Source of the DNA: a virus
DNA length: 64,000 bases
Strand: one strand, 5' to 3'
Virus record (IMG/VR): IMGVR_UViG_3300032046_000014
Span: 20,304-84,303 of that record
Shown: positions 1 to 64,000 of the stretch, in pieces
Position numbering within the stretch: position 1 is the first letter of the stretch
Layout of the letters: every line of letters begins with the position of its first letter
The notes under the pieces: generated by a model
Told to the model about the DNA's origin: nothing
Database searches by the model: none
What the model saw: the letters and a program-made list of their open reading frames with translations, nothing else
Translations under genes and position numbers: made by a program

Positions 1-822
1 CAACCATCGATGCACAAAAGGATAGACACCGTAAGTCATTGCTTCGAAGATGGACTGATGATAACCTTCCTGCATACTGTTACTGATGATGATGTCGAGT
101 CCTTTCAAGAATTCTTTGTATCGGTCCGGTTTCATGTAATTATGAAAAATGATAGGATCAGTTGGTAGTCCTAAACTCTGGATTGTCGCTGCAAACTCTT
201 TTATCATGCTGAAATATTCTAGACTTTCTGCTATTCGCCATGTTGAAGGTGTGCTTCGAATATGCAGCTGCCAGTTAGCATCATAGCCACCGCGTTTTGT
301 TTGCTCGAGCAAATCATAAAAGGTCTCGATTGTAGTGTAGATCCGTTTCCGTGGCAGTCCTGTAATAGCAATGAGTCCGATATTATGACCGAAAACTTGT
401 TTCGGCGTTTTTGTAGGTTCAATATCTACACCGATATTTAAGAAATGGACTTGCGCTGGACTTGGAAGATCTTCCCTTTGAAATCGTGAAAACTGAGGCG
501 ACGAGCAGACCAACTGTACCTTTGACCAGTCAATCTCATGCATCCATGCTTCATACACTTCTAACCCGTGAAGCCTAGCGGTGATCCGGCATTCTCGAGC
601 CATTCGAGTGCCCCATACTAGAGGCGGATTGCAGAAGTCAAAAAATGCATAATCAGCCCACTGCATCAGTTCACAAACATTTATCCTGTTGATAGTCTCG
701 TTGGAGCCGAACATTGTTCTTTTGACTGTGCAGTGACGCTGGGCAAGCTCTGCTAATACTGGGGGAAGAAAGGTTTCGTTGTATGCTATAACCGCAACTT
801 TAGAGGAAGCCAAAACTTTCAA
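1..822 (-). CDS. GT-B (GT4-like) glycosyltransferase, 3' end runs off the window
   Basis: Not in the ORF track; manual translation is open from TTG 822 to base 1 and contains ARLHGLEVY, NIGVDI and LDIIISNSMQEGYHQSIFEAM (E-x7-E motif). Confidence 0.85.
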   Translation of the reverse strand, partial: MKVLASSKVAVIAYNETFLPPVLAELAQRHCTVKRTMFGSNETINRINVCELMQWADYAFFDFCNPPLVWGTRMARECRITARLHGLEVYEAWMHEIDWSKVQLVCSSPQFSRFQREDLPSPAQVHFLNIGVDIEPTKTPKQVFGHNIGLIAITGLPRKRIYTTIETFYDLLEQTKRGGYDANWQLHIRSTPSTWRIAESLEYFSMIKEFAATIQSLGLPTDPIIFHNYMKPDRYKEFLKGLDIIISNSMQEGYHQSIFEAMTYGVYPFVHRWL

Positions 823-1031
823 CCGAGCTTTGCCTGCAGATCAGACGTCTTAACGTGAACTGCCATGCCTCTAGTATATTGGCCGGTGATGTTCTCGCTT
901 GAGGAGCTTGTTATTTGCACGTCTTCGCCTTCAGGGCTTTGACCCTTGAGGATCACCGTGTACTTTTCTTTTTCTTCATCTTCAATTTTCTTCTTTACTA
1001 TTACATCCAACTCCAAATCATTCAGCCTCAA
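819..1031 (-). CDS. Small hypothetical protein
   Basis: 70-aa ORF whose stop overlaps the glycosyltransferase start. Confidence 0.6.
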   Translation of the reverse strand: MRLNDLELDVIVKKKIEDEEKEKYTVILKGQSPEGEDVQITSSSSENITGQYTRGMAVHVKTSDLQAKLG

Positions 1032-1073
1032 AACTTATTCAATTATCAACGGAAAGCCTTTATATGACTTGCG

Positions 1074-1394
1074 ATGAGTTCTTCTCTGCGAACCGATATG
1101 ACAGAAATAGACCGAGCCTGCGAACACTGTGGAAAAGTCACGAAGCATACCGTTACGCCTTTCTATATACCTTCAGTAAACCCAACAATTATCAGCTCGT
1201 CAAACAAGAGCATTGATCTTACAGGAAGAAGCGGACCCCCCGTGACTGTAACAAATACTCTGCCGCAGACCATAGAATATAAATGTAAAGAATGCGGCCA
1301 CCTTACAGTTGAGGCTGGCCCAATTCAAAAGCAATCCGGGGATGATGCTTTTTCTGGTTTGAAACGGGGCTCGGACTGGACGGAGCCAAAATAG
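1074..1394 (+). CDS. Zinc-ribbon protein
   Basis: CEHC...CKEC pair. Confidence 0.6.
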   Translation: MSSSLRTDMTEIDRACEHCGKVTKHTVTPFYIPSVNPTIISSSNKSIDLTGRSGPPVTVTNTLPQTIEYKCKECGHLTVEAGPIQKQSGDDAFSGLKRGSDWTEPK

Positions 1395-1449
1395 TTCGGT
1401 AGACCATAAGCCTTAAAATTCCTCATAACCTTTTTGAATAGCAGTTCAT

Positions 1450-1920
1450 GTGAGAAAAATGGACGTCTCAGAAGTCTTATCCTATATCGGTTCTGCCATC
1501 GGTGTCATCGTGGCAATAGCATCTTTTATTGTTGCGCGCGCGCGTGCTTCTGTGACTGACACGAGAGAGCTTGAGCATCGTCTTACACAGCTGGAAACTA
1601 ATCAGTTCACAAAAGAGGATCGCCAATGTCTGCGAGATAATGATTTGAAGATGAAGCTATTCTGGGGAGTCGTTGAAAAAGAGTTTCCTAAGCTATTGAA
1701 GCAGCATCGAACCCCGATGGTTGACAAGCTTCTAACTAAGGCCGCAATGGGACTCGACAAACTCACTCCGAACGAAACTTCAAAATTGATGAAAGCCCTG
1801 GATAACGAATTCAATATAGCTGTATCCCAAAAGAATCCACGTCGGGCTCTTATGATTGCTTTCTACCTTAAAGTTATGGAGTTCAAGAATGGCATCAGAC
1901 TATCAAGAGCCTGTGTGTAA
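1450..1920 (+). CDS. Membrane-anchored protein (N-terminal TM helix plus coiled coil)
   Basis: Hydrophobic SYIGSAIGVIVAIASFIVA followed by ELEHRLTQLE. Confidence 0.6.
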   Translation: MRKMDVSEVLSYIGSAIGVIVAIASFIVARARASVTDTRELEHRLTQLETNQFTKEDRQCLRDNDLKMKLFWGVVEKEFPKLLKQHRTPMVDKLLTKAAMGLDKLTPNETSKLMKALDNEFNIAVSQKNPRRALMIAFYLKVMEFKNGIRLSRACV

Positions 1921-1956
1921 AGGCATTAATAGTTTACTGATATATATTGCAAGAGC

Positions 1957-2391
1957 ATGTCTCTTCTGATCCAAATAGAACTTTATGATGACATGCATGG
2001 CAGTTTGGGAAGACGACATTTCCTAGCTCAGAACAACATAATTCCTGAGCCCAAACAAGTAATTCACGCAGTAAACTACTCCTATCAGACAAACGATACA
2101 ATCATAGAAGTCTATTTGGATCAGCTCTGCAGAGCAGCCGCTTTCCATTATCCGCTTCAGTATATGGGTGTGGTTATTGCAATGCTTACCGAAGATTTGC
2201 TTGCCCAGATAATTCTGGCTGAACTTCAGTTTCCTCATGATGTCACGGGACCCTCAAGTTTTCTGGCAGCCAGCATCGTAGATGATGCTGTAGAATCCAT
2301 TCTTCTCAGACAGAGTTTCAGCAAAAAAATCAGGGAGAAAGCATTGCCACGGGTTCTGGCCCGATACTCTCCTGATGAACGTTTTGTTTGA
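1957..2391 (+). CDS. Hypothetical protein
   Basis: 144-aa ORF, co-oriented with neighbours. Confidence 0.55.
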   Translation: MSLLIQIELYDDMHGSLGRRHFLAQNNIIPEPKQVIHAVNYSYQTNDTIIEVYLDQLCRAAAFHYPLQYMGVVIAMLTEDLLAQIILAELQFPHDVTGPSSFLAASIVDDAVESILLRQSFSKKIREKALPRVLARYSPDERFV

Positions 2392-2452
2392 CGCTGCATC
2401 ATAACCCTTTAAAACACTTACAGATACAGAAGTCAGGGAAGAGGTTGCTAAA

Positions 2453-3379
2453 GTGGATTCAACGCAGAAACTCTATCTTTTCAACGGTGAAACCTACATC
2501 GTGGTTCCCGAGTCAGCATGGCTAGACGAGCTGAAATCAAACCCGCTGGGCCCCACGGCAATCCATGCCCTGGAAGACCCGCTTATTCAGAAAGGCTGGA
2601 CCAAGCTTCTAGGAGTACAGAACCCGAACAATCATGCTTACACGAGCGAATGGTTTTTCGCTGAAACAGGCACACATCTACGGGTCCTGGTTGATGAACA
2701 AGGTCAATTAACCGTTGACGGAGCACCTGTAGGATCGACTACTACAGGTGAAGCAGTGAAAACACTGCAGAAGATCTCTGAAGAGAAAACCGGCAAATGG
2801 ATAACAGCTGTCCAGGAAGTCAAAGATGCAAATGGTACGCCGATTGTTGTGAAAAGAAAAATCTTCATTCCCACTGACAAACTGCGCAAACCACAGATCT
2901 TCGCTCCCGGCAAAGATGCACGTTTGCCGGAACATATAACCAGGATCGGCGCGGAAAAAGGCGGTCCCCATCCTACCATGGATGTTATGACTTCACAGAA
3001 AATGGATGCGATGAACCAGCTTCTCGGCATCTATACGCCTATACTTTTGAAGGAGCAACCGAGCCCCCAAGAAATGTTGCGGCGCTGCAGTTGCATGTTG
3101 GAAATGGCTGAAAAAGAAGAAAATGAAGAAGAACGGCAGCGACTCTGCGAAACAATTGAAAGAGAACTAGCAGCTCTTGAGGCAATGCAGAAGTCTTTGA
3201 AACCAAGCCAACTGAAACCTTTCGTCGGCGACGAAGCAAAAGACAGAGACAAATACCGAAAACTGGCAGACCAAACTGATGATCCGAAAGAAAAGAAAAC
3301 CCTGACGGAGATCAGCCGGCAAGAAGGAGAACACAACGAGAAAATCCGACAGATGATCGCAAGGTCACATGAACAATAG
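2453..3379 (+). CDS. Protein with C-terminal ferritin/rubrerythrin-like helical hairpin
   Basis: DEAKDRDKYRKLADQTDDPKEKKTLTEISRQEGEH (E..Y / ExxH di-iron pattern). Confidence 0.6.
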   Translation: MDSTQKLYLFNGETYIVVPESAWLDELKSNPLGPTAIHALEDPLIQKGWTKLLGVQNPNNHAYTSEWFFAETGTHLRVLVDEQGQLTVDGAPVGSTTTGEAVKTLQKISEEKTGKWITAVQEVKDANGTPIVVKRKIFIPTDKLRKPQIFAPGKDARLPEHITRIGAEKGGPHPTMDVMTSQKMDAMNQLLGIYTPILLKEQPSPQEMLRRCSCMLEMAEKEENEEERQRLCETIERELAALEAMQKSLKPSQLKPFVGDEAKDRDKYRKLADQTDDPKEKKTLTEISRQEGEHNEKIRQMIARSHEQ

Positions 3380-3390
3380 GAGAATGAGAA

Positions 3391-3642
3391 GTGTCAGCTC
3401 AAACTCCCCAAGTTGTCAGAGACTCAGCAGGCATCGTAGGCTATTATGTCATTTTGGAAGTTGTTGTTTCCACGGGCGACACGTTTAAGGTGCAACAGCT
3501 TGCAAGTATCAGCGGAGTCGCAGCTCTCAAAATTGCCGACTGGAGCACAGTCACCTGCACATCTGTAGGTAATGTTGTCACAGTCACTCAGGCGGGACTG
3601 AGCGGTGCAAGGATCGTGGCTGTGGTTGGTGGCCAAAAGTGA
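3391..3642 (+). CDS. Small beta-rich putative virion protein
   Basis: 83 aa, V/T/S-rich, coupled to the next gene. Confidence 0.5.
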   Translation: MSAQTPQVVRDSAGIVGYYVILEVVVSTGDTFKVQQLASISGVAALKIADWSTVTCTSVGNVVTVTQAGLSGARIVAVVGGQK

Positions 3643-4391
3643 CCCTTTTCCCCGGAGCAAAGACTCTTTCTTCAAGCGTCTATCTTAACCCGCATTTCCA
3701 ACAAGAAGCATATCAACCAAAATATTGCACTCTCGAGGACTTCGAAGATTATTATCAAGCAGACGTAACTGCAGATACTGTGCCAACTGTTTCGCAGGCC
3801 CTTAAACTACTACAGATCGGGGAAGCAGAAATCGACTCGCATGAATGGGGAAGATACATTCAGGAAGACGAATACTTAGACGGTCAATATGAAATCCTCA
3901 CCTTCCAATGGCGATACGTCGGCTTCTTCGCCCAAGTCTTTTATCCGCACCACACGAACATTCTACGAGTAATCGACTGCGCTTACAACTCCGGAGGAGT
4001 ACCTTCCAGCGACGCAACCTGGACAAAAGTCACCGAGGGCCCAGCAAACAACAGCAGCTTCGTAGTGCTGAGAAAACCCAAACTGAAAACCCAGGTGGGA
4101 AGTGCACTTCTTTTCTATTCAAACGTACCCTATCCAGGTCCGCTGCGGCTCAGACTCACGTACGAATACGGAATGGACATCGACAAAGCTTTACTGCGTG
4201 AATGGGCCGGCAAAAAAGCAGCCAAAGATGCATTGGAAATGCGTTCCGCAGCAGAACATGTTAACATCAATCTGGATGCGGGGCCATGGGCCGCTCTGTA
4301 CAAGGCATATGGAGACCGACTTAAAGAACTAGCAAATGACTTGTTCCCGAAGAAAGTGCGCAAAATTTGGGTCTATCCAAGCACAATGTAA
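3639..4391 (+). CDS. Putative head-tail adaptor (gp6/gp15-like)
   Basis: YCTLEDF N-terminal motif, EAEID, LTYEYG typical of adaptor proteins. Confidence 0.6.
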   Translation: MTLFPGAKTLSSSVYLNPHFQQEAYQPKYCTLEDFEDYYQADVTADTVPTVSQALKLLQIGEAEIDSHEWGRYIQEDEYLDGQYEILTFQWRYVGFFAQVFYPHHTNILRVIDCAYNSGGVPSSDATWTKVTEGPANNSSFVVLRKPKLKTQVGSALLFYSNVPYPGPLRLRLTYEYGMDIDKALLREWAGKKAAKDALEMRSAAEHVNINLDAGPWAALYKAYGDRLKELANDLFPKKVRKIWVYPSTM

Positions 4392-4441
4392 ACGTCCGCT
4401 AGACCATAACACTAAAAACACAAAACTTCTAAAACAGAACT

Positions 4442-4639
4442 ATGCCAATTCCACAGTTAACATGCCCAAAATGCGACAGCTCTCTCGAACAGGAAATCCG
4501 CGTTTCAAAAATGACCCATATCGTCAAAAATCCGAAGAGATCTACCAAAACCAAACGTGGTTACGTCTATCACTGTCTTCGCTGCAAGACATACTACAAA
4601 CCTGCCATGGCTCTAGTCGAGTGTGTCATAGTCGAATGA
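4442..4639 (+). CDS. Zinc-ribbon protein
   Basis: CPKC...CLRC. Confidence 0.6.
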   Translation: MPIPQLTCPKCDSSLEQEIRVSKMTHIVKNPKRSTKTKRGYVYHCLRCKTYYKPAMALVECVIVE

Positions 4640-5235
4640 CTCTGTCGCCAGCTTTGATGATGCTCATACCGATTCTGATTGTTCTCGTAACAGCATACTT
4701 CTTACATGAACTGTATATCATCATCAGAAAACTCTCGGCTTTCCAGCTTTCTAGCAGTTGGATAAAAATAGGCACCATAATCCTAGCATTCGCCTTGGCT
4801 GCAGTCTCAGGTATGATGGTGTATCAAAGCACTTTTGAAATATTCGCCGCGTCGATGCTGCTTGTCCCTTCACAAGGAACAATAAAAACTGCTGGCCTTG
4901 ACTTTGGAGTATACTGGGACATCACAGGAACTCAGCCCGTGACTTCTGTTGATTGGGGCACATTGAGCCCGGGAGACCACAAAACCGTGACTTTCTGGGT
5001 GAAAAATCAGGCTGCAATCCCGATTTATTGTGGTGCACAGCCGGACAGTGGAACATGGCAGCCTGCAACTGCAAGCAATTATCTTACGTTGAGCTGGACC
5101 TTTGGCACAAAGTCGCTGGGAGTCTCTATGCTTCGACGCATCAACATGACTCTTACCGTGAGCCCGACCATTAAGGACATCACAATTTTCAGTTTCACCA
5201 TAATAGTCAACGCGCAAGAAACTCCTCTCAGCTGA
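4636..5235 (+). CDS. Membrane-anchored beta-sandwich surface protein
   Basis: Likely start ATG 4636; two TM helices, then GVYWD...VDWGTLSPG...VKN...LTLSW. Confidence 0.65.
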   Translation: MTLSPALMMLIPILIVLVTAYFLHELYIIIRKLSAFQLSSSWIKIGTIILAFALAAVSGMMVYQSTFEIFAASMLLVPSQGTIKTAGLDFGVYWDITGTQPVTSVDWGTLSPGDHKTVTFWVKNQAAIPIYCGAQPDSGTWQPATASNYLTLSWTFGTKSLGVSMLRRINMTLTVSPTIKDITIFSFTIIVNAQETPLS

Positions 5236-5276
5236 AACCCCACAAATGTTATTTAGTCCCACAGAAGAAGAATAGT

Positions 5277-5675
5277 TTGACCATTATGCCATCGTTATGG
5301 TTCTGGATAGTCCTATGGCTATGCATTCTAGCAATAGTCATAATTGCTATCTGGTTCGGGAAGCATGTCTCTGTGCCGACGATAACCGTAAACACAAACA
5401 AGGACAGTTACGCCAGGAACGAAGTTGTACAAATCACAGGCACGGTAAAGCAGGGGGCCACCCCCCTTCCAGGAAAGACGGTCAAACTGGCAATCCAAGG
5501 GCCGGGACCTGATGCTTGGTCTTTGCCCGACGCGACCACGGATTCCAACGGCTTATTCAGTACAAGCTGGACCGTCCCCGCTGACGCTGCAAACGGAGAT
5601 TATACCCTGAATGTTTCGTGTTTAGGTTCGTCGGCTAGTAAGACCTTCAGACCGGACCAGATGGCAATCAACTAA
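5277..5675 (+). CDS. Membrane-anchored Ig-like domain protein
   Basis: N-terminal TM helix; TNKDSY..NEVVQITG, TTDSNG.F, GDYTLNV. Confidence 0.65.
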   Translation: MTIMPSLWFWIVLWLCILAIVIIAIWFGKHVSVPTITVNTNKDSYARNEVVQITGTVKQGATPLPGKTVKLAIQGPGPDAWSLPDATTDSNGLFSTSWTVPADAANGDYTLNVSCLGSSASKTFRPDQMAIN

Positions 5676-5719
5676 AGGTATAAACTCCATCGAACAAAAA
5701 AAGAAGGGAGTTACTGAGT

Positions 5720-6013
5720 TTACTCTTCTTCTATGTAGGCTTCGATTTTGGCGAGCAGTTTCAGTATGGATTTCGAGAGCATCATTAGTGTCCCGATGAT
5801 GAGGATGAACACTGTCAGGATGATCCAGTTCACCCATGTCATCATGGTAGCGGTTTCAGCTTGCAGTGCAGGCACTACGACGTATGCTCCGTAGAGAAAG
5901 TTAAGTGCCAAGCCGAAGATCGTCCAGAGCAGTAGAATCAGTGTTTTCAAGCCTTTAGGGATTCCTTTTCCATTTTCTGACAAAATGATCCCTGAAGAAC
6001 CATCGTGTAGCAT
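5720..6013 (-). CDS. Small two-TM membrane protein
   Basis: Two hydrophobic helices. Confidence 0.55.
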   Translation of the reverse strand: MLHDGSSGIILSENGKGIPKGLKTLILLLWTIFGLALNFLYGAYVVVPALQAETATMMTWVNWIILTVFILIIGTLMMLSKSILKLLAKIEAYIEEE

Positions 6014-6137
6014 CTATTTAACTTTTGTTGAGCAACCATAGGGTTTTGCGGGAAAACGAAAAGAGTCTATTATTCCGTTCACTGTTCTGAGAAACGCAAA
6101 ACTTATATCATGAATATACGTTTTATCATTTGGTGAA

Positions 6138-6407
6138 ATGATGCTGCTTAACACAGACCTTGTCCGAGAAGTAGTGAATGAACTTATTAAAGAGGATCGA
6201 GAGTTTCATTCAACCGAATTGGCTGAAGCATTGGGCAAAAGGATTGGTATGGTCATAAAAGTAGATACCGCCAGATACTGGGCGAACAAGTTCACTCTTG
6301 ATGGGTTGCTTGAGAGACGCCCGATCAATAAAAAACTTCGAGTCTACCGCAGAAGAAAAGGCATAGATCTTTCTTCATCATTGACAGTTCAGAAACCATC
6401 TAATTAA
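6138..6407 (+). CDS. Winged-helix DNA-binding protein
   Basis: FHSTELAEAL...TARYWANKFTLDGLLER. Confidence 0.6.
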   Translation: MMLLNTDLVREVVNELIKEDREFHSTELAEALGKRIGMVIKVDTARYWANKFTLDGLLERRPINKKLRVYRRRKGIDLSSSLTVQKPSN

Positions 6408-8617
6408 CTATCAGTGTAACCCTTATATAATCCTTTGACGAAATGCAGAGTTCTTGTTCCACCGCCAACCTTTGCGACATCTACATCTCCATCCCATCCG
6501 TCAAGCCTCGCATCTGGAACAGTGCCGCTGCTGAGATCGGATGCGCTCAAATCAACATTATGCACTGCCCTAGCAGAACTGATTATTTCCGTTCCCTGTA
6601 TCTGCAATGAGCTCGCATTCACTACAGCTGAAGAAGCATCTAACGTCGTGATTATTACAAGCGTATTGAATTTGCCGCTATAACCACGTATGTAAGACCA
6701 TCTATAACTATCATTCCCCAATGCTCTAGCATTATCTGTAAGGGGCAACCAATCAGCATTGACGCCGGCAAGAACTTGAAGCTGATTAAATCTTCCTGTT
6801 TCCGCTCTGATCATCGACCAGCGATAATCATCCTTGCCTAAAGAATAGACATTATCCACACCTGGATAGAGAGACTCGAAAACCTTGCCATAAAGGTAGA
6901 GGTCCATCAGATGAAGTTCTTTCCATCTACGCGGGGGCATTCCCAAATCAAAAGTTTCGTCGCTGTCGGGTATGAAATCATTAGCGGAAGCAATAACGGG
7001 CGCGTTAAGAAGGATTTTGCTGTTCGCAGCGAGAAGAAGTTCGCCGTAGAGCCGTGGATTCTGCAGTGTGAGCAGATTTCCCGTGTACATTAGCACTGTC
7101 TGCGGAGTTTCTTCTGTATCCTTGAAAGCTAGATATCCCGAGTTCTCGAAAGTCAGCACTCCTCTAAACGCCATGTCCATTATGTATAAGCGTCGCCAGT
7201 AGGCGTCCTCACGTCCCAGATCATACATATCGCCTGCCAGAGGCACTATATTATAACAGTCGAATTCTGTTCCCCATTTGGCTTGAAACTCCATTCTTGA
7301 ATCAGTTACATTCCAGAGTTTGAAAGCGTCAATTCCTAATGCGATGACTACGGTTTTTCCGCCGGGAGCCGCGTTTCTCAGTCTGAAAATGTCCGTGGTG
7401 GTTGCTGTTATGTCAACAGTATTCGGTGTTCCACGGCTGTTATCGTCAACAATCAGTCGAGGAATGATTTTCAATCCTCTTGACTGGTCGCTCTGGGCTG
7501 GACTGTCAGCTCTCATGAAGGTGAGATTTTGATTATCAATTAGTTCCGTGTATGGTGGTGGCGGATGGCCTGCGCCAACATCAAAGTCAGCATGGCAGTC
7601 TTGGAGAATGTTGCTTTTGCTTTCTTTTCCTGCTGCTTGATACCAGCTGCTTTCTTTTGTGCCGATCCAGCTGGCATCATGCTCGTCGAAAAGGTCTATT
7701 CCTATGAGGTAATGAGTCCATTCAATGTCTAAGAATCTGTGTTGGCAGTTGTATCCGTGGATTCTGATGAAGAACGCATTGTAGGGTGCTTCGTCATTGC
7801 TTTGATTGCCAACTTTGATGGCTGCATTTGTGGTTTTGGAGATTACAATGTCGTCTCCCCAACACCAGTCACACTGACAGTCAATAGCGGTTGCTATCTG
7901 GTATTCTCCTTCTATTCGAATATTTTTTAATTCTTTAGAATTTCCCTTCAAAGAACTATAGGCCAGATTGATTGCGCTTTCGCTTGCATATCCGGTGAGG
8001 GCTATTACTTTCAGTTGAGCAAAGTCACAGTTGCCAACGCGAATGTGGCCTTTGGCTGAGGTATTCGTGTTTTTGATGGCAATATTTTCTATGTCAACAT
8101 TATTCTTTTTTCCGCTTTCAGTCTTTTCTCTTATTGCATAGTCTGTACCGGTGTAGGTGATGTTCGGTATTATGGTTCCGCCGCCGCCTAGCACAGTATT
8201 GCTCAAGATTAGGATGTTGTCCTTCCATAGAATCGGCGCATTGGTTATAATTGGATCGCGTATGAACAGTATCCCATAGGACATCCGATTGATACAAGCA
8301 TTTGCAACTGCAGCTGCATCTGTTCCATCGATTCCGCCTTCATTGTCTGCTCCTCCAAATTCAAGTCGAAGTGCTTCACCATTTATCCCACAGTAATAAC
8401 CGCCTTCTTCGATGAGTAAATAGGATTCTGCAATCATACTATATGTTGTCATATCCCCGATTTTTCCCACTACTTCAGGCCGGTTGGAGTCAGCATCGCT
8501 GAAAATCAGTGCAAGTTGATCGCCTGGAATGAAGTCTGCTTCGCTCTGAACTCTATAATCCGTGTATGGAGCCGTATTGACCTTGCTGCGATAGACTCTT
8601 ACAGTATAGGTTTTCAT
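6404..8617 (-). CDS. Tail fibre/spike
   Basis: Last gene of the tail operon; beta-helix-like middle; four P..D..(Y/F)xLG....RW repeats. Confidence 0.75.
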   Translation of the reverse strand: MKTYTVRVYRSKVNTAPYTDYRVQSEADFIPGDQLALIFSDADSNRPEVVGKIGDMTTYSMIAESYLLIEEGGYYCGINGEALRLEFGGADNEGGIDGTDAAAVANACINRMSYGILFIRDPIITNAPILWKDNILILSNTVLGGGGTIIPNITYTGTDYAIREKTESGKKNNVDIENIAIKNTNTSAKGHIRVGNCDFAQLKVIALTGYASESAINLAYSSLKGNSKELKNIRIEGEYQIATAIDCQCDWCWGDDIVISKTTNAAIKVGNQSNDEAPYNAFFIRIHGYNCQHRFLDIEWTHYLIGIDLFDEHDASWIGTKESSWYQAAGKESKSNILQDCHADFDVGAGHPPPPYTELIDNQNLTFMRADSPAQSDQSRGLKIIPRLIVDDNSRGTPNTVDITATTTDIFRLRNAAPGGKTVVIALGIDAFKLWNVTDSRMEFQAKWGTEFDCYNIVPLAGDMYDLGREDAYWRRLYIMDMAFRGVLTFENSGYLAFKDTEETPQTVLMYTGNLLTLQNPRLYGELLLAANSKILLNAPVIASANDFIPDSDETFDLGMPPRRWKELHLMDLYLYGKVFESLYPGVDNVYSLGKDDYRWSMIRAETGRFNQLQVLAGVNADWLPLTDNARALGNDSYRWSYIRGYSGKFNTLVIITTLDASSAVVNASSLQIQGTEIISSARAVHNVDLSASDLSSGTVPDARLDGWDGDVDVAKVGGGTRTLHFVKGLYKGYTDS

Positions 8618-10437
8618 GGCAGGACCTCTCCTACCGCCGGGAACATTGCTTTTGAATCCTGCAGACTCTGTGTTCCAGTCTGGCCTTTAGCAATGTCTGT
8701 GAAGACTCCGGACAACAGGTTTGGACTTATTACCTGCGTGAACCTTCTCAACACCAGCTCCTGAATGTACCCATCTGGTCCAAGCTTATCAATGACGCCT
8801 GTTAGAAAGTAGGTGCCAGCAAGACCTGTAATACCATCATCTGTGAAGTTGCAGGCACTACCAGGCAGCAACTCCGGATCCCCGATGACTGTAATTCTAA
8901 TTTCATTCTCGGGATAAAGCAGTTTGAACAATGTCGAATAGGAAAGTACATCACAGTAAATTGGACTTTTCAATGTGCCATCTGTGATTATGGTTTGTTT
9001 TCGCCCATATCTTGCTTGGAAGTTTAGATCAAAACAGGGATTAGTTTGTCCTGAAGGAAATAATGTTGGACTGTTCGTGTCCGCAATAGAATATGCGCCC
9101 TCACCATAAACGGCAACTCTGTTCCGCATCGGAACCCCAGTGACTCTAACTTGCAAGCTTACGATGTCGATGCCCCACTTTTTAACTGCTGGCTTAATAA
9201 TTTCGGTGCTGAGCACGGGTCCCCATGCCAGAGGGAAATCAAAGTTGATGCCTCCTCCCGCTGGATTAATTGTTACCTTACCTGTAACCAAATCTACAGC
9301 TGTAGCTTGAACCATGTCTGCATAAGCCGGAACCATTCCAGGCTTATTGGCACAGATGAATAATGTTTCACCAACCCAACTTGAGAATAATATTGGGTCT
9401 TTAACATAGAGATAAGAATTACCGGCAGTTATGGGCTGCACAACTGCGCTGATGCGAATATGATCCTTCCACATCAATGTTGGAGTACCATAATGCTCGC
9501 CAGAATCCATCCAATAATACATTTTGTAGAGGCTGCTGATTTTCTCTATGGCTTCCAGAATCGTGGAATCATTGAATGGTAAATATGATACCCATGGATT
9601 CCAAGCCCAGTACGCCCAGTTTGGTGAGCCCAGCCCAGCTGTGGATAAACCTGCTCTGGTGCCGATGAGATCTTCCATCATGTCTTGCGGGTACATATCT
9701 ATGTAAGTGCCGTCGAAGTTTGTGCCTTCTGCAAGCTTCGCCATATAGTCGCGGCCTGTCACCCGGACCGTGCTGCCTCCGCCTTTGGTGACTGTATAGT
9801 CTACAGTGTCGATTAGGCCCCATAATCTGATGGTGTTTACGCCGTTATAGCCTATGTATATTTTGACGTTGCGGAAATAGTCAAAGACGGGCTGCTCCCA
9901 TGGGCCAACTAAAGCATTTTGTCCGTCTCGGTTGTCGAAGGTCATGTCAAAGGAAGCAGCTTGGCCGCCGAACTGACGTTCTATATTAAGTTCGATGAGG
10001 CCAACTGGTTCGACATACACGCCTATCTCGTTTGCAACAAGCACCTGCCATGATGGTTTCTGGAAGACTGTTGTGTCTGGAAGAAGTAAAAAGTCAATTC
10101 GGAAAGGAATCTGGCGTTCATAATATTTGATTTGTTCAGCTGAGAATTCCAGTTCCGTGATGACGGCATTTTCGCCCCCGTAATATGTTGGCGTTACAAG
10201 CTTGGCAACTGTGCCGTTTACCCATGCTATTTCCAGTTGGTTCATCACGGTCTCAGCGTCTGTGCCTGAGAGAATTCCTTCTAAACTTACTTTGACAAGG
10301 TGCCGCTGCTTGCTTTCCAGCGTCTGTCCAATTCCAAGAATGTTTTTGCGAGCTACAGACCGCATGTACGTTCTAATCATGCTTTCTGGATTAATAGGAA
10401 AAGTGATACTTCCGAATTTTGTTTGAGTCAAGACCAT
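8614..10437 (-). CDS. Baseplate hub/tail tip protein
   Basis: SFDMTFDN, VKIYIGY, GLID, VTGRD, NRVAVYG, GDPELLPG; position downstream of tape measure. Confidence 0.75.
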   Translation of the reverse strand: MVLTQTKFGSITFPINPESMIRTYMRSVARKNILGIGQTLESKQRHLVKVSLEGILSGTDAETVMNQLEIAWVNGTVAKLVTPTYYGGENAVITELEFSAEQIKYYERQIPFRIDFLLLPDTTVFQKPSWQVLVANEIGVYVEPVGLIELNIERQFGGQAASFDMTFDNRDGQNALVGPWEQPVFDYFRNVKIYIGYNGVNTIRLWGLIDTVDYTVTKGGGSTVRVTGRDYMAKLAEGTNFDGTYIDMYPQDMMEDLIGTRAGLSTAGLGSPNWAYWAWNPWVSYLPFNDSTILEAIEKISSLYKMYYWMDSGEHYGTPTLMWKDHIRISAVVQPITAGNSYLYVKDPILFSSWVGETLFICANKPGMVPAYADMVQATAVDLVTGKVTINPAGGGINFDFPLAWGPVLSTEIIKPAVKKWGIDIVSLQVRVTGVPMRNRVAVYGEGAYSIADTNSPTLFPSGQTNPCFDLNFQARYGRKQTIITDGTLKSPIYCDVLSYSTLFKLLYPENEIRITVIGDPELLPGSACNFTDDGITGLAGTYFLTGVIDKLGPDGYIQELVLRRFTQVISPNLLSGVFTDIAKGQTGTQSLQDSKAMFPAVGEVLP

Positions 10438-10502
10438 TAGGTAATCTCCACCAGCGCGCGCCGCAGTCTTATTCTGGATAGATAACTTACGTCCGTCATG
10501 TT

Positions 10503-11117
10503 TTACACTCCGTAAATGTAAGTATCATCTATATTGCCGCAATAATGGGTTGCGTACGAATAATATCCATAGACTCTTATTCCTACTCTTCCCCCTATCG
10601 TCTTCCAGAGATTAAGAGTATCATAATAATCAAAGAGGGATGTCCAAACAGAGCCATTATAGTATTCTGCTCTTATTACCAGACCAACAGCATCATTCCA
10701 CCAAGTAATTCTTACATTGGTCCAGTTTGAGTCTATAGTATAAAGAGTTTTAACAGTAGTACCAAGTTGAGTTTGAATTCCAGCAACCACTTTGTAACAA
10801 GCGGCTTGTAAGCCATAACCACTAAGATAATTATAAGGAGAAAACTGCACATAATAATAGTTGTTGTCATCTTGGTATCTAAAGACAATATTTATTTGTC
10901 CAGCGCCAGCTTCCTGTCTCCATTGCGTTTCCATTTTACCTTCTTTTACACTCGCTATTGGTACAATACCAATTTTTATTAGGGCAAGCACACTATCAGT
11001 TGTCCACTGCACATGATGATCTTCTCTTAAACTGCTTGGAGAAGAAACATAATGAACACTATCCAATACCCAATTGGTATTACTGAAATCCCAATTACCT
11101 GTTGTCATGTAGTCCAA
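10503..11117 (-). CDS. Lectin/ConA-like putative receptor-binding tail protein
   Basis: FRYQDDNNYY motif, GGRVGI; W/Y-rich; visibly AT-richer than its neighbours. Confidence 0.55.
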   Translation of the reverse strand: MDYMTTGNWDFSNTNWVLDSVHYVSSPSSLREDHHVQWTTDSVLALIKIGIVPIASVKEGKMETQWRQEAGAGQINIVFRYQDDNNYYYVQFSPYNYLSGYGLQAACYKVVAGIQTQLGTTVKTLYTIDSNWTNVRITWWNDAVGLVIRAEYYNGSVWTSLFDYYDTLNLWKTIGGRVGIRVYGYYSYATHYCGNIDDTYIYGV

Positions 11118-11638
11118 GCCTCACTGAATATAACCGCAAATGTTGGTGGATTAAGATAGTTCCAGTCCTCTGAATAGAGGGGCGCGGCAAAGGTTGGAGG
11201 TCCATAGTTCCAAGGTTCATAATACTTGAGAGATGGTGGTGTGGGTTCGCTAATATCGATAGTCACTATTGTAATCGTTATTTCATAGTACACTTGATAT
11301 ATGCTTGGAGGAGAATCACTTCCTATTCCTGCTATATGTTGCGGGGGGATTCCCTTCTTTTCAATTGATACAATGTTTGTGATTCGCACTGTTGCTTCTT
11401 CCTCAAAATCGGGAATATTCAAAACCATCAGAGTCTCAGCATCCCAAGCAGCAAGAAGATCATTCAACGTGTCAACAGTTACTTCTACACCTGTAAGAGT
11501 AACCTCCCTGTTTGTGCGACCCATCCAATGAGCATGGTCCGTGCCGTCTGGAATCTCAACAATGACTATATGTGAGGACATAGTTTTTCGCGGAGCTGGT
11601 CCTGCCAGAAAAGTATGCGCACCCAACGTGACTGTCAT
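11105..11638 (-). CDS. Distal-tail-like protein, copy 2 (C-terminal extension)
   Basis: Near-identical paralog of 11635..12024. Confidence 0.6.
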   Translation of the reverse strand: MTVTLGAHTFLAGPAPRKTMSSHIVIVEIPDGTDHAHWMGRTNREVTLTGVEVTVDTLNDLLAAWDAETLMVLNIPDFEEEATVRITNIVSIEKKGIPPQHIAGIGSDSPPSIYQVYYEITITIVTIDISEPTPPSLKYYEPWNYGPPTFAAPLYSEDWNYLNPPTFAVIFSEAWTT

Positions 11639-12024
11639 GTAGTCTTCACTACTGTAATCGTTATTTCGTAATAAACTTGGTATATGCTTGGCGGAGAATC
11701 GCTGCCGATTCCCATTATGTGCTGTGGTGGAATTCCTTTCTTTTCTACCGATATAATATTTGTAATTCGAACGGTTGCTCCTTCTTCAAAATCGGGAATA
11801 TTTAGAACCAGTGAAGTTTCAGCATTCCAAGCAGTAAGAAGATCGTTCAATGTGTCGATGGTTACTTCTATGCCTGTGAGAGTGATTTCTTTGTTTGTGT
11901 GGCCCATCCAATGAACTCTATCTTCTCCGTCTGGGATCTCGATCATGCCTATGTGCGAAGACATGATTTTTCGTGGAGCCGGCCCGGCAAGAAAAGTATG
12001 CGCACCTAGTGTGACTATAGACAT
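11635..12024 (-). CDS. Distal-tail-like protein, copy 1
   Basis: Immediately after tape measure; EIPDG...MG...EITLTG. Confidence 0.6.
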   Translation of the reverse strand: MSIVTLGAHTFLAGPAPRKIMSSHIGMIEIPDGEDRVHWMGHTNKEITLTGIEVTIDTLNDLLTAWNAETSLVLNIPDFEEGATVRITNIISVEKKGIPPQHIMGIGSDSPPSIYQVYYEITITVVKTT

Positions 12025-13826
12025 TAAGCTCCTCCTGGCACCCTTACTATTTCATTTTGAATATGTCGGCGAAGTCTCAAGGCAACAGTCCGCATGTCTT
12101 CCTCTCTGGCCACCTGTTGCACTTGGATGATAATATCGCCAAAACTGTAATGGTAAGTGATTTGCGATGGCTCAGTTGCACCTCCAAGCTCAGTTCTAGC
12201 TGCAGCATTAAGAATTGCCGCTGACTCGCCTATCTCATTTCCAATTGACATCAAACGGTCAGCTGGAGCCTCAACTCCTACAGGTGTGACTTTCTCGCCT
12301 TTACCAAGCACATAAGGACCCGGTTTGGAAACTTCTTCTATTCCGAATTGACCGCCTGGTAGTTTAAGGCCAGTTGCTGCCTCTATCGCCCGCCTCGAAG
12401 CCTGTTCATCACCACCAACCATTGCTCTAAGACCCGCCGCCGGTGCACCCAGTCCAGTTAGAACTTGGCCTGGCAAAGACTTTTTGAATTCTTCGTAGGC
12501 ATATTGCCCTCCTCCTAGCCACCAATCCCAATAGCTTTGTTTATCAGGGTTCCATCCCGCTTTCTTTGCTGCTTCCTCACGATCTTTTTGCGCCTGACCA
12601 GAAATCTCGGTACTAATACCATAGCCAATTACTGGTGCCATGGCCGCCATCATCCCTGCATAAGGCAACGTTCGAGCTCCAATACTCACTGCAGCTTCAC
12701 CGACTCCTCCTCCTGCAGGTGCAAGACCCCCTAATGTTCCTCCTCCTCCGATCCCGCCTCCGATCCCGCCTGCGAGTCCCCCAAGCCCCCTGCAAGCAGC
12801 AAGACCGCCGCACGCCGCTGACAACAATCCTAGATTTGTAACGAGCATAATTACTTGTCCTGCCATTCCAACAACTTCTAACCCAAAGGCTATTCCTTGA
12901 AGTCTAGCTTCTTGCTCAGCAGCCGCGATTTTTTGCATGTCCGCAACTATGTCTCTGCGAGTGTTTTCAACAGTGTCTTTCCAGTCGCCCGTCAACTTGT
13001 TAAGTTTCTCTTGGTCAGTTGCTGTGTTCTTGAAGTCTTCCTGGATTCCTTTCGTAGCCATGTCAATAACAGAGTTCGCGTTCATTGCGAAAGTTCCAAG
13101 AGGGCCAAACTGTTCTGCGTTCCAGCCAATCTCTTCTCCGAGAGCTCGCCAGTTTGGAATTTGGCCATTCTTAATAGAATTCGTCAGCACGTTCATTATT
13201 GCATTGATTTGTCCTAACGGTACGCCCATTTCTCGAGCTTTTTCTCCCCAGCTTATCAGAGAGCCTTCCCAGTTGGCAACTGCGGCTGCGGCTTCATCGC
13301 TTTGCGGTCCGAATCTGCCAATGGCAATTATAGTGTCGCCTGTAGCGCGTCTCAGGTCATTGAATGCTGTTGGTGCAAGCACAGCAGCTTTGGCCATGTT
13401 CTGAAGTTGAGTTGCTATCTGGAAAGTTATCTGACCAAGATCTTTGTCTACTCTGATGACTTCTCTTTGTTGGGCAGCTTGTCTTTTCAAGGAGTCTAGA
13501 AGTTGACTCTGATATTGGATAAGACGGATTTGCCAAACATTCCACTGCGTATACATGCCGATGACTTGGCGGCCGAGACTGCCGACGGTCATCATGGCAC
13601 TCGCCATCTGGCTCAACGAAACACTAGCGGAGCGTGTGCTGCCTGTTAGAGCGCCTGCGGAACTGCCTGTCTTATTCAATGTTCCCTGAAATGCGAATAG
13701 GTTCTGATTTGTTCCTTCCTTAACAACGTTGAATTGTTGAAGGGACTGCTGTGCTTTCAAAAAGTTTGAACTGAAATTACTTGTGTCAGCTACCAGAGTA
13801 TAGCCAAGTTGAGGCCCTGCAGACAA
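12024..13826 (-). CDS. Tail tape measure protein
   Basis: N-terminal LVADTSNF, helical A/Q/G-rich, follows chaperone and gp10-like gene. Confidence 0.85.
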   Translation of the reverse strand: MSAGPQLGYTLVADTSNFSSNFLKAQQSLQQFNVVKEGTNQNLFAFQGTLNKTGSSAGALTGSTRSASVSLSQMASAMMTVGSLGRQVIGMYTQWNVWQIRLIQYQSQLLDSLKRQAAQQREVIRVDKDLGQITFQIATQLQNMAKAAVLAPTAFNDLRRATGDTIIAIGRFGPQSDEAAAAVANWEGSLISWGEKAREMGVPLGQINAIMNVLTNSIKNGQIPNWRALGEEIGWNAEQFGPLGTFAMNANSVIDMATKGIQEDFKNTATDQEKLNKLTGDWKDTVENTRRDIVADMQKIAAAEQEARLQGIAFGLEVVGMAGQVIMLVTNLGLLSAACGGLAACRGLGGLAGGIGGGIGGGGTLGGLAPAGGGVGEAAVSIGARTLPYAGMMAAMAPVIGYGISTEISGQAQKDREEAAKKAGWNPDKQSYWDWWLGGGQYAYEEFKKSLPGQVLTGLGAPAAGLRAMVGGDEQASRRAIEAATGLKLPGGQFGIEEVSKPGPYVLGKGEKVTPVGVEAPADRLMSIGNEIGESAAILNAAARTELGGATEPSQITYHYSFGDIIIQVQQVAREEDMRTVALRLRRHIQNEIVRVPGGA

Positions 13827-13829
13827 TTA

Positions 13830-14228
13830 TTATCCTCCTGCCAATTCATTCAGACGTGCGGTAATGTATTCTGGTATTTTTGGTCTGACAGTTTCTACCG
13901 CATTAGTGAGAAAGAGTTTCGGAGGTACACTTGTTCCTGCTCGAGTTGTCCAGCCGAACTCTTGAAAAAAAGGATATCCAAGAACATTGCTACCGACTTG
14001 AACTTTTACAATGTTTCCTTCAATGGACTGGTCTAGCATTTGAAGGCTATTGATCAATGTGCCTGTTCTTGACTTCAGGACTGCCATAGCATTTGTCCTT
14101 GCTAAAGACACAATCTCATTAGCCCCATCCCGCATACCTGCTAGTACGACTTCAAGCACTTTTGCTCTCATGCCCTGTAATTTTCTGAGAGCTTCAGGCA
14201 TTCCTATCTCTATGATTCTGGCACTCAT
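13830..14228 (-). CDS. HK97 gp10-like tail completion protein
   Basis: RTGTLINS, YPFFQEFG, PPKLFLTNA. Confidence 0.8.
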   Translation of the reverse strand: MSARIIEIGMPEALRKLQGMRAKVLEVVLAGMRDGANEIVSLARTNAMAVLKSRTGTLINSLQMLDQSIEGNIVKVQVGSNVLGYPFFQEFGWTTRAGTSVPPKLFLTNAVETVRPKIPEYITARLNELAGG

Positions 14229-14988
14229 GTTGGTGGCGCCTTTTGAAATATCATTCCTTCCGGAAGCAGACTTATGCCCTTCTGCTGTCCCCGTCTCGAT
14301 TTTGCAGCTGCCATATGCAGTTGCACCTTTAATATAGTCTTCAGTAATTCAGCGTCCACAGCGTCCATCGCCTCAACCTGGGCTGGCGTGAATCCGTAGG
14401 CGGTGGCAAACTGATGTTTTTCAATTGCTTCTTTTGCGAGCGTATCGTCGCCGCAGAGACTTATGTTGTTGGAGTAGATCGCTGCCGCGAGACGCTGAAT
14501 GGTGCTAAAGGGGGCGAGTTCCATGCCAGAATTTGAGTGTATAGTATATCCAGGATTGCTCCGTCCAATGTTGTTTTATCAAGGTCTTCTTTGGTTTTCA
14601 GTGGTTCAGGACTTTTGACTGCGCATGTGGTGATGGCAAAATCCATGACGTCAGAAGTAACTTTGACGCCTGAAGATTGTCCTTCACCTGTTTGAGTAAA
14701 TGTGCCTGTCAGCCTGTAAAATTCCTGTCTTTCTCGGTATGTCCAGCGTCTTATCTTGAATGTGTTGCTTTCAGTTGGTTTGATTTTGTGGGTACAAAGT
14801 ATAGGAGTCGGAGTCTTGTGTTCTGGGTCTTCTGTGTCAAGCATTCCTATTTTTGTGTTACAGACGATTTCTGCTTTGCCCCGGCTTTCGATGATGCCAT
14901 TTGTTAGTCTATCGACATGTAGTGTGTTGCATTCGGGACATATTTCGATGAGTATGTCTTTTGTTTTTGTGGAGCTTTCTTCGCTCAT
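14225..14988 (-). CDS. Tail assembly chaperone G (14461..14988) and GT via -1 frameshift into 14225..14524
   Basis: Overlapping ORFs between tube and tape measure with an in-frame slippery heptamer C CCT TTA. Confidence 0.8.
14506..14512 (-). other. -1 ribosomal frameshift slippery site CCCUUUA
   Basis: X XXY YYZ in the G frame; -1 frame reads FSTIQRLAA. Confidence 0.8.
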
Positions 14989-15006
14989 GCCTGTCTTGGT
15001 CTCCGT

Positions 15007-15919
15007 TTAAGTGAGAGATGCTGAGAGTGCTGTGAATGCCCAGCGTTCCAGTGCTACTTCTGTGGGTCGAATGGTGAAGCTATCGAGTCTGTGGAATTTG
15101 CATTTTGTCAGTGTCAGTATGGATGACGGTGAACTGTTCAAGGTCCAGGCAATAGTACGATCTGTATAATCTACTAGATCAGTGTAGCGGTTTTGGCTAA
15201 TCCAGATGAGAGTCATTGTGCCTGTGATGGCTCGTTGTTTTGGCGGAATGAATTCTGCTTGGCCGCTTCCCATCACGTAGATTACTTCTGGGTTGCGTTC
15301 TATTGTCACGGTGATTTCTGTGCATGGAACACCTGGACCGCCTACTGTTACTGGGTTGAGGCCGCCGCTTGTGAAGATCCATGGAGGTGTTGCAACATCA
15401 CCTGCCCAGCTGCCCGTGCCTACTGGATCTGCTGTGCTTGGCTTCGGGATTTCTCGGCATACGATTTCGCCTCTGAGTCTGATTGCTTCGTTCGGTCTTC
15501 CTGTCAAGGTAAGAGTTCTTGGTCTACAACCATTGAGCTTGTAATAGTAGACTGTGCCTGCTGCTCCGCCCATTTTGATGCCGAAGGCTAAGCTTAGACT
15601 TTTGTCAATGCTGCCAGCTCCTCCGCCCTGTGGATTGATGAAGTATTTGGCCCAAGTGCTTCCTTGCATGAAATGTTCAAGCGTGAACTCATATGATTCT
15701 TGTCCTTTCAATAGATACGCAGGATCTTCGCTTCCGAGCTGTCGAACTATGATCGGCGGTATGTCTGCTCTGGGATCCCAGCTTTCTGACGGACCTATCC
15801 AGCTGAGATCAGGATTTGTGGGGAACACTCCAAAGGTGACTTCTTCAACATATTGTGGGTGCTTATAGACGAAACCAGCCGCCGCTTGGCGGGGTTGTGA
15901 AGCTCGGTGGTGAGCTCAT
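15007..15919 (-). CDS. Major tail tube protein (5' end apparently frameshifted)
   Basis: QYVEEVTFG..P..P.L.WIG N-terminal motif lies upstream of the tracked start; the ATG at 15919 with an RBS is out of frame by 1 nt. Confidence 0.75.
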
Positions 15920-15960
15920 TTCTTTTTCATCTCCTTTTTTCATTCTTTTTTGTTGTACGC

Positions 15961-16488
15961 TTAGCGGTTAACCTGGATTCCGCCTACTATGGCATTACGG
16001 AATTCGCGCGCCCGGACCGGAAGTATCGAGTGAAGTATGGGGAAGCCTGCTCTTGACGCTGCAGCAGAAGATTTCTGAGAACGCAAAATATCATCATCAA
16101 TGGCGAAGTATTGGTCAGCGCAGATTTCATTTTCGAAGTAGACCCATTGGATGTCTTCAACAGTGGTTTGGTACAGGTGTAGTATTCGTCTGACTTCCTG
16201 CAGCATATATTTACGATTGTTCTTGGCTTGCGCCAGAGCGTCTTTTTCTGTGGTTCGCGGCCGCACCCAGACGTGTACGTGTGCGAGATGATCAAGTTGT
16301 AGCCATTCTGCCGTTAACACTTTAGGAGTGTCGCCGATGGTGACTACTTCTATGCTTGGGTACTTGCGTGACGGAGCCGTTTCACCGGTGTTAAAATCAA
16401 CATGTTTCTTGTCCAAGTTCCCATGGAGCCGCCAATTGTCATATAGCTTTTGGCGTATTGCCTCGGGAACGTCTGTTGTGAATACCAT
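15961..16488 (-). CDS. Putative tail terminator/neck protein
   Basis: First gene of the tail operon; YPSIEV, HVHVWV, EVRRIL. Confidence 0.6.
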   Translation of the reverse strand: MVFTTDVPEAIRQKLYDNWRLHGNLDKKHVDFNTGETAPSRKYPSIEVVTIGDTPKVLTAEWLQLDHLAHVHVWVRPRTTEKDALAQAKNNRKYMLQEVRRILHLYQTTVEDIQWVYFENEICADQYFAIDDDILRSQKSSAAASRAGFPILHSILPVRAREFRNAIVGGIQVNR

Positions 16489-16596
16489 TGTCTTTGCCTT
16501 CCATCACGCTACACGCGGTATAGGATCGGGTTGGGCTTTGCGCAACGTTGTCTATTTTGAGGTTAGCCGCTGCGCGCCTGGACAGCTGTTTGACCC

Positions 16597-16625
16597 ACTA
16601 TATTTTTAAGCGTTCTGTTATAACG
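16597..16625 (-). promoter_or_regulatory. Late-promoter-like motif copy 1 (CGTTATAACAGAACGCTTAAAAATATAGT)
   Basis: 26/29 identical to 28196..28224; upstream of the tail operon; contains a TATA-like element. Confidence 0.7.
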
Positions 16626-16694
16626 AAAGGAATAATGTAATACTAGAAATTAGTTCTATACATCTTTTTATATAAGCGTGGAGGAATGGAAAGG

Positions 16695-16781
16695 GTAGGT
16701 GGTTGGCTTCAAGGTGCCGGGTTCTTCCTCTCCTTTCTCCCGGGAATGCGCATAGAAATTTTCCATCGAGCCACCACCTAC
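16695..16781 (+). ncRNA. Candidate small structured RNA
   Basis: Ends pair (GTAGGTGGTTGGCTT / GAGCCACCACCTAC); TTTATATA about 20-25 nt upstream. Confidence 0.4.
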
Positions 16782-16922
16782 AAAATCTTAAAATAATTAG
16801 ACGCGCGCGCTAACGCCAAAAGGGACGCAAATATTGCTCTTTTTTAGAAAACTAATGTCCGATATTTAGAAAATTAGAGTAGAGAATTTTTAGGTAAACA
16901 GGACAAGAGAAGATAGACTTCT

Positions 16923-17204
16923 ATGCGGATCACAGTAACTAATCGAGAAGCAGCGGCTTTCATCAAGCTCAGACAGCTCGGATATCCAGTTCACCTAATC
17001 GCAAAAGCTTTTGGAAGAAGCACGAGTGTTGTGCAGCGTCGATTCCGTTTCAACGAGTTTATCCATGCAATCCGGAAAGTTGACTTAAGAAAATTGCCAG
17101 CGCGTATTCGCAGGCTCGCAGCAGCCAGACAATGGACAGCGCTCATGAAGTTTTTGCCCGCTTGGGAAAACTGGATTCTGGGCCCTGGAGGAAAGCCGCC
17201 CTAA
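16923..17204 (+). CDS. HTH DNA-binding protein
   Basis: LRQLGYPVHLIAKAFGRSTSVVQR. Confidence 0.75.
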   Translation: MRITVTNREAAAFIKLRQLGYPVHLIAKAFGRSTSVVQRRFRFNEFIHAIRKVDLRKLPARIRRLAAARQWTALMKFLPAWENWILGPGGKPP

Positions 17205-17302
17205 CCTTCACGTCAAACCTTCAGTCTAACGTTTAATGTTAAGGGTAAAGCTTAAAGTATAACCTTAAAGTTTAAGTTTAAAGGATAATCTTAAAGTAAA
17301 AG
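17203..17302. repeat. AT-rich array with about 6-nt periodicity (TTAAAG/AACCTT)
   Basis: Degenerate tandem hexamers seen directly. Confidence 0.6.
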
Positions 17303-17589
17303 AATCAAGATGCCCGCGCTGCAACACCTCAGAATTTTCTCATAGAAAATCTTTTATCTACATAACGCCAAGGCTTCTCTCAGCACGGCGTGATGAGCTG
17401 CTCCTACAGCAACCCAAAAAGGGAAGCTTGAGAGTAAGACGCTTGCAGAGAACGGGTGATGGAAATCTTGGTAATGCTAACGTTGCCCAAGTGCTGTAAG
17501 GTGCTCACCAGGTCTACACGTGGTCCTTTAGACCAGCATGACGCATGTGACCATAACGGTCACGCGCGCTTGTCAGTCGCACGTGCAAA

Positions 17590-18462
17590 TTGGAGATATC
17601 GAGAGTGCCTATACAAACAATCGAAGAACTGAAAGCAAAGTTTCCCAAAGAAGAAGTAAGTCCGTATGGTCCTTGCCTCATTATCCCTGGAACTGAGTTT
17701 GATCCAGACTCGGAAGATCCTCTTGAAGAACAAGGATATAGAATAATCAACATGTCTTTTAAAGGAAAGATGGTTACTCTCGTGAAGCTTACAAAAAAAG
17801 AACAGACCCCAGATGTTCATGAACCGCCTGTGGAAAAAGCCAAAAACGATTCTGTTAAACGTGGACGAGGCCAGAAAATGACAACGGGATTTTGCCGATG
17901 GACTGCCGATGATCAAGCAAAGTTGCTTCGGCTTTGGGATGAAACGCCAGGTATAGCTGCAGAAAAAACTGCAGCTCTAACGGCTCAGTTTCCAAACCGC
18001 ACCGCAAAAGCTCTTGATCTACAGCATCTTAAGCTCTTGCACAAGACCGGTCAAAAGTCAAAGAAATCGAAACATTGGGCTGAGCTTCCTGTTCCACCAA
18101 TATCCAAACGTGGCTATACTTCTGGTGAAGAAATAGAAAAAAATGAAGTGGATGGCAAAGAAGAAAAGAAAGAAGCTCCAGAGATCATGGACACGATCTT
18201 AGACAGCGTCAAATCTCTAGCAGAGGCAATAGACAAGCTTGCTGTGTTGATGGCTGAAGACCATCTCCTACATGAAAAATTAAGCTGCCAAGTGATAATG
18301 CACGGTCTGGAAATCAGCGAAGTTGAAGAAGAATTCCAGATCCCACTATCGCTCAAGTTGCTTCTCAAGAATGCTCTTCTCAGCAATGACGGAATACACT
18401 GCGCTGTTTTTAAAGCGAGAACTAATAAGTTTCTTGAAGCTGTCCGTCCAGTGGAAATGTAG
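17590..18462 (+). CDS. Protein with Myb/SANT-like helical domain
   Basis: RWTADDQAKLLRLW...FPNRTAKAL. Confidence 0.55.
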   Translation: MEISRVPIQTIEELKAKFPKEEVSPYGPCLIIPGTEFDPDSEDPLEEQGYRIINMSFKGKMVTLVKLTKKEQTPDVHEPPVEKAKNDSVKRGRGQKMTTGFCRWTADDQAKLLRLWDETPGIAAEKTAALTAQFPNRTAKALDLQHLKLLHKTGQKSKKSKHWAELPVPPISKRGYTSGEEIEKNEVDGKEEKKEAPEIMDTILDSVKSLAEAIDKLAVLMAEDHLLHEKLSCQVIMHGLEISEVEEEFQIPLSLKLLLKNALLSNDGIHCAVFKARTNKFLEAVRPVEM

Positions 18463-18476
18463 GGGTGGGGTCTAAC

Positions 18477-18611
18477 ATGGATTGTCCTAGATGTGGAAGT
18501 CTATGGATATCTGACAAGGCTATCGTTATGCGGATAACTAAGAGCATCGCTGCCCAGAAGATTGATGGTCAACGGTATAAATGCTTGAACTGTGGAACTG
18601 AATTTTCTTGA
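18477..18611 (+). CDS. Small zinc-ribbon protein (44 aa)
   Basis: Manual translation MDCPRCGS...YKCLNCGTEFS. Confidence 0.65.
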   Translation: MDCPRCGSLWISDKAIVMRITKSIAAQKIDGQRYKCLNCGTEFS

Positions 18612-18847
18612 ATCCTAAGACTAAGAAAAAGAAGAAGAAGAAAAAACCCTCGACATACGTCGTGCAACCTCATCATATCACTTATGATCCTGAATGGGTA
18701 GTTCCTATGTTCAAGGGTGAACACTTCAGTATCACGAAGATGCTGAGACGCAAACGGGTCAGTTTCGGTTTTCTCGAGGCGCTGATGGATTTCATCGAGA
18801 AACATAAAGGGCAGGCAGAAGCCCTACAACTGCCGCCTAAGAAATAA
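18608..18847 (+). CDS. Small basic hypothetical protein
   Basis: 79 aa, HHITYDPE motif. Confidence 0.5.
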   Translation: MNPKTKKKKKKKKPSTYVVQPHHITYDPEWVVPMFKGEHFSITKMLRRKRVSFGFLEALMDFIEKHKGQAEALQLPPKK

Positions 18848-20492
18848 TTACGTTAGGAGCCAGTTTCCAGCGATTGCGATCCGTATGCTTCATGCCAAGC
18901 ACATCAGCTTCTACAAGTTCTACGAGAGTTCCAGTCACAGCTTGAGACGTGTTAGGTCCCAATGCCAATTCGTCAAGTCTACTCTGCACTTCATTTAGGG
19001 CTTTCCAAGTCTTAAAGAAATCTTCCTTTACAAGTCGAAGAACTTTGCCCTTCACAGTGTCGCTTGGAACCTTCGGCAATTCCCTCTTGATCTCTTCCAG
19101 TTCAACCACGGTGACAATAGGTTGAAGTCCTAAAGTGGTATGCACCGGTGTATCTACCGATGTAGGTACTGGTGTAGGCGCGAATTCAATGAGAGCCTTA
19201 TTTAAAGCATCAAAGGCCGCAACTTTCCTTACAACTTCCTTGGGCAACGGGCGCTCTTCTGTTTCAGCATCTGCTCGCCCTCGAGAATAACCATTCAAAT
19301 CAGCTTCAACGACAGCCTTTTGCAATTCATCTTTCGAAACATAGTCCTGCAGAACTTTTCGAAGTTTCTCTTCTACCATCCGATTACTTAGATGTTCAAG
19401 TTGACGAGCGAATTCTTTCTCACATTCTTCACGCTTTCGTTTTTCTTCTTCATACATTTCCTTGTACATTTCATCATTCACTTCCATGTTTGGTTTCAGA
19501 TAAGCTTCCTTCACCTGTAATGGTGTCATGATTCCTCGGGCCACGGCCTCCCCGACATTCTCCGGTACACCTGTAGGCAACACGTAAACTTTCTTGACCA
19601 TGTTACCGATGGCCGCGTAGAAATGGCCCAGGGGCAATGTTTGTATTTCTTCAGCAGGCACCTTCACACCCAACAGCTGTTTGAGAATGCGTTCTATTTC
19701 ATGGGCTTCTTTCATACGTCCCATGAGCCAGTTGTCGACCTGCCGCAGCGGAGTCTTGTCGATTCCCCCGATGTCTTGGCTGTCCAGCCATAGATAATTG
19801 CCCAATGCAGCGCCTTTGCGAATGAACTGCTGTGCAACCCATTTCACCGGCGTCATTCTGCCCTGGGGAATCATTTCCCAAGCTTCAGGAATTATGATGA
19901 TCACATGATCCAGCTTTGCAAAAACATGCTCGATCGTGCTGGCTATCACGAGCTGCTGCGTCTCGAGACGCATGTCCTTTAAGTCCATAACGTTGACACC
20001 GTCTTTCAAGTCAAGATTCACGGTGAAGGTCCACTTGGCCAATTCAGGAATTACGATGTCCAGGTACTCGTCGAGACGTTCGTAGACGGCGCGCATGAAC
20101 CCGCTTTTCTCAGTCTTTGCCAATTCACGAGATACAAGCTGAATTTCCTTCAGGTCTTTTCGTCCACGACAAACCTTCATGATCGCAGAACGCATGCCCG
20201 GCTCATACTTTACCTTCTCACCAAGGGCCACATTCACAAGACTTTCGACATACTGCCAGTCAGAACGGGGCTTATAATAGGGCATTAAAAAATTGAATTT
20301 GGTAAAGCCACCTTCACCACGCTTGGTGATGAATGCGATGGCCCTGAGTTTTGAACGACTGATGAATCCTTCTATGCCGGTGGTTTTCCCTGAGAGCGCG
20401 CTCATGCCGAAGATGGCAAGATGATGAAGAGACATGTAGACAGGCAGGCCCGAGCCGATCTCATAGCCGACAAGAACCTGATCAACTGTCAT
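18837..20492 (-). CDS. HerA/FtsK-like P-loop ATPase with coiled coil and C-terminal winged helix
   Basis: HLAIFGMSALSGKTT, IIIPEAW, RKG, DSQ. Confidence 0.75.
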   Translation of the reverse strand: MTVDQVLVGYEIGSGLPVYMSLHHLAIFGMSALSGKTTGIEGFISRSKLRAIAFITKRGEGGFTKFNFLMPYYKPRSDWQYVESLVNVALGEKVKYEPGMRSAIMKVCRGRKDLKEIQLVSRELAKTEKSGFMRAVYERLDEYLDIVIPELAKWTFTVNLDLKDGVNVMDLKDMRLETQQLVIASTIEHVFAKLDHVIIIIPEAWEMIPQGRMTPVKWVAQQFIRKGAALGNYLWLDSQDIGGIDKTPLRQVDNWLMGRMKEAHEIERILKQLLGVKVPAEEIQTLPLGHFYAAIGNMVKKVYVLPTGVPENVGEAVARGIMTPLQVKEAYLKPNMEVNDEMYKEMYEEEKRKREECEKEFARQLEHLSNRMVEEKLRKVLQDYVSKDELQKAVVEADLNGYSRGRADAETEERPLPKEVVRKVAAFDALNKALIEFAPTPVPTSVDTPVHTTLGLQPIVTVVELEEIKRELPKVPSDTVKGKVLRLVKEDFFKTWKALNEVQSRLDELALGPNTSQAVTGTLVELVEADVLGMKHTDRNRWKLAPNVIIS

Positions 20493-20770
20493 TCAGTTTC
20501 CTCTTCTTCTTCTCTTTTCTTGCGGTAATGCTTTTTAAATGCAATCTGTATTCTGTCTCCACAGACGATGCCATAAAGTTCCCAGAGATCTTTGGGCAAG
20601 AACAAACACATGCCTGTGCCTCGAGCAGAAACTGGCAATGTAACAACTTCATCAAGCTTCGCAAGAAGATCCCATTCACTTGTACTGAATCTTCGTTCGA
20701 ATGGTGGGGCTTTCTTCCTTTTTCTAAATCCTCCCCGAAGTTCCCCTCGAACTTCCATGTCTTTTGCCAT
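20489..20770 (-). CDS. AbrB/MazE-like DNA-binding protein
   Basis: GTGMCLFLPKDLWELYGIVCGDRI. Confidence 0.7.
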   Translation of the reverse strand: MAKDMEVRGELRGGFRKRKKAPPFERRFSTSEWDLLAKLDEVVTLPVSARGTGMCLFLPKDLWELYGIVCGDRIQIAFKKHYRKKREEEEETE

Positions 20771-20981
20771 TACATTTCACAACCATAATCCCGATTAATA
20801 ATCATATCTTCAACAACTGATGATGCTATTAATTAGACTAGAATATACACTGAACGAAGTTTCACATCGCACATCTACACTAACCATTGAAAAGACTCCA
20901 TTCATGTCGTCCTCAGCATGTTCTCTGTCTGACAATACATAAAAATCTTACGTAGTATTGAACAATGCTACACTAATCGGG

Positions 20982-21290
20982 TCAAACTGGTCTGCCCCTT
21001 AACCATTTTTGATTAGTGCTCAAAGTAACAGCGTACCCAGCCAAGATAACAGTACCCTCACGCAGACAAGCTGACTTCAAATCCAAATCGTCTGAAGAAC
21101 TTTTCCATACGGAGCCATCATCGTTTCTATGCCAATGTTTCGTCCGTCCTTCACATACCTGCAGGTGTAGCTGATAATCGTAACTGCTCATCAAAAAACA
21201 GGGACAGTAATGGCATTTTCTGCCCCATCCAAGATAGAATATTGTGCCTTCAGGCGCATCATCATGATGAATGACAGATGAAAAACTCAA
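20982..21290 (-). CDS. Zinc-finger hypothetical protein
   Basis: CHYC...H...C. Confidence 0.5.
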   Translation of the reverse strand: MSFSSVIHHDDAPEGTIFYLGWGRKCHYCPCFLMSSYDYQLHLQVCEGRTKHWHRNDDGSVWKSSSDDLDLKSACLREGTVILAGYAVTLSTNQKWLRGRPV

Positions 21291-21544
21291 GCGGGTATCG
21301 CCGTAGCCTTTTTTGCTGCGAAGTCAGCTTTTTCTTGTGCTAGTTGGGCCATTGTTTGGTATGCTTTTGCTTGTCCCGAGTAGTAGCCTGCGCTTACGAA
21401 GCCCATGCCAGAGAGAAGCATTAGAAAAATCGTGTAGATATCACTCCATGGAGCAACGTGAGCAAGAGCCAGCTCAACACATGCGGCGATAATCGCTATT
21501 GCTGTGACGGCCATAAGTATTCTATCGATTGGAATATCTGCCAA
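21287..21544 (-). CDS. Two-TM membrane protein (holin-like)
   Basis: Two TM helices and a charged tail; downstream of the protease. Confidence 0.5.
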   Translation of the reverse strand: MADIPIDRILMAVTAIAIIAACVELALAHVAPWSDIYTIFLMLLSGMGFVSAGYYSGQAKAYQTMAQLAQEKADFAAKKATAIPA

Positions 21545-21576
21545 AACATTTTCACCTCCTCCAATACAGCAAACTG

Positions 21577-22584
21577 TTACCAGATGATTTCAAGGTTTGC
21601 GTCTGTTTCTATGAAGTCGTAGTGGCAGAAGATCGTGTGGGTGTCGCTGCCTGCGAATAGGAGCCCCGCGAATTTCTTGTCCGTTTGGGTGATGATGGCG
21701 CTGCTGCTGTCGCCGCCTGCGCTGAATCCTGTTTTCTGGATGAGGCCACAGGGGCCGAATATGGCTGCTCCGCTTGAATAGCCAACTTCACCGTACCAAG
21801 CGTCGTCGATGAGCAGGCCGTCAGTTGTAAAACAAGTTGTGCGACCGGACTTCATTACCATCTCGCCAACTTTGCCCCGGCGTTTGCCCGTGATTGCACC
21901 TATGCCAATGATCTCGAGAAGGATATCCGATGGATCGACTGAGACGACACCGACGTCCACGCGGTTAAGCGGCTTCTTCGTGCCGAACAAGCATCTGCGT
22001 GCAAACTTTATAGGCACAAATCTTTTAAGAATGCCCAGAAAACTTGGCAAGCCATCGTATGGTGAAGGTTGCATGTAAGAGGCTCCGAAGGGCAATCGGT
22101 TTTCATTGGCAGTACAGTGATTGTTAGCTATGATTACAAGTTTGCCGTCTACTTTGTCTTTGGCAAACCAGCCGAGCGTACATGCAGTGCCTCCATTATA
22201 GATTGCTGAGCAGCCGGCGGATGCTGGCCGTTGCTTGGCCTTCTTAGCCGCTTCCAGTGCCATCTTACCAGGGTCTCCCTCTTCTTTCTTAATTCGACCT
22301 TGTGAATCAAGCTTAACAGGTTTTGGCCATGGTGGTGCTGTTGGGCGATGCATCTCCACAACATCAGTCTCCACACTTTCTTGGTCATTCAGTTTGAGGG
22401 ATAGCGGAATCAGCTGCTTTGGTTTCAGTTTCTGAGTGTCTATCTTTTGAATTACATAGACTCTGAAGACTCGTGTTCCTGGAACTTCTTTTCCGTCCTG
22501 TATTCTCGGTCGCAGTTCACCGCTGTAGCCGATGACGTTGGGTAGATGCTGAACTTGTTTCCAGAGTTTCGTCATATCGGTCAT
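21577..22584 (-). CDS. Trypsin-like serine protease with N-terminal prodomain
   Basis: CTLG, NNHC, DVG, KSGRTT, GGDSSS, GLLFAG. Confidence 0.85.
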   Translation of the reverse strand: MTDMTKLWKQVQHLPNVIGYSGELRPRIQDGKEVPGTRVFRVYVIQKIDTQKLKPKQLIPLSLKLNDQESVETDVVEMHRPTAPPWPKPVKLDSQGRIKKEEGDPGKMALEAAKKAKQRPASAGCSAIYNGGTACTLGWFAKDKVDGKLVIIANNHCTANENRLPFGASYMQPSPYDGLPSFLGILKRFVPIKFARRCLFGTKKPLNRVDVGVVSVDPSDILLEIIGIGAITGKRRGKVGEMVMKSGRTTCFTTDGLLIDDAWYGEVGYSSGAAIFGPCGLIQKTGFSAGGDSSSAIITQTDKKFAGLLFAGSDTHTIFCHYDFIETDANLEIIW

Positions 22585-22629
22585 GTTTTGATTCTTCCTT
22601 TCAGCCTAAAAGTTTTCTCATTTAGCACT

Positions 22630-22833
22630 TTATTCATTGACTTCCCTAGCGAGAATTCTTGGAGTTTCAGGCAGAAAATGGTACGTGAAATCATTGCCAT
22701 CAATCGTTAGTCTCCAGCGAGTTCGCCGTTTGATCTCTCTTTCCTTGGCCGGTTTCTTCGGGACCAGAATGTAGAGACTGGCGTTGATTTCTTTTGTGTC
22801 GCCTACTGCCACTGTTTTTCCATTATTACTCAT
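22630..22833 (-). CDS. AbrB-like DNA-binding protein
   Basis: SLYILVPKKPAKEREI. Confidence 0.55.
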   Translation of the reverse strand: MSNNGKTVAVGDTKEINASLYILVPKKPAKEREIKRRTRWRLTIDGNDFTYHFLPETPRILAREVNE

Positions 22834-22915
22834 GAGCTTTCACCGAAATCTCAATACAAAACACGTATATATCTTTTGGCAGAACGCGCGCGGCACGCTA
22901 AAAATAAAGAGAAAA

Positions 22916-23872
22916 TTAGCCGCCTGTCCGACTTTTCAGGGCTGCCCAAGCGCGACTGTTGCTACTGGGAGTCTTGTTCTTTGCTTGAACTCTGACTTTT
23001 TCAAATTCTCCGGTGAATGATGCTATGGTGCCCATGTTGTCAGGGTCGCTGACTGTGATATCAACGTCGACCTGGTTCGGTATCCCTACCCATACGTTCG
23101 GACGGTCTCTGGTGGCTGCTTGGATTCTGTAGGTTATGTCGTTAGGGGCTCCTGCAGCAATTGCTATGCTGTGACTGAAATAGCCAATCACATCCTGCTC
23201 CATGATCGTCGCGTAATTGTCAGTTGTTGGACGTGATGCTGGGCTACATGACTTCTGGATGACGAAGTTGTTGATGCGCTCCACCGTGTACGTCGGTGCT
23301 GTGATCCAAAAGCTACATGAAAGATTCGCATTTTGGGTGATGCCAAATTTGCAGCTGAGATTTGCAAATCGGGCAACTCCGAATTTAATGCTTAAATTCT
23401 TAGAGCTGCTCTTCCGAACAGTGATGCTTGAGCTCAGTGCTTTGGTTGCCGATTTTCGAATGGTGAGGCTTGAAGATAGGGCCTTAGTGCCTGCTCCTCG
23501 AACAGTAATATTCGAATGCAACGGTGTACTGGCTGACCTTTGGATCGTAAAACTGGATGAAAGGATTTTTGAGCTCCTCTTCTGAATGGTGATGCTGGAA
23601 GAAAGGGACTTGATCCCTTGGCTTGTGAAGCTACATGAAAGATCTGCTGAATCAGCATTTCTGATGGTGATACTATTGCTGAGAGCTTTCATGGATGTTT
23701 TCCGAAGTGTGATGCTTGAAGAAAGAGATATGACTGCTTGGCTTGTGAAGCTGCTTGAAACATTTGCTGAACCAATATTCCGAACGGTAATGCTGCTGCT
23801 CAGGTTTTTCAGAGAAGCTTTCCGTATTGTGAAACTGATGGATTCTCCGTCTACAGAGTCATATTCTACCAT
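22916..23872 (-). CDS. Ser-rich repeat virion protein (fibre-like)
   Basis: About 13 repeats of LSSS(I/F)T(I/V)R spaced 12-14 aa. Confidence 0.65.
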   Translation of the reverse strand: MVEYDSVDGESISFTIRKASLKNLSSSITVRNIGSANVSSSFTSQAVISLSSSITLRKTSMKALSNSITIRNADSADLSCSFTSQGIKSLSSSITIQKRSSKILSSSFTIQRSASTPLHSNITVRGAGTKALSSSLTIRKSATKALSSSITVRKSSSKNLSIKFGVARFANLSCKFGITQNANLSCSFWITAPTYTVERINNFVIQKSCSPASRPTTDNYATIMEQDVIGYFSHSIAIAAGAPNDITYRIQAATRDRPNVWVGIPNQVDVDITVSDPDNMGTIASFTGEFEKVRVQAKNKTPSSNSRAWAALKSRTGG

Positions 23873-23953
23873 TTGTTCAGCCTCGATTTTTCCATAGCTC
23901 GGAATGTCTGCCCGAAAAAAACTTGGGAAAGGTAGTGACCTCTAATTGGAACA

Positions 23954-24208
23954 CTAATCCTTTGGCTTTTCAGGCCAAACAGGTCTATCATTCACTACCT
24001 TAAAGGGTACATCGCTTTGTGGTTGGACTGGAGAATTGCCGTAACACAGCACGACTGCGCCGGGCGGTAGCATCGGATTTTTGGCTGGTTCGATTCCTGG
24101 TTCGCCGAAAGCTTTCCGTTCGCCTTTGGGCAATGGTTTCATGCCGATTGTTTTGGTCGGATTTCCGAAGAACAGTCTCTTCATGTTTGATTCTGCCATG
24201 TTATTCAC
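23954..24208 (-). CDS. Pro-rich hypothetical protein
   Basis: Coupled to head decoration genes. Confidence 0.5.
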   Translation of the reverse strand: MNNMAESNMKRLFFGNPTKTIGMKPLPKGERKAFGEPGIEPAKNPMLPPGAVVLCYGNSPVQPQSDVPFKVVNDRPVWPEKPKD

Positions 24209-24539
24209 CGACCACTACGAATGGGATTTCAAGCGCGCTGACATCAACTTTGTCTGAAACTTGAGAGTTAACGTCCGAGTACATCTTCAGCTTTTTGTTT
24301 GCATGATCATACAGATTGTAGTAGGTTCCTGTGTTGTCTAGTTGGCAGATGAGTCGATAGTTTTCCAGCGGAAAATATTTTGTGAGTGCTGCTAGGTTGC
24401 AGAGGATACCGCCTGTCTTGTAGTATTTCGGTTTGAATATTCCTCGGATGAGCGTTTGTGATCGTCCGGTGGTTCGCTCTGTGATTTCACATTCGAACGC
24501 TGCATCGTCTAGGGTGGTGACTGGTATGCCGCCTGCCAC
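24201..24539 (-). CDS. Putative head decoration protein 2
   Basis: Paralog of 24587..24934 (YDH.NKKLK.Y, VGE end). Confidence 0.6.
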   Translation of the reverse strand: MAGGIPVTTLDDAAFECEITERTTGRSQTLIRGIFKPKYYKTGGILCNLAALTKYFPLENYRLICQLDNTGTYYNLYDHANKKLKMYSDVNSQVSDKVDVSALEIPFVVVGE

Positions 24540-24586
24540 TGAAAATGAGCTGCTTATGGCTTTTGATGCGTCAGTCGCCGTTTAAG

Positions 24587-24934
24587 TCACTCTCCGACAG
24601 CTATGAAGCCGAAGATTCCGTTCACAGACTGGTCGCCGGTTGCTTCCGCACCTAATCCAGTGTAGACTTTGAGTTTCTTGTTCGTGTGATCGTAGACGCC
24701 AAGTCGGTTGCCCGTGTTGGACAACGGGTTCAGGATAACGCGGTACTTGACGGTTTGGTCAAAGCCGGAGCGTGGAAAATAGTTGGCAAGATTGCAAAGA
24801 TCGCCGTTGCTTGCATATGAAGCTGAAGCTTTGATGGTGCCTCTGATGATCCTTTGGCCTCTCTGTTGGGCTCTTCCACCGGATACTTCTGATACGAAAG
24901 CAGTTGTATCCAGTGTTACCATGCAAGTTCCCAT
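24587..24934 (-). CDS. Putative head decoration protein 1
   Basis: Directly after the capsid gene; paralogous pair. Confidence 0.6.
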   Translation of the reverse strand: MGTCMVTLDTTAFVSEVSGGRAQQRGQRIIRGTIKASASYASNGDLCNLANYFPRSGFDQTVKYRVILNPLSNTGNRLGVYDHTNKKLKVYTGLGAEATGDQSVNGIFGFIAVGE

Positions 24935-24943
24935 GCTAATCGA

Positions 24944-26158
24944 CTACTCCTTCAAGTCTCTTATTTTGCCTTGGACATTGAAACGAGTGCAGATTATGTC
25001 TCCCATGGTCCTGTACAGGCCCTTGTCTCCGATGAAGTTGATTGCGAATGGGTTGCCGGTGCTGATGCCTGCCTCGAAGTATTGTGTTGGTTTTGCGACT
25101 TTGAAGAGCAAGTAGTCTGTGTCTAGGAAGTAGAGTCTGCTGAGTCCAGCTGGCGTTGCGCTTGGTTGGTCTTGCAGGTTGTTCTTGGTCGGAAGTATGG
25201 GTACTCCGTTGTAGGTTGCAACGATGAATCCGGCTGCGATGCCTTCAATTCCTCTGACTCCGCCGTAGGTTGGGACAACAGTCTTGTATTCGACGAATCT
25301 CTGTTGCGCCTGGAGCAGTCTCTGGACTGCTTTGAGTGTGTCGTATCCGGTTTGGATTATCTTGGGGGTTCCGCCTGCCTTCCAGATCTGTCGGAATATA
25401 TCGTCCAAAAGGTCTAGTGTGAGGCTTCTCAGGCTGCCTTTGGTTGCGTGGTAGCTGATGATGGCGTCTGCCCAGCTGTAGTTTGTGGCGTCTGACCTGT
25501 CTATTGTGGTTCCGTTCACGTACACGTCGTTGCTGACTACGTCTGGTGTGGTGGAGCCATCGGCCATGAAGCAGGTTCCATCTGATTCAACTTTTGCTGA
25601 AACAAGTCTGTCAATTGTTTGGATGTCATTGCCTTCTTGGACTGCTGTAGAGGCAACTCCTTCAGCGTTGAGCATGATGTTGATGTGTTCTGCGTGGTGC
25701 AGGCCCATGTATTCTCTCATCTGGCGCATGACATCGCCGAGTGAGTCGTCGATTCCACCCAAGTATTGTATCATTTCAGCTACGTTGAACGTGTGGCCCA
25801 CGATTTTTGGTTTGCTGTAGAGCTGTTTCCATGTTGGCTTTGTCGTGTCTGGCAATGCAGATCCTTCAGCAAGCCCGCCTGGAGCTACTGTGTATGACCC
25901 AACGGGTGGCACTGGAGCTCTTGCGGTTAGGACACGGAAGCCACTGTGGTCCCATACTGCTTTGGGCAGAAAAGCAAAAGTGTTGGCTTCAAGGTTGAGT
26001 TGTGACCATACTTTAGCGCCGTAGATTGGATTATAGATTCCGCCTTGCGTGGTTAGGATTGGTGCGTCTGCCTTCATTACGTCGGCTACGCCGAGACCGT
26101 AGTAGTATCGTTCCATATCTTCGAGGGTTTTGATTTCAAATATGCTTCTTCCTGACAT
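24944..26158 (-). CDS. Major capsid protein (HK97 fold)
   Basis: YGAKVWSQLN, ATYNGVPI, YRTMGDIIC..FNVQGKIRDLK; follows protease/scaffold. Confidence 0.92.
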   Translation of the reverse strand: MSGRSIFEIKTLEDMERYYYGLGVADVMKADAPILTTQGGIYNPIYGAKVWSQLNLEANTFAFLPKAVWDHSGFRVLTARAPVPPVGSYTVAPGGLAEGSALPDTTKPTWKQLYSKPKIVGHTFNVAEMIQYLGGIDDSLGDVMRQMREYMGLHHAEHINIMLNAEGVASTAVQEGNDIQTIDRLVSAKVESDGTCFMADGSTTPDVVSNDVYVNGTTIDRSDATNYSWADAIISYHATKGSLRSLTLDLLDDIFRQIWKAGGTPKIIQTGYDTLKAVQRLLQAQQRFVEYKTVVPTYGGVRGIEGIAAGFIVATYNGVPILPTKNNLQDQPSATPAGLSRLYFLDTDYLLFKVAKPTQYFEAGISTGNPFAINFIGDKGLYRTMGDIICTRFNVQGKIRDLKE

Positions 26159-26160
26159 GC

Positions 26161-28167
26161 TTATGCACTCTCCCGTAAGCGCGCTGCGCGCTGTTGATCA
26201 CTCATGTCATGGACTTTAGTCCATGGCAGCTCATGCAATGTCTGCAAGGTCAATGGTTGGCCGGGTGCAGCTGCACCTGGAGTTCCGGGCGTTTCCGGTG
26301 CGTTGTCGCCTGTGAATGCAGACTTTCTAACTGTTGCGCTTTGGCTCTTCAGAATATCAGCGGTTTTCTTGGCGATGCCATCAACATCGACGGCAGTGGC
26401 GCTCTTCTGTAAGGTTGCTACTGCTTTCGTTAGTTCAGCAACGGCTTTTCCGATGTCTGCGATTCTTTGAGAATCGCTCTTTTTGCGATGTTCCTCAATG
26501 TATCGTTTCAAGCCTGGAGGCATTTTGCCTTTTGCTTCAAGTCCCTCGAGAGTGGAGATGACTTCTGGGTCGTTGAGCATTTTCTCGTCTTCAGGAGGAT
26601 ATGGTAATTTGGTTTTGTCCTTGCCAGCAGCATCCTTAGCATCCTCGTCTTCTTCGTCCTCTTCCTCTCCTGGTTTCGCAGCAGCCTTTGCGGCGCCTTC
26701 TTTCTCGCCTGGCGGTGGATATTTGCCTGCCTTACAGCCAGCATCTTTGACTGCACCTTCCTTCGCTGCACCCTCTTTCTCGGGTTTCTCTTCATCCTCT
26801 GGTTTTGCAGCTTCTTTCTCTGGCTTTTCCTCTTCACCTGGCTTTACTTCAGCTTTGACTGCTCCCTCTTTTCCTTCAGAGGGCAGCATTGCTTCGAGCT
26901 CCTTGATTTTGGAGCGCATGGTCGCTATGTTCGGTCCCGTTGCAGAAGTTCCTGTTACTCCGCCTGTGTTTGGTCCTGTTCCAGTTCCTACGATTCCTGG
27001 TGTTCCAATTGTTTTTTCTACTTTGTCGGACATTTTTGAGTCCTCAGTGGTTGATGTTCGACCTTCTATGTTTTTAAGTGTTATGTTTGACTGAGCGCTA
27101 GACGGTTCGCCTGACTGTGACGTTTCTGCCTTTATCATGTCAACCCTACCGAGACTATCGCAAGGCACGAGTGCAAGATCAAATAGGGGCCTATAAGCAT
27201 CATGAGGCCCTCCTTCGTCGCCGAAGATGAATTCAAGTTTGTCCCAGAGCTCATTAGGCAATGCTTTGAGGATTCGTGTCTCAATATGTCTCCGCATAGG
27301 ATTGTCAGTATCCATTTTTATGAGCAAGTCAAAGTCGTTGCCTTCTCCTTTCTCCACACTGCTTCCGACTTGGCACACGAATTCTTTGCGGATGATGAGG
27401 CTTTTGCCCATGAGGTTCGGCAGAAAAGACAGCTCCTTCACGAGTTTCTCGCTGTTCTTCAGTTCTGCGCTTTTCTGCAGGAACATTTCTTCCGTGATGA
27501 GCCCATGGTCCAAGTAACTTTTGAGAACCTGGAACCCGCTCTCCGTGTTCTTGCCACGCTTGCAAACCGTAATCTCGTAAAGTTCAAGATCATCAATCTT
27601 CCAGAACGCGCCCGAACGTGCCTGCGCTACAAGAGTTTTTCCGCCGAGAGCCCGTCCGCCAATGCTGAAAGCGTTAAGTTCGCCCTTGTTAGCCATTTCC
27701 CAGACTTTGTCAGCGATTTCTATATCATCGCGTAATTCAGCGACCACATAGAGGCCCTTATCGTCGACGTGGCTCCAGTATTTCTTGCCTTCTGAATCTT
27801 CAACGGTTTCTTTGAGAAGGATTTTGCCGATGGTAATGTTGCTGTGTTCCAGGTTGATGTTAGCGTATTTTTCGCCGGCTGCCTTCATTCTGTCCCATGC
27901 TTTCTGCAAGGCGGGGATGGTGACAAGTTCGTTTTGTTTGTCGATAACTTCGACACTGGCGTAACCGTGGATGATTCTGCGTTTGCCGTCTTTCAGAAGT
28001 AATCCTGCGGCTGGAATATCGAATCGTATGTAGGCGGGGACGGGGGAGTCAACAAGCTCTTTCAGCAGAAGTTCGGTGATGGGATGTTCAAGGACCTGGC
28101 GTGCCATTGGGTCTCCGGCTAATGCGCTTTTCTCAAGCTCAGCCAAAAGTGTTGCAGCATTTGGCAT
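26161..28167 (-). CDS. Prohead protease fused to a nucleotidyltransferase-like domain and a scaffold
   Basis: GYASVEVIDKQNE, H, FSIGG, EITVC; GSSVEKGEGNDFDLLI; E/K-rich C-terminus. Confidence 0.88.
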   Translation of the reverse strand: MPNAATLLAELEKSALAGDPMARQVLEHPITELLLKELVDSPVPAYIRFDIPAAGLLLKDGKRRIIHGYASVEVIDKQNELVTIPALQKAWDRMKAAGEKYANINLEHSNITIGKILLKETVEDSEGKKYWSHVDDKGLYVVAELRDDIEIADKVWEMANKGELNAFSIGGRALGGKTLVAQARSGAFWKIDDLELYEITVCKRGKNTESGFQVLKSYLDHGLITEEMFLQKSAELKNSEKLVKELSFLPNLMGKSLIIRKEFVCQVGSSVEKGEGNDFDLLIKMDTDNPMRRHIETRILKALPNELWDKLEFIFGDEGGPHDAYRPLFDLALVPCDSLGRVDMIKAETSQSGEPSSAQSNITLKNIEGRTSTTEDSKMSDKVEKTIGTPGIVGTGTGPNTGGVTGTSATGPNIATMRSKIKELEAMLPSEGKEGAVKAEVKPGEEEKPEKEAAKPEDEEKPEKEGAAKEGAVKDAGCKAGKYPPPGEKEGAAKAAAKPGEEEDEEDEDAKDAAGKDKTKLPYPPEDEKMLNDPEVISTLEGLEAKGKMPPGLKRYIEEHRKKSDSQRIADIGKAVAELTKAVATLQKSATAVDVDGIAKKTADILKSQSATVRKSAFTGDNAPETPGTPGAAAPGQPLTLQTLHELPWTKVHDMSDQQRAARLRESA

Positions 28168-28195
28168 AATACATACCTGTTCTAGCGTGCAGTTG

Positions 28196-28224
28196 ACTAT
28201 ATTTTTAACTGTTCTGTTGTAACG
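28196..28224 (-). promoter_or_regulatory. Late-promoter-like motif copy 2 (CGTTACAACAGAACAGTTAAAAATATAGT)
   Basis: 26/29 identical to 16597..16625; about 30 nt upstream of the protease ATG. Confidence 0.7.
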
Positions 28225-28267
28225 GCAACACTTTTTAGTCTCGCATTACCACTACAACAAGATAATC

Positions 28268-28678
28268 ATGAAAGATGTTATCGGCATATTAGTTTGCAAC
28301 AGCCAGAAAGTGCTTGACCATAAATTGAAGGATGGTAAAAAGAGCGAACATTGCTATTGTTTTTGGAACATGACTCGTTTTCCTCGACGAATTCTCCAGC
28401 GCGTATTTCCTGAATCTATAGGTGCAGTTTCTGAAGCAGCAAAAGCGCCTGGCTTCGGATGGTATGCTGAAGATGATATAGGGGTTCCAGAGGATTTTGA
28501 GGTTCACCTTTACTTCGCAGTGAAGGGGCAAGTGCTGGGCTATTTTGTTTGTAAGGCAATGGGAGAACGGCATAGAACGCAGGAATTAAGATTTCACAGT
28601 GAATCATGGACTCCGATAAAACCAGTAACTATCAAGCCGAGCCAGGGATTCCGATACTTCAAGCATGACTTAGACTAG
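28268..28678 (+). CDS. Hypothetical protein, possibly PUA/ASCH-like
   Basis: LYFAVKGQVLGYF...PSQGFRY. Confidence 0.5.
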   Translation: MKDVIGILVCNSQKVLDHKLKDGKKSEHCYCFWNMTRFPRRILQRVFPESIGAVSEAAKAPGFGWYAEDDIGVPEDFEVHLYFAVKGQVLGYFVCKAMGERHRTQELRFHSESWTPIKPVTIKPSQGFRYFKHDLD

Positions 28679-28707
28679 CGCGCATTTAATGGTTATAACA
28701 GCAAAGG

Positions 28708-29238
28708 GTGAAAAATACGGAACGTAAACTGAAATATCACTTGTTCCCTGAGCAAATCGTAAACTATGTTTGGCAAGGAAAGCAGTGTTCAGTACAAGGT
28801 ATTCATAAAGCCCTAGATATGGAATATGATAAAGAACACAAAACTTGGCTCAGATTTGAACAAAAACCTGACGACAGAGGATACTTCTGGTGGGAGGAAG
28901 CTGATCTTATTGCGATAGTTAAAGGGCAGAGATCATTCTCATGTGACATTTGCCGAAAAACATTTTCGCCAAAGAGAGTAGGCTTTCTTTCTTCCCAAAG
29001 GATAGTCGAACCTGCTTACTATGTTGGGTTACTCGATATGGAGGGTTGTACTCCTCCACCTTGGGGATACACTACTAAAATCTGCTTAGACTGCGCTTCG
29101 GAAATCTTCAAGGATGCCATAGTTTACAAGTGTGATCCAGATTCGGACTGGTGGTGCGGATGGCATTCAGAAGCACCGAAAATAGATAGACCAAAAATCA
29201 AGCTGATAGACGAATTATTCCCTTTTCTTTGCGGTTAA
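28708..29238 (+). CDS. Cys/Trp-rich hypothetical protein
   Basis: CDIC...CLDC. Confidence 0.55.
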   Translation: MKNTERKLKYHLFPEQIVNYVWQGKQCSVQGIHKALDMEYDKEHKTWLRFEQKPDDRGYFWWEEADLIAIVKGQRSFSCDICRKTFSPKRVGFLSSQRIVEPAYYVGLLDMEGCTPPPWGYTTKICLDCASEIFKDAIVYKCDPDSDWWCGWHSEAPKIDRPKIKLIDELFPFLCG

Positions 29239-29289
29239 CTTAGTTTGTGCGAAAAGGATGAAAAGAATAGCGCGCGTATGAGGTATATT

Positions 29290-29577
29290 TCAATTCCGCA
29301 GAGATAGGAGCTGCTGGCGCACCGCCTTATTCCATCTGAGCTGCATAACGGCTCTGATGCTGATTTTCTGCATCTTAGAATTGCCACAGATAGGACATTT
29401 GTTTCCCCGACCAGTTTTATGGAAAAGAAATGGTATGGCATGACCCTTTTTTGAACTGTCCTCACAAGTACAGCATTTATAGACTGACAGTTTGTCTTGC
29501 ATTCGCCGACCTAGAAACTCCGTGGTTTTCGGCGTTTCCCTCTCCATTCCTAAAAACTTCTTCAAACTCATCTTCAT
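29290..29577 (-). CDS. Zinc-ribbon protein
   Basis: CCTC...CPICG; coupled to the polyprotein stop. Confidence 0.55.
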   Translation of the reverse strand: MKMSLKKFLGMERETPKTTEFLGRRMQDKLSVYKCCTCEDSSKKGHAIPFLFHKTGRGNKCPICGNSKMQKISIRAVMQLRWNKAVRQQLLSLRN

Positions 29578-32500
29578 CCCTCTATCGGCTTCTTTTCTTC
29601 TCCTGGGCTTTGGACCGGGGCTTCAGTCTCTCCCGCAAGTCTATAGTGGCCATCATCTTCATGTTTAATTGGGTCCATGGGTTGCTGATCGGATGGTCGA
29701 AAGGCAAGCCATCTAGGGCTGCCAGACGCAAGCTTAAGGAGCCGGAAGATCCATCTGCCCCGGAGGAGTTTTCCATAGAAGAAGTATTCGTGGAGATTGT
29801 TTCTTTGGACCCCGTACTTGAACGTGCCTTCTTCCAAAATCTCATAGAAACCACACCTGTTTGTTTCAGCTGCAGATCCTTCTCCGCCGAGAAGCACTGG
29901 TTTACGTAGGCCCTGGACGTCTAGCCAGCCTCTAGGAAACTTTTTGCTGCTCTGTTTAGGAATGGCCGGTTTGGCCGTGGTCATGCCCTTAATGCTGCCG
30001 CTGAAGAATCTCTGAGTTTTCTCCCAAGGATATGTGAGGAAAGTCCAGCCGATCATGCTTTTCGCGTCGCCTGTGTCCTGGCGAGTTTCCCAATGTTCAC
30101 GAAAACCGCCCACGCCCTTCCTTATTTCTTCAGGTTCAGAGTCTCCGAATTCGATGTCTGGCTCTTCAGACTTTGCTAAGTCAGGTTTCAATTGTTCCCA
30201 GACGTAACGTTCAGCCGAGCTTGGGTCTCTTGGTGCAGAAATGGCGTCTCCGGGCGGATTGCCGCCTGCGCTGCTAGGCGGAGAACCTGTGATCTTGATA
30301 TCGCCGGCAGTGTCTGGTTCTATTCTTTTCTCCTTGTTGATCTTGGGTCCATATGGAAAATGATGATGGACGATGAATGTGAAAGCTTTTCCATGCAGCC
30401 ATTCGGCCCCCTTGTAAAACTGGGCGGGATATGGATTGCCTTCCTTGGTCTCGGGCAGCTGAGGTTCAGCAGCTTTTTTCAGTCCTCCAGGCAATACGAA
30501 ACCATCATGTGCAGCGAGCACTGGCTTGTCATATTCTGCTTCCAACGCAATCTTTGACAAAGCTTCCGGCATATCCTCTTGCTTCACGCCCAAGTGTCCA
30601 ACATGGGTAATTATCACTTGGGGCACACCGTTTTTCTTCGCCTGTTTCAGACTATTCAAGATGCTTTGATGCCCATAATCTTCACCATCTTGCTCTCGAA
30701 CGATGTCTCGAGTGAGGCTTGCGCCGTCTATGATCCAGGTTTCCACACCGCCAAGCCACTTGTCACTTATTTCTAGGCAGTCGGGACTATAGAGTACGAT
30801 GCCGTTGATGCGGATGGCGAACGTTTGAACCTTCAAGCTGTGTTTAACTGGGAGCCAGCGGACCTTCACGTTTCCGATTCTGATGGCGTTATAGCTGCTG
30901 TAGAAGTGAAGTTCTCGATGACTCAGTTTCTCAGCGTATTCAGGACGCTGCTCACGTATGTCACGCCATATAGAACGGTGCATGTATATGGGCACGTCTT
31001 CAGACAGAAATTCCAGGCCGTCTATATGGTCCGGATGTGCATGAGTGACGCAGACTGCATCAAGGCGTGTTTGAACCTTCTCCGCGAGCTCCTTGCTTCC
31101 GCAGTCAAGCAGAACGTTCGTACCGCTGTTTTCGAATATGGCGCTTGCATTCAACCTTTTATCGGTGCGACACTGCTCATCATCGCAGTCTTTGCGCGGA
31201 AAAGTTTTCTCTCCGCTTGTACCGAGGAACCGGAGATTCCAGGTTGCAAGCTCAACCGCGTCGGCTGCTGCTCCCCGGCTCGGAGTCCATGTTACAGGAC
31301 CTTGCCGAGTTGATTCTTCGGGCGGCATCTGTTTTTCCGTCGGGTTAACGGGCGGCTTTTCAGACGAAAGAGGCTTTCCCGTTTTCGGGTCTGCTCTATG
31401 GCCAGTCCACGGCGGCCATAACTGTTTCTGCAGAGTGTCTATGCGTTCTTTCAGTTTTTCAGGGTCAGTTGCTGAGGCTCTCACGGTGGCGACCCAACCG
31501 TCTGCTTCTTCATCGACAGAGATTTTGTAGTTGCTGATGCCGATGCTTTCAAACAGGTTTTCTACTTGAGCTTTCCATTGTTGGGCTTTCGCGTATCCTT
31601 CGGGCCCTTTGAAGAAAACATGAGATGTCAATGATGTCTCGTCAGCGCGCATATACTGTAACGGTGTGATTTCATGGAAAGTATTGTCTGCAGGGTCGGG
31701 AACTCTTTCGCCGCCGCCCATTCCAGGAACGCCTATGACCCCACCGGGAGCATAAGTAAATCCGCCATTTGCTTTCGTCAGCTCTTCCTTTTCTAATGGT
31801 GTGTTATGGTTCATTCCGCGTTTTTCAATTTCTCTGGCGATGGCATCGTGAAGAGCTTTGACCGTTGGCTTATCATGCACTAGAGGTTTGCCGCTTTGCA
31901 GTGTGCTCCACCAAGCATGTGTGATTCTGTGATCATCGAGAAGGACGCGGTCATCAATCTTGGCCGGATCATACGTGTCTACGTCCTTGATTTTTGTTAT
32001 GCCAGCTGAACCTTCTGGACCCGTAGAATCTGCGCTGGGCTCGGGCTTCGTTGTCGTAGTCATGATGCCCTGGTCAAGTCTGCCCGGTTCAAACTGCTGT
32101 GAACCGCTGTCAGGATCAGATGCAAACTGTTTCTGAACTTTCTCATCATGCTGTTGAGAATGTTCTTTCCAGTGGACAGGAACTTCACCATCTGTGACTT
32201 TGTAGACTTTGCAAATGTCCTTCTCATGCGTGTAAGCAGCATCGTATTCGGGATCTTCTTTTTCCCAGGGACCGCCGGGCTCTTGTTTCCATTCTTCGAA
32301 GTCTTTGTCGCAGAACCAAGCGCGGCCCATTCCTTCAGCATAGAGTACGTCGACTGTCGGAGGGTCTTCGCAGCGCATGCATTTTTGGCGATTAGCCCTT
32401 TTTTCTATGTAGTCAGAGGCTTTCTTGAACTGGGTGATTTCTTCAGGTGTAGGAAGCGATCGTCCTGGACTAATCGGCGCCAGCATATGCAGATATCCTG

Positions 32501-34643
32501 CTACGTCATCGGCTTTCTGAAGGGTTTGACTGGCCAATTCTTCAGCTGTATCCAAACCGTCTGGCACATTCTTTTCAGGCTGGTACATGGGAACAGCATT
32601 CTGGTATGTGTAGTCGTAACTGTTGTTTTTGACGATTTCCAAGCAGCGAACTCGGAGGATATCCCCCTCAGCTGCTTCTACGCCTGAGACGTGCGTGTGG
32701 CCCATGATAAGCCATTTCTTGCCTTTCATTTCTGCAATACGGTTTGCCGGCAGAGTCTTCGCCTGCGCGTCATTGATGGGGCCTATTGCGCCGAGATAGC
32801 GCCAGCCTTCCTGTTTGCGTTCTTTCTTGACGACGAGGACGTCGATTTCTTTCTGCTTCTTCCATTTTGCCCATCCGAAATTGATGATTCGCTTAGTATT
32901 CCATTGGCTTTGTGCGTCGAAGAGCATGGCGCCTTCGCTGCCCTTCAGGTTGCCCATGCGTTCAGCTGCTTCTGCGGTTTTACTTGGCGGTACAACGGTA
33001 AACTGTTCAGGTTTTATGATGGGCAGATGCACGGTTCCTTTGAATTCTTTTCTGAGCAGTTTCAGTCTGTCTATCATGGGCATGTCCGCGAGGCTTTTTC
33101 CGTCTAACTCGATGATGTCGAAGATCCATATTCGGAGGTTGCGGCCTTCCTCTACCGGGGCCTCCCCATTCAAGTATCCGATTGCTAATGTCCGGTGCAT
33201 CGGCTGACTGTCCGAATACATCATCGCTTGTCCATGGAGGATGAATGATTCGTGGGGCCAATTTTTCAACTCCTCAATAATATGGGGAACACGACTTGTC
33301 TTGTCAAGTCCCCTGCCACTCCAAACTTTTTCTTTGCTCAGCATCATGTCCATGCCGTCAAACTTCTGCTGAACAAGAACATTGGCAAACCTTCTGAGAA
33401 GGGATGGAAGCTTCTTGACGTCATAGTACCGGGTGGCAGGCTTGTTTGCTTTCGGCAATGATGCCTTCGCTATAAGCTGGCCGTCCTCGACAATGAGGTC
33501 GCTTTTGCCGATTTGCTCTGGAGAATGAACGGTTCTGACGGCTTCCTGGTAAGTGGTGGGGTGCATTTCGACTGCTGTTTCTCCGCCGGGCCCTGCAGAT
33601 TCGGGAGTTTGTTTTTCTTCGCTGAACATTTCAGCAGCAGCATGGGCTACTCCGACAACATCTCTCCAGTTGTCGCAGAAGTTCACTCCTAAATCGTCAA
33701 TGTACATGTCGGCAACGGGCTTGCCTAGTATGAGCTCATCATAAGAAATTCCGTTCTTGTCGAGCCATCCTGCAGTGAGCTCATAGTACCGGGGATCTCG
33801 AGCGGTGTAAATGACGATGTTTGCCAGGTCATTAAGGTCTTTCATGCTTTCCTGCGCGAGAGTTTTCGGTTTTGCTTGTGTATAGCATTCTGGAATCGGC
33901 AGGTTAGTGTCGGTGTCGGCTATTGTGCCATCCAGGTCGACGGCGATTGTGAGGTCTTGAGTGTCGCTTTTCCATTCAGGCGTCGGGAAAAAGACTTGTA
34001 CTCCTCGCTGGTACTTGTAGGATTGTGGAGTTTTGAAGCGGTTGAGAATCTTGAGAGTGTAGGCGTAGAGCATGTTGGCGTCGGGCCACCATCGGGTTCG
34101 CTCTTTGTCGCTGATCTTGTGCTGGGGCTGGAGCTTCTTGAACTGCTCGAGCGTAATGGGCTCGATGTCCGTGAATTTGAGAACTCCATAGACATATTCA
34201 TCGTCGGCCCAGTAGAGCGGTTTGTTGAGCATGCCGCTGTAATTGCGGCATTTTACAGTGAGACTTTTTTCGCCGTTCCAGATCATACGTGCATGGGGCG
34301 GGGCAAGATAAACGCTTTTGGCGTTTATTTGTGAAACTGTGCTCTTGAGACTTTGAACAGTGCTTTTGCCCACGGTCACGCCGTCTAGGTCATCGTAAGT
34401 TTTATGGATGAAACCGCGTCTGTCCATTTCTGCTTGGAGCAACCAGTGATAATCAACCAGATCCTCTATCGACCAGCCTGGCACCGCGTCTGGCACATCT
34501 TTTTTTCTGCACCAGAGCGCGTGACATAAGGCATGGTCAAACAGCAACTGTTGATCAACAAGTTCTCCAGGAACCGACATGGCAGTTAGGCTCTCCGGCT
34601 TAAATCCTCCTTGTTTACCCGCTGTTTCGTAGGGTCTACCCAT
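29574..34643 (-). CDS. Multidomain nucleic-acid repair polyprotein (ASCH; HAD phosphatase; ATP-dependent ligase; Zn finger; MBL hydrolase; LigD-like phosphoesterase)
   Basis: PHARMIWNGEK; IAVDLDGT/YTAR/KP.ADMYIDD; QKFDG/WIFDII/EGAM/WAKWK; THAHPDHIDG/GHQS/THVGH; FIVHHH..HWETR..EEGTF..FYGKLLRGRW. Confidence 0.85.
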   Translation of the reverse strand: MGRPYETAGKQGGFKPESLTAMSVPGELVDQQLLFDHALCHALWCRKKDVPDAVPGWSIEDLVDYHWLLQAEMDRRGFIHKTYDDLDGVTVGKSTVQSLKSTVSQINAKSVYLAPPHARMIWNGEKSLTVKCRNYSGMLNKPLYWADDEYVYGVLKFTDIEPITLEQFKKLQPQHKISDKERTRWWPDANMLYAYTLKILNRFKTPQSYKYQRGVQVFFPTPEWKSDTQDLTIAVDLDGTIADTDTNLPIPECYTQAKPKTLAQESMKDLNDLANIVIYTARDPRYYELTAGWLDKNGISYDELILGKPVADMYIDDLGVNFCDNWRDVVGVAHAAAEMFSEEKQTPESAGPGGETAVEMHPTTYQEAVRTVHSPEQIGKSDLIVEDGQLIAKASLPKANKPATRYYDVKKLPSLLRRFANVLVQQKFDGMDMMLSKEKVWSGRGLDKTSRVPHIIEELKNWPHESFILHGQAMMYSDSQPMHRTLAIGYLNGEAPVEEGRNLRIWIFDIIELDGKSLADMPMIDRLKLLRKEFKGTVHLPIIKPEQFTVVPPSKTAEAAERMGNLKGSEGAMLFDAQSQWNTKRIINFGWAKWKKQKEIDVLVVKKERKQEGWRYLGAIGPINDAQAKTLPANRIAEMKGKKWLIMGHTHVSGVEAAEGDILRVRCLEIVKNNSYDYTYQNAVPMYQPEKNVPDGLDTAEELASQTLQKADDVAGYLHMLAPISPGRSLPTPEEITQFKKASDYIEKRANRQKCMRCEDPPTVDVLYAEGMGRAWFCDKDFEEWKQEPGGPWEKEDPEYDAAYTHEKDICKVYKVTDGEVPVHWKEHSQQHDEKVQKQFASDPDSGSQQFEPGRLDQGIMTTTTKPEPSADSTGPEGSAGITKIKDVDTYDPAKIDDRVLLDDHRITHAWWSTLQSGKPLVHDKPTVKALHDAIAREIEKRGMNHNTPLEKEELTKANGGFTYAPGGVIGVPGMGGGERVPDPADNTFHEITPLQYMRADETSLTSHVFFKGPEGYAKAQQWKAQVENLFESIGISNYKISVDEEADGWVATVRASATDPEKLKERIDTLQKQLWPPWTGHRADPKTGKPLSSEKPPVNPTEKQMPPEESTRQGPVTWTPSRGAAADAVELATWNLRFLGTSGEKTFPRKDCDDEQCRTDKRLNASAIFENSGTNVLLDCGSKELAEKVQTRLDAVCVTHAHPDHIDGLEFLSEDVPIYMHRSIWRDIREQRPEYAEKLSHRELHFYSSYNAIRIGNVKVRWLPVKHSLKVQTFAIRINGIVLYSPDCLEISDKWLGGVETWIIDGASLTRDIVREQDGEDYGHQSILNSLKQAKKNGVPQVIITHVGHLGVKQEDMPEALSKIALEAEYDKPVLAAHDGFVLPGGLKKAAEPQLPETKEGNPYPAQFYKGAEWLHGKAFTFIVHHHFPYGPKINKEKRIEPDTAGDIKITGSPPSSAGGNPPGDAISAPRDPSSAERYVWEQLKPDLAKSEEPDIEFGDSEPEEIRKGVGGFREHWETRQDTGDAKSMIGWTFLTYPWEKTQRFFSGSIKGMTTAKPAIPKQSSKKFPRGWLDVQGLRKPVLLGGEGSAAETNRCGFYEILEEGTFKYGVQRNNLHEYFFYGKLLRGRWIFRLLKLASGSPRWLAFRPSDQQPMDPIKHEDDGHYRLAGETEAPVQSPGEEKKPIEG

Positions 34644-36568
34644 CTTTTCTTCTTCGGGATTGAAGCGGTCGGGTTCAGGATGCCCGGTGTTGCAGTGGTG
34701 ACGGGAGAGTCTTCTTTAGCAAGGATCGGTTCCGTTGTTGTTTCTTGCAGTTTTGGGTTAACGAAGCTTGTTTTCTGGGGGCCATGATACCATTGTTCTT
34801 TATCTTTCCAGAAGGCGCCGCAGAAATCTTCAGGGTCTTTCACCCAGCCTTTAACCCGGACCTTGCAGGCTTCCATGAAAGGATCTATAGAGGAACTTGA
34901 CTTCGAAAGCAATATTAGATCATCTATCATGGATTTGTTGTAGTTTTCAGCTTGTTGCCCCGCAGGTTTCGGCGCGAAGCGTCCGGTTCTTTCTCGAATT
35001 TCGCCGGTGGCTTCAGATTCGATGCCAATTTTCTCGGGCGGTGATGGCGTACTCTTTTTACCTTGTTCTGTAAGTTCTCCTTCTCCAGAAACTTCCAGTT
35101 CCCCTCTTTCGTTGAGGCGAACATCAAAACCTGCTTTCAGCCAAGTGAAGGCAGTGTTTGCTTTGATTTGGCCAATCTCGGTGAGCCGCAGTTCATCTCG
35201 AAGTTCCAGCGTGTTAAACCTGAATTTCCAGTCTGTAATGTTGAAGGCTGGAAACACACGGTTGTTCATTATGTCCTCGCGGTTCTTGTGATGCTCGCGT
35301 ATGGCACGGTCTTGGACTGTGACCTGCATCATAGGTGTGGTGCCTGCTTTGCCTGATTCTATGTCGCCTGTGAAGACTGGCTGGGCCGAGTACACGGCGC
35401 CGCAGGCTGCTCTCCAGAACTTGTAGAATTCGATGCTTTGCATGCGTTTGAAGTCTTCCATGACTCGAGTGACTTTGATGGGGTCTTTGCTAGCTATCAT
35501 CATAGTGCGGACTTTCTTGCTTGTCCGGAATCTGCGGAGCACGGGGTCGTAGACTCGTTTGCGCAAGGCTTCCTGCTCAAACTGATCCATGATCTCGTTG
35601 ACTTCTTCCTGTTCGTGGCCTGGAAAATTGACGATGCTGCCCAGTTTTCCTTCAGTATAGAGTTCTATGTTGAAGTCATCCATTGCCTGTATGCTGAGCA
35701 GGATTTTCCAGAGGCAGATGATTCTGCTTTCACCATACAAATTCGGTACCCAGCGGTCACTGCTGCCGTGGATAACTTCGTCTTTGGTGAATCTTGCTTT
35801 GACAGCTCCGCCCACACGCTGCACGTATGCTGTTTTCTGCAATGGTTTGCCGCAGACTAGACAGGTAACTGTTGGAGGCGCATAGACAAAATCTGGTTTC
35901 CAGCATTCTGGACAGAAAAGCTGGTTAGGATCTCCGATGTGGCCTTTATCATCGGCAACAACACGGAAGTATCGCGGGTCTTCCACGTTAAGTTCAGCCG
36001 GGATCTTGAGTAGTTCACTGGCTTTCTCGGGTTCGGGGTTGATCACATACTTGTAGCTGATAGTCATGAAATAGTTGTCCAAGCTCAGGTCATACATCAG
36101 CGTGCTCTTCAAGAGTTCATAGAAGGTGTTTTCCTCATTTGGTTTCGTCAGCAGTTCCAGGGCTCTTTGCTCCTGTTCCGTGTCAGGAGGCACGAGTGAT
36201 TCTTTGTCCTTTGGACATTTGTTGTCAGGCGGCGGATCCTTGAATTCCTTCTTGCATTTTGGACATTTGCCGATGAAAGCAGGTTCTAAACGCCAGCCGG
36301 GACTCATGGTTTCACGGATGATTGTGCCGAAAACATTCTTCAAAACCCAGTGAGTGCGCGCGATCAGCATGAGCTCTTCGAAGTTGTAGATAGGCTCACG
36401 TATCTTGTAGCTAGGTTCCCATATGTATTCCGGAATTACTGTACGGTCAGCTTTGCGGATTTCCTTTTCAAACTCGGTCAACGGCGCAGTTGCCTTGACC
36501 ATTACTTCGGCTTTTTCAACAATGTTTTCCCATGGCATTATTTTTTGCTCCTTTTGATGTTGCTGCAT
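34586..36568 (-). CDS. Portal protein with zinc-binding insertions
   Basis: Position after terminase; KPNEENTFYELL, DEVIH, YGESRI; CPKC/CPKD and CPEC/CLVC insertions. Confidence 0.85.
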   Translation of the reverse strand: MQQHQKEQKIMPWENIVEKAEVMVKATAPLTEFEKEIRKADRTVIPEYIWEPSYKIREPIYNFEELMLIARTHWVLKNVFGTIIRETMSPGWRLEPAFIGKCPKCKKEFKDPPPDNKCPKDKESLVPPDTEQEQRALELLTKPNEENTFYELLKSTLMYDLSLDNYFMTISYKYVINPEPEKASELLKIPAELNVEDPRYFRVVADDKGHIGDPNQLFCPECWKPDFVYAPPTVTCLVCGKPLQKTAYVQRVGGAVKARFTKDEVIHGSSDRWVPNLYGESRIICLWKILLSIQAMDDFNIELYTEGKLGSIVNFPGHEQEEVNEIMDQFEQEALRKRVYDPVLRRFRTSKKVRTMMIASKDPIKVTRVMEDFKRMQSIEFYKFWRAACGAVYSAQPVFTGDIESGKAGTTPMMQVTVQDRAIREHHKNREDIMNNRVFPAFNITDWKFRFNTLELRDELRLTEIGQIKANTAFTWLKAGFDVRLNERGELEVSGEGELTEQGKKSTPSPPEKIGIESEATGEIRERTGRFAPKPAGQQAENYNKSMIDDLILLSKSSSSIDPFMEACKVRVKGWVKDPEDFCGAFWKDKEQWYHGPQKTSFVNPKLQETTTEPILAKEDSPVTTATPGILNPTASIPKKKRWVDPTKQRVNKEDLSRRA

Positions 36569-36635
36569 GTAACGCAGCCTAACCCGTATTCACTGCATTT
36601 TCTGCAGAGGTCACGGTTAATCACCTGGCGTTTCA

Positions 36636-36824
36636 TCATGGTTCCTTCTTTTCCCTTACTATGCGAACTTCCTGAAGCTTGATTGTCTTGGTAATATCGA
36701 CGCCGTTGACAAGTATGTGAAGTTCCTTTATGTTGCAGTCTAAAGTCATGCCGAGCGCTTTCACTTCACTGTCATTGGCGCCGGGAACGCTTGGAGCTTT
36801 AGCTTTGAAAAGTTCTTCTTCCAA
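36636..36824 (-). CDS. Small hypothetical protein
   Basis: RBS AGGTGA upstream; in the packaging operon. Confidence 0.5.
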   Translation of the reverse strand: MEEELFKAKAPSVPGANDSEVKALGMTLDCNIKELHILVNGVDITKTIKLQEVRIVREKKEP

Positions 36825-36835
36825 TCGTCATCACC

Positions 36836-37174
36836 TCATGTTTTGAATGCTTCCTGGATGGCCAGCATCATCCGCTCGTTCGCTGCTTGCTGGCGAGAAT
36901 CCAGCCCTGTTGGTTTCCTGTTGACGACATGGACCGTTCCGCAGGCTGGACATTTTTTTTCCCATTCACCACCGATGTCTTTAACGGCGACCTTAAGCAG
37001 ACAACCGCAGCTTCCGCAACGGAATCGGACAGTTCTACCTTGTTGGACGAATGGGTTCAAACCTCTTGTAGGCTCTACAGCCTTACGGTATCGAAGGTCT
37101 TTTCCTGCTGGTTTTCGGTCAAAACTCATGCTTTCGTCTCCAAAGCTTTTTTGAGGCCAAATGGCGTGAGCCAA
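36836..37174 (-). CDS. Zinc-ribbon protein
   Basis: CGSCG...CPACG. Confidence 0.6.
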   Translation of the reverse strand: MAHAIWPQKSFGDESMSFDRKPAGKDLRYRKAVEPTRGLNPFVQQGRTVRFRCGSCGCLLKVAVKDIGGEWEKKCPACGTVHVVNRKPTGLDSRQQAANERMMLAIQEAFKT

Positions 37175-37338
37175 ATTACTTTACGGCCGAACTCATCGAC
37201 GCCTGTTTTGCAATAGCCATTCGCTTCCAAGCTTGTTAGAACTTTGGCAGAGCCTGGATCTCGAAGATTCTGCAGCCAGTTTTGCAGTTTATCCTTTCGG
37301 GTTTGTTTCAGTCCACTACTCATACTCTCAATCTCCAT
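37126..37338 (-). CDS. Small winged-helix-like protein
   Basis: LTSLEANGYC...WLTPFG. Confidence 0.45.
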   Translation of the reverse strand: MEIESMSSGLKQTRKDKLQNWLQNLRDPGSAKVLTSLEANGYCKTGVDEFGRKVIWLTPFGLKKALETKA

Positions 37339-37973
37339 GTACAGAACCAGGCAAGGTTGCTGTTGTCAGCAGTAACGCCGTCGAAAGAATCTATCAATAT
37401 GTAGTTACTGTTGAGGAGCTGGCGAAATTCTTTCCGACCCATCGTTAAAACGTGACTTGCAGTCCAGCCCTTCCAATCTTGCCCTTCTTCATTAATTGGG
37501 ATTTGGAAGGCTAGGTACTTCACTCTGGCTTCTGCCACATAATTCATGAGGTACATCACTTCCTCATCGTTGAAGTGTTCCAGCGTTTCTGAAGCTATGA
37601 GTAGGTCGTACTTTTGCAGGGGAACTCGTTCCACCCATAGGGGCAGGGTTAAAACGTGTTCTCTGTAGGTCTGGGGCAAGCCCTGCATTGGATTGTGCTG
37701 GATAATTTCAATGTTAAGCCACGACTTGCATCCTACGCTGCAGCTTACGGCTTGGGCAAGTTCGCCTTGGTAGCCGCCGATTTCCACGATGTCCAGCAGA
37801 GGCTTCTTCAATTCTTCACTGGCGGTTCGAACAGCGTTGCAGAAGAATTCCTGTCTGAAATGCAGTTGTTCAGGAAATATGTGGTACCAAGTCAGGTTCA
37901 GCATTTTCAAATCGTTGAAGCTGAGGCTACTGTATTGCTGACGGTACTCTTCGAAGTTTCGAGGCAACGTCAT
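37320..37973 (-). CDS. Class I SAM-dependent methyltransferase
   Basis: IVEIGGYQGELA, YDLLIASETLEH. Confidence 0.8.
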   Translation of the reverse strand: MTLPRNFEEYRQQYSSLSFNDLKMLNLTWYHIFPEQLHFRQEFFCNAVRTASEELKKPLLDIVEIGGYQGELAQAVSCSVGCKSWLNIEIIQHNPMQGLPQTYREHVLTLPLWVERVPLQKYDLLIASETLEHFNDEEVMYLMNYVAEARVKYLAFQIPINEEGQDWKGWTASHVLTMGRKEFRQLLNSNYILIDSFDGVTADNSNLAWFCTWRLRV

Positions 37974-38239
37974 CGTTCCAGACTCCTGACAGCCAATTTC
38001 ACAGACAGCCTGTTTTTGTCAAACATGATTTTATATATGATTCCGTTGCTCGAATTCCAGTTTGCGTCAATAATCTTGCCTATTTTCAGGCCCGCATCAT
38101 CAAGAATGGGCTTTCCAGTCATGGACAAGGCGAATTCTTCAAGTTCTTTCTGCATCATCTTATGCGCAATCAAAAGTCTACACTCCTGATAGCCAATTTC
38201 ACAGGCGGCTTCAATATGCTTCGCAGCATGAGCCCACAA
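37970..38239 (-). CDS. Small hypothetical protein, possibly PRC-barrel-like (true start probably near 38160)
   Basis: MTGKPILDDAGLKIGKI. Confidence 0.4.
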   Translation of the reverse strand: MWAHAAKHIEAACEIGYQECRLLIAHKMMQKELEEFALSMTGKPILDDAGLKIGKIIDANWNSSNGIIYKIMFDKNRLSVKLAVRSLER

Positions 38240-39666
38240 CTCTTGGGATAGTCATCATGCTTATCGTAGCCTTCCGGCGCGGCCAAATGCAGCATGTTGC
38301 CCTTCCAGAGCATGTTCAGGTCTAGGAATTCTCTGATAAACCTGTCTCGTTGGCGACGCTGGCGTCTGGCAATTGCTTCATTGATACTGGGAAAATCTAT
38401 GAGTTTCTTTCTGAAGCAGTTAAGCATGAGTTTGCTTGTGATGTCTTCTTCGCGTATCTCGTTTGTTCGGATGCCCTGGATGTCCAGGCGAGCTCCGCCG
38501 CCGGGCAGATTACGCCATTCTTTGCGGAAGTAATCCAGCACAGGATCTCCGACGCCGGCACTGTCTATGCAGATCTGCCGCGCGCCCAGTTCCAGGCATC
38601 GTTGAGCTACATGCTGGCTTTGCACTGGATAGTCTGTGCCTTCAAACTCCATCCATTCCAGAATATGGGCCATGTCACCTTCACCATAGCCGAAGGTGAT
38701 GACGCTGCGGTCGCTTTGTTTTGCCACATCCCAGCCAGCATAAATGTTGAACACTGGCTTTCCATCAACCATCGGTACTACGAGAGGCTGTTTCCTGCTC
38801 ATGTCCTGCAACGTTTCCAGTGTGGTGAATTTGTCAATGCCTAAAGCCCATTGCAGCTCGTACTGAGTTCGGAACCCGATGCTTTCCGGACCCAGTCTTT
38901 CACGTTCATTCTCCACGAATAGAGCGTATCGTTTGTTCCATCGGCTTGCTTCGTGGCAGTCGACACGTGTAATATTGCTGCGGTCTTCCCGTTTGGTACA
39001 GGCATCATAGAAGTAGCTGTTGATAACCACGTTTTTCGGTGTGCCATCCAAGATGCGCGCTCCACCTACAGCAGCGCTCATGGGGAATACTTCCTGCGTC
39101 ATCTTCAACGGGTCCACATCTTCGCTTTGTTCGATGACAATGAGGTTCAATGTTTCGCTGGTTACATTGCTTTTTTCTCCTATGCTTAGGCAGCGGATGC
39201 GGGCATCAACGTTTTCAGCAATGTTCCGTATAACGAAAAGTTCGCTATATACTGAATCTCCGGTTATTAGTCTAAGGCCAAGCATATCGAGTAACAGTTT
39301 GATCCGCATATATCTGCGTCTGAGACGTTCCTTTACAACCAGGATTGACTGGCTTGCAGCAGGAGCGAACACGCCAATGCGCACGTGCTGCTTCAAAATT
39401 TTCGTGAAGAAGATGCTGAGCGTGAGGAAGCTTATGCATACCGCCTCTGTTTTGCCACTTTGCCGGCACTGCAGTATGAAGAGTTCTTCTCCTTTCGCGT
39501 TCAAAGTCACACGCATGATGTCATCGCTAACCCTCGTCTCATAAGGGTAAAGTCCTTCTGGCAAGTCTTCTTTGAGAGCGGCGACGATGATCTTTCGTAA
39601 TGCACGACAAATATCCAAGGAACTATGACCGTTATTACTGGTTAGAAGTTCCTGGAGTTGATTCAT
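38170..39666 (-). CDS. terL: Terminase large subunit
   Basis: CRQSGKT Walker A, GWDVAKQSD, IDSAGVG, HDD. Confidence 0.93.
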   Translation of the reverse strand: MNQLQELLTSNNGHSSLDICRALRKIIVAALKEDLPEGLYPYETRVSDDIMRVTLNAKGEELFILQCRQSGKTEAVCISFLTLSIFFTKILKQHVRIGVFAPAASQSILVVKERLRRRYMRIKLLLDMLGLRLITGDSVYSELFVIRNIAENVDARIRCLSIGEKSNVTSETLNLIVIEQSEDVDPLKMTQEVFPMSAAVGGARILDGTPKNVVINSYFYDACTKREDRSNITRVDCHEASRWNKRYALFVENERERLGPESIGFRTQYELQWALGIDKFTTLETLQDMSRKQPLVVPMVDGKPVFNIYAGWDVAKQSDRSVITFGYGEGDMAHILEWMEFEGTDYPVQSQHVAQRCLELGARQICIDSAGVGDPVLDYFRKEWRNLPGGGARLDIQGIRTNEIREEDITSKLMLNCFRKKLIDFPSINEAIARRQRRQRDRFIREFLDLNMLWKGNMLHLAAPEGYDKHDDYPKSCGLMLRSILKPPVKLAIRSVDF

Positions 39667-40204
39667 TTTCCTTCTGCTCGTTCTGACCCATTACTCTTTC
39701 AAGCAGTTCTCTGAGAGCTTCATCGCTCATGCCCTTCGAAACATCGCCACTGCTTATTCGTGCCCGTAGGCCCAAGTCCATTTCTATTCCAAGTATACTC
39801 TTCAAGATATCTCCGAGAGTGGCTACGCCCTTATCGACAATGCCGCTCATCGTGTTTTTGTCTTCTTCCAGCTTCAAGCCTATGCTCAAACGCTTCATCT
39901 GTAACTGAACAAGCTTATACAATTCTAGCAGCGCATCAATCTTCTCTTTCGCGCCGAGCACTGCTTTAGCATAATGCGTGTCTTTTAGAGCAGTTATGAC
40001 TCCTAAAACATTTCTGCGATAATCACTGACGCAGTGGGTGCCAATATTCTTGTGCCTCTCCTGTTTCAGCCAGCCGCTGATCTGCACTGAACTCTGGCCA
40101 TTAACAATCTTTTGTTCAATTTCGTCTCGCAAGTCAGGGTTGAGATACTCGATTTTGCTCTTCTTCTGCAGCCTTTTCTTTTTCTCTGTAACCTGTTCAG
40201 TCAC
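39635..40204 (-). CDS. terS: Terminase small subunit (Mu gp27/DUF3486-like N-terminus)
   Basis: SKIEYLNPDLRDEIEQKIVNG.S..QISGWL; overlaps the terL start. Confidence 0.7.
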   Translation of the reverse strand: MTEQVTEKKKRLQKKSKIEYLNPDLRDEIEQKIVNGQSSVQISGWLKQERHKNIGTHCVSDYRRNVLGVITALKDTHYAKAVLGAKEKIDALLELYKLVQLQMKRLSIGLKLEEDKNTMSGIVDKGVATLGDILKSILGIEMDLGLRARISSGDVSKGMSDEALRELLERVMGQNEQKENESTPGTSNQ

Positions 40205-40312
40205 TCAGAAATCGCCTACACCTGTACTAATCGAGTTTTCAGTGTTAAAACGTTTACGCTCAACCAAACAGCAGAGAACACGTTAGAACCGAAAAGTTTA
40301 CGCAGCTGACGA

Positions 40313-40408
40313 CATGCCGGCATAGGGCTCCTGCAATCTTATGGGGAAGGGTCCCTTCGGAGAGAGACAGTGTCTCCCCAGACCGCGCGGAGCCCCTAGC
40401 CGAGCATG
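40313..40408. ncRNA. Long branched hairpin upstream of terS
   Basis: CATG/CATG, CGGC/GCCG, GGGCTCC/GGAGCCC, GGGGA/TCCCC nested stems. Confidence 0.45.
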
Positions 40409-40658
40409 GCGCTGTTCTTTGTTGGTGGTTGATGCGCGGTTGTGAACGCGCAAAGTATACTAGATCAGGGAAAATATAAAAGAGTTTCGTAAATAGCAAG
40501 GAATAAAAGGCAGAGAGAAAATAGGATTCGGCTTGAGGGGACTGCTGTTGGGTGCAAGCACTTTTCTCTTCTCCTTTCAGATGTCAGAATTGAAATCCTT
40601 GTTCGGCAGCAGCAGGTCCCCGGCAATATCATAATGAAAAGGGAGTTGTTCTTCCAAA

Positions 40659-41039
40659 TTGGCTTTTCGAGAGCGCATGCATCCGACTGTGAGCAATGCT
40701 GAATGGGACGTGAGAATCGACCTTACTCTTCTGCGAGATCGTCTTGAGAAAGCAAGCGTGCACATGGAATACCAAAAGCAGATTGTGTTGGATGCAACAA
40801 CCATGGATGCCTACGCTGAACTTTCTAACGGGGAGAAACACTGCTTCCTCCTAGATGGACCTGTACACTTGAAAAGCGAGAAGGTCAAGTTACGCGATGA
40901 GTATGTGGAGCAAGTGCTGCAGAAAAGACACTACAAGATCCACCGATATCCTTACGTACCGCCACTGAGCAAAGAGAAACTTGCGGAGATCGAGGCAGAC
41001 ATCCTTAAGGCTTTAGGGGTCAAGATGAAGAATGAATGA
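40659..41039 (+). CDS. DUF559/Vsr-like endonuclease domain protein
   Basis: LDGPVH...RDEYVEQVLQKRHYKIHRY. Confidence 0.6.
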   Translation: MAFRERMHPTVSNAEWDVRIDLTLLRDRLEKASVHMEYQKQIVLDATTMDAYAELSNGEKHCFLLDGPVHLKSEKVKLRDEYVEQVLQKRHYKIHRYPYVPPLSKEKLAEIEADILKALGVKMKNE

Positions 41040-41180
41040 AGAAAAATTAAGAGAACTTCGATTGAGAACAGGCAGACAATGGGCCTGGTACTTCTATCAA
41101 GAACTTGGTTATCGAATAACTGAAGATTTTGAGCAGGAAGAATCGCTGAAGAAAGCAATAGCCAAAATCCTAGATGGGAC

Positions 41181-42071
41181 ATGTTGAATGTTATGAGTGT
41201 TTGGCTAACCGTATCGCCGGAGGATCCGTACCTACAAACAATCGCTGTAGAATTCACTAATTATTGTAATCTGCAGTGTGACCCTTGTTATGGACAAAAT
41301 CCGAGACTCTATAAGGCCAGATCTAAAGGTTACATGACACTTGAAAATTTCCGCGTTTTGCTGGAACAATTAAAGAGGCTGCCAAGACTGAGAATTCTGA
41401 ACCTCAGCTACAATGGCGAATCATTGCTGCATCCGCAGTTTGAACTGATGGCTCAAGAGGCAAGGGCAGTTCTGCCTAACATGATGATAGGGATTGTTAC
41501 AAACGCAACTTTGATTACACGGTCGAAAGCTTTTGCCATTCTTAAGAACTGCAGCAGTATAATTGTCAGCATGCACCATGGCCCTAAGCTTGATGAAGCC
41601 TTAGACGGCCTCGAGACCCTTTCAACTATCAATCAGCAGGCCAAGAACCCGCGCAGCCTATTCGTTAACGTGATGGCTGACGAGTTCAAACATCATGAAA
41701 TCATAGCGTTGGCTGATCGAGTGAAGGAAAGGAAGATTGTTGTGCAGTTTAGGCGAGGGTGGCCGATGACGGAAGACTTGAAAAGGCCAATGCAACATCC
41801 GCAAACTACTACCACATGGACAGATGTTCCCGCGCCTTTTCACTCAGACAAATTCTGTCTGGCGCCCTTCTATTACACGGCGGTCCTCTGGAACGGCGAC
41901 ACGTTGCCGTGCTGTCACATATTAAACGGCGGCGACTTCAGTTTAGGCAACGTCTTCAACACCAGCCTTCTTGACGTTTGGAACGGCCAAGCCTATGGAA
42001 GACTACGGAACGAAAACTACGAGTCATCATGTCCTTGCGTTGCATGTGAAGTTCGTGAGCTTCCGGTTTAG
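41181..42071 (+). CDS. Radical SAM enzyme with SPASM/twitch domain
   Basis: CNLQCDPC, GESLLHP, TNAT, C...GDTLPCC...LGNV...WNG...C..C. Confidence 0.92.
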   Translation: MLNVMSVWLTVSPEDPYLQTIAVEFTNYCNLQCDPCYGQNPRLYKARSKGYMTLENFRVLLEQLKRLPRLRILNLSYNGESLLHPQFELMAQEARAVLPNMMIGIVTNATLITRSKAFAILKNCSSIIVSMHHGPKLDEALDGLETLSTINQQAKNPRSLFVNVMADEFKHHEIIALADRVKERKIVVQFRRGWPMTEDLKRPMQHPQTTTTWTDVPAPFHSDKFCLAPFYYTAVLWNGDTLPCCHILNGGDFSLGNVFNTSLLDVWNGQAYGRLRNENYESSCPCVACEVRELPV

Positions 42072-42076
42072 CGCTC

Positions 42077-42196
42077 ATCGTATCACACATCATATTGCTT
42101 ATCATATCGCAAATCGTATCACACATCATATTGCTTATCATATCGCAAATCATATAGTGTACTATATGGCGTAGGATATGGCGTAGGATAAGGTGT
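42077..42196. repeat. 12-bp periodic tandem array (ATCRTAT...) including an exact 36-bp duplication
   Basis: atcgtatcacac atcatattgctt atcatatcgcaa x2, then four degenerate units. Confidence 0.85.
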
Positions 42197-42618
42197 ATCG
42201 TATGCGAGAGGAACTGGAAAAGTTTCATGGGGAAAGACGCCGCTTCCAAGGAGAATTCATACGTTACGGCCAGAAAAGAGGATGGAAACATCCTCTCACT
42301 ACAATAGTTCTCAGAAACGTCATCGACGTCAAGACCGGCAGAATAGTCACGGACCATCTGTGGTTTACGCAGGGCAAGCAGTTCGAACGGCTTTATCTTG
42401 AACCGGGGGACATAGTAAGTTTTACGGCTCGAGTGACAAAGTATCTGAAAGGCTACCAGGGACGAAGAGACGAATATGATGACCGGCCTCCCGTAGAAAT
42501 TGATTGTCGCCTCAGTTACCCAGCCAAACTTGAGAAGAAAACTACTGAAACTGCACATAATAGTACAGTACAAAATGGGACCCGAACAACAGTTCTTACG
42601 CGCTGGACAAGCCCATAA
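42193..42618 (+). CDS. Conserved phage-type hypothetical protein (OB-fold-like)
   Basis: MREEL...F.RYG.K...TDHLWF...GD.V.F.ARV..Y.KGY. Confidence 0.6.
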   Translation: MYRMREELEKFHGERRRFQGEFIRYGQKRGWKHPLTTIVLRNVIDVKTGRIVTDHLWFTQGKQFERLYLEPGDIVSFTARVTKYLKGYQGRRDEYDDRPPVEIDCRLSYPAKLEKKTTETAHNSTVQNGTRTTVLTRWTSP

Positions 42619-42628
42619 AATATAAAAG
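42615..42628 (+). promoter_or_regulatory. TATA box for the 42653 RNA
   Basis: AAAATATAAAAG ending about 25 nt before the paired 5' end. Confidence 0.55.
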
Positions 42629-42652
42629 AAAGCTGAGAATACATACTTCTGA

Positions 42653-42872
42653 GGCTGGTGTCCTTTAGCAGACTAGGCCAAGGCAGCTTCGTTCAAGCTG
42701 CTACGTTCCCGCTCCTAGGCGGGAACTAAGAACCTGCGGCGAAGGAGGTTCAAAGCACCGAGTTTTACGGTGCTAAAAGACCATTTGATCAGGTCTTGTA
42801 AGGCGCTCGGCACCCGAAGACGAAATCGGCTTCATAACCGAGGGTCGTCAGGGAGTCCCAGAGAGCCAGCCA
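42653..42872 (+). ncRNA. Candidate 220-nt structured ncRNA
   Basis: GGCTGGT/GCCAGCC-A closing stem; hairpins GCAGC/GCTGC, GTTCCCGC/GCGGGAAC, AGCACCG/CGGTGCT, AGACC/GGTCT, TCGG/CCGA. Confidence 0.65.
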
Positions 42873-42873
42873 G

Positions 42874-42921
42874 TTAGGTACCCAAAATTCGCTTTAGGCA
42901 CCTAATCAGAGTTTAGGTACC
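42874..42921. repeat. Three TTAGGYACC direct repeats
   Basis: At 42874, 42894 and 42913. Confidence 0.6.
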
Positions 42922-43014
42922 GAACTGGTGTGTCTGGAGAAGGTATGAAGCTTAAGGGCTACAGCCTCCCTGACTGAACTGAATTGAACTGCCATTGACA
43001 CAACAATGCCATAA

Positions 43015-43139
43015 ACAGGGGTGGTGTAGTCAGGCTATCGCGCTGGGTCCATAAGGCTATGGTCTGGCAAGCCCAGAGATCAGAGGTTCAAAAATGCATA
43101 AGAAAAGCTTATGTGTTGAAAGTCCTCTCCCCTGTACCA
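43015..43139 (+). tRNA. tRNA-iMet(CAT) with two BHB introns (37/38: 43054-43070; 59/60: 43093-43122), CCA encoded
   Basis: A1-U72 pair, GGG/CCC anticodon stem, T-loop TTCAAAT after splicing. Confidence 0.9.
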
Positions 43140-43141
43140 CT

Positions 43142-43188
43142 ATTTCATTAAATTGAATTTGCTTATAAGTAGTTCAATTTTATGAAAT
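43142..43188. terminator. AT-rich inverted repeat between convergent tRNA transcripts
   Basis: ATTTCAT-T-AAATTGAA ... TTCAATTT-T-ATGAAAT. Confidence 0.55.
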
Positions 43189-43262
43189 GGCGGTCTGTGC
43201 GGGAGTTGAACCCGCCTCAGTCGAGTGACAGTCGACCATCCGCACCGGCGGACTTACAAACC
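43188..43262 (-). tRNA. tRNA-Asp(GTC), CCA encoded
   Basis: Cloverleaf; GTCGA-CTGTCAC-TCGAC anticodon arm. Confidence 0.9.
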
Positions 43263-43268
43263 TTGATG

Positions 43269-43339
43269 TGCACCCGCCGGGATTTGAACCCGGCCGTCAG
43301 CGTGGAAAGCTGAGATCCTAGCCACTGGACCACGAGTGC
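43269..43339 (-). tRNA. tRNA-Gly(TCC)
   Basis: Cloverleaf; TCAGC-TTTCCAC-GCTGA; GGTTCAAATCC. Confidence 0.9.
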
Positions 43340-43351
43340 GATGATCCTGTT

Positions 43352-43513
43352 TGGTGCAGAGGACCGGATTTGAACCGGCGCGTCCGCCTTGCGGAAAGAG
43401 GTTTCTCACAGGCTGAACAGTCGTTCCTAACCGTCCTTAGCTTCGAGCTTACGACTTGAGCTTCGAGCTGGGTCTTAAGCCTCTCGCTTTCAGCCATGCT
43501 TGGCTACCCCTGC
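43352..43513 (-). tRNA. tRNA-Leu(TAA) with a 71-nt 37/38 intron (43403-43473), CCA encoded
   Basis: Long variable arm TCCGC/GCGGA; central BHB helix CTTA/TGAG. Confidence 0.88.
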
Positions 43514-43541
43514 ATTAACGGATGGTACTGATAGATCGTAC

Positions 43542-43617
43542 TGGTGGAAGCTGTGGGATTCGAACCCACGGCCTACTGCTTGCAAAGCAGCTGCTCATTC
43601 CGCTGAGCTAAGCCCCC
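43542..43617 (-). tRNA. tRNA-Ala(TGC), CCA encoded
   Basis: Cloverleaf with G3:U70. Confidence 0.92.
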
Positions 43618-43629
43618 AACAAAACGGTT

Positions 43630-43764
43630 CAAGGGTCAAAACAACGTGGATGCAACACCGCTTTACTGGGCGGCCTGCGCTTCAGCGGGATCTTTTTGTT
43701 CGTACTGTGGTCTACTCAGGCGGCTATGACCGCCTCCTAAGAAGTTAGGCAACTTAGACCCTTG
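43630..43764 (-). ncRNA. Candidate 135-nt structured RNA heading the tRNA operon
   Basis: CAAGGGTC/GACCCTTG closing stem; hairpins CCTAA/TTAGG, AGGCGG/CCGCCT, CCGC/GCGG. Confidence 0.55.
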
Positions 43765-43848
43765 CACGAAACACATTGTCATCCACGCTGCCATTTAGAG
43801 TGTGCAGACATTTATTTAAATATGATGTTTCACACAAGGATTGATGGA

Positions 43849-44584
43849 ATGAATCCTCAAGAATTTGTCAAAGAATACAGTATCAGAAGCATTGCATGCT
43901 GCTTCAGTGGCGGCAAAGATAGTCTCGTGGCCACGCATCTGATGATGACCGCGCTTGGAGACAGATATGACATTGATAAGCACGTGGTCTACGCTGATAC
44001 CGGCTGTATGTTGCCTATTACAGAACCTTTCGTGGTCGACATTTGCAAAAGGTTCGGTTGGCCTTTGACGATTGTTCGCGGCTACTTCTTCGAGAAAGCC
44101 CATTAAGAATGGCATGCCCCGGATGAAGCATCGCTGGTGCTGCCATACCTGCAAAGTGGGCCCCATGCAAGAATATGTAAAAACTCTCAAGCCCCAACGT
44201 GCAGAGGTTCTCGGCCTAAGACGAGAGGAATCAGTGGCCAGGAGCAAGCTGCCGCAGATCCTCTATAAGAAAAGAGTGCCCTCATGGGGTTATTGTCCGC
44301 TCATAACATGGACAGGAAAGGAAGTGGCCAGTTACCTGAGAAGAAACGACTTGCCAGTGCCGCCTAACTATCGACTTGGTTTGAAAGAACCGTGTATGTG
44401 CGGTGTCTTCTCAACCAAGAAGCAGATGCTTATTCTCAAGGCGCAGTTTCCGGAGCTCTTCGACAAGTTCATACAGCTGGAGAAACAGTTCAGAAGCGGC
44501 GGCGCCTGCTTCTACTTCCACGACAAACCAGTGCGCGCCGGGGACCTAGCGAAACAGAAAACGCTTGGAGAACCTTTAAGTTGA
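43849..44584 (+). pseudogene. PAPS-reductase-family (PP-loop) protein split by a 1-nt frameshift near 44100
   Basis: SGGKDS and DTG in one frame; RWCC..CK, GLRREES.AR, PLITWT in the +1 frame. Confidence 0.8.
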
Positions 44585-45015
44585 TACTTTACCACGGAAC
44601 AGGAGCTCGAAGAAAGCAGAGCATCAAACGGCGAGGGCTCTTGCCGAAGCCCAGCTCATTCGTTTTTGCTTCGCCTATACGGTTGATCGGCGTTGTTTTT
44701 GCAGCTGCCAGGTCAGAACTCGAGGACGACTTCGGGCTTCTAGTGTCTTTTGAGGCAGAGGAGAAGTGGAAAGAAGATCCTCTGTTCCCTTTGAGTGTTC
44801 GTTCCAGAAAGTCTGTGAAGCCTGAGAAGATCATAGCGATGAAGATTGTTAAGCCGGATGAAGAGCTTAAAGGCAATGAGTTTCTCTGGAAACTGGTGAA
44901 GTCAATCAGGCTTCCAACAGGCCAGCTTGAACTGCCAAACGTTACTACTCGAGCGCAGTTTGTGGATGCAGTCCGAAGCTCGGACTCAAAGGCCTCATCG
45001 GTCTTCTCGTCCTAA
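44581..45015 (+). CDS. ADP-ribosyltransferase-fold protein (Tpt1/KptA-like signature)
   Basis: LYHGT......SI...GL.P, VFAS; likely TTG start at 44581. Confidence 0.6.
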   Translation: MILYHGTGARRKQSIKRRGLLPKPSSFVFASPIRLIGVVFAAARSELEDDFGLLVSFEAEEKWKEDPLFPLSVRSRKSVKPEKIIAMKIVKPDEELKGNEFLWKLVKSIRLPTGQLELPNVTTRAQFVDAVRSSDSKASSVFSS

Positions 45016-45340
45016 CATTCTGCCTGAATGCCAGGCTCGCCCCGGTGCAATCATAGAATTCTGCAGAACAACATTTAAACATTTTCTATGTTGTCACTGT
45101 CTGGACAGACCACATCAACGTTGTAGGCGGCTGGGCAGATTCTTCTTCGACTGCAGCCGTCGCACCTGGTTTTTCTGTTTTCCGCAGTTTCTTCCCAGGA
45201 ATCATTCATGCTAATCCATCGTTTCTTTTCTTAAATCTTCTTCTCCGCTCTGAAATTAGAAAGATAGCTACAATAATAATAATCGGTGCTAAGTAATACA
45301 GAACGTCAATCATTCTTTCATCTAAACACTCTGGACTCTT

Positions 45341-45748
45341 CTATTCCTTTTTGAGATGTTGGCGTATCGATAGGGCATGCAAGAATTGTTCTAGGCAATC
45401 AATATGAAATCCGTTTGGTTCTAAAGAAGGCTTTTTCCCGTGTGATACTGCTGTCAAACCACAGAACAAGCATTCACGCTTATCCTTTTGGCTCTGGTCG
45501 TCTCGATAAAACATATCAAGCTTTGGAATCAAGGCGGCTTCCGGCAGATCCGGGAACTCTGCGCTCTCAAGAATAACCTGCAACACATTCGAAACCTGTC
45601 CGGACATGTACTGAACACGAACTACCCTCGCATCCACCGGTATATTCGTCTCAATCGACAGCCGCAATGGCAGCTCCTCTTCTGGAAGGTGGCCCTTAAG
45701 CACACCGCCCAACCATTCTACGCCCACTTCAACATACATCAACCTCAT
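45341..45748 (-). CDS. Hypothetical protein
   Basis: IPVDARVVRV, LESAEFP, C-terminal CxxC/HxxC. Confidence 0.55.
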   Translation of the reverse strand: MRLMYVEVGVEWLGGVLKGHLPEEELPLRLSIETNIPVDARVVRVQYMSGQVSNVLQVILESAEFPDLPEAALIPKLDMFYRDDQSQKDKRECLFCGLTAVSHGKKPSLEPNGFHIDCLEQFLHALSIRQHLKKE

Positions 45749-45754
45749 ATTTTC

Positions 45755-46336
45755 TCAGCTCCAATCGGACCGTATTTTCTGTTGTTGGATAAATTCTTTC
45801 CTGCCTTCTACACTACCGTTATATTGGACCCTTGCATAGTCGAGAAACATATGAAAAGCTTTGAGCACTTCATTTTCCAATACTTCAGAATCAAAGATTT
45901 TGGAAGGCGCTAATCTGTAGACGAACGTTTGAGTGTTTTCCTTCGACATTAAAGTGATGACCACGTCGTCTTGAAGGAGATATTTGCGCGCCCAAGACTC
46001 AAGCAATAATGCATTAGGAATCCTCCGCAGTCCCTTCAAGTCTGCTTCAGCAGCGGAGAAGCCAAGCCAGAAAGCTACATCCCTAAACTTGTTTCCCAAC
46101 ACAACATTCTCACTCATAGGCCGCTTCGCAAGATCCTCCACTGTTAACCTGTCAATATCAGCCGCAAGATAATACACAACCTTCCCCCAGCGCGCCAAAA
46201 AATTCTGCTGATCCGCAGTCAACACTTTCAACCATTCACGGTCAGAAATCGCCGGCCCTTCAGCTGGCCCCTTACAGAGATTCATCAACTGCCGAAGTTT
46301 TCTGCGAAGAATCTTGAAACAATCCTGGCCTATCAT
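45755..46336 (-). CDS. Hypothetical protein
   Basis: 193-aa ORF transcribed away from the first skew element. Confidence 0.55.
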   Translation of the reverse strand: MIGQDCFKILRRKLRQLMNLCKGPAEGPAISDREWLKVLTADQQNFLARWGKVVYYLAADIDRLTVEDLAKRPMSENVVLGNKFRDVAFWLGFSAAEADLKGLRRIPNALLLESWARKYLLQDDVVITLMSKENTQTFVYRLAPSKIFDSEVLENEVLKAFHMFLDYARVQYNGSVEGRKEFIQQQKIRSDWS

Positions 46337-46389
46337 ACGTCAGGTTCCTCAACACCGAAAACTCTTAAGATTCCACAGAATTATAAACT

Positions 46390-46945
46390 TTTCCCACAAC
46401 ACCAAAACTAAACAGCACAAACAACACAAACAGCACACACCACACATAAACACAATATCATAAAGTCACAAAAGACACAGAGCAGCAAAAATAGAAGAAG
46501 CAACAAAAGACCCTCCGGCACCGCGTCAACGCCGTACACAAAATACACGCCGTCCACAACATCAACACCGTACACAAAACTTGTTACCCACCCCATCACC
46601 TACTAACCGCCCCTTCACCCGCCTACCCATCCTACACCATCACCTACCAAACTCTCCAACACCACCCCAACAGTCCAAAAACAGAACCCACCAACCCACA
46701 AACACAATCCCCCCCACAACATAGCGGGTGGTTTAATTGTTTATTCAATTATTTGTCATTTTGGTTGGTTTGTTGGTTGGTTTGTTTTAGTGTTAACTGT
46801 TGGTTGGTTTTTCTGTTTGGTTCGGTGTTATGGTTGGTTCGGTTCGGGTCTCTTGTTTGGTCACTGCAGAAAATCGTTAGGCTTTTTCTGGAACGGTTTT
46901 CTGTGTATCGTTATGGTGAGTTTAATTGTTTATTATCCTTTTTTG
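46390..46945. other. AC-rich to GT-rich compositional switch element 1 (centre about 46722); candidate origin
   Basis: About 330 nt strongly depleted of G/T, then strongly G/T-rich; coincides with the gene-strand switch. Confidence 0.6.
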
Positions 46946-46959
46946 CGAAAAGTATATAT
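46946..46959 (+). promoter_or_regulatory. BRE-TATA promoter of the rightward early operon
   Basis: CGAAAAGTATATAT. Confidence 0.65.
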
Positions 46960-47022
46960 TCTTCCGTGTGTACCATAGTAGTGTAAAAGAAAAGCACAAC
47001 ACGGAAAAAAGGTGAGAAAAAA

Positions 47023-47118
47023 ATGACAGTAAAAAACTTCATCATTGGAACGCTTCTCATAAGCACAATGGCAGCGATAACCTACTATTTCACCTTTATG
47101 TATAGGTGGTTCGCATGA
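47023..47118 (+). CDS. 31-aa single-TM peptide
   Basis: AGGTGA RBS; MTVKNFIIGTLLISTMAAITYYFTFMYRWFA; ATGA overlap with the next gene. Confidence 0.55.
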   Translation: MTVKNFIIGTLLISTMAAITYYFTFMYRWFA

Positions 47119-47642
47119 ACAGCGATTACCTAAGCGTCAACAAGACAACTGGAAAACCACACTATACATACGGACAGAGCCAACAATGCCATGAACGGGA
47201 GCACGGACTGTTCTTTCATCCGAGAACGGGAGAAAAGATAGTTTGCCTAAGCGAAGCCAACATACGATATAAGACGATCTGGAAGCCAAAAGCGGAACGC
47301 ATGATCGTCAACGGTGACACGGTGATCAAGGTTCCAAGCACCGACAAGGTCAACGGCACAATACCGCAAACAGCTTATCACCGAATAGTAAACGCGATAA
47401 CGGAAACACCAGTCAAGGTATGTAAGACGGGAGACGGTCACACGTTCCTAGAGAATCCCGCAGCATGGCAGCTTAAAGCGGTCAACACTAAGAAGCACTT
47501 TTACGGAGAACGCAAGCATGGATACGCAAGCAAGGCAATAATCGAGGCACACCAACAACCAAGATGGAGACCGCCAGAAAAAGAAGCACCTCATAAGCTG
47601 AGGATAAGCAGCAGCGGTAAACTCAAGCTCTGCAGAATCTAA
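47115..47642 (+). CDS. Basic hypothetical protein
   Basis: ATG 47115 after a GGTGG RBS. Confidence 0.6.
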   Translation: MNSDYLSVNKTTGKPHYTYGQSQQCHEREHGLFFHPRTGEKIVCLSEANIRYKTIWKPKAERMIVNGDTVIKVPSTDKVNGTIPQTAYHRIVNAITETPVKVCKTGDGHTFLENPAAWQLKAVNTKKHFYGERKHGYASKAIIEAHQQPRWRPPEKEAPHKLRISSSGKLKLCRI

Positions 47643-47966
47643 GCGCAGAGTTGGCAAGCGGAACCTAAAAGGTTCATTCCGCAAGCCTCGAGCACTGGGA
47701 ACCTTTGAGAAGCCTAAGTTTCCCTTGGCGAGAAAATCCGCTGAGAAGCCATAGCTTTTCAATCCTAGTTATTCCCTTCGGAGAATAGCTACATACGCAA
47801 GCTCTTTGCGTACGACGGACTGACCCGTAGTGGAATGAAAGTCCGAATCCACGAAATTTTAGTAGTGGATCAAAAAGGGAGAAAATAATAAAGCCCAAGC
47901 CCATGGGCACACATCCAATTAATGACAAAGTTTTCATTAATCCGCAAAGCTCGACAACTTTGCGCT
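47642..47966 (+). ncRNA. Candidate large (325 nt) multi-hairpin ncRNA
   Basis: 12-bp closing helix AGCGCAGAGTTG/CAACTTTGCGCT, inner TCGAGC/GCTCGA, at least eight hairpins. Confidence 0.75.
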
Positions 47967-48043
47967 AAGGTGAAAACTTAAACAAAGATATTATACGATG
48001 AGGTCGCCAGTAGCGCGGCGACTGAGCTAAGCTCCTAACATTC

Positions 48044-48108
48044 TTTTTTCTATTCTCCCTAGCAAGGGATTGACAATGACCGTGAAACTCGGTCGAAAAT
48101 AGAAAAGG
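48044..48108 (+). ncRNA. Type III hammerhead ribozyme, U3-A8 variant; predicted cut after C48055
   Basis: Stem III TTTTCTAT/ATAGAAAA, UUC site, stem I TCCCT/AGGGA, core TTGACAA+T, stem II GACCG/CGGTC, GAAA. Confidence 0.8.
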
Positions 48109-48224
48109 ATGGTGATATAAAGAATGTTAAGCGGAAACCAAGCTCGAAAACTTCGCCTTAGAATACTCGGCGAAGACCAGTACAAGATCCTCATGCAACT
48201 GCATGGACGGAAGGTGAAGACGCA

Positions 48225-48467
48225 ATGAGAATACCAGTAGGCAATAGTTGTTCATGGCTTCCAGCTGAAGCGCTCGCAAAGATCACGAAGCTGCAGCTGT
48301 ACCGTGAAAGATGCATGAACTGGAACGTCAAAGCCTTCATGCCTAAGCAGGAAGCGGCGTTGGTAAGAGTTCCTATGACAGCGAAGCCACAGGAAACATT
48401 AGCGAGCCTGTTTGAACGATTGCAGATTCTCACAGACAAGATGGATGAAGGGCTGCAAAAATGTTGA
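48225..48467 (+). CDS. Hypothetical protein
   Basis: AGGTGA RBS. Confidence 0.55.
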   Translation: MRIPVGNSCSWLPAEALAKITKLQLYRERCMNWNVKAFMPKQEAALVRVPMTAKPQETLASLFERLQILTDKMDEGLQKC

Positions 48468-48868
48468 ATGCAAACCAAGAACTTGCTCGGAACATAGCGC
48501 ACTTACAGGAAGTCTACAATAGCGATTGCGCTTTCTGCAATCGGTACGGTGACTGCCACCCATGTCCCGACCCGGATCTCCTGCAGAAACGAGCCGACGA
48601 ATGGGCAGCAGAATATGTCCTCACCGACATCGTACCATTACTGTTGAAGCAAATCCAAGAGCTCCAGTTTAAAGCTGGCCTCACAGGCAAGACCAAGCTA
48701 GTGCATGTCACAGTGTACATGGATGAAGAAGGCAACATAGTTCTCGGCGGCTACGGATGGCAAGAATTCTACAACTATGAACAGGTTCAGACTCAACGCT
48801 GGCGAGATCTTGAAGCTGAACGGATAAGACGTGCAGTCGAACCCTTGCCAATGCTGGTCGGACCCTAA
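48461..48868 (+). CDS. Hypothetical protein with Cys cluster
   Basis: CAFC....C.PC. Confidence 0.6.
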   Translation: MLNANQELARNIAHLQEVYNSDCAFCNRYGDCHPCPDPDLLQKRADEWAAEYVLTDIVPLLLKQIQELQFKAGLTGKTKLVHVTVYMDEEGNIVLGGYGWQEFYNYEQVQTQRWRDLEAERIRRAVEPLPMLVGP

Positions 48869-48881
48869 CCCTTCCTTTTGT

Positions 48882-48954
48882 GGACCGTAAGTTGAGCAGC
48901 CTCCACGACGGCGCGGTCTGGAACAGGATTATTCACCTGTACTAAGTGCTCAGC
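48882..48954 (+). ncRNA. HDV-like self-cleaving ribozyme 1; predicted cut 5' of G48882
   Basis: P1 GGACCGT/GCGGTCT with G1.U; P2 GTTGAGCA/TGCTCAGC; P3 GCC/GGC; L3 TCCACGAC; P1.1 CC/GG; P4 ACAGG/CCTGT; J4/2 ACTAAG (catalytic C48942). Confidence 0.92.
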
Positions 48955-48987
48955 AGATTACCTGCAGGTGCAGGAGGTGAAACAAAG

Positions 48988-49821
48988 ATGATGAAAAAGC
49001 AAGTTGCGATACTTCTGGTTGCTGCATTGGCAACTGTACTTGTAGCTTCAGCCATAGTCAGCGCATGTGATCCTCCCAGATGTCCACCGGGTCCTCAAGG
49101 ACCAATTGGACCAGCAGGTCCTAAAGGTGACAAAGGAGATGTAGGAGCAACTGGCCCAACAGGACCTCAAGGTGCAACAGGAGCAACAGGACCAGAAGGT
49201 GCAATAGGACCAATGGGTTCTCAAGGACCCAGAGGAATAAGAGGACCGCAAGGTGAAACAGGATCTCAAGGGCTAACAGGACAGGCTGGAATCAACGGAA
49301 CCGATGGAGTTAACGGAACTGACGGAGTCAACGGAACAGATGGAACTGACGGAAAAGACGGTTCCACTTGGTATAATGGAAACGGCACAGCAACTTCAGA
49401 CTTAGGCAAGGATGGAGACTACTACCTACAAACAACAAACGGTGACATCCTCTACAAGATAGAAGGAACTTGGACTTTCCTGATGAACATCAAAGGCTCC
49501 GATGGAAGCAATGGACTCAACGGACTCGATGGACTCAACGGACAAGACGGCATCGATGGGAAAGACGGAATTGATGGTCTCAATGGAACAGATGGAGAGG
49601 ATGGTAAAGATGGACTTGACGGTCTTAACGGACAAGATGGACTCGATGGAGAAGATGGATTCAACGGACAAGACGGCAATGATGGAACAGACGGAATGTC
49701 TGCACAATCTTCAAGCGGATGCGATTGCAAACTATTGATTCTAATGCTCTTCCTGACCATGATAGCAATCTGGATAATCGCAATCAAAATGCTAAGGTGC
49801 AAGTGCAAGCAGCCCAACTAA
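48988..49821 (+). CDS. Collagen-like surface protein (signal peptide, Gly-X-Y repeats, C-terminal TM anchor)
   Basis: GGAGGTGA RBS; two Gly-X-Y blocks; several NGT sequons. Confidence 0.88.
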   Translation: MMKKQVAILLVAALATVLVASAIVSACDPPRCPPGPQGPIGPAGPKGDKGDVGATGPTGPQGATGATGPEGAIGPMGSQGPRGIRGPQGETGSQGLTGQAGINGTDGVNGTDGVNGTDGTDGKDGSTWYNGNGTATSDLGKDGDYYLQTTNGDILYKIEGTWTFLMNIKGSDGSNGLNGLDGLNGQDGIDGKDGIDGLNGTDGEDGKDGLDGLNGQDGLDGEDGFNGQDGNDGTDGMSAQSSSGCDCKLLILMLFLTMIAIWIIAIKMLRCKCKQPN

Positions 49822-49843
49822 AACCAACAGACTCTTTCTTTGT

Positions 49844-49901
49844 GAGTTGCAAGCTGAGACGCCTCCACGTGGCGCAACTTGGAATACGCGAAGAGCTCAG
49901 C
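49844..49901 (+). ncRNA. Minimal (P4-less) HDV-like ribozyme 2; predicted cut 5' of G49844
   Basis: P1 GAGTTGC/GCAACTT with G1.U; P2 GCTGAG/CTCAGC; P3 GCC/GGC; L3 TCCACGT; GG; J4/2 CGAA. Confidence 0.85.
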
Positions 49902-49928
49902 AAAACGATTGGAGTGTGAAAAAAGAAA

Positions 49929-50105
49929 ATGACTGTAGTATTCTTGGTGCAACGACTGGTCCACGGCAGATGGCAAAGCATCGGAGCTGTCTTCTGCAGG
50001 TACGACCGCAAGGCAGCACTACACCGCGCGCATGAAAACCCAATCATGCATGAACTACTGGCTGGCCACTGTGAAGACGTAGAGTTTTTGAGGTGGCTAC
50101 TGTGA
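49929..50105 (+). CDS. 58-aa hypothetical protein
   Basis: GGAGTGTGA RBS; manual translation MTVVFLVQRL... Confidence 0.5.
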   Translation: MTVVFLVQRLVHGRWQSIGAVFCRYDRKAALHRAHENPIMHELLAGHCEDVEFLRWLL

Positions 50106-50287
50106 AGACACTGAAGATCCCGACGCTTGTGAAGATCATGGGCGGCTGGGTTATGATCCAGCTCGGCAGCTTCCAATGGTGCAGCATAGGCGATCCACTC
50201 GGCGGAATCCTAGCCGTGACAGTCGGTCTCTCCCTGTTTCTTTGGGGACTATCAAACATAACCAACAATTGTGAGGTGATAGAATGA
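50093..50287 (+). CDS. Small membrane protein
   Basis: Two hydrophobic segments. Confidence 0.5.
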   Translation: MATVKTLKIPTLVKIMGGWVMIQLGSFQWCSIGDPLGGILAVTVGLSLFLWGLSNITNNCEVIE

Positions 50288-50640
50288 CAAGTATAACCGT
50301 AGAGGTTAAGGAAGAAGTCTGGCATGATCCCATCGAAGACGCGGAACTCGTGATACTGAGATTCAAGAATCCAGAAGAGCTAATGATGGCAGCGCATGAA
50401 GGCGTCACCGACATCGGCCTCTGGAAGAAGAAGGCCGGGATCGCGGTGCCGCTCCACGTGCAGAACCTCGTGGAATACCTGATGCAAAGACGCGAGATCA
50501 TAACTGCAAAAGCAGTCACAAATCTTCTCTGCCATTCACTGACAGTCCTACCGATCCTGGAAGGCATACAAGAAGCTCTCGACCTCGAATACTGTGAAGC
50601 GGAAGACAAGCTGCACCTGCAAGGAGGCGAACAAGTATGA
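50284..50640 (+). CDS. Hypothetical protein
   Basis: GAGGTGA RBS. Confidence 0.6.
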   Translation: MTSITVEVKEEVWHDPIEDAELVILRFKNPEELMMAAHEGVTDIGLWKKKAGIAVPLHVQNLVEYLMQRREIITAKAVTNLLCHSLTVLPILEGIQEALDLEYCEAEDKLHLQGGEQV

Positions 50641-50786
50641 AGCCGGAACTCACAGAACTCAGCCGCATAATCTGCAAACCCTGCAAAGCCTCGGACTACG
50701 AAGACTGCGCTCACTGCAGAATCCACGTACTCGTCAACAAGCTAGACTGCTGAGAGCAAGAAGCCGGCCGTTCAAAGGTCGGCAAT

Positions 50787-50847
50787 CCAAGCGTAATCGC
50801 TTGGCAGCAGGAAACCGCTGAGCCCAAATTGAAGGGCTGAAAAAGAG
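50787..50847 (+). ncRNA. Three-hairpin RNA motif, copy A
   Basis: Homologous to 57551..57611 with compensatory changes. Confidence 0.7.
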
Positions 50848-51007
50848 GCCAATGATCTTTTGGAGTGTGAAAGAAAGATGGAAAAGAAATCTACACGTTT
50901 GTGCGACCAGATACAAATGGTCAAGTCGTACACCATCAAAGAACCAGACGGCGGCAAAACAGTCGTCTATGTTAGTAGTCAACCGTGGAGAGAGAGGTGA
51001 GTGAAAG

Positions 51008-52675
51008 TTGACATGGCTAGATAAGTCAATCATAGAACGGCTCTGCCAAAGAAGCTGCGGCTTCATCTTCCAGACAGAAGACAAAGTGCGAATTGAACAG
51101 CTGATCAACTCGGCAAGACAATGCAACCTAAGCAAAGCCTTCAAGGCAAACTACGCAAGCATCCTCGAATACAATATCCTCCGCAGAGAACTTAAAGAAC
51201 TCAAGCCGACCAGCGAAACCATACTCGCGCCGGAACCTGGCAAGTCATACTTGCAGATCATAGACGAACGACTACACCAAACAGCCTCGCGTACAGACCA
51301 GCCGCAAGGCGCTCTCGTCATAATCCACTGGGTCCTAACCAAAGCCCACGCTGACAACATAGCGGACATGCTTGCCAGCTGGAGCCAAGACAAGACAATG
51401 TACAAGACCACGAGCACAGTATTCGTGTTCACGAGCGACGAAGGATTATTCAGCGAAACAGTCAGACGCCTATGCTACACAACTGAGATCGAGCCAGGCT
51501 CAGACGCAGAGTACCGGGACGTTCTCGATACACTTGCAGCTAAGATGAAGCCAGCCTTGAAGCTCAACGTCACAGAACAGTTTGTGCAAGCGCCAAGAGG
51601 ATTAACATTGCATCAGACGGAAACAGCAGCCTTGAAAGGAATCTACACGAACCCGGAAAGGCAGTTGTCACTGCCGCCGTTCACTGACCTCAAGATACAG
51701 ATACTGCGTTCAAGCGGCCTAGAATTCATAACGCCGAGCTTCGGCTATGAAGCAATAGGCGGCTTCGAAAGTATCAAGCAAGAATTCGCTGACTTCGTAG
51801 TGGCGCCATTGCAAGACCCGGCGAAAGCATTGTACTATGGCCTCGGCAGCCCAAGAGGAATCATCGAGTATGGACCTCCAGGCGTCGGCAAAACAGTGTT
51901 CGCCATAGCCACAGCCAAGGCGTTAGAACTGCCAATGGTAAAGCTTACACCTGCAGACCTGTACCGCAGCCTCGTAGGCGAATCAGAATCCCGAGTGAAA
52001 CACTTGACGGAACTCATTGAAAGCCTCTCGCCAATCGTAGTGTTCATAGACGAAGTAGACCAGCTGTTCATCGCAAGAAACCAAGTTATGATGACGGACT
52101 CAGGAGTCAACAGACGCATACTCAACGGCTTGCTTGACTGGCTAGGCCAACCAAGCAGACGAAGCTTCGTTATCGGAGCAACCAACTGCATAGAACAGAT
52201 GGACGAAGCAGCAACCCGGGCAGGAAGGTTCGACGAGATCCTCTTCATCCCGTACCCGAACCGCAAAGCCAGAGAAGACATCTTCAAGATACAATGCACT
52301 ATGACGCACAAGATACCGGTAGCCAAAGAACTCAGCTACAAAGAGCTCGCAGCAGAAAGCCAGTTGCTAAGCGGCGCAGAAATTGAGAAGTGGTGCATAC
52401 TCGCATCACGAGCAGCAATGCGTCACGGCGACAAATACGTCACTCAAGACCACTTCAAAGACACGGTAAGCCAGATAGTTATTGACCCGAAGAAACGCTG
52501 GGATGATCTGCAGGTGCAGGTGAAACGTCTTAGGACGATGAGCAACGTGAACGTACCCTTGTTGGAAGAGAGCCTGCAAGAATTCTATGATTCAGAGAAA
52601 GAAGTAGGCGATGAAAGAACAAGTAGTTTCCTGAAGATAATAGGTGAAAATGGAACGGAGGGAACAGCACTATGA
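51008..52675 (+). CDS. AAA+ ATPase (Ycf46-like: degenerate N-terminal and intact C-terminal AAA domain)
   Basis: GPPGVGKT, VFIDEVD, GATN, RAGRFD. Confidence 0.9.
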   Translation: MTWLDKSIIERLCQRSCGFIFQTEDKVRIEQLINSARQCNLSKAFKANYASILEYNILRRELKELKPTSETILAPEPGKSYLQIIDERLHQTASRTDQPQGALVIIHWVLTKAHADNIADMLASWSQDKTMYKTTSTVFVFTSDEGLFSETVRRLCYTTEIEPGSDAEYRDVLDTLAAKMKPALKLNVTEQFVQAPRGLTLHQTETAALKGIYTNPERQLSLPPFTDLKIQILRSSGLEFITPSFGYEAIGGFESIKQEFADFVVAPLQDPAKALYYGLGSPRGIIEYGPPGVGKTVFAIATAKALELPMVKLTPADLYRSLVGESESRVKHLTELIESLSPIVVFIDEVDQLFIARNQVMMTDSGVNRRILNGLLDWLGQPSRRSFVIGATNCIEQMDEAATRAGRFDEILFIPYPNRKAREDIFKIQCTMTHKIPVAKELSYKELAAESQLLSGAEIEKWCILASRAAMRHGDKYVTQDHFKDTVSQIVIDPKKRWDDLQVQVKRLRTMSNVNVPLLEESLQEFYDSEKEVGDERTSSFLKIIGENGTEGTAL

Positions 52676-53067
52676 GTCACACAACAGTCTACCTAACCAA
52701 ACTCGGCAACCTTAACCCGCAAATGCTCAAGGCAGCAGTTGAATACTTCGCCAAGATGCTTGGAGCCACCGTCTTCCATGGCACGATCCACAATGAATAC
52801 GATGACGAGACCAGACAGATAATCGTCGGATTCAAAACCGACGACCTGCCCCATGGCATAGGCTTCAACTTGGACCACGCCGGCAACCTCGTAATCGTCG
52901 GCGACCCATACGACCAAGCGGAAGCATACCAAAAATTCATTGACATGGCCACCAGCGGCCAGATCACCAACGCCTATCAGATCGCAATGAACGCGCAAGA
53001 GAACAATGAAACAGTAGATTCAAGAGTCGAAGGCGACAGCATCATAATGGAAGTGAACCCACAATGA
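52672..53067 (+). CDS. DUF1257/Ycf35-like protein
   Basis: MSH.T..T.L, IGF, GDPY, AY; follows the AAA gene. Confidence 0.6.
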   Translation: MSHTTVYLTKLGNLNPQMLKAAVEYFAKMLGATVFHGTIHNEYDDETRQIIVGFKTDDLPHGIGFNLDHAGNLVIVGDPYDQAEAYQKFIDMATSGQITNAYQIAMNAQENNETVDSRVEGDSIIMEVNPQ

Positions 53068-53246
53068 AAACCACAATAGTTCTCACGAAGGACGGAAAGA
53101 TCCATACGGACGCTGAAGGCTTCAACGGACCACAATGCATGATAGAGATCCAGAAGTTGCTCGCCGGTTTGGTCACGCAAGAAGTAGACACGAAACGGAA
53201 GAATGAGTATTATGCAAACGAAACAGAAGCTTCAACTGGTGCTTAG
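53064..53246 (+). CDS. DUF2997-like protein
   Basis: KDGKI..DAEGFNGPQC...K.EYY. Confidence 0.7.
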   Translation: MKTTIVLTKDGKIHTDAEGFNGPQCMIEIQKLLAGLVTQEVDTKRKNEYYANETEASTGA

Positions 53247-53381
53247 AAGCAACGCGATAGTTCCTGTTGGTTACATCGATGACCAAGAGGAACACCGCGT
53301 AGACGAGCTCCTAAAGAACATAGAAGTCACAGGCAAAACACAAGTGCCTTGTGGCTAAAACAGGTATGGAGTGTGAAAAGA

Positions 53382-54521
53382 ATGACAGATGAACAGCCTA
53401 AACTGCCAGACATAAACGTTCCAACATTGCCCTTGCCAGTCGACAGCAACCGTGTTGACCAGTTCCTAGCACACTTGCCACCGCCAGAACACACCGAATT
53501 CGAATTACTCTGTATGAAACGGCCAGTCATGCTGCAGGGCATACTGTTCGACATGCACTTCCACGGCGACGACCTCTTGAAAACGCAGGCGCCGGGACTC
53601 GGCGAAGACGTCTTCAACCAACTGAAGAATCATCTTGAAGACCAGATGATAGTCCTAGACCGCAAGTATGCACACAGAGAAACAAGCGGAGCCGCAAGCT
53701 GGGAAGCATACGGCAGCCGCAGCAAAGAACAGGAAGACGGCACTGACAGAACTCGCAGCATAAAAATCAGAGTGTTCCCGCGCAGCTTCTATAACAAGTT
53801 AGCCAGCTTCAAAGACCGCTTGGTCACAGAGCGACTGAGCAAATGCATAATGATTGAAAGCTACAAGAGCGGCAGATACAAGGAATGCATATACATTCTG
53901 CCCTATGAAAGCGCGCCCAGCATGGTAGCGCTCATAGAGGCGGTCAACCGGGAAATCGACATGTTCAACAAGGAAGTACAAGAGTACCTCGGCAGCCAAG
54001 ACTACCAGAACGTACGCGGAGTGCTTGAACGGTTCCACATGGAACATTTAGTAGACAAGAAATCCTTTATGATTCCGCATGTTGAGTACAGACTGATCCC
54101 GCTTGCATTGAATCCGAACGTAGTCATGGACATGGTTAAAACTAAGGAAGGCACATTGAACGAGAAACTGCAGCAAGAGTATGAATCAGGAAGACAACTG
54201 CTTCAAGAGAGCTTGGAACGTCAAAGCCAAGAGCTTGTTACAGCTGCATTAGCAAAGCTGAAGAAGGAAATCGACGCCAACGTGACACAAATAGTCATGA
54301 AGATGAAGACTGACCCTGACCGTGTGAAGGCTGACTTGGACAACATCAGACGAAAGGCAGACATGATCGGGCTTGAAGCATTAGCAGACAGCGTCATCAA
54401 CCCATTGAAACTGCTCATCGACACGCCAGACAGAGTCGAAGAACTATTCGGAGTCTCAGTGCTCGGCACGTTGCCTGAAGCAGTTGACGAAAGAATCAAA
54501 GCCCTGCTCAAAAGCCTCTAA
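53382..54521 (+). CDS. Helical hypothetical protein (possibly DUF3150-like)
   Basis: Context after the AAA/DUF1257/DUF2997 genes; YILP motif, coiled coil. Confidence 0.5.
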   Translation: MTDEQPKLPDINVPTLPLPVDSNRVDQFLAHLPPPEHTEFELLCMKRPVMLQGILFDMHFHGDDLLKTQAPGLGEDVFNQLKNHLEDQMIVLDRKYAHRETSGAASWEAYGSRSKEQEDGTDRTRSIKIRVFPRSFYNKLASFKDRLVTERLSKCIMIESYKSGRYKECIYILPYESAPSMVALIEAVNREIDMFNKEVQEYLGSQDYQNVRGVLERFHMEHLVDKKSFMIPHVEYRLIPLALNPNVVMDMVKTKEGTLNEKLQQEYESGRQLLQESLERQSQELVTAALAKLKKEIDANVTQIVMKMKTDPDRVKADLDNIRRKADMIGLEALADSVINPLKLLIDTPDRVEELFGVSVLGTLPEAVDERIKALLKSL

Positions 54522-54538
54522 CCTACAGGTGAAGCGAA

Positions 54539-54736
54539 GTGAACAAGAAACAGTTCAAGAAAGCGATTAGAAGCCTGCCTCTTGGAGCACAGCAGACAAT
54601 GGCAAGAGCGCTCTCAGGTGAAGAAAGTTACCTAGTGAGAGTATGCACTTGCGGTTGCAAGTACGTGAGCCGAGACTACGGCTTCCATTATGAGCCCTTG
54701 GAGAGATGCCAGAAACATCTGAGCAAAGGGAGGTGA
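54539..54736 (+). CDS. Small Cys-rich protein
   Basis: CTCGC...CQKH; CTACAGGTGA RBS. Confidence 0.55.
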   Translation: MNKKQFKKAIRSLPLGAQQTMARALSGEESYLVRVCTCGCKYVSRDYGFHYEPLERCQKHLSKGR

Positions 54737-54744
54737 GATAAAGA

Positions 54745-55143
54745 ATGTCAGCGCAACAGAGCTACTATGCAGAACAGTTCCACGTGAGAAGTGAGACGCG
54801 GAACAAATGCAACAGGTGTAGAAACAAGTTTCCCAACGCTCAAGACAGCTGCCCTAAATGCGGAAGTACCGACGTCGCTCCGCTCGAACACACCGTCAGT
54901 CTCAGACATGATGGCGGATGGGAATGCGGATGCGAAAGCTGGATCTTCGGACGCAAACGACATTCGTCAGGCTGGGGATGCAAACACATAGAAGAAGTCC
55001 GCGCAAGTTATGATGCTGCAGCTGTAGCCGCAAACCGTAGAGCAGGGCAACGCACCGTCATCCGAACCGCCGAGAGCACAATCGAACTCGCCGAAGACCC
55101 CGATGGTCGCATCAAAGGCTTCCTCGACAAACTCGACAAGTAG
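54745..55143 (+). CDS. SWIM zinc-finger protein with zinc ribbon
   Basis: CNRC/CPKC; CGC...CKH. Confidence 0.75.
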   Translation: MSAQQSYYAEQFHVRSETRNKCNRCRNKFPNAQDSCPKCGSTDVAPLEHTVSLRHDGGWECGCESWIFGRKRHSSGWGCKHIEEVRASYDAAAVAANRRAGQRTVIRTAESTIELAEDPDGRIKGFLDKLDK

Positions 55144-55251
55144 GCTTCCTGCAATTCCGAGGGACTGTATGCTGGTCGTTTCATCCTAGCAGAGTCTGCA
55201 GTGCCGCCAAAGTCGGTCTAGCGAGCCCTGATGACGAGCAGAGAGAAGCCT
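55143..55251 (+). ncRNA. Candidate intergenic structured RNA
   Basis: GGCTTC/GAAGCC and CTGC/GCAG closing stems; internal GACT/AGTC and TGCTGG/CTAGCA. Confidence 0.45.
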
Positions 55252-55379
55252 GCTTCCCAATTTCATACACCTGTATTTTCCTTCAGAATTCTTAAGCCCC
55301 ACACGCCTGTGGGGAGGCTGGACATCCTGCCACGGGAACGGTGGCGAAACAGCCAATAAATGGAGTGTGAAAAGAAAGC

Positions 55380-55574
55380 ATGAAAACTTTTGGAAAGAAG
55401 CCTGAGTCCTCCGCCCGCGCCCACGTCGTTGTCAGATGGTGGGAAGCTGGCAAGCTCAGGTACTTGACCGTTGGCACGGTGTATGCTGCACCTGCAGAAG
55501 TCGCCAAGTATCTTGAAGAGAAGCTTGCTGAACACTGGGGAAGCGGGGTGAACCACACCCCTACAGGTGCATGA
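55380..55574 (+). CDS. Hypothetical protein
   Basis: GGAGTGTGA RBS. Confidence 0.55.
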   Translation: MKTFGKKPESSARAHVVVRWWEAGKLRYLTVGTVYAAPAEVAKYLEEKLAEHWGSGVNHTPTGA

Positions 55575-55704
55575 CCTTGGCGACCCATTGTGACTGGTGC
55601 GGCAATGAGATTGAAGGAACTCCCATCAGAGCCTACGAAAAACGGGATGGCTGCTGCCTTGAACTTTCACGAAGCCCCATCAAAGGCGGCAAACCAATAG
55701 TCCT

Positions 55705-56046
55705 ATGCAGGAGGTGCGCAGAATGAAAAACCCGCAGCTTAAAATCTGGAACCTAAAAGCAGTTGAAACCGCACTGCGAAACAGAAGAAACAGCTCAACC
55801 GCCTACACCATAAGACAAGTGCTAGACCTCCTCTCCTCCAACTGGGACACCGCCATGACCCCTGAAGAGATACAGCTAAAGTTTGCTGAAGCACTCAACA
55901 ATGCAACAGACGAACTAGCCGAAGCACTCGCAGACTTCGACGCTTGCATTTCTCCAGACGAAGAAGCGTACGAGGCAATGCGAAGACACGTTGAAGAAGC
56001 ACAGAAGCATTTGCTGCCGCTCCTACAGGTGAAGAATCATGCCTGA
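55705..56046 (+). CDS. Hypothetical helical protein (true start probably 55723)
   Basis: GGAGGTG RBS. Confidence 0.55.
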   Translation: MQEVRRMKNPQLKIWNLKAVETALRNRRNSSTAYTIRQVLDLLSSNWDTAMTPEEIQLKFAEALNNATDELAEALADFDACISPDEEAYEAMRRHVEEAQKHLLPLLQVKNHA

Positions 56047-56167
56047 ACAATCCTGCCTAACCTGCAAACACAGGGGCGACTGTGAAGACACGGCTGAAAC
56101 GACAACCCACTGCATAGACTACGAACCTGACTACGAACCTGCAACAACAAACTACAGGTGAATCAGC

Positions 56168-56455
56168 ATGAGCGAAGAAGCCGTCAAGTTCAAGCCGCTT
56201 GAAGGCTACGTCTACTATCCTGAAGGCACACCTCGACAGGTAATCAGCGTTCTCCAACATGCCCGCGCCGAACACACGCGACTCCACCTCTGCTACGGCG
56301 ACCCAGCTACAGGTGAAGACTGGAACGAAATCTACGATTGCACGGGCATCATCGGCCGCACCACGGGCCCAGAGCCCATTCCCATCCTCCTCTACAACAA
56401 GCGCAGCCTCGGCGGAACAGCAGTCCTCACCAAAAACATCATCAAAATCACATGA
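56168..56455 (+). CDS. Conserved phage-type hypothetical protein
   Basis: YGDP.TG.DW.E...G.IGRTTG...IPILL...SLGG. Confidence 0.65.
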   Translation: MSEEAVKFKPLEGYVYYPEGTPRQVISVLQHARAEHTRLHLCYGDPATGEDWNEIYDCTGIIGRTTGPEPIPILLYNKRSLGGTAVLTKNIIKIT

Positions 56456-57250
56456 AACAAGGTACACCTACACTCGAACTCACAAAGAATCCCAAGGGGC
56501 ACATGGCAGGCCAACACACTCCACCTGCCAAGCCCCACAACCCAGAACAGTCGCCAACCATCCCTACCTACACCTGCACCAACAAACTCACCATCAAACA
56601 CTCACCATCCCTCACAACCACGCATGGGGTTTTGTGTTTAGTTTTTGTTGTTGTGTTGTGGTTGTGTTGGTTTTGTTGGTTGTTCTTGTAGGGGTTGTTC
56701 TTGTTGGGAAGGGTTGTGGTTTTGGTTGGTTGGTGTGTGTTGGTTTGTTTGTTGTTGTTTGTTTGGTGTTTTTCTTCTTGTTTGGGCGTAATGTTTATAG
56801 TTTTGTGTGTGGTGTTGTTCTTGTGGATGGTGTTTGATTGAAGCCGTTGATTTTTAGTGAGGAAGATTTTCGTCTTCGTCTTGTGGATGGGCATGAGGAG
56901 TATGATGTGTGTGAGGATAGGCGTATGTTGCATGTGGAGTTTTCTGGGGAGAAGAGTTTTTGGAAGATTGAGAAGGTTGTGGTGTTGGAGCAGAGCTTCA
57001 CGGTTATGCTTTCACGGGTGAAGAGGGAAGAGGAGAAGGGAAGGGATGGATAGTGCTCGTAGGCTTGAGTTGCTTTGTGTTGTTGTTGTTTGTTTGGAGC
57101 GTAGGTGTAGTCCGAATGTGGTTTTGGAGAGGCTGCTTGGGTTGCAGGTGAAGGGAGAAGAGCTTGTGGAGGTTGCCGCTGCGGCTTCGGCTTTGCTGTT
57201 TGACCAGTTGGAAGTGGAGTATGGTGGCAGGTGGGCGGCGGAGGCGCGGG
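56455..57250. other. AC-rich to GT-rich compositional switch element 2 (centre about 56622)
   Basis: Same architecture as element 1; GT bias decays through the downstream genes. Confidence 0.6.
56838..57053 (+). CDS. Hypothetical protein with GT-shifted codon usage
   Basis: Normal amino-acid composition; chained overlap with the next genes. Confidence 0.45.
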   Translation: MKPLIFSEEDFRLRLVDGHEEYDVCEDRRMLHVEFSGEKSFWKIEKVVVLEQSFTVMLSRVKREEEKGRDG

Positions 57251-57297
57251 AACGGGCAAGAGCGTTAGTTGCAGGTGTAGGAAGTGAACAGGGATGA
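57046..57297 (+). CDS. Hypothetical protein with GT-shifted codon usage
   Basis: Overlapping start/stop chain. Confidence 0.45.
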   Translation: MDSARRLELLCVVVVCLERRCSPNVVLERLLGLQVKGEELVEVAAAASALLFDQLEVEYGGRWAAEARERARALVAGVGSEQG

Positions 57298-57560
57298 TGC
57301 AGGATAGGCCAGTTGACGAGCGTTTGAAGGAGATGTTGGATAGGGTAGAAGCGGCGGCGAAGAGACTTAGAAAATGGAAGCGGAGAAACATTGTAAGGGG
57401 ATGGCATCCGACTAAAGAGAAGTGCAGCGAATGCAGCAGGCCGCTCCCGTACAACAATGATAGGAAACGAAGCCTTTGTAACCCGTGCAGCGCAAGAAGA
57501 CAAAGCCGCTTGAACAGGCAGAAGCACCTGCAACAAAAGGAGAGAGAAAACCAAGCGTAA
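57294..57560 (+). CDS. Basic zinc-finger protein
   Basis: CSEC...CNPC. Confidence 0.6.
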   Translation: MMQDRPVDERLKEMLDRVEAAAKRLRKWKRRNIVRGWHPTKEKCSECSRPLPYNNDRKRSLCNPCSARRQSRLNRQKHLQQKERENQA

Positions 57561-57611
57561 CTCGTTTGGCAGCAACGGAGCCGCTGGGCACAAGTGAGTG
57601 CCGAAAAAGAG
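57551..57611 (+). ncRNA. Three-hairpin RNA motif, copy B
   Basis: Homologous to 50787..50847. Confidence 0.7.
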
Positions 57612-57643
57612 CTCCCTCTAAAAATGTGAGGTGCAACGAAAAA

Positions 57644-58519
57644 ATGAAGTTAAGGTACGGCGAATTTGAAGCCGAAGTTTCAAAAGACCTTTTAGACGTG
57701 AACAAACTGGGTGATCAGCCAGTAATAATTGAACTGGTCAAAAACCACGCGGAAATCTGCAGCAAATGCCCACAGCACGTTGACTGCAAACAGTTTCCAT
57801 GGTGCAGCCAGATACAGGTGAAAGAGTGGCAAGTGCCCCTGTACCCTAACGGCGTAGCCCCTGATGAGCATGGCAAGCCTAAGACGGTGTGGCGTAAGGG
57901 CGACATCTGCACGTGCCACAGCAACGCGCGCGTAGTCATCGCAGACGGCAAACCACGTGAAGTGTTTGCTGAAGACGTGCAAGGCTACGAAGTCCTGCCC
58001 GACGGCAACGGCGGAGTACGCTTAGAAGTTAGGGTGCCCTTCATGGAAAGCACAAGCACACTGGACATCGGCGACTCTGACCTATATCCTGCAGGTGTAG
58101 CAACCAATTTTCTGCAGGAAAAGAACTATGAACTGTACGCGAAGCCCATCAAGAAACAGGCGGACAGCATCCGCAACGAACGCCGATTCTACGAGCTGGT
58201 TAAGAAGCTGTTCGAGAAGCATGTGGTCGTTGTGAAGACGGGGTTCGTGTTCAAAAGCGGAGTCTACGTCAGCTGGGCAGTAGTGCTGGAGCCAATCATC
58301 TTTGAGGACGGCAGCTATGACCTTCACATGTTCACCACCAAATGCAATTTGGTGTGGCAGCATCGACGGCCAGTTCCGCCCGAAGCAACTGCACCTGCAG
58401 AAGCATCAACAGTCAACAACCTGAAGGCGCTGAGCAGCTTCTTGGAACACGCTAAAACCGCGAAGGCCACCACGCCAATCGCGGCTTCTCCGCCACTCCA
58501 ACTCCAACAGAACCAGTAA
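57644..58519 (+). CDS. Divergent Ku-like DNA end-binding protein with Cys-rich insertion
   Basis: LRYGEFEAEV, EDVQGYE, EKNYELY, RFYELVKKL, GFVFKSG..AVVLEP, LHMFT parallel the prokaryotic Ku core. Confidence 0.55.
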   Translation: MKLRYGEFEAEVSKDLLDVNKLGDQPVIIELVKNHAEICSKCPQHVDCKQFPWCSQIQVKEWQVPLYPNGVAPDEHGKPKTVWRKGDICTCHSNARVVIADGKPREVFAEDVQGYEVLPDGNGGVRLEVRVPFMESTSTLDIGDSDLYPAGVATNFLQEKNYELYAKPIKKQADSIRNERRFYELVKKLFEKHVVVVKTGFVFKSGVYVSWAVVLEPIIFEDGSYDLHMFTTKCNLVWQHRRPVPPEATAPAEASTVNNLKALSSFLEHAKTAKATTPIAASPPLQLQQNQ

Positions 58520-58543
58520 CCCCAAGGCTACAGGTGAAAGAAG

Positions 58544-58765
58544 ATGGTGACTAAAGCAGTGAAGATAGTGACCGAATGGGTTGACGGCGGAGTAATCGCG
58601 GACGCACTTGCCGAGAACCTGAAGATACGCGGCGTACCCGCCTCCGTCAACAACATGAAAGGCTTATGGCTGGCCACCTTAGAAAGCCTACCCAGAATGT
58701 TCGACGATGTTCCCGACGAAAGAATCATCAGGGAAGCCCAGAAGCTACAGGTGAAGAAGCCATGA
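58544..58765 (+). CDS. Hypothetical protein
   Basis: CTACAGGTGA RBS. Confidence 0.55.
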   Translation: MVTKAVKIVTEWVDGGVIADALAENLKIRGVPASVNNMKGLWLATLESLPRMFDDVPDERIIREAQKLQVKKP

Positions 58766-59142
58766 TCATCTACGTTGTAACCCACGTCAGCGCAGGAATC
58801 CATCAGGGAATTCACGCCTTCAGCAAGAAGAAAGACGCAGACGCTTACGAGAAGTATCTCTGCCAACAAAACAGTGTACCCTATGAAGCCGCAGCCCGCG
58901 ACCAATACTACGAAGAGAACGAAGTTGACGACGATATTATCCAGTGGACAGTGGAAGTAGACCAGCTCCTACAGGACAGCATGCCCCACCTCAAAACCAA
59001 AGTAAAGAAGACTGGCACAACGATCGAGGTCATTGACTACGGCGAAAATTTTGTTCCCCGCTACTGGTCAAAACCAAACCGACAAGGAGTAAGCCATGGA
59101 TACCAGCCTGACAAGCTGGAACTACAGGTGAAGAACCCATGA
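58762..59142 (+). CDS. Hypothetical protein
   Basis: CTACAGGTGA RBS before ATG 58762. Confidence 0.55.
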   Translation: MIIYVVTHVSAGIHQGIHAFSKKKDADAYEKYLCQQNSVPYEAAARDQYYEENEVDDDIIQWTVEVDQLLQDSMPHLKTKVKKTGTTIEVIDYGENFVPRYWSKPNRQGVSHGYQPDKLELQVKNP

Positions 59143-59597
59143 CAACCGTTGAAGCTCTCATCAAACGGCTCCAAGAAGACTACAAGCCAACAACAATGTT
59201 GGCTGTGGCCATGTGGGGAATAGAGGATGTGCAAAGCCGCGCCAAAGAACGGCGCATCTACCTGTCGAAAGCAGCAGCCCAAAACATCATCGACTACATC
59301 GACAATGAGCAAGATGCGACACAGGGCATCAACTGGGACACGCTGGACTGTGCAACGGACAAGTATCTTGACGACCATCCACAGGTGCAGTACGTCTGCC
59401 CCGACTGCAGTTGGACAGTGAAAAGCAGAGCTCGCCGAATCAGGTGCAGCCATTGCGGCAGCCTCAACCTTGAACGCAAACTAGAGGACGGCAGACTCAT
59501 CAAGGCAGACGCGGACGAGAACACGCCTGAAGGACAGAAGCTCATTCATAAGGACGGAGAACCAACCTTTTGGCAGAAGGAAGGAAGTAAACAATGA
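59139..59597 (+). CDS. Hypothetical protein with zinc ribbon
   Basis: W.IEDV...GINWDT; CPDC/CSHC. Confidence 0.6.
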   Translation: MTTVEALIKRLQEDYKPTTMLAVAMWGIEDVQSRAKERRIYLSKAAAQNIIDYIDNEQDATQGINWDTLDCATDKYLDDHPQVQYVCPDCSWTVKSRARRIRCSHCGSLNLERKLEDGRLIKADADENTPEGQKLIHKDGEPTFWQKEGSKQ

Positions 59598-60004
59598 CAA
59601 GTCTCGCAAGACAGTTTGAAGAATGGATGGTTAACGAACGCAGCATGGACAAGGACGAAATAACGGCCGTGTGGTTCAGACAACACGAAGGCTGCTATCC
59701 CGAAGGCTATCTCAAAGACGAAATAAGCATCAACATCATCGACAAATTCTATTACCCAATAGACTTTCTGCTGGAACTGGTTGAACGACAAATCCCAAAC
59801 CTACACCTGAAAACACGAGTCAACGTCATGCCCAGTCTGGAAGACACCACCTACGCAGTGGCCTACGTCATAGACGGACAAGTGCTCTTGGAGGAACAGG
59901 CCAAATGCTGGGGCTTCAAATTCTCGAACCGAAGAGAGTTTACCCAGTGGGCTAAGACGACACTGAAGTATATGCTGAAGGCAGCCACAGGTGAAGCGTC
60001 ATGA
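59594..60004 (+). CDS. Hypothetical protein
   Basis: 136-aa ORF in the operon chain. Confidence 0.55.
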   Translation: MTSLARQFEEWMVNERSMDKDEITAVWFRQHEGCYPEGYLKDEISINIIDKFYYPIDFLLELVERQIPNLHLKTRVNVMPSLEDTTYAVAYVIDGQVLLEEQAKCWGFKFSNRREFTQWAKTTLKYMLKAATGEAS

Positions 60005-60216
60005 AAGAGAAGCGCAAAGTCCTCGGCTCAGACCTTATCCTCAAAGCAAACTGGACAGAGGAAGCAACACCCCAGCTTGAGAGCGTAAGCCTCCAGCCGA
60101 ACAGCATCAAACCCGCAGACATTCCAGAAGTAATTGACATCCTGCAAAGCATCTACCGCGACTACACAGTGCAAGTTGGAACCAAGGCACGCAGAACTAC
60201 AGGTGAAGCGCCATGA
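60001..60216 (+). CDS. Hypothetical protein
   Basis: CCACAGGTGA RBS. Confidence 0.5.
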   Translation: MKEKRKVLGSDLILKANWTEEATPQLESVSLQPNSIKPADIPEVIDILQSIYRDYTVQVGTKARRTTGEAP

Positions 60217-60382
60217 GCGTGCACACCGAAGAAGAACTGAAGGCAATGCCGAAGCATCCGAAGATAAAGGCAGTCAAGAAGGCTCTGGACAACCTAGTCG
60301 GACAGAAGATTTCTTACCCGATTATTCTTGAGATACAGCATGAAGTAGACGCTCTCTCGAAGAAACTGGAGAAGCTGGGCTA

Positions 60383-60577
60383 TTGATGAAATACAATTTC
60401 CCACCTGAAAAAGAATCGATCAACATGACTGAAGCAAGAAAAATACCGCATGAAGTAAGACGAATAGAGGAACATATCGAGTACATACGTTCTGAAATAG
60501 AAATGTATGAACGGTGTGTACTTGAACCGCGCACTTCAAACGCGCGCGTAAAGCGGAGGAATCCTGATGACGTTTGA
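60383..60577 (+). CDS. Small coiled-coil protein
   Basis: 64-aa ORF in the operon chain. Confidence 0.45.
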   Translation: MMKYNFPPEKESINMTEARKIPHEVRRIEEHIEYIRSEIEMYERCVLEPRTSNARVKRRNPDDV

Positions 60578-60730
60578 AGTAGCAATGTATGCGAAGCGGC
60601 CTTCAGGCCACAAGATCCTGATCGTCCGCGCCGAGTTCTCATGTGAAGGCGAAGCAGCCATCAAGAAAGAGTTCGGAGCTCTCATTCAGAAGTATGCAGC
60701 TGTAGCCACAATCAAGAGGGGACTTGCAAC

Positions 60731-61702
60731 ATGACAAGCAAAGAGAACGTGATGCTCGGCATCGACGGTTCACTCACGGATCTGCACTCTCATCCTGACA
60801 TGTACTGGCAAGCTAAGTGGGACGGGTATCGCGGCAAACTCGTATTCCAAAATGGCCACGTCAGCGTACTCAATAGAAACGGCAGCGATGAATGGACGCC
60901 GCGACTGCCAGACGTCGTTGAAGGATTGCAGCAGTTCGCAACTGCTACAGGTGCAGCAAGATTCACCCTCGACGCAGAACTCGTCGTTTTCCAAGAGGGC
61001 CACAGCAGCCTCAGCGCCATAGCGAGCAGATGCAAAACTCAGAACCTACAGATGATACAGCTGAAACTACGCAGACTCTACCCAGTGGACGTCATGCTCT
61101 TCGACATCATCGAATGGGACGACCAGCGCCTCGAGAGCGACCCGCTCATGAACAGGCACAACCTCCTAACATCACTCTACAGCACATACAGCAAAGCAGT
61201 TGCAGGCCAGCCTAAACATGTTCAGCTTACCCCGAACTATCTTGATGTGGACACGGCGTGGAACGAGTGGGTTGTCAAGCGGCATGAAGAAGGACTCATG
61301 GCCAAAGATCCTATGAGTCCATACGTGTATGAGCGGAGCTCCAGCTGGCTTAAGGTCAAGATACGGGACAGCGGCACCTTTCATGTGGTCGGCTACACGG
61401 CGGGCGATGGGAACCGCAGCGACACGTTCGGCGCTTTGATTCTGGCTGACGATGTAGGTGTATGCAGAGGACGATGCGGCGGAGGCTTCAGCTGGGCAGC
61501 ACAGGACAGCACCGCACGCCAGATCCTCCAAGCGTTACGGCAGGCGCCGGTAATCAACCCGCCATTCTCAGAAGCCGAGGTTGGATTGCCCTACACTGCT
61601 GTCGACACGAAGATGCAGGTGAAGGTAGCTTTCCTGAAAACGTTCAATGGGTCCAGCAAGCTTCGAAGCCCACAACTAATAGACTGGTGGATACCACAAT
61701 GA
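60731..61702 (+). CDS. lig: Minimal ATP-dependent DNA ligase (LigD/LigC-like)
   Basis: KWDGYR, LDAELV, FDII, EGLMAK, WLKVK, FGALIL. Confidence 0.92.
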   Translation: MTSKENVMLGIDGSLTDLHSHPDMYWQAKWDGYRGKLVFQNGHVSVLNRNGSDEWTPRLPDVVEGLQQFATATGAARFTLDAELVVFQEGHSSLSAIASRCKTQNLQMIQLKLRRLYPVDVMLFDIIEWDDQRLESDPLMNRHNLLTSLYSTYSKAVAGQPKHVQLTPNYLDVDTAWNEWVVKRHEEGLMAKDPMSPYVYERSSSWLKVKIRDSGTFHVVGYTAGDGNRSDTFGALILADDVGVCRGRCGGGFSWAAQDSTARQILQALRQAPVINPPFSEAEVGLPYTAVDTKMQVKVAFLKTFNGSSKLRSPQLIDWWIPQ

Positions 61703-62070
61703 GCGACCCGCTAACACTGCAGGAATGTAACAAGCTGGAGGCTTGGCTTGAAACAATCAAGCCTGAAGATGCAGCTGTAGCCAGGGACATATGGAACATG
61801 TTTGCAGCATTGATGGATGGACAGACGATGTCTGCCGAATACGCTGCCCCCTTATTGAAAAGAACGAAGGGACTTCTCACGCGCATGGGCGACACCGTTA
61901 CCGCGAAGTATGTTGAATGGGTGAGACTGAAAGAAGGCGATGCTCAAGCGTCCGAATGGGACAACATCCGCAACCTCCTTCACCTGATCTTTGAACCCAA
62001 GAGCGGCGGCGGCTGGAGCTGGGCCGAAATCAGACGCGGCAAATATAAAGACAATCGGGGGCGAGTTTGA
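61699..62070 (+). CDS. Hypothetical protein
   Basis: ATG 61699 overlaps the ligase stop. Confidence 0.55.
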   Translation: MSDPLTLQECNKLEAWLETIKPEDAAVARDIWNMFAALMDGQTMSAEYAAPLLKRTKGLLTRMGDTVTAKYVEWVRLKEGDAQASEWDNIRNLLHLIFEPKSGGGWSWAEIRRGKYKDNRGRV

Positions 62071-62255
62071 TGGGAAAATGGGCAAACAAGATCGTGACCA
62101 AACGACACCCAAAGTACGGCTGGCCAACAGAACATCATTGGGCATGCTCAAAATGCGGCAAAGAATACGAAGACCAATCTGACGCGATGAACTGCTGCGG
62201 CAAAGAAAAAGGGTTGCCGTGGCTGGAAAGAAGCGAACATGATGGAGGCATATAA
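62067..62255 (+). CDS. Small zinc-finger protein
   Basis: CSKCG...CC. Confidence 0.55.
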   Translation: MMGKWANKIVTKRHPKYGWPTEHHWACSKCGKEYEDQSDAMNCCGKEKGLPWLERSEHDGGI

Positions 62256-63209
62256 ATGGTAAGCCGCATACTTGATCCGCACCTATTGACCATGGATGTA
62301 CCAACAGACCTTCTCTACACGCCACTTGAAACGGAAGACAAAATCATCCTAGACCTGGGAGACGTCGAAGGCGACACATCCCCCGCTGCACCTGTACCAC
62401 TGCTCATCTTGGATGTGCCCTGCGGAGCCGGTGGAATCAGCCTCGGAATGAAGGAAGCTTTCTGCCGCACTGAACCCAGAATGGATGATTGGCATGAACT
62501 TCGACGCAGGACACGGCCGAAATATGATGAGACAAAAGCAACTTTCATCGGCGTTGACTTTGACCGAAACTGCTGCCAAACATATCAGATTAACAGAGTT
62601 GGTCAAGCGATAAGAGCAGACATGGCGCACCTGCCATTCAGGGACGGGATAGTGTTTGACTTCATCGTCGGCGGCCCACCATGCCAAGGCTTCAGCACAA
62701 TCAACACAAAAGCCCGAACGAAGAAAAGGGCGGACTCCACTTATGAAGATCCGCGTAATAATCTCAGCTATATCTTCGCTGATATAGTTAAGATATATCA
62801 GCCTGCCTACTTCATGTTTGAAAACGTGCCTGGCATACGAAGCTGGGACAAGGGCGAAATCTTCAAGCACCTGCACTGGCTCTTCCACAAGGCAGGATAC
62901 CATTATGAATGGCGCCTCACAAACTACGTGCACTACGGCATCCCACAGTCGAGAAACCGCGTCATAATTCTCGGCTGGATGCCGGGAATGCCACGATGGA
63001 TTTTTCCAGAGCCCACAAACTACTGTCCAACATGGAAAGAGAAGGGCTACTGTATGGAATGCGGCGGCTACATGATCAGAGATCTAGTCCGCAACTACAC
63101 TCGGAACCATCCGAAGCAGACGCGGCAGACCCAACTGCCCAATTTTGCAGGTACAGCTGCAGGTGTATCACAGTCTTACCCATTATCAAAAGGTAAGCAG
63201 GGGAGGTGA
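62256..63209 (+). CDS. DNA cytosine-C5 methyltransferase (motifs IX-X not evident)
   Basis: PCGAGG, GGPPCQGFS, FENV, PQSRNRV. Confidence 0.85.
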   Translation: MVSRILDPHLLTMDVPTDLLYTPLETEDKIILDLGDVEGDTSPAAPVPLLILDVPCGAGGISLGMKEAFCRTEPRMDDWHELRRRTRPKYDETKATFIGVDFDRNCCQTYQINRVGQAIRADMAHLPFRDGIVFDFIVGGPPCQGFSTINTKARTKKRADSTYEDPRNNLSYIFADIVKIYQPAYFMFENVPGIRSWDKGEIFKHLHWLFHKAGYHYEWRLTNYVHYGIPQSRNRVIILGWMPGMPRWIFPEPTNYCPTWKEKGYCMECGGYMIRDLVRNYTRNHPKQTRQTQLPNFAGTAAGVSQSYPLSKGKQGR

Positions 63210-63216
63210 AAAGAAT

Positions 63217-64000
63217 ATGGAAAAATCTAAGAAAGTAAAGAAGAGCAAGAAACAAGGAATATCACTCAGCAAAAGATCAATAGCAGCTCTGGTCATCGCC
63301 TGTCTTGGCATGGCATTCTTGGGCAGCTACATTTTTGCAGCTGTATTTCTGCCAGTCGGTATTGTCCAGCCGCTTTCAGGCGGAGGCAGAATCATCGTGC
63401 CAGCAATCCTCGACGTCTATCCGACACAGATAGAATGGGGCAGAATCAAACTGGACCAACCGCTTACCGCAAGCGACAGCCAAACGATACAGGTGAAGAA
63501 CAAGGGCCTCGTTCCATTACGGCTTCAAGCATTCGCAGTTGACAACACCGTAACTCCAGACTGGCTCCAGCAAGACTATTACTATCTGCTCGCCTGGACC
63601 GCAGACGGCTTCGTTCTCGGCGCACATGAAACAATCAACTCAACGTTCAAACTGCTGCTCAGAGGCTACGACATACAAGACTACATGATAAGCCACAACA
63701 TGACTTCACAGCAGGGAATCGGCGAATTCGACTTCAGCTTCGACATCAAAATGGATGCGGCCACACCGCAAAGCAACAGCACCCTCGTACAATACTGCAG
63801 CAACCTAGACTATGACGCTGCCCTACTCATAGCGGACAACCAGAGTCTGCCATTGATCAGAGGACTAAACAAAGTGTTCGGAATCAAAGATCCCGCAGTC
63901 TACGACCCATTATATGACACGAACAACATCATAGCATTAGGCGGCTGGATTACCAACCCCTACGTTGCCTATTATTTCACGGAGTACCATGTTGAGAACG
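63217..64000 (+). CDS. Membrane-anchored surface protein, runs off the window
   Basis: Not in the track; GGAGGTGA RBS; basic N-terminus plus TM helix; IEWG..VKNKG..LLAW like 4636..5235. Confidence 0.7.
   Translation, partial: MEKSKKVKKSKKQGISLSKRSIAALVIACLGMAFLGSYIFAAVFLPVGIVQPLSGGGRIIVPAILDVYPTQIEWGRIKLDQPLTASDSQTIQVKNKGLVPLRLQAFAVDNTVTPDWLQQDYYYLLAWTADGFVLGAHETINSTFKLLLRGYDIQDYMISHNMTSQQGIGEFDFSFDIKMDAATPQSNSTLVQYCSNLDYDAALLIADNQSLPLIRGLNKVFGIKDPAVYDPLYDTNNIIALGGWITNPYVAYYFTEYHVEN

Follow-up and report, generated by a model that had tools for sequence, protein, structure and literature searches.

Two HDV-like ribozyme elements and a probable hammerhead variant in consecutive intergenic spacers of an archaeal tailed virus

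In the genome of an uncultured archaeal tailed virus, three ribozyme-like elements lie within 1.9 kb, all on the + strand and each between open reading frames (ORFs), and the best reading of this arrangement, which we hold to be likely, is that ribozymes cut one long message into gene-sized cassettes. Two of them, hereinafter elements 2 and 3, are well supported as HDV-like ribozymes and have the appearance of genuine self-cleaving RNAs, cleavage itself being predicted from their sequence; the third, located upstream, is a probable variant of the hammerhead. Layouts of this type were recognised in phages as early as 2011, and the locus represents a good new example, not a system of a new kind; the novel point is that an archaeal virus carries ribozymes of the HDV-like class.

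Genomic context of the elements

The locus was analysed within a window of 64,000 nucleotides (the whole stretch of DNA under study), which is part of a virus record of 84,303 bases with completeness of 78%. Viral nature of the record follows from the presence of genes for HK97-type capsid, protease and portal proteins. The capsid protein has matches solely among archaeal tailed viruses in a set of 50,697 phage records, and one tRNA gene of the virus possesses a 74-nt intron; both features point to an archaeal host. The positions of the elements and the neighboring genes are collected in Table 1, and direct indexing confirmed the element coordinates and the predicted cuts after 48055, 48881 and 49843 proposed in the initial annotation.

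Table 1. Ribozyme-like elements and adjacent features, in positions of the window
Feature	Position	Strand	Basis
Two short hairpins, then T-rich tract TTTTTTCT (48044-48051)	48001-48051	+	Read directly from sequence
Probable variant type III hammerhead	48044-48108	+	Unique descriptor match, MFE fold; L002 copy
Hammerhead stem III (11 bp)	48044-48054/48098-48108	+	Indexing
Hammerhead C17, cut after	48055	+	Indexing
Hammerhead stem I (5 bp, loop AGCA)	48056-48069	+	Indexing
Hammerhead core UUGACAA	48070-48076	+	Indexing
Hammerhead extra U	48077	+	Indexing
Hammerhead stem II (5 bp)	48078-48094	+	Indexing
Hammerhead GAA	48095-48097	+	Indexing
Three small overlapping ORFs (34, 80, 135 aa)	48124-48868	+	ORF list
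Element 2, HDV-like ribozyme with full P4	48882-48954	+	Descriptor match, part-by-part indexing, model R1, Rfam below threshold
Collagen-like membrane protein gene	48988-49821	+	Pfam Collagen, E 1.8e-30
Element 3, minimal (theta-type) HDV-like ribozyme	49844-49901	+	Descriptor match, model R1, theta segment plan, Rfam below threshold
Small ORF, 58 aa	49929-50105	+	ORF list; start 27 nt past element 3, behind GGAGTGTGA leader

All three elements occupy the same kind of slot, i.e. after a stop codon or a T-rich tract and before the next ribosome-binding site. The distance from the stop codon is 13 nt for element 2 and 22 nt for element 3, while the next start codon follows the end of the hammerhead-like element by 15 nt and the ends of elements 2 and 3 by 33 and 27 nt, respectively; the collagen-like gene has a Shine-Dalgarno sequence GGAGGTGA at 48975-48982. 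Transcription of the + strand agrees with the coding strand and with the AT skew. The sequencing runs containing the locus are DNA assemblies from sediment and groundwater, none of them being on record as RNA, and their contigs aligned over the locus revealed no joints at ribozyme sites. The small-ORF block has no Pfam family. Relatives of the virus are scarce: protein searches with ORF135 and ORF178 gave one related virus each in IMG/VR, a search with the AAA ATPase found none, alignment of ORF178 against metagenome contigs yielded no relative, and a large protein database returned the window's own protein and a fragment from the close relative L002, nothing else. Identical ORF135 protein is encoded on six contigs.

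Elements 2 and 3 as members of an HDV-like family

Both elements conform to the canonical nested double pseudoknot composed of P1, P1.1, P2, P3 and an optional P4, with the layout implying cleavage at the 5′ edge, that is between 48881 and 48882 for element 2 and between 49843 and 49844 for element 3. P1 is formed by GGACCGT/GCGGTCT in the first and by GAGTTGC/GCAACTT in the second, each having a G1.U wobble at its base (G48882.U48919 and G49844.U49880), as 14/16 aligned family members also have a G.U there, and J4/2 of both starts with a C equivalent to C75, so positioned that 48942 and 49889 are the putative catalytic residues. Element 2 combines P2 of 8 bp, P3 GCC/GGC, P1.1 CC/GG, L3 UCCACGAC, a P4 hairpin and J4/2 CUAAG. 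P2 of element 3 is 6 bp long, its P3/L3 core is the same (L3 UCCACGU), P4 is reduced to the 6-nt linker AAUACG, and J4/2 reads CGAA. When the two copies are compared, 4/7 P1 pairs are changed on both sides and the P3/L3/P1.1 core is identical.

The HDV-like descriptor has exactly two matches, elements 2 and 3, on both strands of the 84,303-base virus and none in 40 dinucleotide shuffles. When contigs from viruses and metagenomes were searched with the core pattern, which leaves out the P1 5′ strand, 54 unique segments were obtained; 14/54 of them possess a perfect 7-bp P1 partner against ~0.7 expected by chance, and all 14 have P2 and the J4/2 C as well. This count is free of selection for P1 and supports covariation of the HDV-like helices, as do the pair changes between the two copies. 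The family alignment, whose members were selected for a perfect P1, shows this helix paired at 99%, with full covariation at four positions. R1, a covariance model trained on 16 sequences, all from other viruses or metagenomes, found in the window only element 2 (41.2 bits, E 5.7e-7) and element 3 (50.3 bits, E 7.1e-9); since the pattern used to collect this family was derived from the core seen in the window, the test is not fully independent. Replacement of the J4/2 nucleotide in the descriptor gave 14 passes with C versus 7, 4 and 4 with A, G and U, respectively, a control that is not clean because the descriptor's J4/2 definition is loose. As a negative control, a 14-base core pattern with 118 matches in viral contigs was followed, and none of them folds as a ribozyme except those of the window virus and its relative.

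The search with Rfam models, suggested in the initial annotation as a check, placed no element above gathering. HDV_ribozyme (RF00094) scored element 2 with 22.3 bits against a gathering threshold of 50, HDV-F-prausnitzii (RF02682) scored element 3 with 21.5 bits (E 0.51) against a threshold of 44, and the hammerhead was left unscored; at gathering thresholds only tRNAs are detected in the whole window. Relatives from the HDV-like family reach up to 43.9 bits on RF02682 (gathering 44), and two of them abut 3′ ends of tRNAs, as published theta ribozymes do.

Resemblance to the theta ribozymes described in Caudoviricetes gut phages (Kienbeck et al. 2024, PMC10879173) is confined to element 3, since element 2 keeps full P4 in place of the short linker and is not theta-type. 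Element 3 parses like the theta sequences in the supplement of that work, sharing with them the 7-bp P1 ending in GC, J1/2 AA, P2, the 3-bp P3, L3 U-CC-ACGU, GG, the 6-nt linker instead of P4, J4/2 C-N-A-A and the P2 3′ strand. The differences concern P3, which is GCC/GGC in element 3 and ACC/GGT in the theta examples compared, and the source, which is a sediment archaeal virus in one case and gut bacteriophages in the other. Location differs as well: tRNA-associated theta ribozymes, with cleavage ≤5 nt from the tRNA 3′ end, follow a tRNA, whereas elements 2 and 3 come after protein stop codons and fall outside of this subclass. Self-cleavage of theta ribozymes in vitro has been reported along with hundreds of copies not associated with tRNAs, which reside in non-coding regions and are in >96% of cases sense to the nearest gene (PMC10879173).

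Element 3 has no blastn match in the 50,697 phage records. Three other archaeal tailed viruses, HCTV-1, HVTV-1 and Methanofastidiosa virus vir519, gave no match to R1. Prokaryote genomes gave 41 matches to the core pattern, 0 of them archaeal, including two true ribozymes, both from Bacteroidota MAGs. The locus adds an archaeal-virus example to the HDV-like/theta class, which in the genomes searched is otherwise found in bacterial or phage settings.

The hammerhead-like element

The upstream element is built as a perfect type III junction, with loop-closed stems I and II and open stem III (5, 5 and 11 bp, respectively). The type III descriptor, in which any Watson-Crick 3-8 pair was allowed, has a single match in the genome and 0 matches in 300 shuffles (in a separate set, shuffles averaged 0.02 matches), and the minimum-free-energy fold of the element is a three-way junction with z = -2.6; chance does not explain this fold. 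Among positions of the hammerhead consensus it retains UGA (G5 at 48072), G12 A13 A14 (G12 at 48095), A15.1-U16.1, C17 and the G10.1-C11.1 pair closing stem II. The core, for which C3 U4 G5 A6 N7 G8 A9 is the consensus, reads U3 U4 G5 A6 C7 A8 A9 followed by U before G10.1, which makes three deviating positions. Rfam hammerhead models produced no match with E<=10, even when confined to a stretch of 91 bases, meaning that a core variant with U3-A8 and an extra U is missed by standard models.

It is possible, if unlikely, that the element is non-catalytic, serving as a conserved three-way-junction leader or terminator, and that only the two HDV-like elements cut. The silence of Rfam models and the three off-consensus positions are in line with this, and so is the narrow distribution: a scan for the core that let the loop and the inner pairs of stem II vary recovered, among viral contigs, only the same close relative. 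The L002 copy differs by one base located in loop 1, the contig of run X7 has no hammerhead difference among those listed, so that the invariance is suggestive only, and both relatives are too close to show covariation. Besides, the hairpins with the T-rich tract at 48001-48051 look like a terminator; this tract doubles as the 5′ strand of stem III, and its T6 run could alone end archaeal transcripts, oligo-T being an archaeal transcription termination signal. On the other hand, all other hammerhead-defining positions are in place, the element occupies the same slot as both HDV-like ribozymes, and natural hammerheads with an additional U following A9 exist. Positions 3 and 8, which hold the two non-consensus bases, are precisely those known to covary in natural hammerheads of the U3-A8 type (PMC4209133), and since this combination is documented in nature, the element may still work as a hammerhead despite its departure from the consensus.

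Core-variant hammerheads are also documented in archaeal viruses. HHphage of the haloviruses HF1/HF2 (Perreault et al. 2011; PMC7230728) likewise belongs to archaeal tailed viruses and has a non-consensus core; it precedes the opening gene of an early polycistronic transcript by 13 nt, compared with 15 nt here. The variant itself is different, with a two-nucleotide insertion beside C3 in HF1/HF2 and the U3-A8 swap plus extra U after A9 in our case, and in vivo cleavage in HF1/HF2 is supported by a mapped 5′ end, whereas cleavage of the present element is predicted. We therefore consider 48044-48108 a probable hammerhead, the grade being set by the fact that no Rfam model scores it and that its relatives display no covariation. 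Hence, of the three co-oriented intergenic ribozymes of two classes initially annotated, the two HDV-like ones stand, and the hammerhead is retained as a plausible variant. The accompanying idea that it matures the 3′ end of an upstream 325-nt RNA is loose, as the cut lies 89 nt past the proposed RNA end and the T6 tract, a possible terminator, precedes the cut by 5 nt.

Probable cutting of the message and alternative roles of the ribozymes

From the folds and their rarity by chance, family membership, covariation, positions and the presence or absence of a cassette between relatives we infer co-transcription, cleavage and the consequences for expression, as follows. The + strand genes from ~47.1 kb onward would be transcribed as one long message, and spacers of 13 and 22 nt are too short for a promoter, so elements 2 and 3 must be co-transcribed with the upstream gene. 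The HDV-like elements would cut co-transcriptionally at their own 5′ edges, after 48881 and 49843, and the hammerhead probably after 48055, each upstream fragment ending in 2′,3′-cyclic phosphate and each downstream fragment starting with 5′-OH and keeping the compact ribozyme fold just ahead of the Shine-Dalgarno sequence. Cassette 1 (48056-48881) comprises the small-ORF block together with the ribozyme fold retained 5′ of it; the block and the collagen-like gene would become separate mRNAs with defined ends, independent in stability and translation. The net effect would be uncoupling of neighboring cistrons by ribozymes acting as an insulator or punctuation mark. Ribozymes may be missing from some or most transcripts, because archaeal transcription could end at the T-rich tract preceding each of them.

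General intercistronic role of this kind is supported by arrays of the same ribozyme in unrelated viruses, numbering six in G001, three in L138 and three in L237, which occupy the same slot, right after a stop codon or hairpin and right before an SD-ATG. Clustered hammerheads, all of them active, cut ~2-kb polycistronic prophage transcripts in vitro, and the 5′ end of the HF1/HF2 halovirus transcript was mapped within 3 nt of the hammerhead cleavage site (Perreault et al. 2011, PMC3088659). Given these data and the short spacers, self-processing into 48056-48881 and 48882-49843, put forward in the initial annotation, is a reasonable expectation because the elements are co-oriented and apparently co-transcribed with upstream genes.

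Clustering, understood as the presence of at least two co-oriented ribozymes in neighboring intergenic spacers of a viral or prophage genome, extends here to three elements with the hammerhead counted as probable. Clusters in phages and prophages (Perreault et al. 2011, PMC3088659; PMC6155905, PMC6765202) are likewise co-oriented, occupy consecutive intergenic spacers, flank small poorly conserved genes, singly or in short blocks, may bring different classes near one another, and have been ascribed the same role of converting long transcripts into gene-length mRNAs. They are, however, bacterial and mostly consist of hammerhead, twister, pistol and hatchet ribozymes, whereas here the host is archaeal and 2/3 of the elements are HDV-like. 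HDV-like ribozymes of the R2 and L1Tc retrotransposons (PMC6765202) similarly cut at the 5′ edge, release the downstream coding RNA and stay on it as a leader, but these belong to eukaryotic retroelements, for which an IRES-like role has been proposed, while an ordinary Shine-Dalgarno sequence follows the ribozyme in our case. Novelty of the system for archaeal viruses was therefore initially overstated: the arrangement was described in 2011, the same paper (PMC3088659) contains the core-variant hammerhead of HF1/HF2, and a 2024 paper (PMC10879173) described theta/HDV-like ribozymes of phages that are intergenic and sense-oriented. What clusters of self-cleaving ribozymes do in phage operons is treated as an open question in reviews (PMC6765202, PMC6155905).

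The initial annotation also proposed stabilisation of the products by the host ligase RtcB, which would join doubly cut pieces into circular mRNAs resistant to exonucleases, such as a circle of 962 nt with the collagen-like gene (48882-49843). Ends with 2′,3′-cyclic phosphate and 5′-OH correspond to the substrate chemistry of RtcB, and to our knowledge the enzyme is universal in archaea and routinely circularises excised RNAs. It was found in 4/4 archaeal control genomes, and the collagen cassette would have both a complete ORF and an SD of its own. Nevertheless, neither RtcB nor Rnl-type RNA ligase is encoded in the 84-kb record (78% complete), the 5′ end of each piece would be locked in HDV P1 or in hammerhead stem I, no helix bringing the two ends together is seen, and spliced or circular products of clustered hammerheads were sought with none detected (Perreault et al., PMC3088659). 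Circularisation is held to be highly improbable. If true, the ribozyme pairs would be a natural virus-encoded counterpart of engineered twister/RtcB systems for circular RNA expression, and exchange at ribozyme boundaries might also underlie the difference in cassette content between relatives.

Comparison with L002 bears on another role. Expected synteny held for the hammerhead and the small-ORF block, which L002 keeps (the latter with an in-frame 3-nt indel), and failed for the collagen-like gene, which is absent, a single chimeric ribozyme being present at that position. The 5′ flank, P1, P3 and P4 of this ribozyme resemble element 2, its J4/2 and everything from the P2 3′ strand onward resemble element 3 with its downstream gene, so that the conserved 58-aa ORF stands directly behind it; its P1 has a C.A mismatch. 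One could suppose that ribozyme copies mainly mark an exchangeable accessory cassette ("moron") or serve its recombination, the collagen-like gene travelling with one ribozyme and cleavage giving a secondary insulating benefit. Such main role seems rather improbable, even though elements 2 and 3 of the window nearly coincide in P2 and the 3′ end with P1 fully diverged, genes between such ribozymes in other viruses are small unrelated ORFs, and those between hammerheads are described likewise in the literature (PMC6155905): there is one presence/absence comparison, and it is accounted for just as well by a simple deletion whose end points lie in the two similar 3′ ends. The supposition is, moreover, complementary to the cutting of the message into cassettes. 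The locus provides a natural comparison, a gene cassette with its ribozyme being present in one virus and absent in a close relative.

Viral context and the gene row

The window comprises bases 20304-84303 of a record of 84,303 bases with a completeness estimate of 78%; its DNA was found in sediment metagenomes, and a relative of ~93% identity in a groundwater assembly. An HK97-type major capsid protein, prohead protease and portal were identified with Pfam, and judged by these genes the virus is a tailed one. Among 50,697 phage records the capsid protein matched archaeal tailed viruses only, namely the Haloarcula viruses HCTV-1, HVTV-1 and HCTV-5 and one Methanofastidiosa virus, while the tRNA-Leu(UAA), missed by ARAGORN and detected by Rfam at 31.3 bits, carries an intron of a length below group I intron size. 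Based on the capsid matches and this intron, the earlier label of archaeal virus is accepted. Genes occupy the + strand from ~46.9 kb through the window end, where the AT skew has high positive values; their products include an AAA+ ATPase, an ATP-dependent DNA ligase and a C5 methylase. Taken together, this fits a replication or early-type module.

Features of the ribozyme-bearing gene row and of related loci (window numbering unless another sequence is named)
Feature	Positions	Strand	Remarks
tRNA-Leu(UAA)	43355-43513	-	74-nt intron in anticodon loop, long variable arm
Hairpin-rich non-coding stretch	47642-48043	+	400 nt, between ORF178 and hammerhead; ends in two hairpins and T6 tract
Pyrimidine or T-rich tracts	48044-48051, 48872-48879, 49835-49841	+	one immediately before each ribozyme
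Hammerhead-like element	48044-48108	+	predicted cut after C 48055; 3' end 15 nt before ATG of 34-codon ORF
Small-ORF block	48124-48868	+	three overlapping ORFs, the 34-codon ORF first
HDV-like element 2	48882-48954	+	predicted cut after 48881; 13 nt past last stop of small-ORF block, 33 nt before ATG 48988
SD GGAGGTGA		+	between element 2 and collagen-like gene ATG 48988
HDV-like element 3	49844-49901	+	predicted cut after 49843; 22 nt past collagen-like gene stop, 27 nt before next ATG 49929
Three-hairpin motif, repeated	50787-50847, 57551-57611	+	~30 nt before start codons
Insertion, relative L002	3190-3340		~150 nt, splits ORF135 homologue
Subfamily member, L125	2944-3079		directly after tRNA gene
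Subfamily member, L184	957-1099		directly after tRNA gene
Array, G001 (IMGVR_UViG_3300048599_000246)	2556-10331	+	six co-oriented copies, same HDV-like subfamily
Array, L138	11523-12193		three co-oriented copies, same HDV-like subfamily
Array, L237	360-881		three co-oriented copies, same HDV-like subfamily

Since the spacers of 13 and 22 nt that precede elements 2 and 3 are too small for a promoter, both are, as far as their positions tell, co-transcribed with the upstream gene, the exception being promoters located within the coding sequences upstream. The surrounding sequence TTTGT/G (cut at the slash) is common to the two HDV-like cut sites. Since oligo-T serves as an archaeal termination signal, the T-rich tracts may act as leaky terminators and be coupled to the ribozymes. 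The non-coding stretch upstream of the hammerhead, for which no Rfam match was obtained, is ~97% conserved in the close relative L002 and has several changes among the differences listed for the ~93% relative in sequencing run X7. The repeated three-hairpin motif, standing in a ribozyme-like slot and matching no Rfam family, has nearly identical hairpins 1 and 2 and compensatory changes in hairpin 3.

Family membership of the predicted ribozymes

Elements 2 and 3 contain every part of the double pseudoknot in canonical order. By indexing, both have a P1 of 7 bp opened by a G.U wobble, a P2, a P3 of GCC/GGC, an L3 that starts with UCC and can form P1.1 between its two Cs and the GG following P1, and C as the first base of J4/2, while P4 is a hairpin in element 2 and a 6-nt linker in element 3. 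Their cores are identical, and in P1 both bases differ at four of the seven pairs. A descriptor of the full fold matched only these two places on both strands of the whole virus and nothing in 40 dinucleotide shuffles. Viral and metagenome contigs, searched with a pattern made of the fixed core and, from P1, the 3' strand ends only, yielded 54 unique segments; a perfectly complementary 7-nt P1 strand lies at the correct upstream distance in 14 of them (~0.7 expected by chance), all 14 having P2 and the J4/2 C. Outside family members are unrelated in P1, P2 and P4 sequence and reach 43.9 bits on the Rfam HDV-F-prausnitzii model (threshold 44). Two of them directly adjoin tRNA 3' ends, a position also known from published theta ribozymes; the subfamily members in L125 and L184 lie within tRNA clusters, the published theta-ribozyme context.

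Infernal searches bore out the annotated HDV-like elements in part: with Rfam's own models both stay under threshold, whereas R1, a custom covariance model built only from 16 outside sequences (alignment A7) that had been retrieved with the window's own core, matched the 64-kb window at the two predicted places and nowhere else (E 7e-9 for element 3 and 6e-7 for element 2). Segment for segment, element 3 matches the theta ribozymes given as supplementary sequences by Kienbeck et al. (2024), a class validated in vitro (PMC10879173). On comparative sequence evidence, elements 2 and 3 do belong to the HDV-like family, and their cleavage is predicted.

The fold of the hammerhead-like element is a regular type III three-way junction, identical with its MFE structure (z = -2.6), and the element agrees with the hammerhead consensus at G5, A6, A9, G10.1-C11.1, G12 A13 A14, A15.1-U16.1 and C17. 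It deviates at positions 3 and 8, where the active hammerhead has a C3-G8 pair and this element has U and A, and by one additional U that separates A9 from G10.1. Such an insertion reportedly occurs, and is tolerated, in natural viroid-type hammerheads (De la Pena and Flores, 2001). The U3-A8 pair is a documented natural covariation in hammerheads of Penelope-like elements (PMC4209133). With a descriptor that accepted every Watson-Crick combination at 3-8 and, optionally, one inserted base, this element was the sole genome match (0 in 300 shuffles; on average 0.02 hits in each of 100 shuffles made earlier). Of the hammerhead proposed in the initial annotation, the three-way junction stood and chance was excluded by the shuffles, but the core is a variant one and the Rfam hammerhead models did not report it even when searched on a 91-base stretch. 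Its counterparts in two relatives (L002 and, among the differences listed, run X7) are too alike to show covariation, and a viral-contig scan in which the inner stem II pairs and the loop were left free revealed the core in no other virus. Core-variant hammerheads have precedent in archaeal viruses (Perreault et al., 2011; PMC3088659), and we consider it rather probable that the element is a working ribozyme.

Proposed intercistronic self-cleavage and its precedents

Of the readings considered, predicted intercistronic self-cleavage has the best support. It would give the small-ORF block and the collagen-like gene an mRNA each, and a compact ribozyme starting with a 5'-OH would stay on either mRNA as leader. 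The same was proposed for clustered prophage hammerheads by Perreault et al. (2011; PMC3088659), where ~2-kb polycistronic transcripts were cut in vitro at all sites. In haloviruses HF1/HF2 a variant hammerhead lies 13 nt before an early helicase gene, close to the 15 nt found here, and a transcript 5' end was mapped ≤3 nt from the cleavage site (PMC3088659). According to reviews, the ribozymes of bacteria and phages form clusters of mixed class and flank small non-conserved ORFs, their role being given as unknown (PMC6155905, PMC6765202). The pieces were also suggested to be circularised by host RtcB, for which the end chemistry is compatible and the enzyme is possessed by archaea; however, no RtcB or Rnl-type RNA ligase was found in the 84-kb record, no RNA run is among those listed as containing the locus, the 5' ends would be buried inside ribozyme helices, and circular or spliced products were sought and not found by Perreault et al. 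(PMC3088659). We see no support for the idea here and regard it as speculation of low probability.

Elsewhere the HDV-like element recurs in the same slot, with a stop codon or hairpin right before it and an SD-ATG right behind it: a 62-kb viral genome has six co-oriented copies inside 8 kb, and a lake metagenome contig and a Bacteroidales MAG have three each. In G001, L138 and L237, which are other viral or prophage sequences, each copy lies between stop or hairpin and the next SD-ATG. The arrangement, of which the initial annotation knew no described case in an archaeal virus, is already known (Perreault et al., 2011; HF1/HF2 haloviruses), and the locus is a further example of this ribozyme array, not a new kind of system. 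It appears to be new that an archaeal virus carries ribozymes of the HDV-like/theta class, and that these are combined with the U3-A8 hammerhead variant. True members of the subfamily came from bacterial or phage settings only in the searches made, R1 detected none in the archaeal tailed viruses HCTV-1, HVTV-1 and Methanofastidiosa virus vir519, and a literature search on HDV-like ribozymes in archaeal viruses brought up nothing relevant.

Variable presence of the collagen-like cassette

Synteny, to which the initial annotation had pointed, was informative in L002 (also L121), the only close relative in IMG/VR, with 97% identity upstream of ORF80 (ORFs are named by length in aa): one ribozyme occupies the slot after the ORF135 homologue and the collagen-like gene is absent. 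This ribozyme resembles element 2 in its 5' flank, P1, P3 and P4, and element 3 in J4/2, the P2 3' strand and all that follows, being directly succeeded by the ORF58 homologue. An identical ORF135 protein is encoded on six contigs. Given the composite structure of the L002 ribozyme, ~950 nt comprising the leader, the gene and the second ribozyme would have been either inserted or deleted via recombination at the similar 3' ends of the copies. Under insertion and deletion alike, the collagen-like gene behaves in this comparison as an accessory cassette bounded by the predicted ribozymes, and such polymorphism between relatives appears to be new. The insertion in the ORF135 homologue of L002, which has no Rfam match, closes the first half with a stop codon and equips the second with an SD and ATG of its own.

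Follow-up and report, generated by a model that had tools for sequence, protein, structure and literature searches.

We find that a 325-nt non-coding stretch in a viral operon, within the 64,000 nucleotides of DNA analysed here (the window), is a real, selected and structured element that belongs to no catalogued class and is most probably an RNA. Judged from its sequence, the element is almost certainly functional, and most likely a structured RNA of an uncatalogued class; that it is both structured and under selection we hold with high confidence. Its hairpin stems are kept, or changed in a compensated way, while most of the loops between them change. The mechanism that we attach to it, a role at the 3' end of an early message, is a proposal.

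The window comprises bases 20304-84303 of the 84,303-bp linear IMG/VR virus record IMGVR_UViG_3300032046_000014, whose completeness is estimated at 78%. The virus is tailed, with genes for terminase, portal, protease and an HK97-type capsid protein. Its major capsid protein (PF17236) shares ~31% identity with Haloarcula tailed viruses and 26% with a Methanofastidiosa virus, and is ~50% identical to that of several hundred magrovirus-like IMG/VR contigs, magroviruses being tailed viruses whose assigned hosts are Marine Group II archaea (PMC5434244). Archaeal traits in the sequence include a tRNA gene with a long intron and a BRE/TATA-like box upstream of the element, and an (A)GGTGA Shine-Dalgarno sequence stands before every + strand gene start in the region. 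By these traits the virus is an uncultivated archaeal tailed virus related to the magroviruses. Its DNA is found in sediment metagenomes and a ~92% identical variant in a groundwater metagenome; there are no RNA runs among the listed public runs that carry this DNA.

The element starts on the last base of the upstream gene's stop codon (TAA, 47640-42), with no gap between the two. A preliminary description had called this stretch non-coding, and this is borne out: on the + strand there are stops in all three frames, and the sole long minus-strand ORF (87 aa, 47674-47937) was rejected as a gene because 1-nt indels inside it destroy the ORF in the homologous contig L002. The predicted RNA fold of the + strand has a minimum free energy (MFE) of -111.9 kcal/mol and a z score of -6.42, with 0 of 100 dinucleotide shuffles folding as well (z -7.3 with a second shuffle set). 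For comparison, 25 segments of 325 nt, spaced evenly along this genome, have a mean z of -0.86 (sd 1.41). In a GC-corrected MFE scan of the whole genome the region of the element is among the most structured, exceeded only by the tRNA region, which has a large structured RNA of its own. When 566 nt are folded together, the domain and all of its hairpins persist.

Base-pair probabilities resolve about eleven local hairpins (H1-H8), whose coordinates are collected in Table 1, and besides these the terminal helix P1, the inner helix P2 and a small helix, P1a. All of the helices listed in the preliminary description (the 12-bp terminal helix, TCGAGC/GCTCGA and eight hairpins) are present where it had placed them, and its counts of three TCCGC (47678, 47737, 47941) and a single GCGGA (47658) within the element are correct. 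Other complementary repeats within the element are GGAACCT and GAGAAGCC, each present twice.

Table 1. The element, its predicted parts and its neighbours (window coordinates)
Feature	Positions	Strand	Description or basis
BRE/TATA-like promoter	46945..46961	+	GCGAAAAG TATATATT, read from sequence; putative start of the rightward operon through the element
Upstream orphan gene	47115..47642	+	175 aa from ATG 47115; 178 aa from GTG 47106
Element	47642..47966	+	325-nt non-coding stretch with ~11 local hairpins; fold z, no Rfam match, low divergence
P1, 5' strand	47642..47653	+	Pairs with 47955-47966; pairing probability 0.96; one G.U
H1	47658..47682	+	GCGGA/TCCGC outer stem and ACCT/AGGT inner stem
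P2, 5' strand (TCGAGC)	47688..47693	+	Pairs with 47949-47954 (GCTCGA); doubtful
H2b	47709..47722	+	GAAGC/GTTTC; G.U to G-C in both relatives
H2c	47725..47744	+	TTGGCG/CGCTGA; compensatory G47728A + C47741T and rewritten loop in X9
H2d	47743..47760	+	GAGAAGC/GCTTTTC; loop different in all three variants
H3	47766..47791	+	9+2 bp with one U.G and one C.A mismatch; cUUCGg tetraloop; identical in L002
H4	47794..47812	+	TACGCAA/TTGCGTA; stem kept, loop GCTCT to AAACT in X8
H5	47816..47845	+	CGGACT/AGTCCG stem; cap CUGA...AAUGAA
H6	47847..47870	+	ATCCAC/GTGGAT; same 1-nt loop deletion in L002 and X9
A-rich unpaired linker	47871..47892	+	Most variable part; 6/22 positions differ in L002
H7	47893..47908	+	GCCCA/TGGGC
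H8	47918..47941	+	ATTAATGA/TCATTAAT
P1, 3' strand	47955..47966	+	Pair list, pairing probabilities
Linker	47967..48043	+	Two small hairpins, 48003-08/48017-22 and 48024-27/48031-34
T6 run and hammerhead-like three-way junction	48044..48108	+	Predicted in the MFE fold; T6 at 48044-49

How the element changes between relatives gives the main evidence for selection. Three variants of it are known, near-identical and all from sediment or groundwater, and the comparators are 5-8% diverged (92-95% identical). The sole full homologue is carried by L002, an IMG/VR contig of 17 kb with an upstream protein 92% identical to that of the window; a third lineage, X9, comes from a groundwater Logan contig, with changes listed up to 47751 only. 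Between the window and L002, 18 of the 325 positions of the element differ (5.5%) and there are 11 differences in the remaining 157 nt of the spacer, as against 42 of 178 third codon positions (24%) in the adjacent gene. The whole 481-nt non-coding spacer is thus constrained far more than silent sites are.

Within the element the differences are unevenly spread. Hairpin stems differ from L002 at 2 of 138 positions, though one of the two is a loop insertion that was counted at a border base (leaving ~1 of 138), while 13 of 146 unpaired positions differ (Fisher p 0.006) and so do 3 of the 41 positions in the long-range helices; the stems are ~30 times more conserved than the adjacent gene is at third codon positions. 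L002 has one genuine stem change, which turns a G.U pair into G-C, and the same change is found in X9 among those listed up to 47751. In X9, H2c also carries the compensatory pair G47728A and C47741T (G-C to A-U), the only such pair among the changes listed up to that position. The loops of H2b, H2c and H2d are rewritten in X9 and differ in all three lineages (for H2b they read CTAA, AAGAA and AATAG), a fourth fragment (X8) keeps the stem of H4 with a different loop, and the L002 copy of the element still folds at a z of -5.71. Because stems are kept or compensated while loops change, selection acts on the formation of the hairpins. On these comparisons it is the stems, not the loops, that are under selection; one 56-nt stretch (47657-47712, H1 and onward) shows no change, even in its loop, among the window, L002 and X9.

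The preliminary description had the element closed by a 12-bp helix and a second, inner helix. Both are there in the sequence of the window; the relatives, read pair by pair, do not support these two long-range helices. Only the inner 8 bp of P1 (47646-53/47955-62) are unchanged among them. In the outer part of P1, G47645A creates an A.C mismatch in L002, and X9 has G47643A together with an inserted G. As for P2, C47952T and G47953A in L002 leave one wobble and one break, T47688C breaks the end of the helix in a further fragment (X6), and the MFE structure of L002 lacks it. Given that the relatives break the outer P1 and P2 and keep the inner 8 bp, an array of hairpins is a better description than one closed large fold.

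The preliminary description had also left it between a new large non-coding RNA and a single-stranded DNA (ssDNA) signal. That the element is structured, selected and unclassified stands, and between the two molecules the evidence favours + strand RNA over the minus strand and over ssDNA modestly, not decisively. With RNA parameters the z score is -6.4 for the + strand and -4.0 for the minus strand, although the MFEs are near-equal (-111.9 and -110.9); with ssDNA parameters it is -5.05 and -4.54. Six internal G.U pairs are valid on the + strand only, against one on the minus strand only (asymmetry p ~0.06). H3 has a cUUCGg tetraloop, a loop that is stable specifically in RNA, and the flanking genes all lie on the + strand. 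We therefore think it probable, with appreciable room for doubt, that the element acts as a + strand RNA.

Searches place this putative RNA in no known family, in agreement with the unclassified status that it had been given. Even with lax filters, a search of the element alone against Rfam 15 (4227 models) returned only two minus-strand matches, SNORD14 (15.6 bits) and MIR477 (13.5 bits); over 1 kb, at E<=10, there were three junk matches, and a scan of the whole window at gathering scores found four tRNAs and nothing else. No model of GOLLD or ROOL, RNase P, SRP, tmRNA, 6S, riboswitches or self-cleaving ribozymes matched at its gathering score, and no ribozyme surfaced inside 47630-47980, whereas a comparable search brings up the two HDV-like motifs downstream at 21-22 bits.

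Several specific classes were considered and set aside. RNase P RNA has as its hallmark a long-range P4 helix between the CR-I and CR-V segments. The element has a segment like CR-I (GAAAGUCC-like), GAAAGUCCG at 47836-44, but this pairs locally with CGGACU 20 nt upstream, there is no CR-V-like partner near the 3' end, and the model does not match. SRP RNA, tmRNA and a retron were rejected for want of a model match and of a reverse transcriptase, and a DGR template or a repeat was excluded because no second copy exists in the genome.

The element is also rare. Scans with DNA patterns of the element found it only in the L002 contig in IMG/VR and nowhere in the JGI metagenomes; in 185,579 species genomes they gave one chance match in the coding sequence of a high-GC Conexibacteraceae MAG. 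Pattern scans for the 178-aa upstream protein returned only L002 and a second contig (L003) in IMG/VR, with none in the JGI metagenomes or the 185,579 species genomes, and the AAA ATPase gene used as bait for relatives found nothing. GenBank phage records hold no match to the DNA or to the 178-aa protein, and neither is present in 22 magrovirus-like IMG/VR records whose capsid proteins are ~50% identical. We found no mention of ribozymes or non-coding RNAs in the magrovirus literature searched.

The surroundings of the element suggest how such an RNA could be made. Its rightward operon consists, in order, of a gene for a 31-aa membrane peptide, the 175/178-aa orphan gene, the element, the 77-nt linker and the 65-nt motif at 48044-48108. 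For the orphan gene, the ATG, which has its own Shine-Dalgarno sequence, is more likely to be the start than the upstream GTG. The protein drew a blank in Pfam and PHROGs, its AlphaFold model (of the 178-aa form) is poor (pLDDT 38), and an Atlas search gave no usable lead; its family has a handful of members among 5.8 billion clusters, and more distant relatives in Logan/ENA (P0002-P0006) are 63-39% identical. An intron that would extend this ORF was rejected, since the ORF keeps its stop codon with or without it and ends at the same residue as its homologues.

Downstream of the element, two features may mark where the transcript stops. From the promoter to 50085 the + strand has a single run of five or more T, the T6 at 48044, 78 nt past the element. 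It opens a stretch whose MFE structure is a three-way junction with a GAAA core and a UUC site, and in which only 1 of 65 nt differs between the window and L002. Hammerhead ribozymes are recognised by a three-way junction, CUGANGA and GAAA cores and a UH cleavage site. Here the first core reads UUGACAA plus an extra U and departs from the consensus, and no Rfam hammerhead model matches 48044-48108, even with just 96 nt searched. The motif is likely the 3' boundary of the RNA that carries the element. The next two spacers contain full-length, sub-threshold matches to HDV-type ribozymes (22.3 and 21.5 bits).

Taken together, we tentatively propose, at somewhat less than even odds in our own judgement, that the element is a + strand RNA domain forming the 3' tail of the first early mRNA and stabilising it. 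Transcription would start at the BRE/TATA-like promoter near 46950 and run through the 31-aa and 175/178-aa genes into the element, which would be the long structured 3' tail of that message or give rise to an RNA derived from the tail. The array would consist of about eleven independently folding hairpins, held loosely together at most by a short terminal helix. The RNA would probably end ~80-90 nt downstream of the array, whether the T6 run stops transcription as an archaeal terminator or the hammerhead-like junction cleaves itself, and because the end would lie at that distance in both cases, we read the array as a structured 3' tail. There it would most likely serve as a nuclease-resistant domain that stabilises the upstream message against 3' exonucleases or, in an alternative outcome, would outlast the message as a stable RNA derived from the 3' UTR. 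We infer the transcription, the 3' end and the stabilising role, and the specific role as a 3' tail, taken by itself, we regard as possible but doubtful.

Known systems offer partial parallels. Flavivirus xrRNAs and sfRNAs, and bacterial sRNAs derived from 3' UTRs, are exonuclease-resistant or 3' UTR-derived RNAs. Like them, the element is a structured block directly after a stop codon at what would be the 3' end of a message, and the proposed role shares with them exonuclease resistance and a stable fragment. It differs from xrRNAs in having no ring-like pseudoknot, in that the protection would be 3'-to-5', in its archaeal host and in being known from sequence alone. Several points speak against the 3'-tail reading: the strand evidence is modest, the comparators are little diverged, an array of 325 nt is far more than an exonuclease block needs, the terminal helices that would define one RNA domain find no support in the relatives, and the hammerhead-like motif matches no Rfam model and has a core unlike the consensus.

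The second of the explanations that we considered, which we judge unlikely, is that the array is a stand-alone, trans-acting non-coding RNA (a scaffold, sponge or decoy, for example against a host defence that targets RNA), cut from the early transcript and forming the archaeal-virus counterpart of GOLLD, ROOL or the stable T4 species RNAs. Its size and multi-hairpin build fit this, as do the core of the terminal helix, which brings the ends together, and the invariance of 47657-47712 with its loop in three variants, which suggests sequence-specific recognition; possible ribozymes lie nearby. The same genome, moreover, has a second array of this kind (42645-42975, + strand), in which a terminal helix encloses 7-8 short back-to-back hairpins in ~330 nt. 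The two are alike in length, build and strand, and the second folds even more strongly (z -7.27); they share no sequence similarity. The second array lies 4.7 kb from the element and adjoins tRNA genes, and it has a TATA-like box ~25 nt upstream, so that, unlike the element, it has an apparent promoter of its own. In a relative (G001) it is absent and a protein gene stands in its place. That a second, unrelated array is found in the same genome suggests that this lineage uses hairpin arrays more than once, and the apparent promoter of the second array favours a stand-alone RNA gene. For the element itself, however, we find no promoter motif upstream of 47642 and no 5' processing signal, and Rfam scans of 46000-47700 and of the element return no ribozyme. 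There is no covariance model (CM) match, the outer P1 is broken in the relatives, and most of its loops are free to vary, whereas ROOL and GOLLD have conserved loops and junctions.

Those two remain the nearest known kind: GOLLD and ROOL are large non-coding RNAs of phages and prophages, of unknown function, with conserved junctions and loops and often located beside tRNA genes. Like them, the element is viral, non-coding, longer than 300 nt and made of many stems, in a genome with tRNA genes (their cluster lies 4 kb away, on the opposite strand). It differs in belonging to an archaeal virus, in being about half their size and matching no CM, and in having free loops and fixed stems, unsupported long-range helices and no own promoter that we could see.

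In a more elaborate form, which we consider improbable, the element would belong to a new class of archaeal-virus RNA: a ~400-nt hairpin array freed from the early transcript by the adjacent variant hammerhead, possibly ligated or circularised by the RtcB of the host, that would function in trans as decoy or scaffold for a protein of the host, either RNA-binding or involved in defence, and be one of several ribozyme-associated RNA devices in this lineage. The ends of such an RNA would be held together by P1.

The array might instead work as DNA, through ssDNA hairpins that prime or initiate replication or through palindromic protein-binding sites near the strand switch at 46390-46900; we consider this slightly less probable again. 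Folding as ssDNA is significant on both strands, conserved stems with free loops fit any hairpin-forming signal, and 0.7 kb upstream of the element there is an unusual AC/GT-rich divergence region. The single-strand initiation (ssi) and G4-type signals that serve plasmids and ssDNA phages for priming work at origins, on one defined strand of ssDNA, and they resemble the element in having 100-300 nt of clustered hairpins in which the formation of stems matters and the sequence of loops does not. What separates the element from them is that its wobble pairs and UUCG loop point to RNA and that no origin is mapped nearby. The six internal G.T wobbles of the + strand correspond to A.C in its complement, which makes a duplex or cruciform in particular less likely, and the best z score is obtained with RNA parameters on the + strand. 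Eleven different palindromes would also need many binding proteins, and two genes separate the element from the strand-switch region.

That the array controls the downstream genes as a regulatory leader or switch, with alternative folds that decide whether transcription reads through or stops at the T6 run (or the junction at 48044-48108 folds), we regard as a distinctly poor prospect. The repeated half-sites within the element are real, there is a T6 run downstream, and RNAalifold on two sequences yields a competing long-range fold that pairs 47674-82 with 47831-39 and GCGGA with the third TCCGC. The preliminary description had taken the three TCCGC and single GCGGA as a sign of alternative pairings. 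This idea does not gain from the relatives: in X9 the compensatory change falls in the local pairing of the second TCCGC with GGCG (47727-30), and so supports the local hairpin and not an alternative one. The 9-bp complement 47674-82/47831-39 is at chance level, since by our estimate about one such complement is expected in 325 nt. No known riboswitch or T-box model matches, and 80 nt and two further hairpins lie between the array and the T run.

Least probable of all, to the point that we give it little weight, is an insertion like a miniature inverted-repeat transposable element (MITE), inserted at the stop codon and of no use to the virus (the empty site would read …ATCTAAGGTG…): the terminal inverted repeats of 11-12 bp (12 bp with one wobble), the size of ~320 bp typical of MITEs, the strong predicted folding, the CTAAG (or TAA) directly outside both ends (47639-43 and 47965-69), a possible 3-5-bp flanking duplication, and the absence of the other hairpin array from a relative at its site all fit, yet the element is a single copy in an 84-kb genome, sits at one fixed site in all three variants, showed no other copy when IMG/VR, the JGI metagenomes and 185,579 species genomes were scanned with patterns, and diverges four times less than silent sites with the changes concentrated in loops, a pattern of purifying selection on internal stems and not of neutral decay. 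The flanking CTAAG is near-palindromic and can equally be taken for a continuation of P1 or for a target-site duplication.

To our knowledge, almost nothing is known of non-coding RNAs in archaeal viruses. The element combines ~4 times stronger conservation than silent sites with an unusual build of many fixed stems and free loops, and HDV-like and hammerhead-like motifs are present in the same operon. Should it be an RNA, it would give a handle on how early transcripts are processed and stabilised in these viruses, and it would add a large structured archaeal RNA family to a list dominated by bacterial examples. For now its value is limited by its rarity, with three near-identical variants and no cultured host.

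Two smaller observations concern short motifs. An apparent enrichment of CGCAAGC was traced to two copies in conserved ERKHGY codons. A kink-turn, as in a box C/D-like L7Ae site, has a bulge of three nt and then tandem sheared G.A/A.G pairs, set between a canonical and a non-canonical stem. In H5, the cap CUGA...AAU-GA, read by eye, has a tandem G.A and a bulge that fit a kink-turn, with an extra A in the non-canonical stem and a canonical stem of just 2 bp; on this reading the cap resembles a K-turn or K-loop, though not a canonical one.

The element at 47642-47966, a putative structured RNA, may have a counterpart elsewhere in the window (see the table below), where a candidate second array is predicted to fold as 7-8 hairpins set back-to-back and enclosed by a terminal helix. 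As RNA this stretch folds with z of -7.27 on the plus strand versus -5.17 on the minus strand (more negative meaning better than shuffled sequences), and a TATA-like AAATATAAAAG lies ~25 nt upstream. We find no sequence similarity between this array and the element. In the relative G001 the array is absent and a protein-coding sequence is found instead, upstream of a conserved tRNA-like gene. A further strongly folding stretch, ~5.6 kb ahead of the window start, is prominent on the minus strand too in a GC-corrected scan.

Features around the element and elsewhere on the virus record (window coordinates; G000:C1, coordinates on the full 84,303-bp record)
Feature	Position	Strand	Details
Candidate second hairpin-array RNA	42645-42975	+	~330 nt
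tRNA-like sequence	43010-43140	+	inserted segments, CCA end encoded
tRNA match with long intron	43355-43513	-	159 nt, 31.3 bits
A/C-only-like then G/T-rich sequence	46390-46900		composition shift near 46722
Orphan protein gene	47106-47642	+	
Hammerhead-like three-way junction	48044-48108	+	
34-aa ORF	48124-48228	+	GGTGA Shine-Dalgarno sequence 8 nt upstream
HDV-type ribozyme-like motif	48880-48954	+	RF00094, 22.3 bits, sub-threshold, full-length
Collagen-repeat protein gene	48946-49821	+	PF01391, E 3e-30
HDV-type ribozyme-like motif	49844-49900	+	RF02682, 21.5 bits, sub-threshold, full-length
Strongly folding stretch	G000:C1:14702-15026	+	325 nt, z -5.65

The tRNA-like sequence is 88% conserved in G001 and is called neither by ARAGORN nor by Rfam; its inserted segments are possibly introns. 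The intron-containing tRNA match belongs to a four-gene cluster, all on the minus strand, in which ARAGORN finds only two of the genes.

Upstream of the early operon that runs through the element, ~330 nt of A/C-only-like sequence give way to the G/T-rich part, directly followed by the operon's BRE/TATA promoter (46945-46961); the 77-aa ORF called here (46753-46986) is probably spurious. The orphan protein gene, which probably starts at ATG 47115, has only ~12 relatives among 1.8 billion representatives and no match in Pfam or PHROG, and its predicted fold is not confident. Its motifs are ERKHGY and an invariant, basic, C-terminal SGKLKL.

The hammerhead-like junction has the cores GAAA and UUGACAA together with a UUC site, contains the operon's only T6 run, and differs at 1 of 65 nt from L002 (a 17-kb contig with a full relative of the element). 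Rfam hammerhead models do not match it, and its segment 48059-48088 shows a weak resemblance to the CRISPR repeat family DR36, at 15.4 bits. L002 also keeps the 34-aa ORF, from which its copy differs by a single amino-acid replacement, a single synonymous substitution and a deletion of 3 nt that preserves the frame; this argues that the ORF is probably a real small gene. Farther along, the two HDV-like motifs share a CCUCCACG core and stand on either side of the collagen-like gene, which is located in the early operon rather than the virion module.

Follow-up and report, generated by a model that had tools for sequence, protein, structure and literature searches.

A probable type III hammerhead ribozyme with a variant core in a viral operon leader

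An RNA encoded at positions 48044-48108 (+ strand) of a viral DNA stretch of 64,000 nucleotides (the window, part of IMG/VR record IMGVR_UViG_3300032046_000014) can be drawn as a three-way junction that resembles a hammerhead ribozyme, with a core that departs from the consensus. Is this RNA a self-cleaving ribozyme, or does the resemblance have another origin? Based on its modeled structure and on comparison with published variants, the motif is probably an active type III hammerhead in which U3-A8 replaces C3-G8 and a U is inserted between A9 and G10.1.

The motif and its genomic setting

The letters and coordinates first proposed for the motif agree with the window base for base, including the UUC at 48053-48055 and the GAA plus A15.1 at 48095-48098. 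The core UUGACAA (48070-48076) and the extra U after A9 (48077) are also present where the original prediction placed them, and RNAfold reproduces the proposed three-way junction as the minimum free energy (MFE) structure (-19.4 kcal/mol, z -2.25). The motif contains the following elements.

48044-48054, + strand: 5' strand of stem III, pairing with 48098-48108; U16.1 is 48054
48055, + strand: C17, unpaired, positioned by the descriptor; predicted cut 48055/48056
48056-48069, + strand: stem I hairpin, UCCCU/AGGGA with loop AGCA, 5 bp (48056-48060/48065-48069)
48070-48077, + strand: core strand U3 U4 G5 A6 C7 A8 A9 and the inserted U
48078-48094, + strand: stem II hairpin, GACCG/CGGUC with loop UGAAACU, 5 bp (48078-48082/48090-48094), from fold and descriptor
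48095-48097, + strand: G12 A13 A14
48098-48108, + strand: 3' strand of stem III; A15.1 is 48098

Stem III has 11 bp, the outermost two of which are U.G pairs. The helix order is III-I-II-III, as in a type III hammerhead, in the MFE fold, in the descriptor (see below) and when the motif is folded in its intergenic context. The invariant junction bases U4 G5 A6 (48071-48073), A9 (48076) and G12 A13 A14 (48095-48097) are in place, and U16.2-U16.1-C17 corresponds to 48053-48055. The A15.1-U16.1 pair is formed by A48098 and U48054, and position 17 is C48055, that is, not G. Stem II begins directly after the inserted U (48077) with G48078-C48094, which is the G10.1-C11.1 pair. At the C3 and G8 positions are U48070 and A48075, so that the canonical base identities are absent while Watson-Crick pairing potential is retained; in total, 11 of the 13 hammerhead core bases match. 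Watson-Crick complementarity between the loops AGCA and UGAAACU is not evident.

The source record is a linear IMG/VR contig of 84 kb that is 78% complete. Its minus strand encodes an HK97-type capsid protein, a prohead protease and a portal, and its + strand encodes an AAA ATPase, an ATP-dependent DNA ligase and a C5 methylase. Features of the setting that are relevant here are as follows.

43191-43617, minus strand: cluster of four tRNA genes
47643-48043, + strand: conserved, hairpin-rich and non-coding; extends from the 178-aa gene to the hammerhead motif
48111-48116, + strand: Shine-Dalgarno-like GGTGAT preceding the 34-aa ORF
48124-48228, + strand: 34-aa ORF, previously unlisted, the first cistron of the downstream operon

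ARAGORN reports two of the four tRNA genes in the cluster. One member (43355-43513, minus strand) has a 74-nt insertion in its anticodon loop and a long variable arm. The cluster with this insertion suggests an archaeal host, and the virus is probably an archaeal tailed virus. Near-identical DNA is found in sediment metagenomes and a relative in groundwater; a search of sequencing runs listed no RNA run as carrying the sequence. The divergent intergenic region that separates the minus-strand and plus-strand gene blocks (46380-46950) is densely filled with short direct repeats, first A/C-rich and then G/T-rich (D3, D5, D6 and D11), and may be an origin or control region.

The motif lies between a gene for a 178-aa protein (47106-47642) and the 34-aa ORF, whose stop codon overlaps the ATG (as ATGA) of an 80-aa ORF at 48225. 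Differences between the 178-aa gene and its counterpart in a relative are mostly at third codon positions, and the gene is real. In the relative's locus L003, the 34-aa ORF retains its frame through a 3-nt deletion and has one synonymous change. The motif is thus flanked by a real gene and a frame-conserved ORF, which places it on the transcribed strand, and it ends 15 nt short of the operon's first cistron. A minus-strand ORF that runs across the motif is frameshifted in L003. A promoter-like sequence, ATATTATA at ~47990, was considered and rejected, as it is not conserved in L003.

The ~400-nt region immediately upstream of the motif (47643-48043) is a candidate for an unclassified structured RNA, judging from its predicted folding. 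Differences in the relative cluster in predicted loops and linkers, and Rfam reports no family match in this region at the gathering threshold or at E<=10.

Conservation, chance matches and Rfam models

One close relative with readable DNA is available, IMGVR_UViG_3300035179_000773 (loci L002 and L003). Searches of IMG/VR, JGI metagenomes and GTDB with the flanking 135-aa, 178-aa and 555-aa proteins and with a five-sequence alignment recovered only these two loci as close matches. The 178-aa protein has four homologues in protein searches (91, 63, 48 and 43% identity), and blastn with the intergenic region found no match among GenBank phages.

The motif is 98.5% identical to its counterpart in L003, with one change in 65 nt (48063 C>A, in loop 1), and, among contigs from four DNA runs, a 1390-nt groundwater contig of run X7, ~92% identical, carries no indel within the motif. 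The intergenic region (482 nt) diverges from that of the relative by ~6%, and the third codon positions of the 178-aa gene diverge by ~25%, a comparison that involves one relative whose single difference in the motif lies in a loop and not in the stems. By these rates of divergence, selection acts on the nucleotide sequence of the intergenic region. Because the hairpin-rich region is conserved as a whole, this conservation is not specific to the ribozyme.

The junction persists in an RNAalifold prediction for the entire intergenic region (486 nt, window and relative). We also conducted searches using a relaxed descriptor that accommodates types I, II and III, accepts either a canonical or a U3-A8 core, and permits one extra base after A9. 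In the 84-kb virus record, the sole strong hammerhead-like match is the motif at 48044-48108, and in the 17-kb relative there is no strong match besides its counterpart. The descriptor detects no canonical hammerhead in either of these sequences.

To what extent could such a match arise by chance? Random sequence with the composition of the window (400 Mb) yields 34 variant-core type III matches with at least 3/3/4 bp, and the best of them has at most 16 bp of total pairing, compared with 21 bp in the motif. The decay in the number of random matches fits a factor of 0.375 per added pair. Extrapolation to the stem quality of the motif gives a chance rate of ~6e-11 per nucleotide or ~8e-6 per window, and ~2 matches over 250,000 windows (~3e10 nt); these figures leave out the G10.1-C11.1 pair, the intergenic position, the strand and the conservation. 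Since about two chance matches are expected across the 250,000 windows, the descriptor match by itself does not settle the matter at that scale.

Pattern scans of larger collections gave little that resembles the motif. A fixed-length sequence pattern without a pairing rule matches 64 times in 596 Gb of prokaryote genomes, which is approximately the number expected by chance, and pairing in these matches extends to at most 8 bp. The fixed-length scan of IMG/VR gave one additional match, which does not fold. No further type III copy appears in the pattern scans of IMG/VR and prokaryote genomes or among the metagenome matches listed.

The original prediction also held that the motif would be missed by standard searches, and this proved correct: no Rfam hammerhead model reports it, even when the search is confined to 81 nt at E<=10. 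RF00008, RF00163 and RF02275-7 give no match to the motif at the gathering threshold or at E<=10. Under the same two settings, Rfam searches of the 64 kb and of 801, 401 and 81 nt identify no hammerhead for the motif, and RF00008 finds nothing in the whole virus record. A covariance-model score in Rfam is an operational criterion and not a defining property of hammerheads.

A relaxed pattern scan of metagenomes is informative about this silence. Among the matches listed are at least ~10 type I mini-hammerheads that share the UUGA-N-AA core followed by U (metagenome contigs L018, L055, L057, L068, L080, L101, L110, L114 and L117). Their layout is UUGA-N-AA, one U, stem II, GAA, a palindromic ACGU stem III and then C or U. 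The sequences of stems I and II vary between contigs, and pairing is retained. When five of these contigs were searched with Rfam, a canonical type I hammerhead was found (L055:14-58, 47.3 bits) and none of the U3-A8 motifs. The models thus miss the U3-A8 mini-hammerheads while finding the canonical one, a concrete demonstration that current Rfam models are blind to the U3-A8 core, and their silence on our motif is therefore weak counter-evidence. The mini-hammerhead family matches a published variant in Penelope-like elements (see below), and the metagenomic examples are most likely from eukaryotic retroelements.

Published variants and competing explanations

Both deviations from the hammerhead consensus have precedents. 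Several natural hammerheads show covariation at positions 3 and 8, with U3 and A8 in place of C3 and G8 (Perreault et al. 2011, PMC3088659, section 8), and, in the statement that this paper bases on Przybilski and Hammann 2007, such U3-A8 hammerheads are active in vitro. About 1,300 U3-A8 mini-hammerheads are known in Schistosoma Penelope-like elements, where a base between positions 9 and 10.1 is conserved (Cervera and De la Peña 2014, PMC4209133). These mini-hammerheads and our motif have an identical variant core. However, they are of type I, have a minimal palindromic stem III and occur in many copies, whereas the motif is a single-copy type III structure with an 11-bp stem III in a virus operon. 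In the CChMVd (+) hammerhead, an additional nucleotide, A10, separates A9 from G10.1 (De la Peña and Flores 2001, as related in PMC3705267). According to the account of this position in PMC3705267, changing A10 to U increases the trans-cleavage rate 3-4-fold, and U is the most active base there. The insertion site is the same as in our motif, although CChMVd is a viroid and its hammerhead has the canonical C3-G8.

The genomic arrangement also has a counterpart. In the haloarchaeal viruses HF1 and HF2, a core-variant hammerhead precedes the first ORF of an early polycistronic transcript by 13 nt, and the mapped 5' end of this transcript is <=3 nt from the cut site (PMC3088659). Our motif resembles this RNA, HHphage, in being a core variant, in its apparent presence in an archaeal tailed virus, and in its position just before an early operon (15 nt here). 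HHphage differs in carrying two additional nucleotides beside C3 and in requiring very high Mg2+ or salt, whereas the motif combines U3-A8 with a U after A9 and was sampled from sediment and groundwater.

Compared with type III hammerheads in general (RF00008), the motif shares the helix order, an open stem III, hairpin-closed stems I and II, and the nucleotides U4 G5 A6, A9, G12 A13 A14, A15.1-U16.1, C17 and G10.1-C11.1. It differs by having U3-A8 in place of C3-G8 and the extra U after A9, by the silence of the covariance model, and by its source, which is not a viroid, satellite or eukaryote but a tailed virus that encodes archaeal-type tRNAs.

Since both core oddities and the genomic arrangement have been described before, the ribozyme itself would not be of a new kind. 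The original reading as a variant hammerhead is borne out by all features that can be evaluated in silico, namely topology, 11 of 13 core bases, G10.1-C11.1, A15.1-U16.1, C17, sense strand, intergenic location, conservation and the presence of other ribozyme candidates nearby. The novelty that it implied is overstated, because U3-A8 covariation (2011, 2014) and insertion between A9 and G10.1 (CChMVd) were already published. What the motif adds is a type III example to the short list of natural hammerheads that combine U3-A8 with a base after A9.

Other explanations of the structure deserve consideration. One is that the junction derives from a hammerhead whose cleavage has been lost or is negligible, and that it persists as a stable fold, for instance a protective or protein-binding operon leader or the 3' terminal domain of the upstream RNA. 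Two core deviations occur at once, loop-loop pairing is not evident, conservation spans the full ~480-nt region and not the core alone, and the Rfam models are silent. Moreover, the legend to Figure S7 of Perreault et al. (PMC3088659) lists inactive hammerhead-like RNAs that carry more than one deviation. Nevertheless, we regard loss of activity as unlikely, given that the base changes constitute a compensatory pair known to retain activity (PMC3088659), that the insertion is the best-tolerated base at a tolerated site (PMC3705267), that the remaining catalytic and junction bases are intact, and that an identical core is found again in a large natural family.

Alternatively, the motif might be a domain of a larger, unrelated non-coding RNA (47643-48123) or of a riboswitch-like leader, in which case its likeness to a hammerhead would be accidental. 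Its contiguity with a hairpin-rich, conserved and unclassified region, and the adjoining Shine-Dalgarno sequence, are what one might expect of such an RNA. This explanation is quite improbable, as it requires ~11 junction bases, both closing pairs and all three junction lengths to coincide by chance, for which our estimate, once a three-way junction is granted, is ~1e-8 or less, and no Rfam family of any kind matches.

An origin by chance is unlikely, and that the motif is a functionless match of this sort seems very improbable. Although ~2 relaxed-descriptor matches are expected over ~3e10 nt, the rate of ~8e-6 per window would be reached before considering that the motif has G10.1-C11.1, is intergenic and on the sense strand, is conserved relative to synonymous sites, and has ribozyme candidates as neighbors (see below). 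Finally, we rejected as extremely unlikely a reading as a solitary CRISPR-repeat-like unit that acts as an RNA decoy of the host CRISPR system, which would account for a weak Rfam match to CRISPR-DR36 (48059-48088, 15.4 bits, E 0.15-1.5, ending in GAAAC), because this match is not significant and is further weakened by the sole change in the relative (48063), the window contains neither a second copy nor an array, and the three-way junction would be left unexplained.

Possible roles in the operon

If the motif is an active variant hammerhead, as we consider probable, it would be transcribed within the + strand early/replication operon. Once stems I-III have folded, G12 and the 2'-OH of residue 8 would catalyze attack by the 2'-OH of C48055 on the next phosphate, and the transcript would be cut between 48055 and 48056. 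By analogy with the hammerhead class, cleavage would leave a 2',3'-cyclic phosphate on the upstream product, which comprises the ~400-nt structured RNA as well as the 178-aa gene, and would define the 3' end of the structured RNA. On the downstream side, the RNA would begin with a 5'-OH and retain the folded ribozyme as its leader, close to the Shine-Dalgarno sequence and 15 nt from the first start codon. We infer for the motif, in addition to catalysis and this end chemistry, a role at RNA ends: it might separate the upstream from the downstream RNA and set the ends of both. The HF1/HF2-like placement lends support to the view that small ribozymes serve archaeal tailed viruses in fixing the ends of their mRNAs.

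Fast cleavage in natural hammerheads usually needs a tertiary contact, but Watson-Crick pairing between loops 1 and 2 is not evident in the modeled structure, and the two core deviations together may lower the cleavage rate. Within the 5' strand of stem III is a run of six T residues (48044-48049), and since oligo-T tracts can terminate transcription in archaea, many transcripts could end there before the ribozyme is complete. Termination at this run and cleavage by the ribozyme would give the upstream RNA nearly identical 3' ends.

Two further ribozyme candidates, both resembling HDV ribozymes, are present in the same operon.

48882-48954, + strand: HDV-like candidate 1; matches HDV_ribozyme (RF00094) with 22.3 bits at 48880-48954, below threshold
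49844-49900, + strand: HDV-like candidate 2, minimal, without P4; matches HDV-F-prausnitzii (RF02682) with 21.5 bits, below threshold

In candidate 1, P1, P2, P3, P1.1, P4 and CUAAG are all readable by eye. Inspected in the same way, both candidates exhibit the elements of the double pseudoknot: a 7-bp P1 starting from G.U, a P2, a GCC/GGC P3 closed by the loop UCCACG, GG for P1.1, and a J4/2 of the form C(U/G)AAG. Between the two copies, four pairs of P1 are changed on both sides. The presence of two HDV-like candidates makes a hammerhead in this operon more likely.

The HDV-like copies flank a collagen-like gene (48946-49821). The relative without this gene has a single HDV-like copy (L003 4915-5005), which is a hybrid: its 5' part is like candidate 1 and its 3' part like candidate 2. 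The sequences look as if the collagen cassette had been gained or lost by recombination between the HDV-like ribozymes.

Together with the HDV-like candidates, the hammerhead would cut the operon into gene-sized pieces. Each HDV-like RNA, too, would remain as the 5' portion of the RNA released downstream of its cut, and thus all three elements would act alike. We tentatively propose, from these predicted structures, that one hammerhead and two HDV-like ribozymes might split an archaeal tailed virus's early operon into cassettes that bear 5'-OH and 2',3'-cyclic-phosphate ends. This picture of the operon, with three putative ribozymes of two classes, a gene cassette flanked by ribozyme candidates and a candidate unclassified structured RNA of 400 nt, holds more potential than the hammerhead by itself. 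RNAs with 5'-OH and 2',3'-cyclic-phosphate ends are substrates of RtcB ligase, and therefore the pieces of the operon could even be circularized.

Follow-up and report, generated by a model that had tools for sequence, protein, structure and literature searches.

HDV-like ribozymes cut 5' of their first nucleotide, G1, and leave 2',3'-cyclic phosphate and 5'-OH ends. They are abundant and already known from many phages, and the ribozyme described here, named rz1, adds to this known class. Of the phage HDV-like ribozymes, only the tRNA-attached ones have been given a biological role, and hundreds of intergenic ones are of unknown function (PMC10879173). In the published set of theta and minimal HDV-like ribozymes of Caudoviricetes, approximately 99% of the members derive from phages whose hosts are gut Bacteroidota and Bacillota (Kienbeck et al., 2024, PMC10879173). 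For one HDV-like ribozyme of a phage, activity has been demonstrated in vitro, and a C-to-U change abolishes it (PMC13635239); the HDV-like ribozymes of R2 and L1Tc have been proposed in a review to aid translation (PMC6765202). Among ribozymes of another class, hammerheads flank genes in prophage polycistrons (Perreault et al., 2011, PMC3088659); in the haloarchaeal viruses HF1 and HF2, a hammerhead is located 13 nt before an early gene, and a mapped transcript 5' end lies at most 3 nt from its cleavage site (PMC3088659). The literature that we searched does not describe HDV-like ribozymes from archaea or archaeal viruses. To our knowledge, reviews give archaea as the domain without HDV-like ribozymes.

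In comparison with the published Caudoviricetes set, the virus that encodes rz1 is from sediment and looks archaeal. The window, a stretch of 64,000 nucleotides, comprises positions 20304-84303 of an 84,303-bp IMG/VR virus record. Its head and packaging module is located on the minus strand, and all genes from 47106 onward are on the plus strand; the intergenic region from which the structural module (minus strand) and the early genes (plus strand) diverge (46337-47105) is rich in GTTGGTT-type T/G repeats and may contain promoters or an origin. The major capsid protein was compared with 50,697 phage records and matches solely the haloarchaeal Druskaviridae (HCTV-1, HCTV-5, and HVTV-1) and a Methanofastidiosa virus; for the portal protein, the only matches are this Methanofastidiosa virus and HCTV-5. 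All of these are archaeal tailed viruses. The matches of the large terminase subunit are exclusively bacterial phages, with 24-25% identity, thus the host assignment rests on the capsid, the portal, and a tRNA intron. The latter is found in a tRNA-Leu(UAA)-like gene (43355-43513, minus strand), which is missed by ARAGORN, has an encoded CCA, and is clustered with tRNA-Ala, tRNA-Gly, and a fourth tRNA (43191-43617, minus strand). The anticodon loop of this gene carries a 74-nt insertion. A group I intron could not be this short, and the insertion is compatible with a BHB intron of archaea; the MFE fold of the insertion contains no clean BHB, and a manual BHB reading is approximate. The insertion is probably an archaeal-type intron, and the virus appears to rely on archaeal-type intron splicing. 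Judged by these three features, this tailed virus quite probably has an archaeon as its host. Between the portal and prohead protease genes, the virus also encodes a 1689-aa protein (29574-34643, minus strand) that combines an ATP-dependent ligase domain with a metallo-beta-lactamase domain of the RNase Z/PhnP-like type. Ligase and metallo-beta-lactamase enzymes of such kind can heal and seal 2',3'-cyclic phosphate and 5'-OH ends. Phages that carry ribozymes have been reported to be enriched in genes for RNA ligases and CCA-adding enzymes (PMC10879173).

The 73-nt rz1 element (48882-48954, plus strand) is intergenic and in sense orientation relative to both neighboring genes, and no ORF overlaps it except for an unlikely GTG extension of the downstream frame. 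The upstream ORF135 (48461-48868, plus strand) encodes a near-orphan protein of 135 aa that belongs to no Pfam family and whose homologues form two clusters. Its stop codon (48866-48868) is located 13 nt before the predicted scissile bond U48881/G48882, the same distance as in the initial annotation. The 13-nt spacer (48869-48881, plus strand) is pyrimidine-rich and ends with UUUUGU; by direct reading, a YYUUYYUUUGU-like stretch also precedes the two related ribozymes described below, rz2 and its counterpart in a related contig. The plus strand between ORF135 and the downstream gene contains neither a sigma-70-like promoter nor an intrinsic terminator, in a scan for bacterial-type signals. Downstream of rz1, a 33-nt leader (48955-48987, plus strand) with the Shine-Dalgarno sequence GGAGGUG (48973-48979) precedes a gene for a 277-aa collagen-like protein (48988-49821, plus strand; Pfam PF01391, E 1.8e-30) with the likely start codon ATG at 48988. 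The translated protein begins with a signal peptide/lipobox-like N-terminus, contains two Gly-X-Y blocks and, at its center, a non-collagen domain, and has a hydrophobic helix at its C-terminus. At the other end of this gene, 22 nt past its stop codon, there is a minimal, P4-less HDV-like ribozyme, rz2 (49844-49901, plus strand; predicted cut 49843/49844), which is followed after 27 nt by an ORF of 58 aa (49929-50105, plus strand). Thus, rz1 and rz2 bracket the collagen-like gene, and the leader after rz1 resembles that after rz2 (GGAGUGUGAAAAAAG..AUG). Among prokaryotes, the Faecalibacterium prausnitzii ribozyme (RF02682, upstream of glmM) has the same 5'-UTR place before a protein gene, however, this ribozyme is encoded once, in a cellular genome, unlike the pair observed here.

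All elements of the double pseudoknot are present in rz1 and can be read directly from its sequence. The 5' strand of P1, GGACCGU (48882-48888), begins with G1 and forms 7 bp with GCGGUCU (48913-48919), including the wobble G1.U (G48882.U48919) at the cleavage site and a U7.G pair at the inner end. After the J1/2 linker AA, the 5' strand of P2, GUUGAGCA (48891-48898), forms 8 bp, one of them U.G, with the 3' strand UGCUCAGC (48947-48954). The P3 hairpin (48899-48912) consists of GCC (48899-48901) and GGC (48910-48912), which enclose the 8-nt loop L3, UCCACGAC; this loop contains the equivalents of U20, C21, C22, and G25 and is aligned with HDV UCCUCGCU in the Rfam alignment. P1.1 is a 2-bp CC/GG helix formed by C48903 and C48904 with G48920 and G48921, the two residues that directly follow the P1 3' strand (48913-48921 in total). 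The P4 hairpin (48923-48940) has 5 bp, ACAGG (48923-48927) with CCUGU (48936-48940), and the 8-nt loop AUUAUUCA. The J4/2 segment A-C-U-A-A-G (48941-48946) contains C48942, the predicted catalytic cytosine (C75 equivalent), and the C48942-U-A-A stretch agrees with the pattern of a cytosine followed by N-R-A. Both the direct reading and the descriptor scans find the helix order expected of the HDV fold (P1-P2-P3-P3'-P1'-P1.1-P4-J4/2-P2'). The elements listed in the initial annotation, namely a 7-bp P1 with G1.U, an 8-bp P2, P3 with its loop, P1.1, P4, and the J4/2 CUAAG, are therefore all in place.

With the HDV-like class (HDV genomic and antigenomic, CPEB3, and drz ribozymes; RF00094), rz1 shares the nested double pseudoknot, the 7-bp P1 with G1.U, the 3-bp GC P3, the 2-bp P1.1, the P4 hairpin, and the J4/2 C-N-A-A, and HDV itself has the same 8-nt type of L3, U-C-C-N-C-G-N-N. 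However, the P4 of rz1 is much shorter, its score with the HDV-specific model is only 22.3 bits, and it is located between protein genes of a dsDNA virus of prokaryotes. The folding energy of the nested structure of rz1 is unremarkable (z -1.33), as expected for a pseudoknot, and thus gives no support. Folding of rz1 together with its leader revealed no significant alternative structure. Within 48933-48981, the sequence UUCACCU on the 3' side of P4/L4 is complementary to AGGUGAA in the Shine-Dalgarno region of the collagen-like gene; this pairing is unused in the MFE fold, and UUCACCU is probably a mere anti-SD-like sequence.

A generic HDV descriptor with pair-weighted scoring, the search proposed by the initial annotation, gives rz1 a score of 63, compared with a maximum of 56 when both strands of the complete 84,303-bp genome were shuffled 249 times with dinucleotides preserved. 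Since this scoring was written after the candidate had been seen, the descriptor score is post hoc, and an independent covariance model was therefore sought. The core pattern of rz2 matches more than 117 IMG/VR contigs, many of them directly 3' of tRNA genes, and 51 pass the full check of P1, P2, and J4/2. We built the covariance model R1 from 32 distinct IMG/VR phage ribozymes with the rz2-type core, with the present virus excluded. On both strands of the window (128 kb), R1 has exactly two significant matches, rz2 (49844-49900, 51.3 bits, E 1e-10), which is the best, and rz1 (48882-48953, full length, 33.5 bits, E 3e-6); the next match, which is not a ribozyme, scores 8.5 bits. The Rfam scan of the window at gathering thresholds detected tRNAs only. 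Below these curated thresholds, RF00094 aligns end to end with rz1 at its 22.3 bits (gathering score 50) and RF02682 aligns with the full length of rz2 at 21.5 bits (gathering score 44). Each of the Rfam HDV models has a narrow target: HDV, CPEB3, F. prausnitzii, or a single drz family. In the alignment of 46 family sequences, P1 and P3 are 99.8% paired and the covariation score is 0.768 compared with 0.175 in shuffles, none of the 500 shuffles being as high; the G1.U pair is present in 43 of 45 distinct sequences. The covariance model and the covariation support the assignment of rz1 to an HDV-like ribozyme family, and rz1 is quite probably a genuine, cleavage-competent ribozyme.

The comparison between the two ribozymes of the window points in the same direction. 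In rz2, P1 is formed by GAGUUGC and GCAACUU and P2 by GCUGAG and CUCAGC, with L3 UCCACGU and J4/2 CGAA. The P1 helices of rz1 and rz2 differ at pairs 2, 3, 4, 5, and 7, and pairing is kept at all five; four of these pairs are changed on both sides, and one is a change from U.G to C-G. In contrast to these differences, the P2 strands, the core, the pyrimidine-rich stretch of about 12 nt located 5' of the cut, and the Shine-Dalgarno leader are similar in both copies. Among four related copies (rz1, rz2, and those in the contigs L002 and L003 described below), the J4/2 C-N-A-A is kept in every one, whereas P4 varies freely, being of 5 bp, enlarged, absent, or of 10 bp. The L003 ribozyme has the same L3 as rz1 in combination with an entirely different 8-bp P2 and a 10-bp P4. 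Changes in P1 and P2 with pairing kept are the pattern expected of a constrained RNA fold.

A related contig, L002 (IMGVR_UViG_3300035179_000773, also recorded as L004), is about 89% identical to the present virus and has no collagen-like gene at this place. Its alignment covers the window positions 46667-48648 with 89% identity and 48642-48941 with 86% identity, and then jumps to 49891-50027 with 95% identity; thus, the window segment 48942-49890 is absent from L002, and the breakpoint is located in J4/2 and the shared P2 3' strand. Instead of two ribozymes, L002 has a single chimeric one: as far as P4, it resembles rz1, and from J4/2 on, it resembles rz2. This ribozyme is preceded by an ORF135 homologue and followed by a homologue of the ORF 49929-50105. 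The simplest reading of this arrangement is recombination between two ribozyme copies in the shared J4/2-P2 segment, as either a loss or a gain. The initial annotation placed the ribozyme immediately upstream of the collagen gene, which is correct as a position in the window, but does not extend to a conserved link, as L002 retains a ribozyme without that gene. In addition, 30 other viral contigs with matches to collagen (Gly-X-Y) repeats have no such ribozyme, and these two observations together tie the ribozyme to the junction rather than to collagen genes. A search of sequencing runs for the sequence listed no RNA run; four DNA runs yielded neither a contig across rz1 in the divergent relative nor a joint that skips the cassette, an outcome without information value. 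The AAA ATPase used as a query retrieved no related viral loci.

The L002 ribozyme has a C.A mismatch at pair 4 of P1, has lost the terminal P2 pair, and scores 27.1 bits with R1, suggesting that the site may tolerate decay or that the L002 copy may be impaired. This mismatch would suit an alternative in which rz1 is a ribozyme-derived but catalytically dead 5'-UTR element that acts, for example, in translation or protein binding and does not cut; the HDV-like folds of R2 and L1Tc have likewise been proposed to help translation initiation (PMC6765202). We consider a dead leader improbable, however, as the determinants of rz1 (the G1.U pair, C48942, P1.1, and the G25 equivalent) are all intact, and as the compensatory changes keep P1 closed between the copies, P1 being the helix that matters for positioning of the scissile bond. 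The indel in L002 could also be read as a sign that rz1 and rz2 act mainly as DNA direct repeats for the gain and loss of the collagen cassette, with an incidental RNA fold: the segment missing from L002 runs precisely from a point in rz1 to its equivalent in rz2, and the P2 strands, core, and Shine-Dalgarno leader are common to both copies. Yet P1 differs at five of its seven pairs with pairing kept, which argues for selection on RNA structure and not on DNA identity, and RNA-level covariation is clear across the 46 sequences of the fold family. Recombination between the repeats would be a consequence of the duplication and no alternative to catalysis, and a role as DNA repeats with an incidental fold is thus very unlikely.

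The closest sequence relatives of rz1 are found directly 3' of tRNA genes in L003, L009, L017, and L074. L003 (IMGVR_UViG_3300014204_013734, 381 kb) is a very large viral or proviral record in which the segments 317-450 and 1632-1785 of a tRNA array contain HDV-like ribozymes directly after tRNA-Met and tRNA-Ala, respectively; in the second case, the tRNA occupies 1632-1704 and the ribozyme begins at 1705, has the same 8-nt L3 as rz1, and contains an A.C mismatch in P1. The P3/L3 core of rz1 is shared by L003 and L260. A metagenome scan gave 109 matches, among which L260 is the sole new convincing P4-bearing example, and L316 proved to be L003. A scan of 185,579 species genomes for the rz1-type core gave 92 matches, nearly all of them in high-GC bacteria with P1/P2 pairing that failed or barely passed; none of these matches is archaeal, and the species genomes thus provide no clue to the host. 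In HCTV-1, HCTV-5, HVTV-1, and Methanofastidiosa vir519, the four archaeal virus genomes that are nearest among those known, R1 had no match, and the same model matched other records.

The theta and minimal HDV-like ribozymes of Caudoviricetes (Kienbeck et al., 2024, PMC10879173) belong to the same sequence family as rz1 and rz2, share the core GCC-UCCACG-GGC with them, and yield a covariance model that detects both. Compared with the theta ribozymes, rz1 is distinguished by its complete P4 (five base pairs closed by an 8-nt loop), by its L3 of 8 nt, and by its position after a protein ORF, whereas rz2 is P4-less like the minimal members. The theta type is defined by a cleavage site within 5 nt on either side of a tRNA 3' end; tRNA scans detected no tRNA near 48881, and a protein ORF ends at 48868 instead. 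These features bear on the possibility that rz1 is a displaced theta-type ribozyme with tRNA 3'-end processing as its real job. The tRNA-then-ribozyme order in L003, L009, L017, and L074 is the one described for the theta ribozymes (PMC10879173), but rz1 has no upstream tRNA, its place being taken by the conserved protein ORF at 48461-48868; the tRNA cluster of the virus itself (43191-43617, minus strand) is free of ribozymes according to R1; and the full P4 is unlike minimal theta ribozymes. A displaced theta ribozyme is therefore hardly credible. A chance match to a permissive motif has a negligible probability: loose descriptors do give other weak matches in the genome, but this explanation is refuted by the score of rz1 above all 249 shuffles, the independent covariance model E of 3e-6, conservation of the site in L002, and a paralogue with compensatory changes.

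Upstream of ORF135, the segment 48044-48108 (plus strand) resembles a type III hammerhead, with a three-way junction, a variant core (UUGACAA instead of CUGANGA), and one additional U ahead of stem II. The z value of its three-way-junction fold is -3.28, and none of 200 shuffles folds as well; between the window and L002, the segment has one substitution, in loop 1, in a surrounding region of 89% identity. The Rfam hammerhead models gave no match to this segment at E up to 10.

The sequences studied here show the fold, family membership, covariation, paired arrangement, and cassette indel; cleavage by rz1, co-transcription of the flanking genes, and an effect on expression are inferred. The main role of rz1 would rather probably be the co-transcriptional cutting of a polycistronic early transcript, that is, mRNA punctuation. 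Under the assumption that ORF135 and the collagen-like gene are co-transcribed, transcription through their junction would allow the RNA to fold into the nested double pseudoknot, in which C48942 would serve as the general acid, Mg2+ would be bound at the G1.U wobble, and the 2'-OH of U48881 would attack its own 3' phosphate. The upstream ORF135 RNA would then end in a 2',3'-cyclic phosphate 13 nt past its stop codon, and the downstream RNA would begin with a 5'-OH on G48882 and carry the folded ribozyme as a compact, cap-like 5' structure, with the Shine-Dalgarno sequence and the start codon about 30 nt behind this head. Retention of the ribozyme as the 5' leader of the downstream mRNA, as claimed initially, would follow from the chemistry of the class. 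A second cut by rz2, located 22 nt past the collagen stop codon, would free an RNA of about 962 nt (48882-49843) with the collagen-like gene alone, and would uncouple its stability and translation from those of its neighbors. The combination of ribozyme and Shine-Dalgarno leader would be a repeated module, and recombination between its copies would add or remove the intervening gene; it looks like a unit that would provide mRNAs with a structured 5'-OH head of uniform type, placed approximately 30 nt upstream of the start codon.

This predicted arrangement has parallels in other systems. Similarly to rz1 and rz2, the hammerheads of prophages and of HF1/HF2 are intergenic in viral early operons, are located a few nt before start codons, and sometimes bracket single genes, and the HF1/HF2 example provides a precedent from archaeal tailed viruses. 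However, the hammerhead is a different class with a different cleavage geometry and cuts within itself, whereas an HDV-like ribozyme stays wholly on the downstream product. The 5'-end HDV-like ribozymes of R2 and L1Tc (PMC6765202) are comparable in freeing a gene-sized RNA from a longer co-transcript and staying as its structured 5' end; these are eukaryotic retroelements, whereas a reverse transcriptase or mobility gene is absent from the present locus.

A striking parallel for the module itself was met in a bacterial phage contig, L059 (IMGVR_UViG_3300048599_000246), which contains at least five co-oriented HDV-like ribozymes within 2558-10331 (plus strand), mostly with the P1 strand GCCCCGC. 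At least three of them are followed by a conserved Shine-Dalgarno leader, GGAGCGGAAAA, and an ATG within approximately 30 nt; in the copy at 5655, the ATG abuts the ribozyme, and a Shine-Dalgarno-like stretch follows the ATG. This region looks like a ribozyme-punctuated operon, with ribozymes preceding an N6-methylase-like gene and an AAA ATPase gene, among others; the ATPase resembles that of a Tunturiibacter phage. Thus, L059 parallels the window in that the module of ribozyme and Shine-Dalgarno leader recurs in an unrelated bacterial phage.

In archaea, the tRNA-splicing ligase RtcB joins 5'-OH and 2',3'-cyclic phosphate ends. Since the ends that paired ribozymes would leave on an RNA (5'-OH and 2',3'-cyclic phosphate) are RtcB substrates, and since the virus also seems to depend on intron splicing of the archaeal type, the mRNA of the collagen-like gene could conceivably be circularized in the host, with HDV-like ribozymes and their Shine-Dalgarno leaders as portable expression modules of archaeal and bacterial tailed viruses; we consider this combined proposal improbable. 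The value of the locus lies in the likely archaeal-virus host, the gene-bracketing pair of ribozymes, and the natural cassette indel. It provides a compact test case, in which a single dispensable gene lies between two ribozymes of the same family, this gene is missing from a natural variant with one chimeric ribozyme, and the module recurs in an unrelated bacterial phage. If the proposal of portable modules were true, genes would be plugged into viral operons and swapped by recombination between ribozymes.
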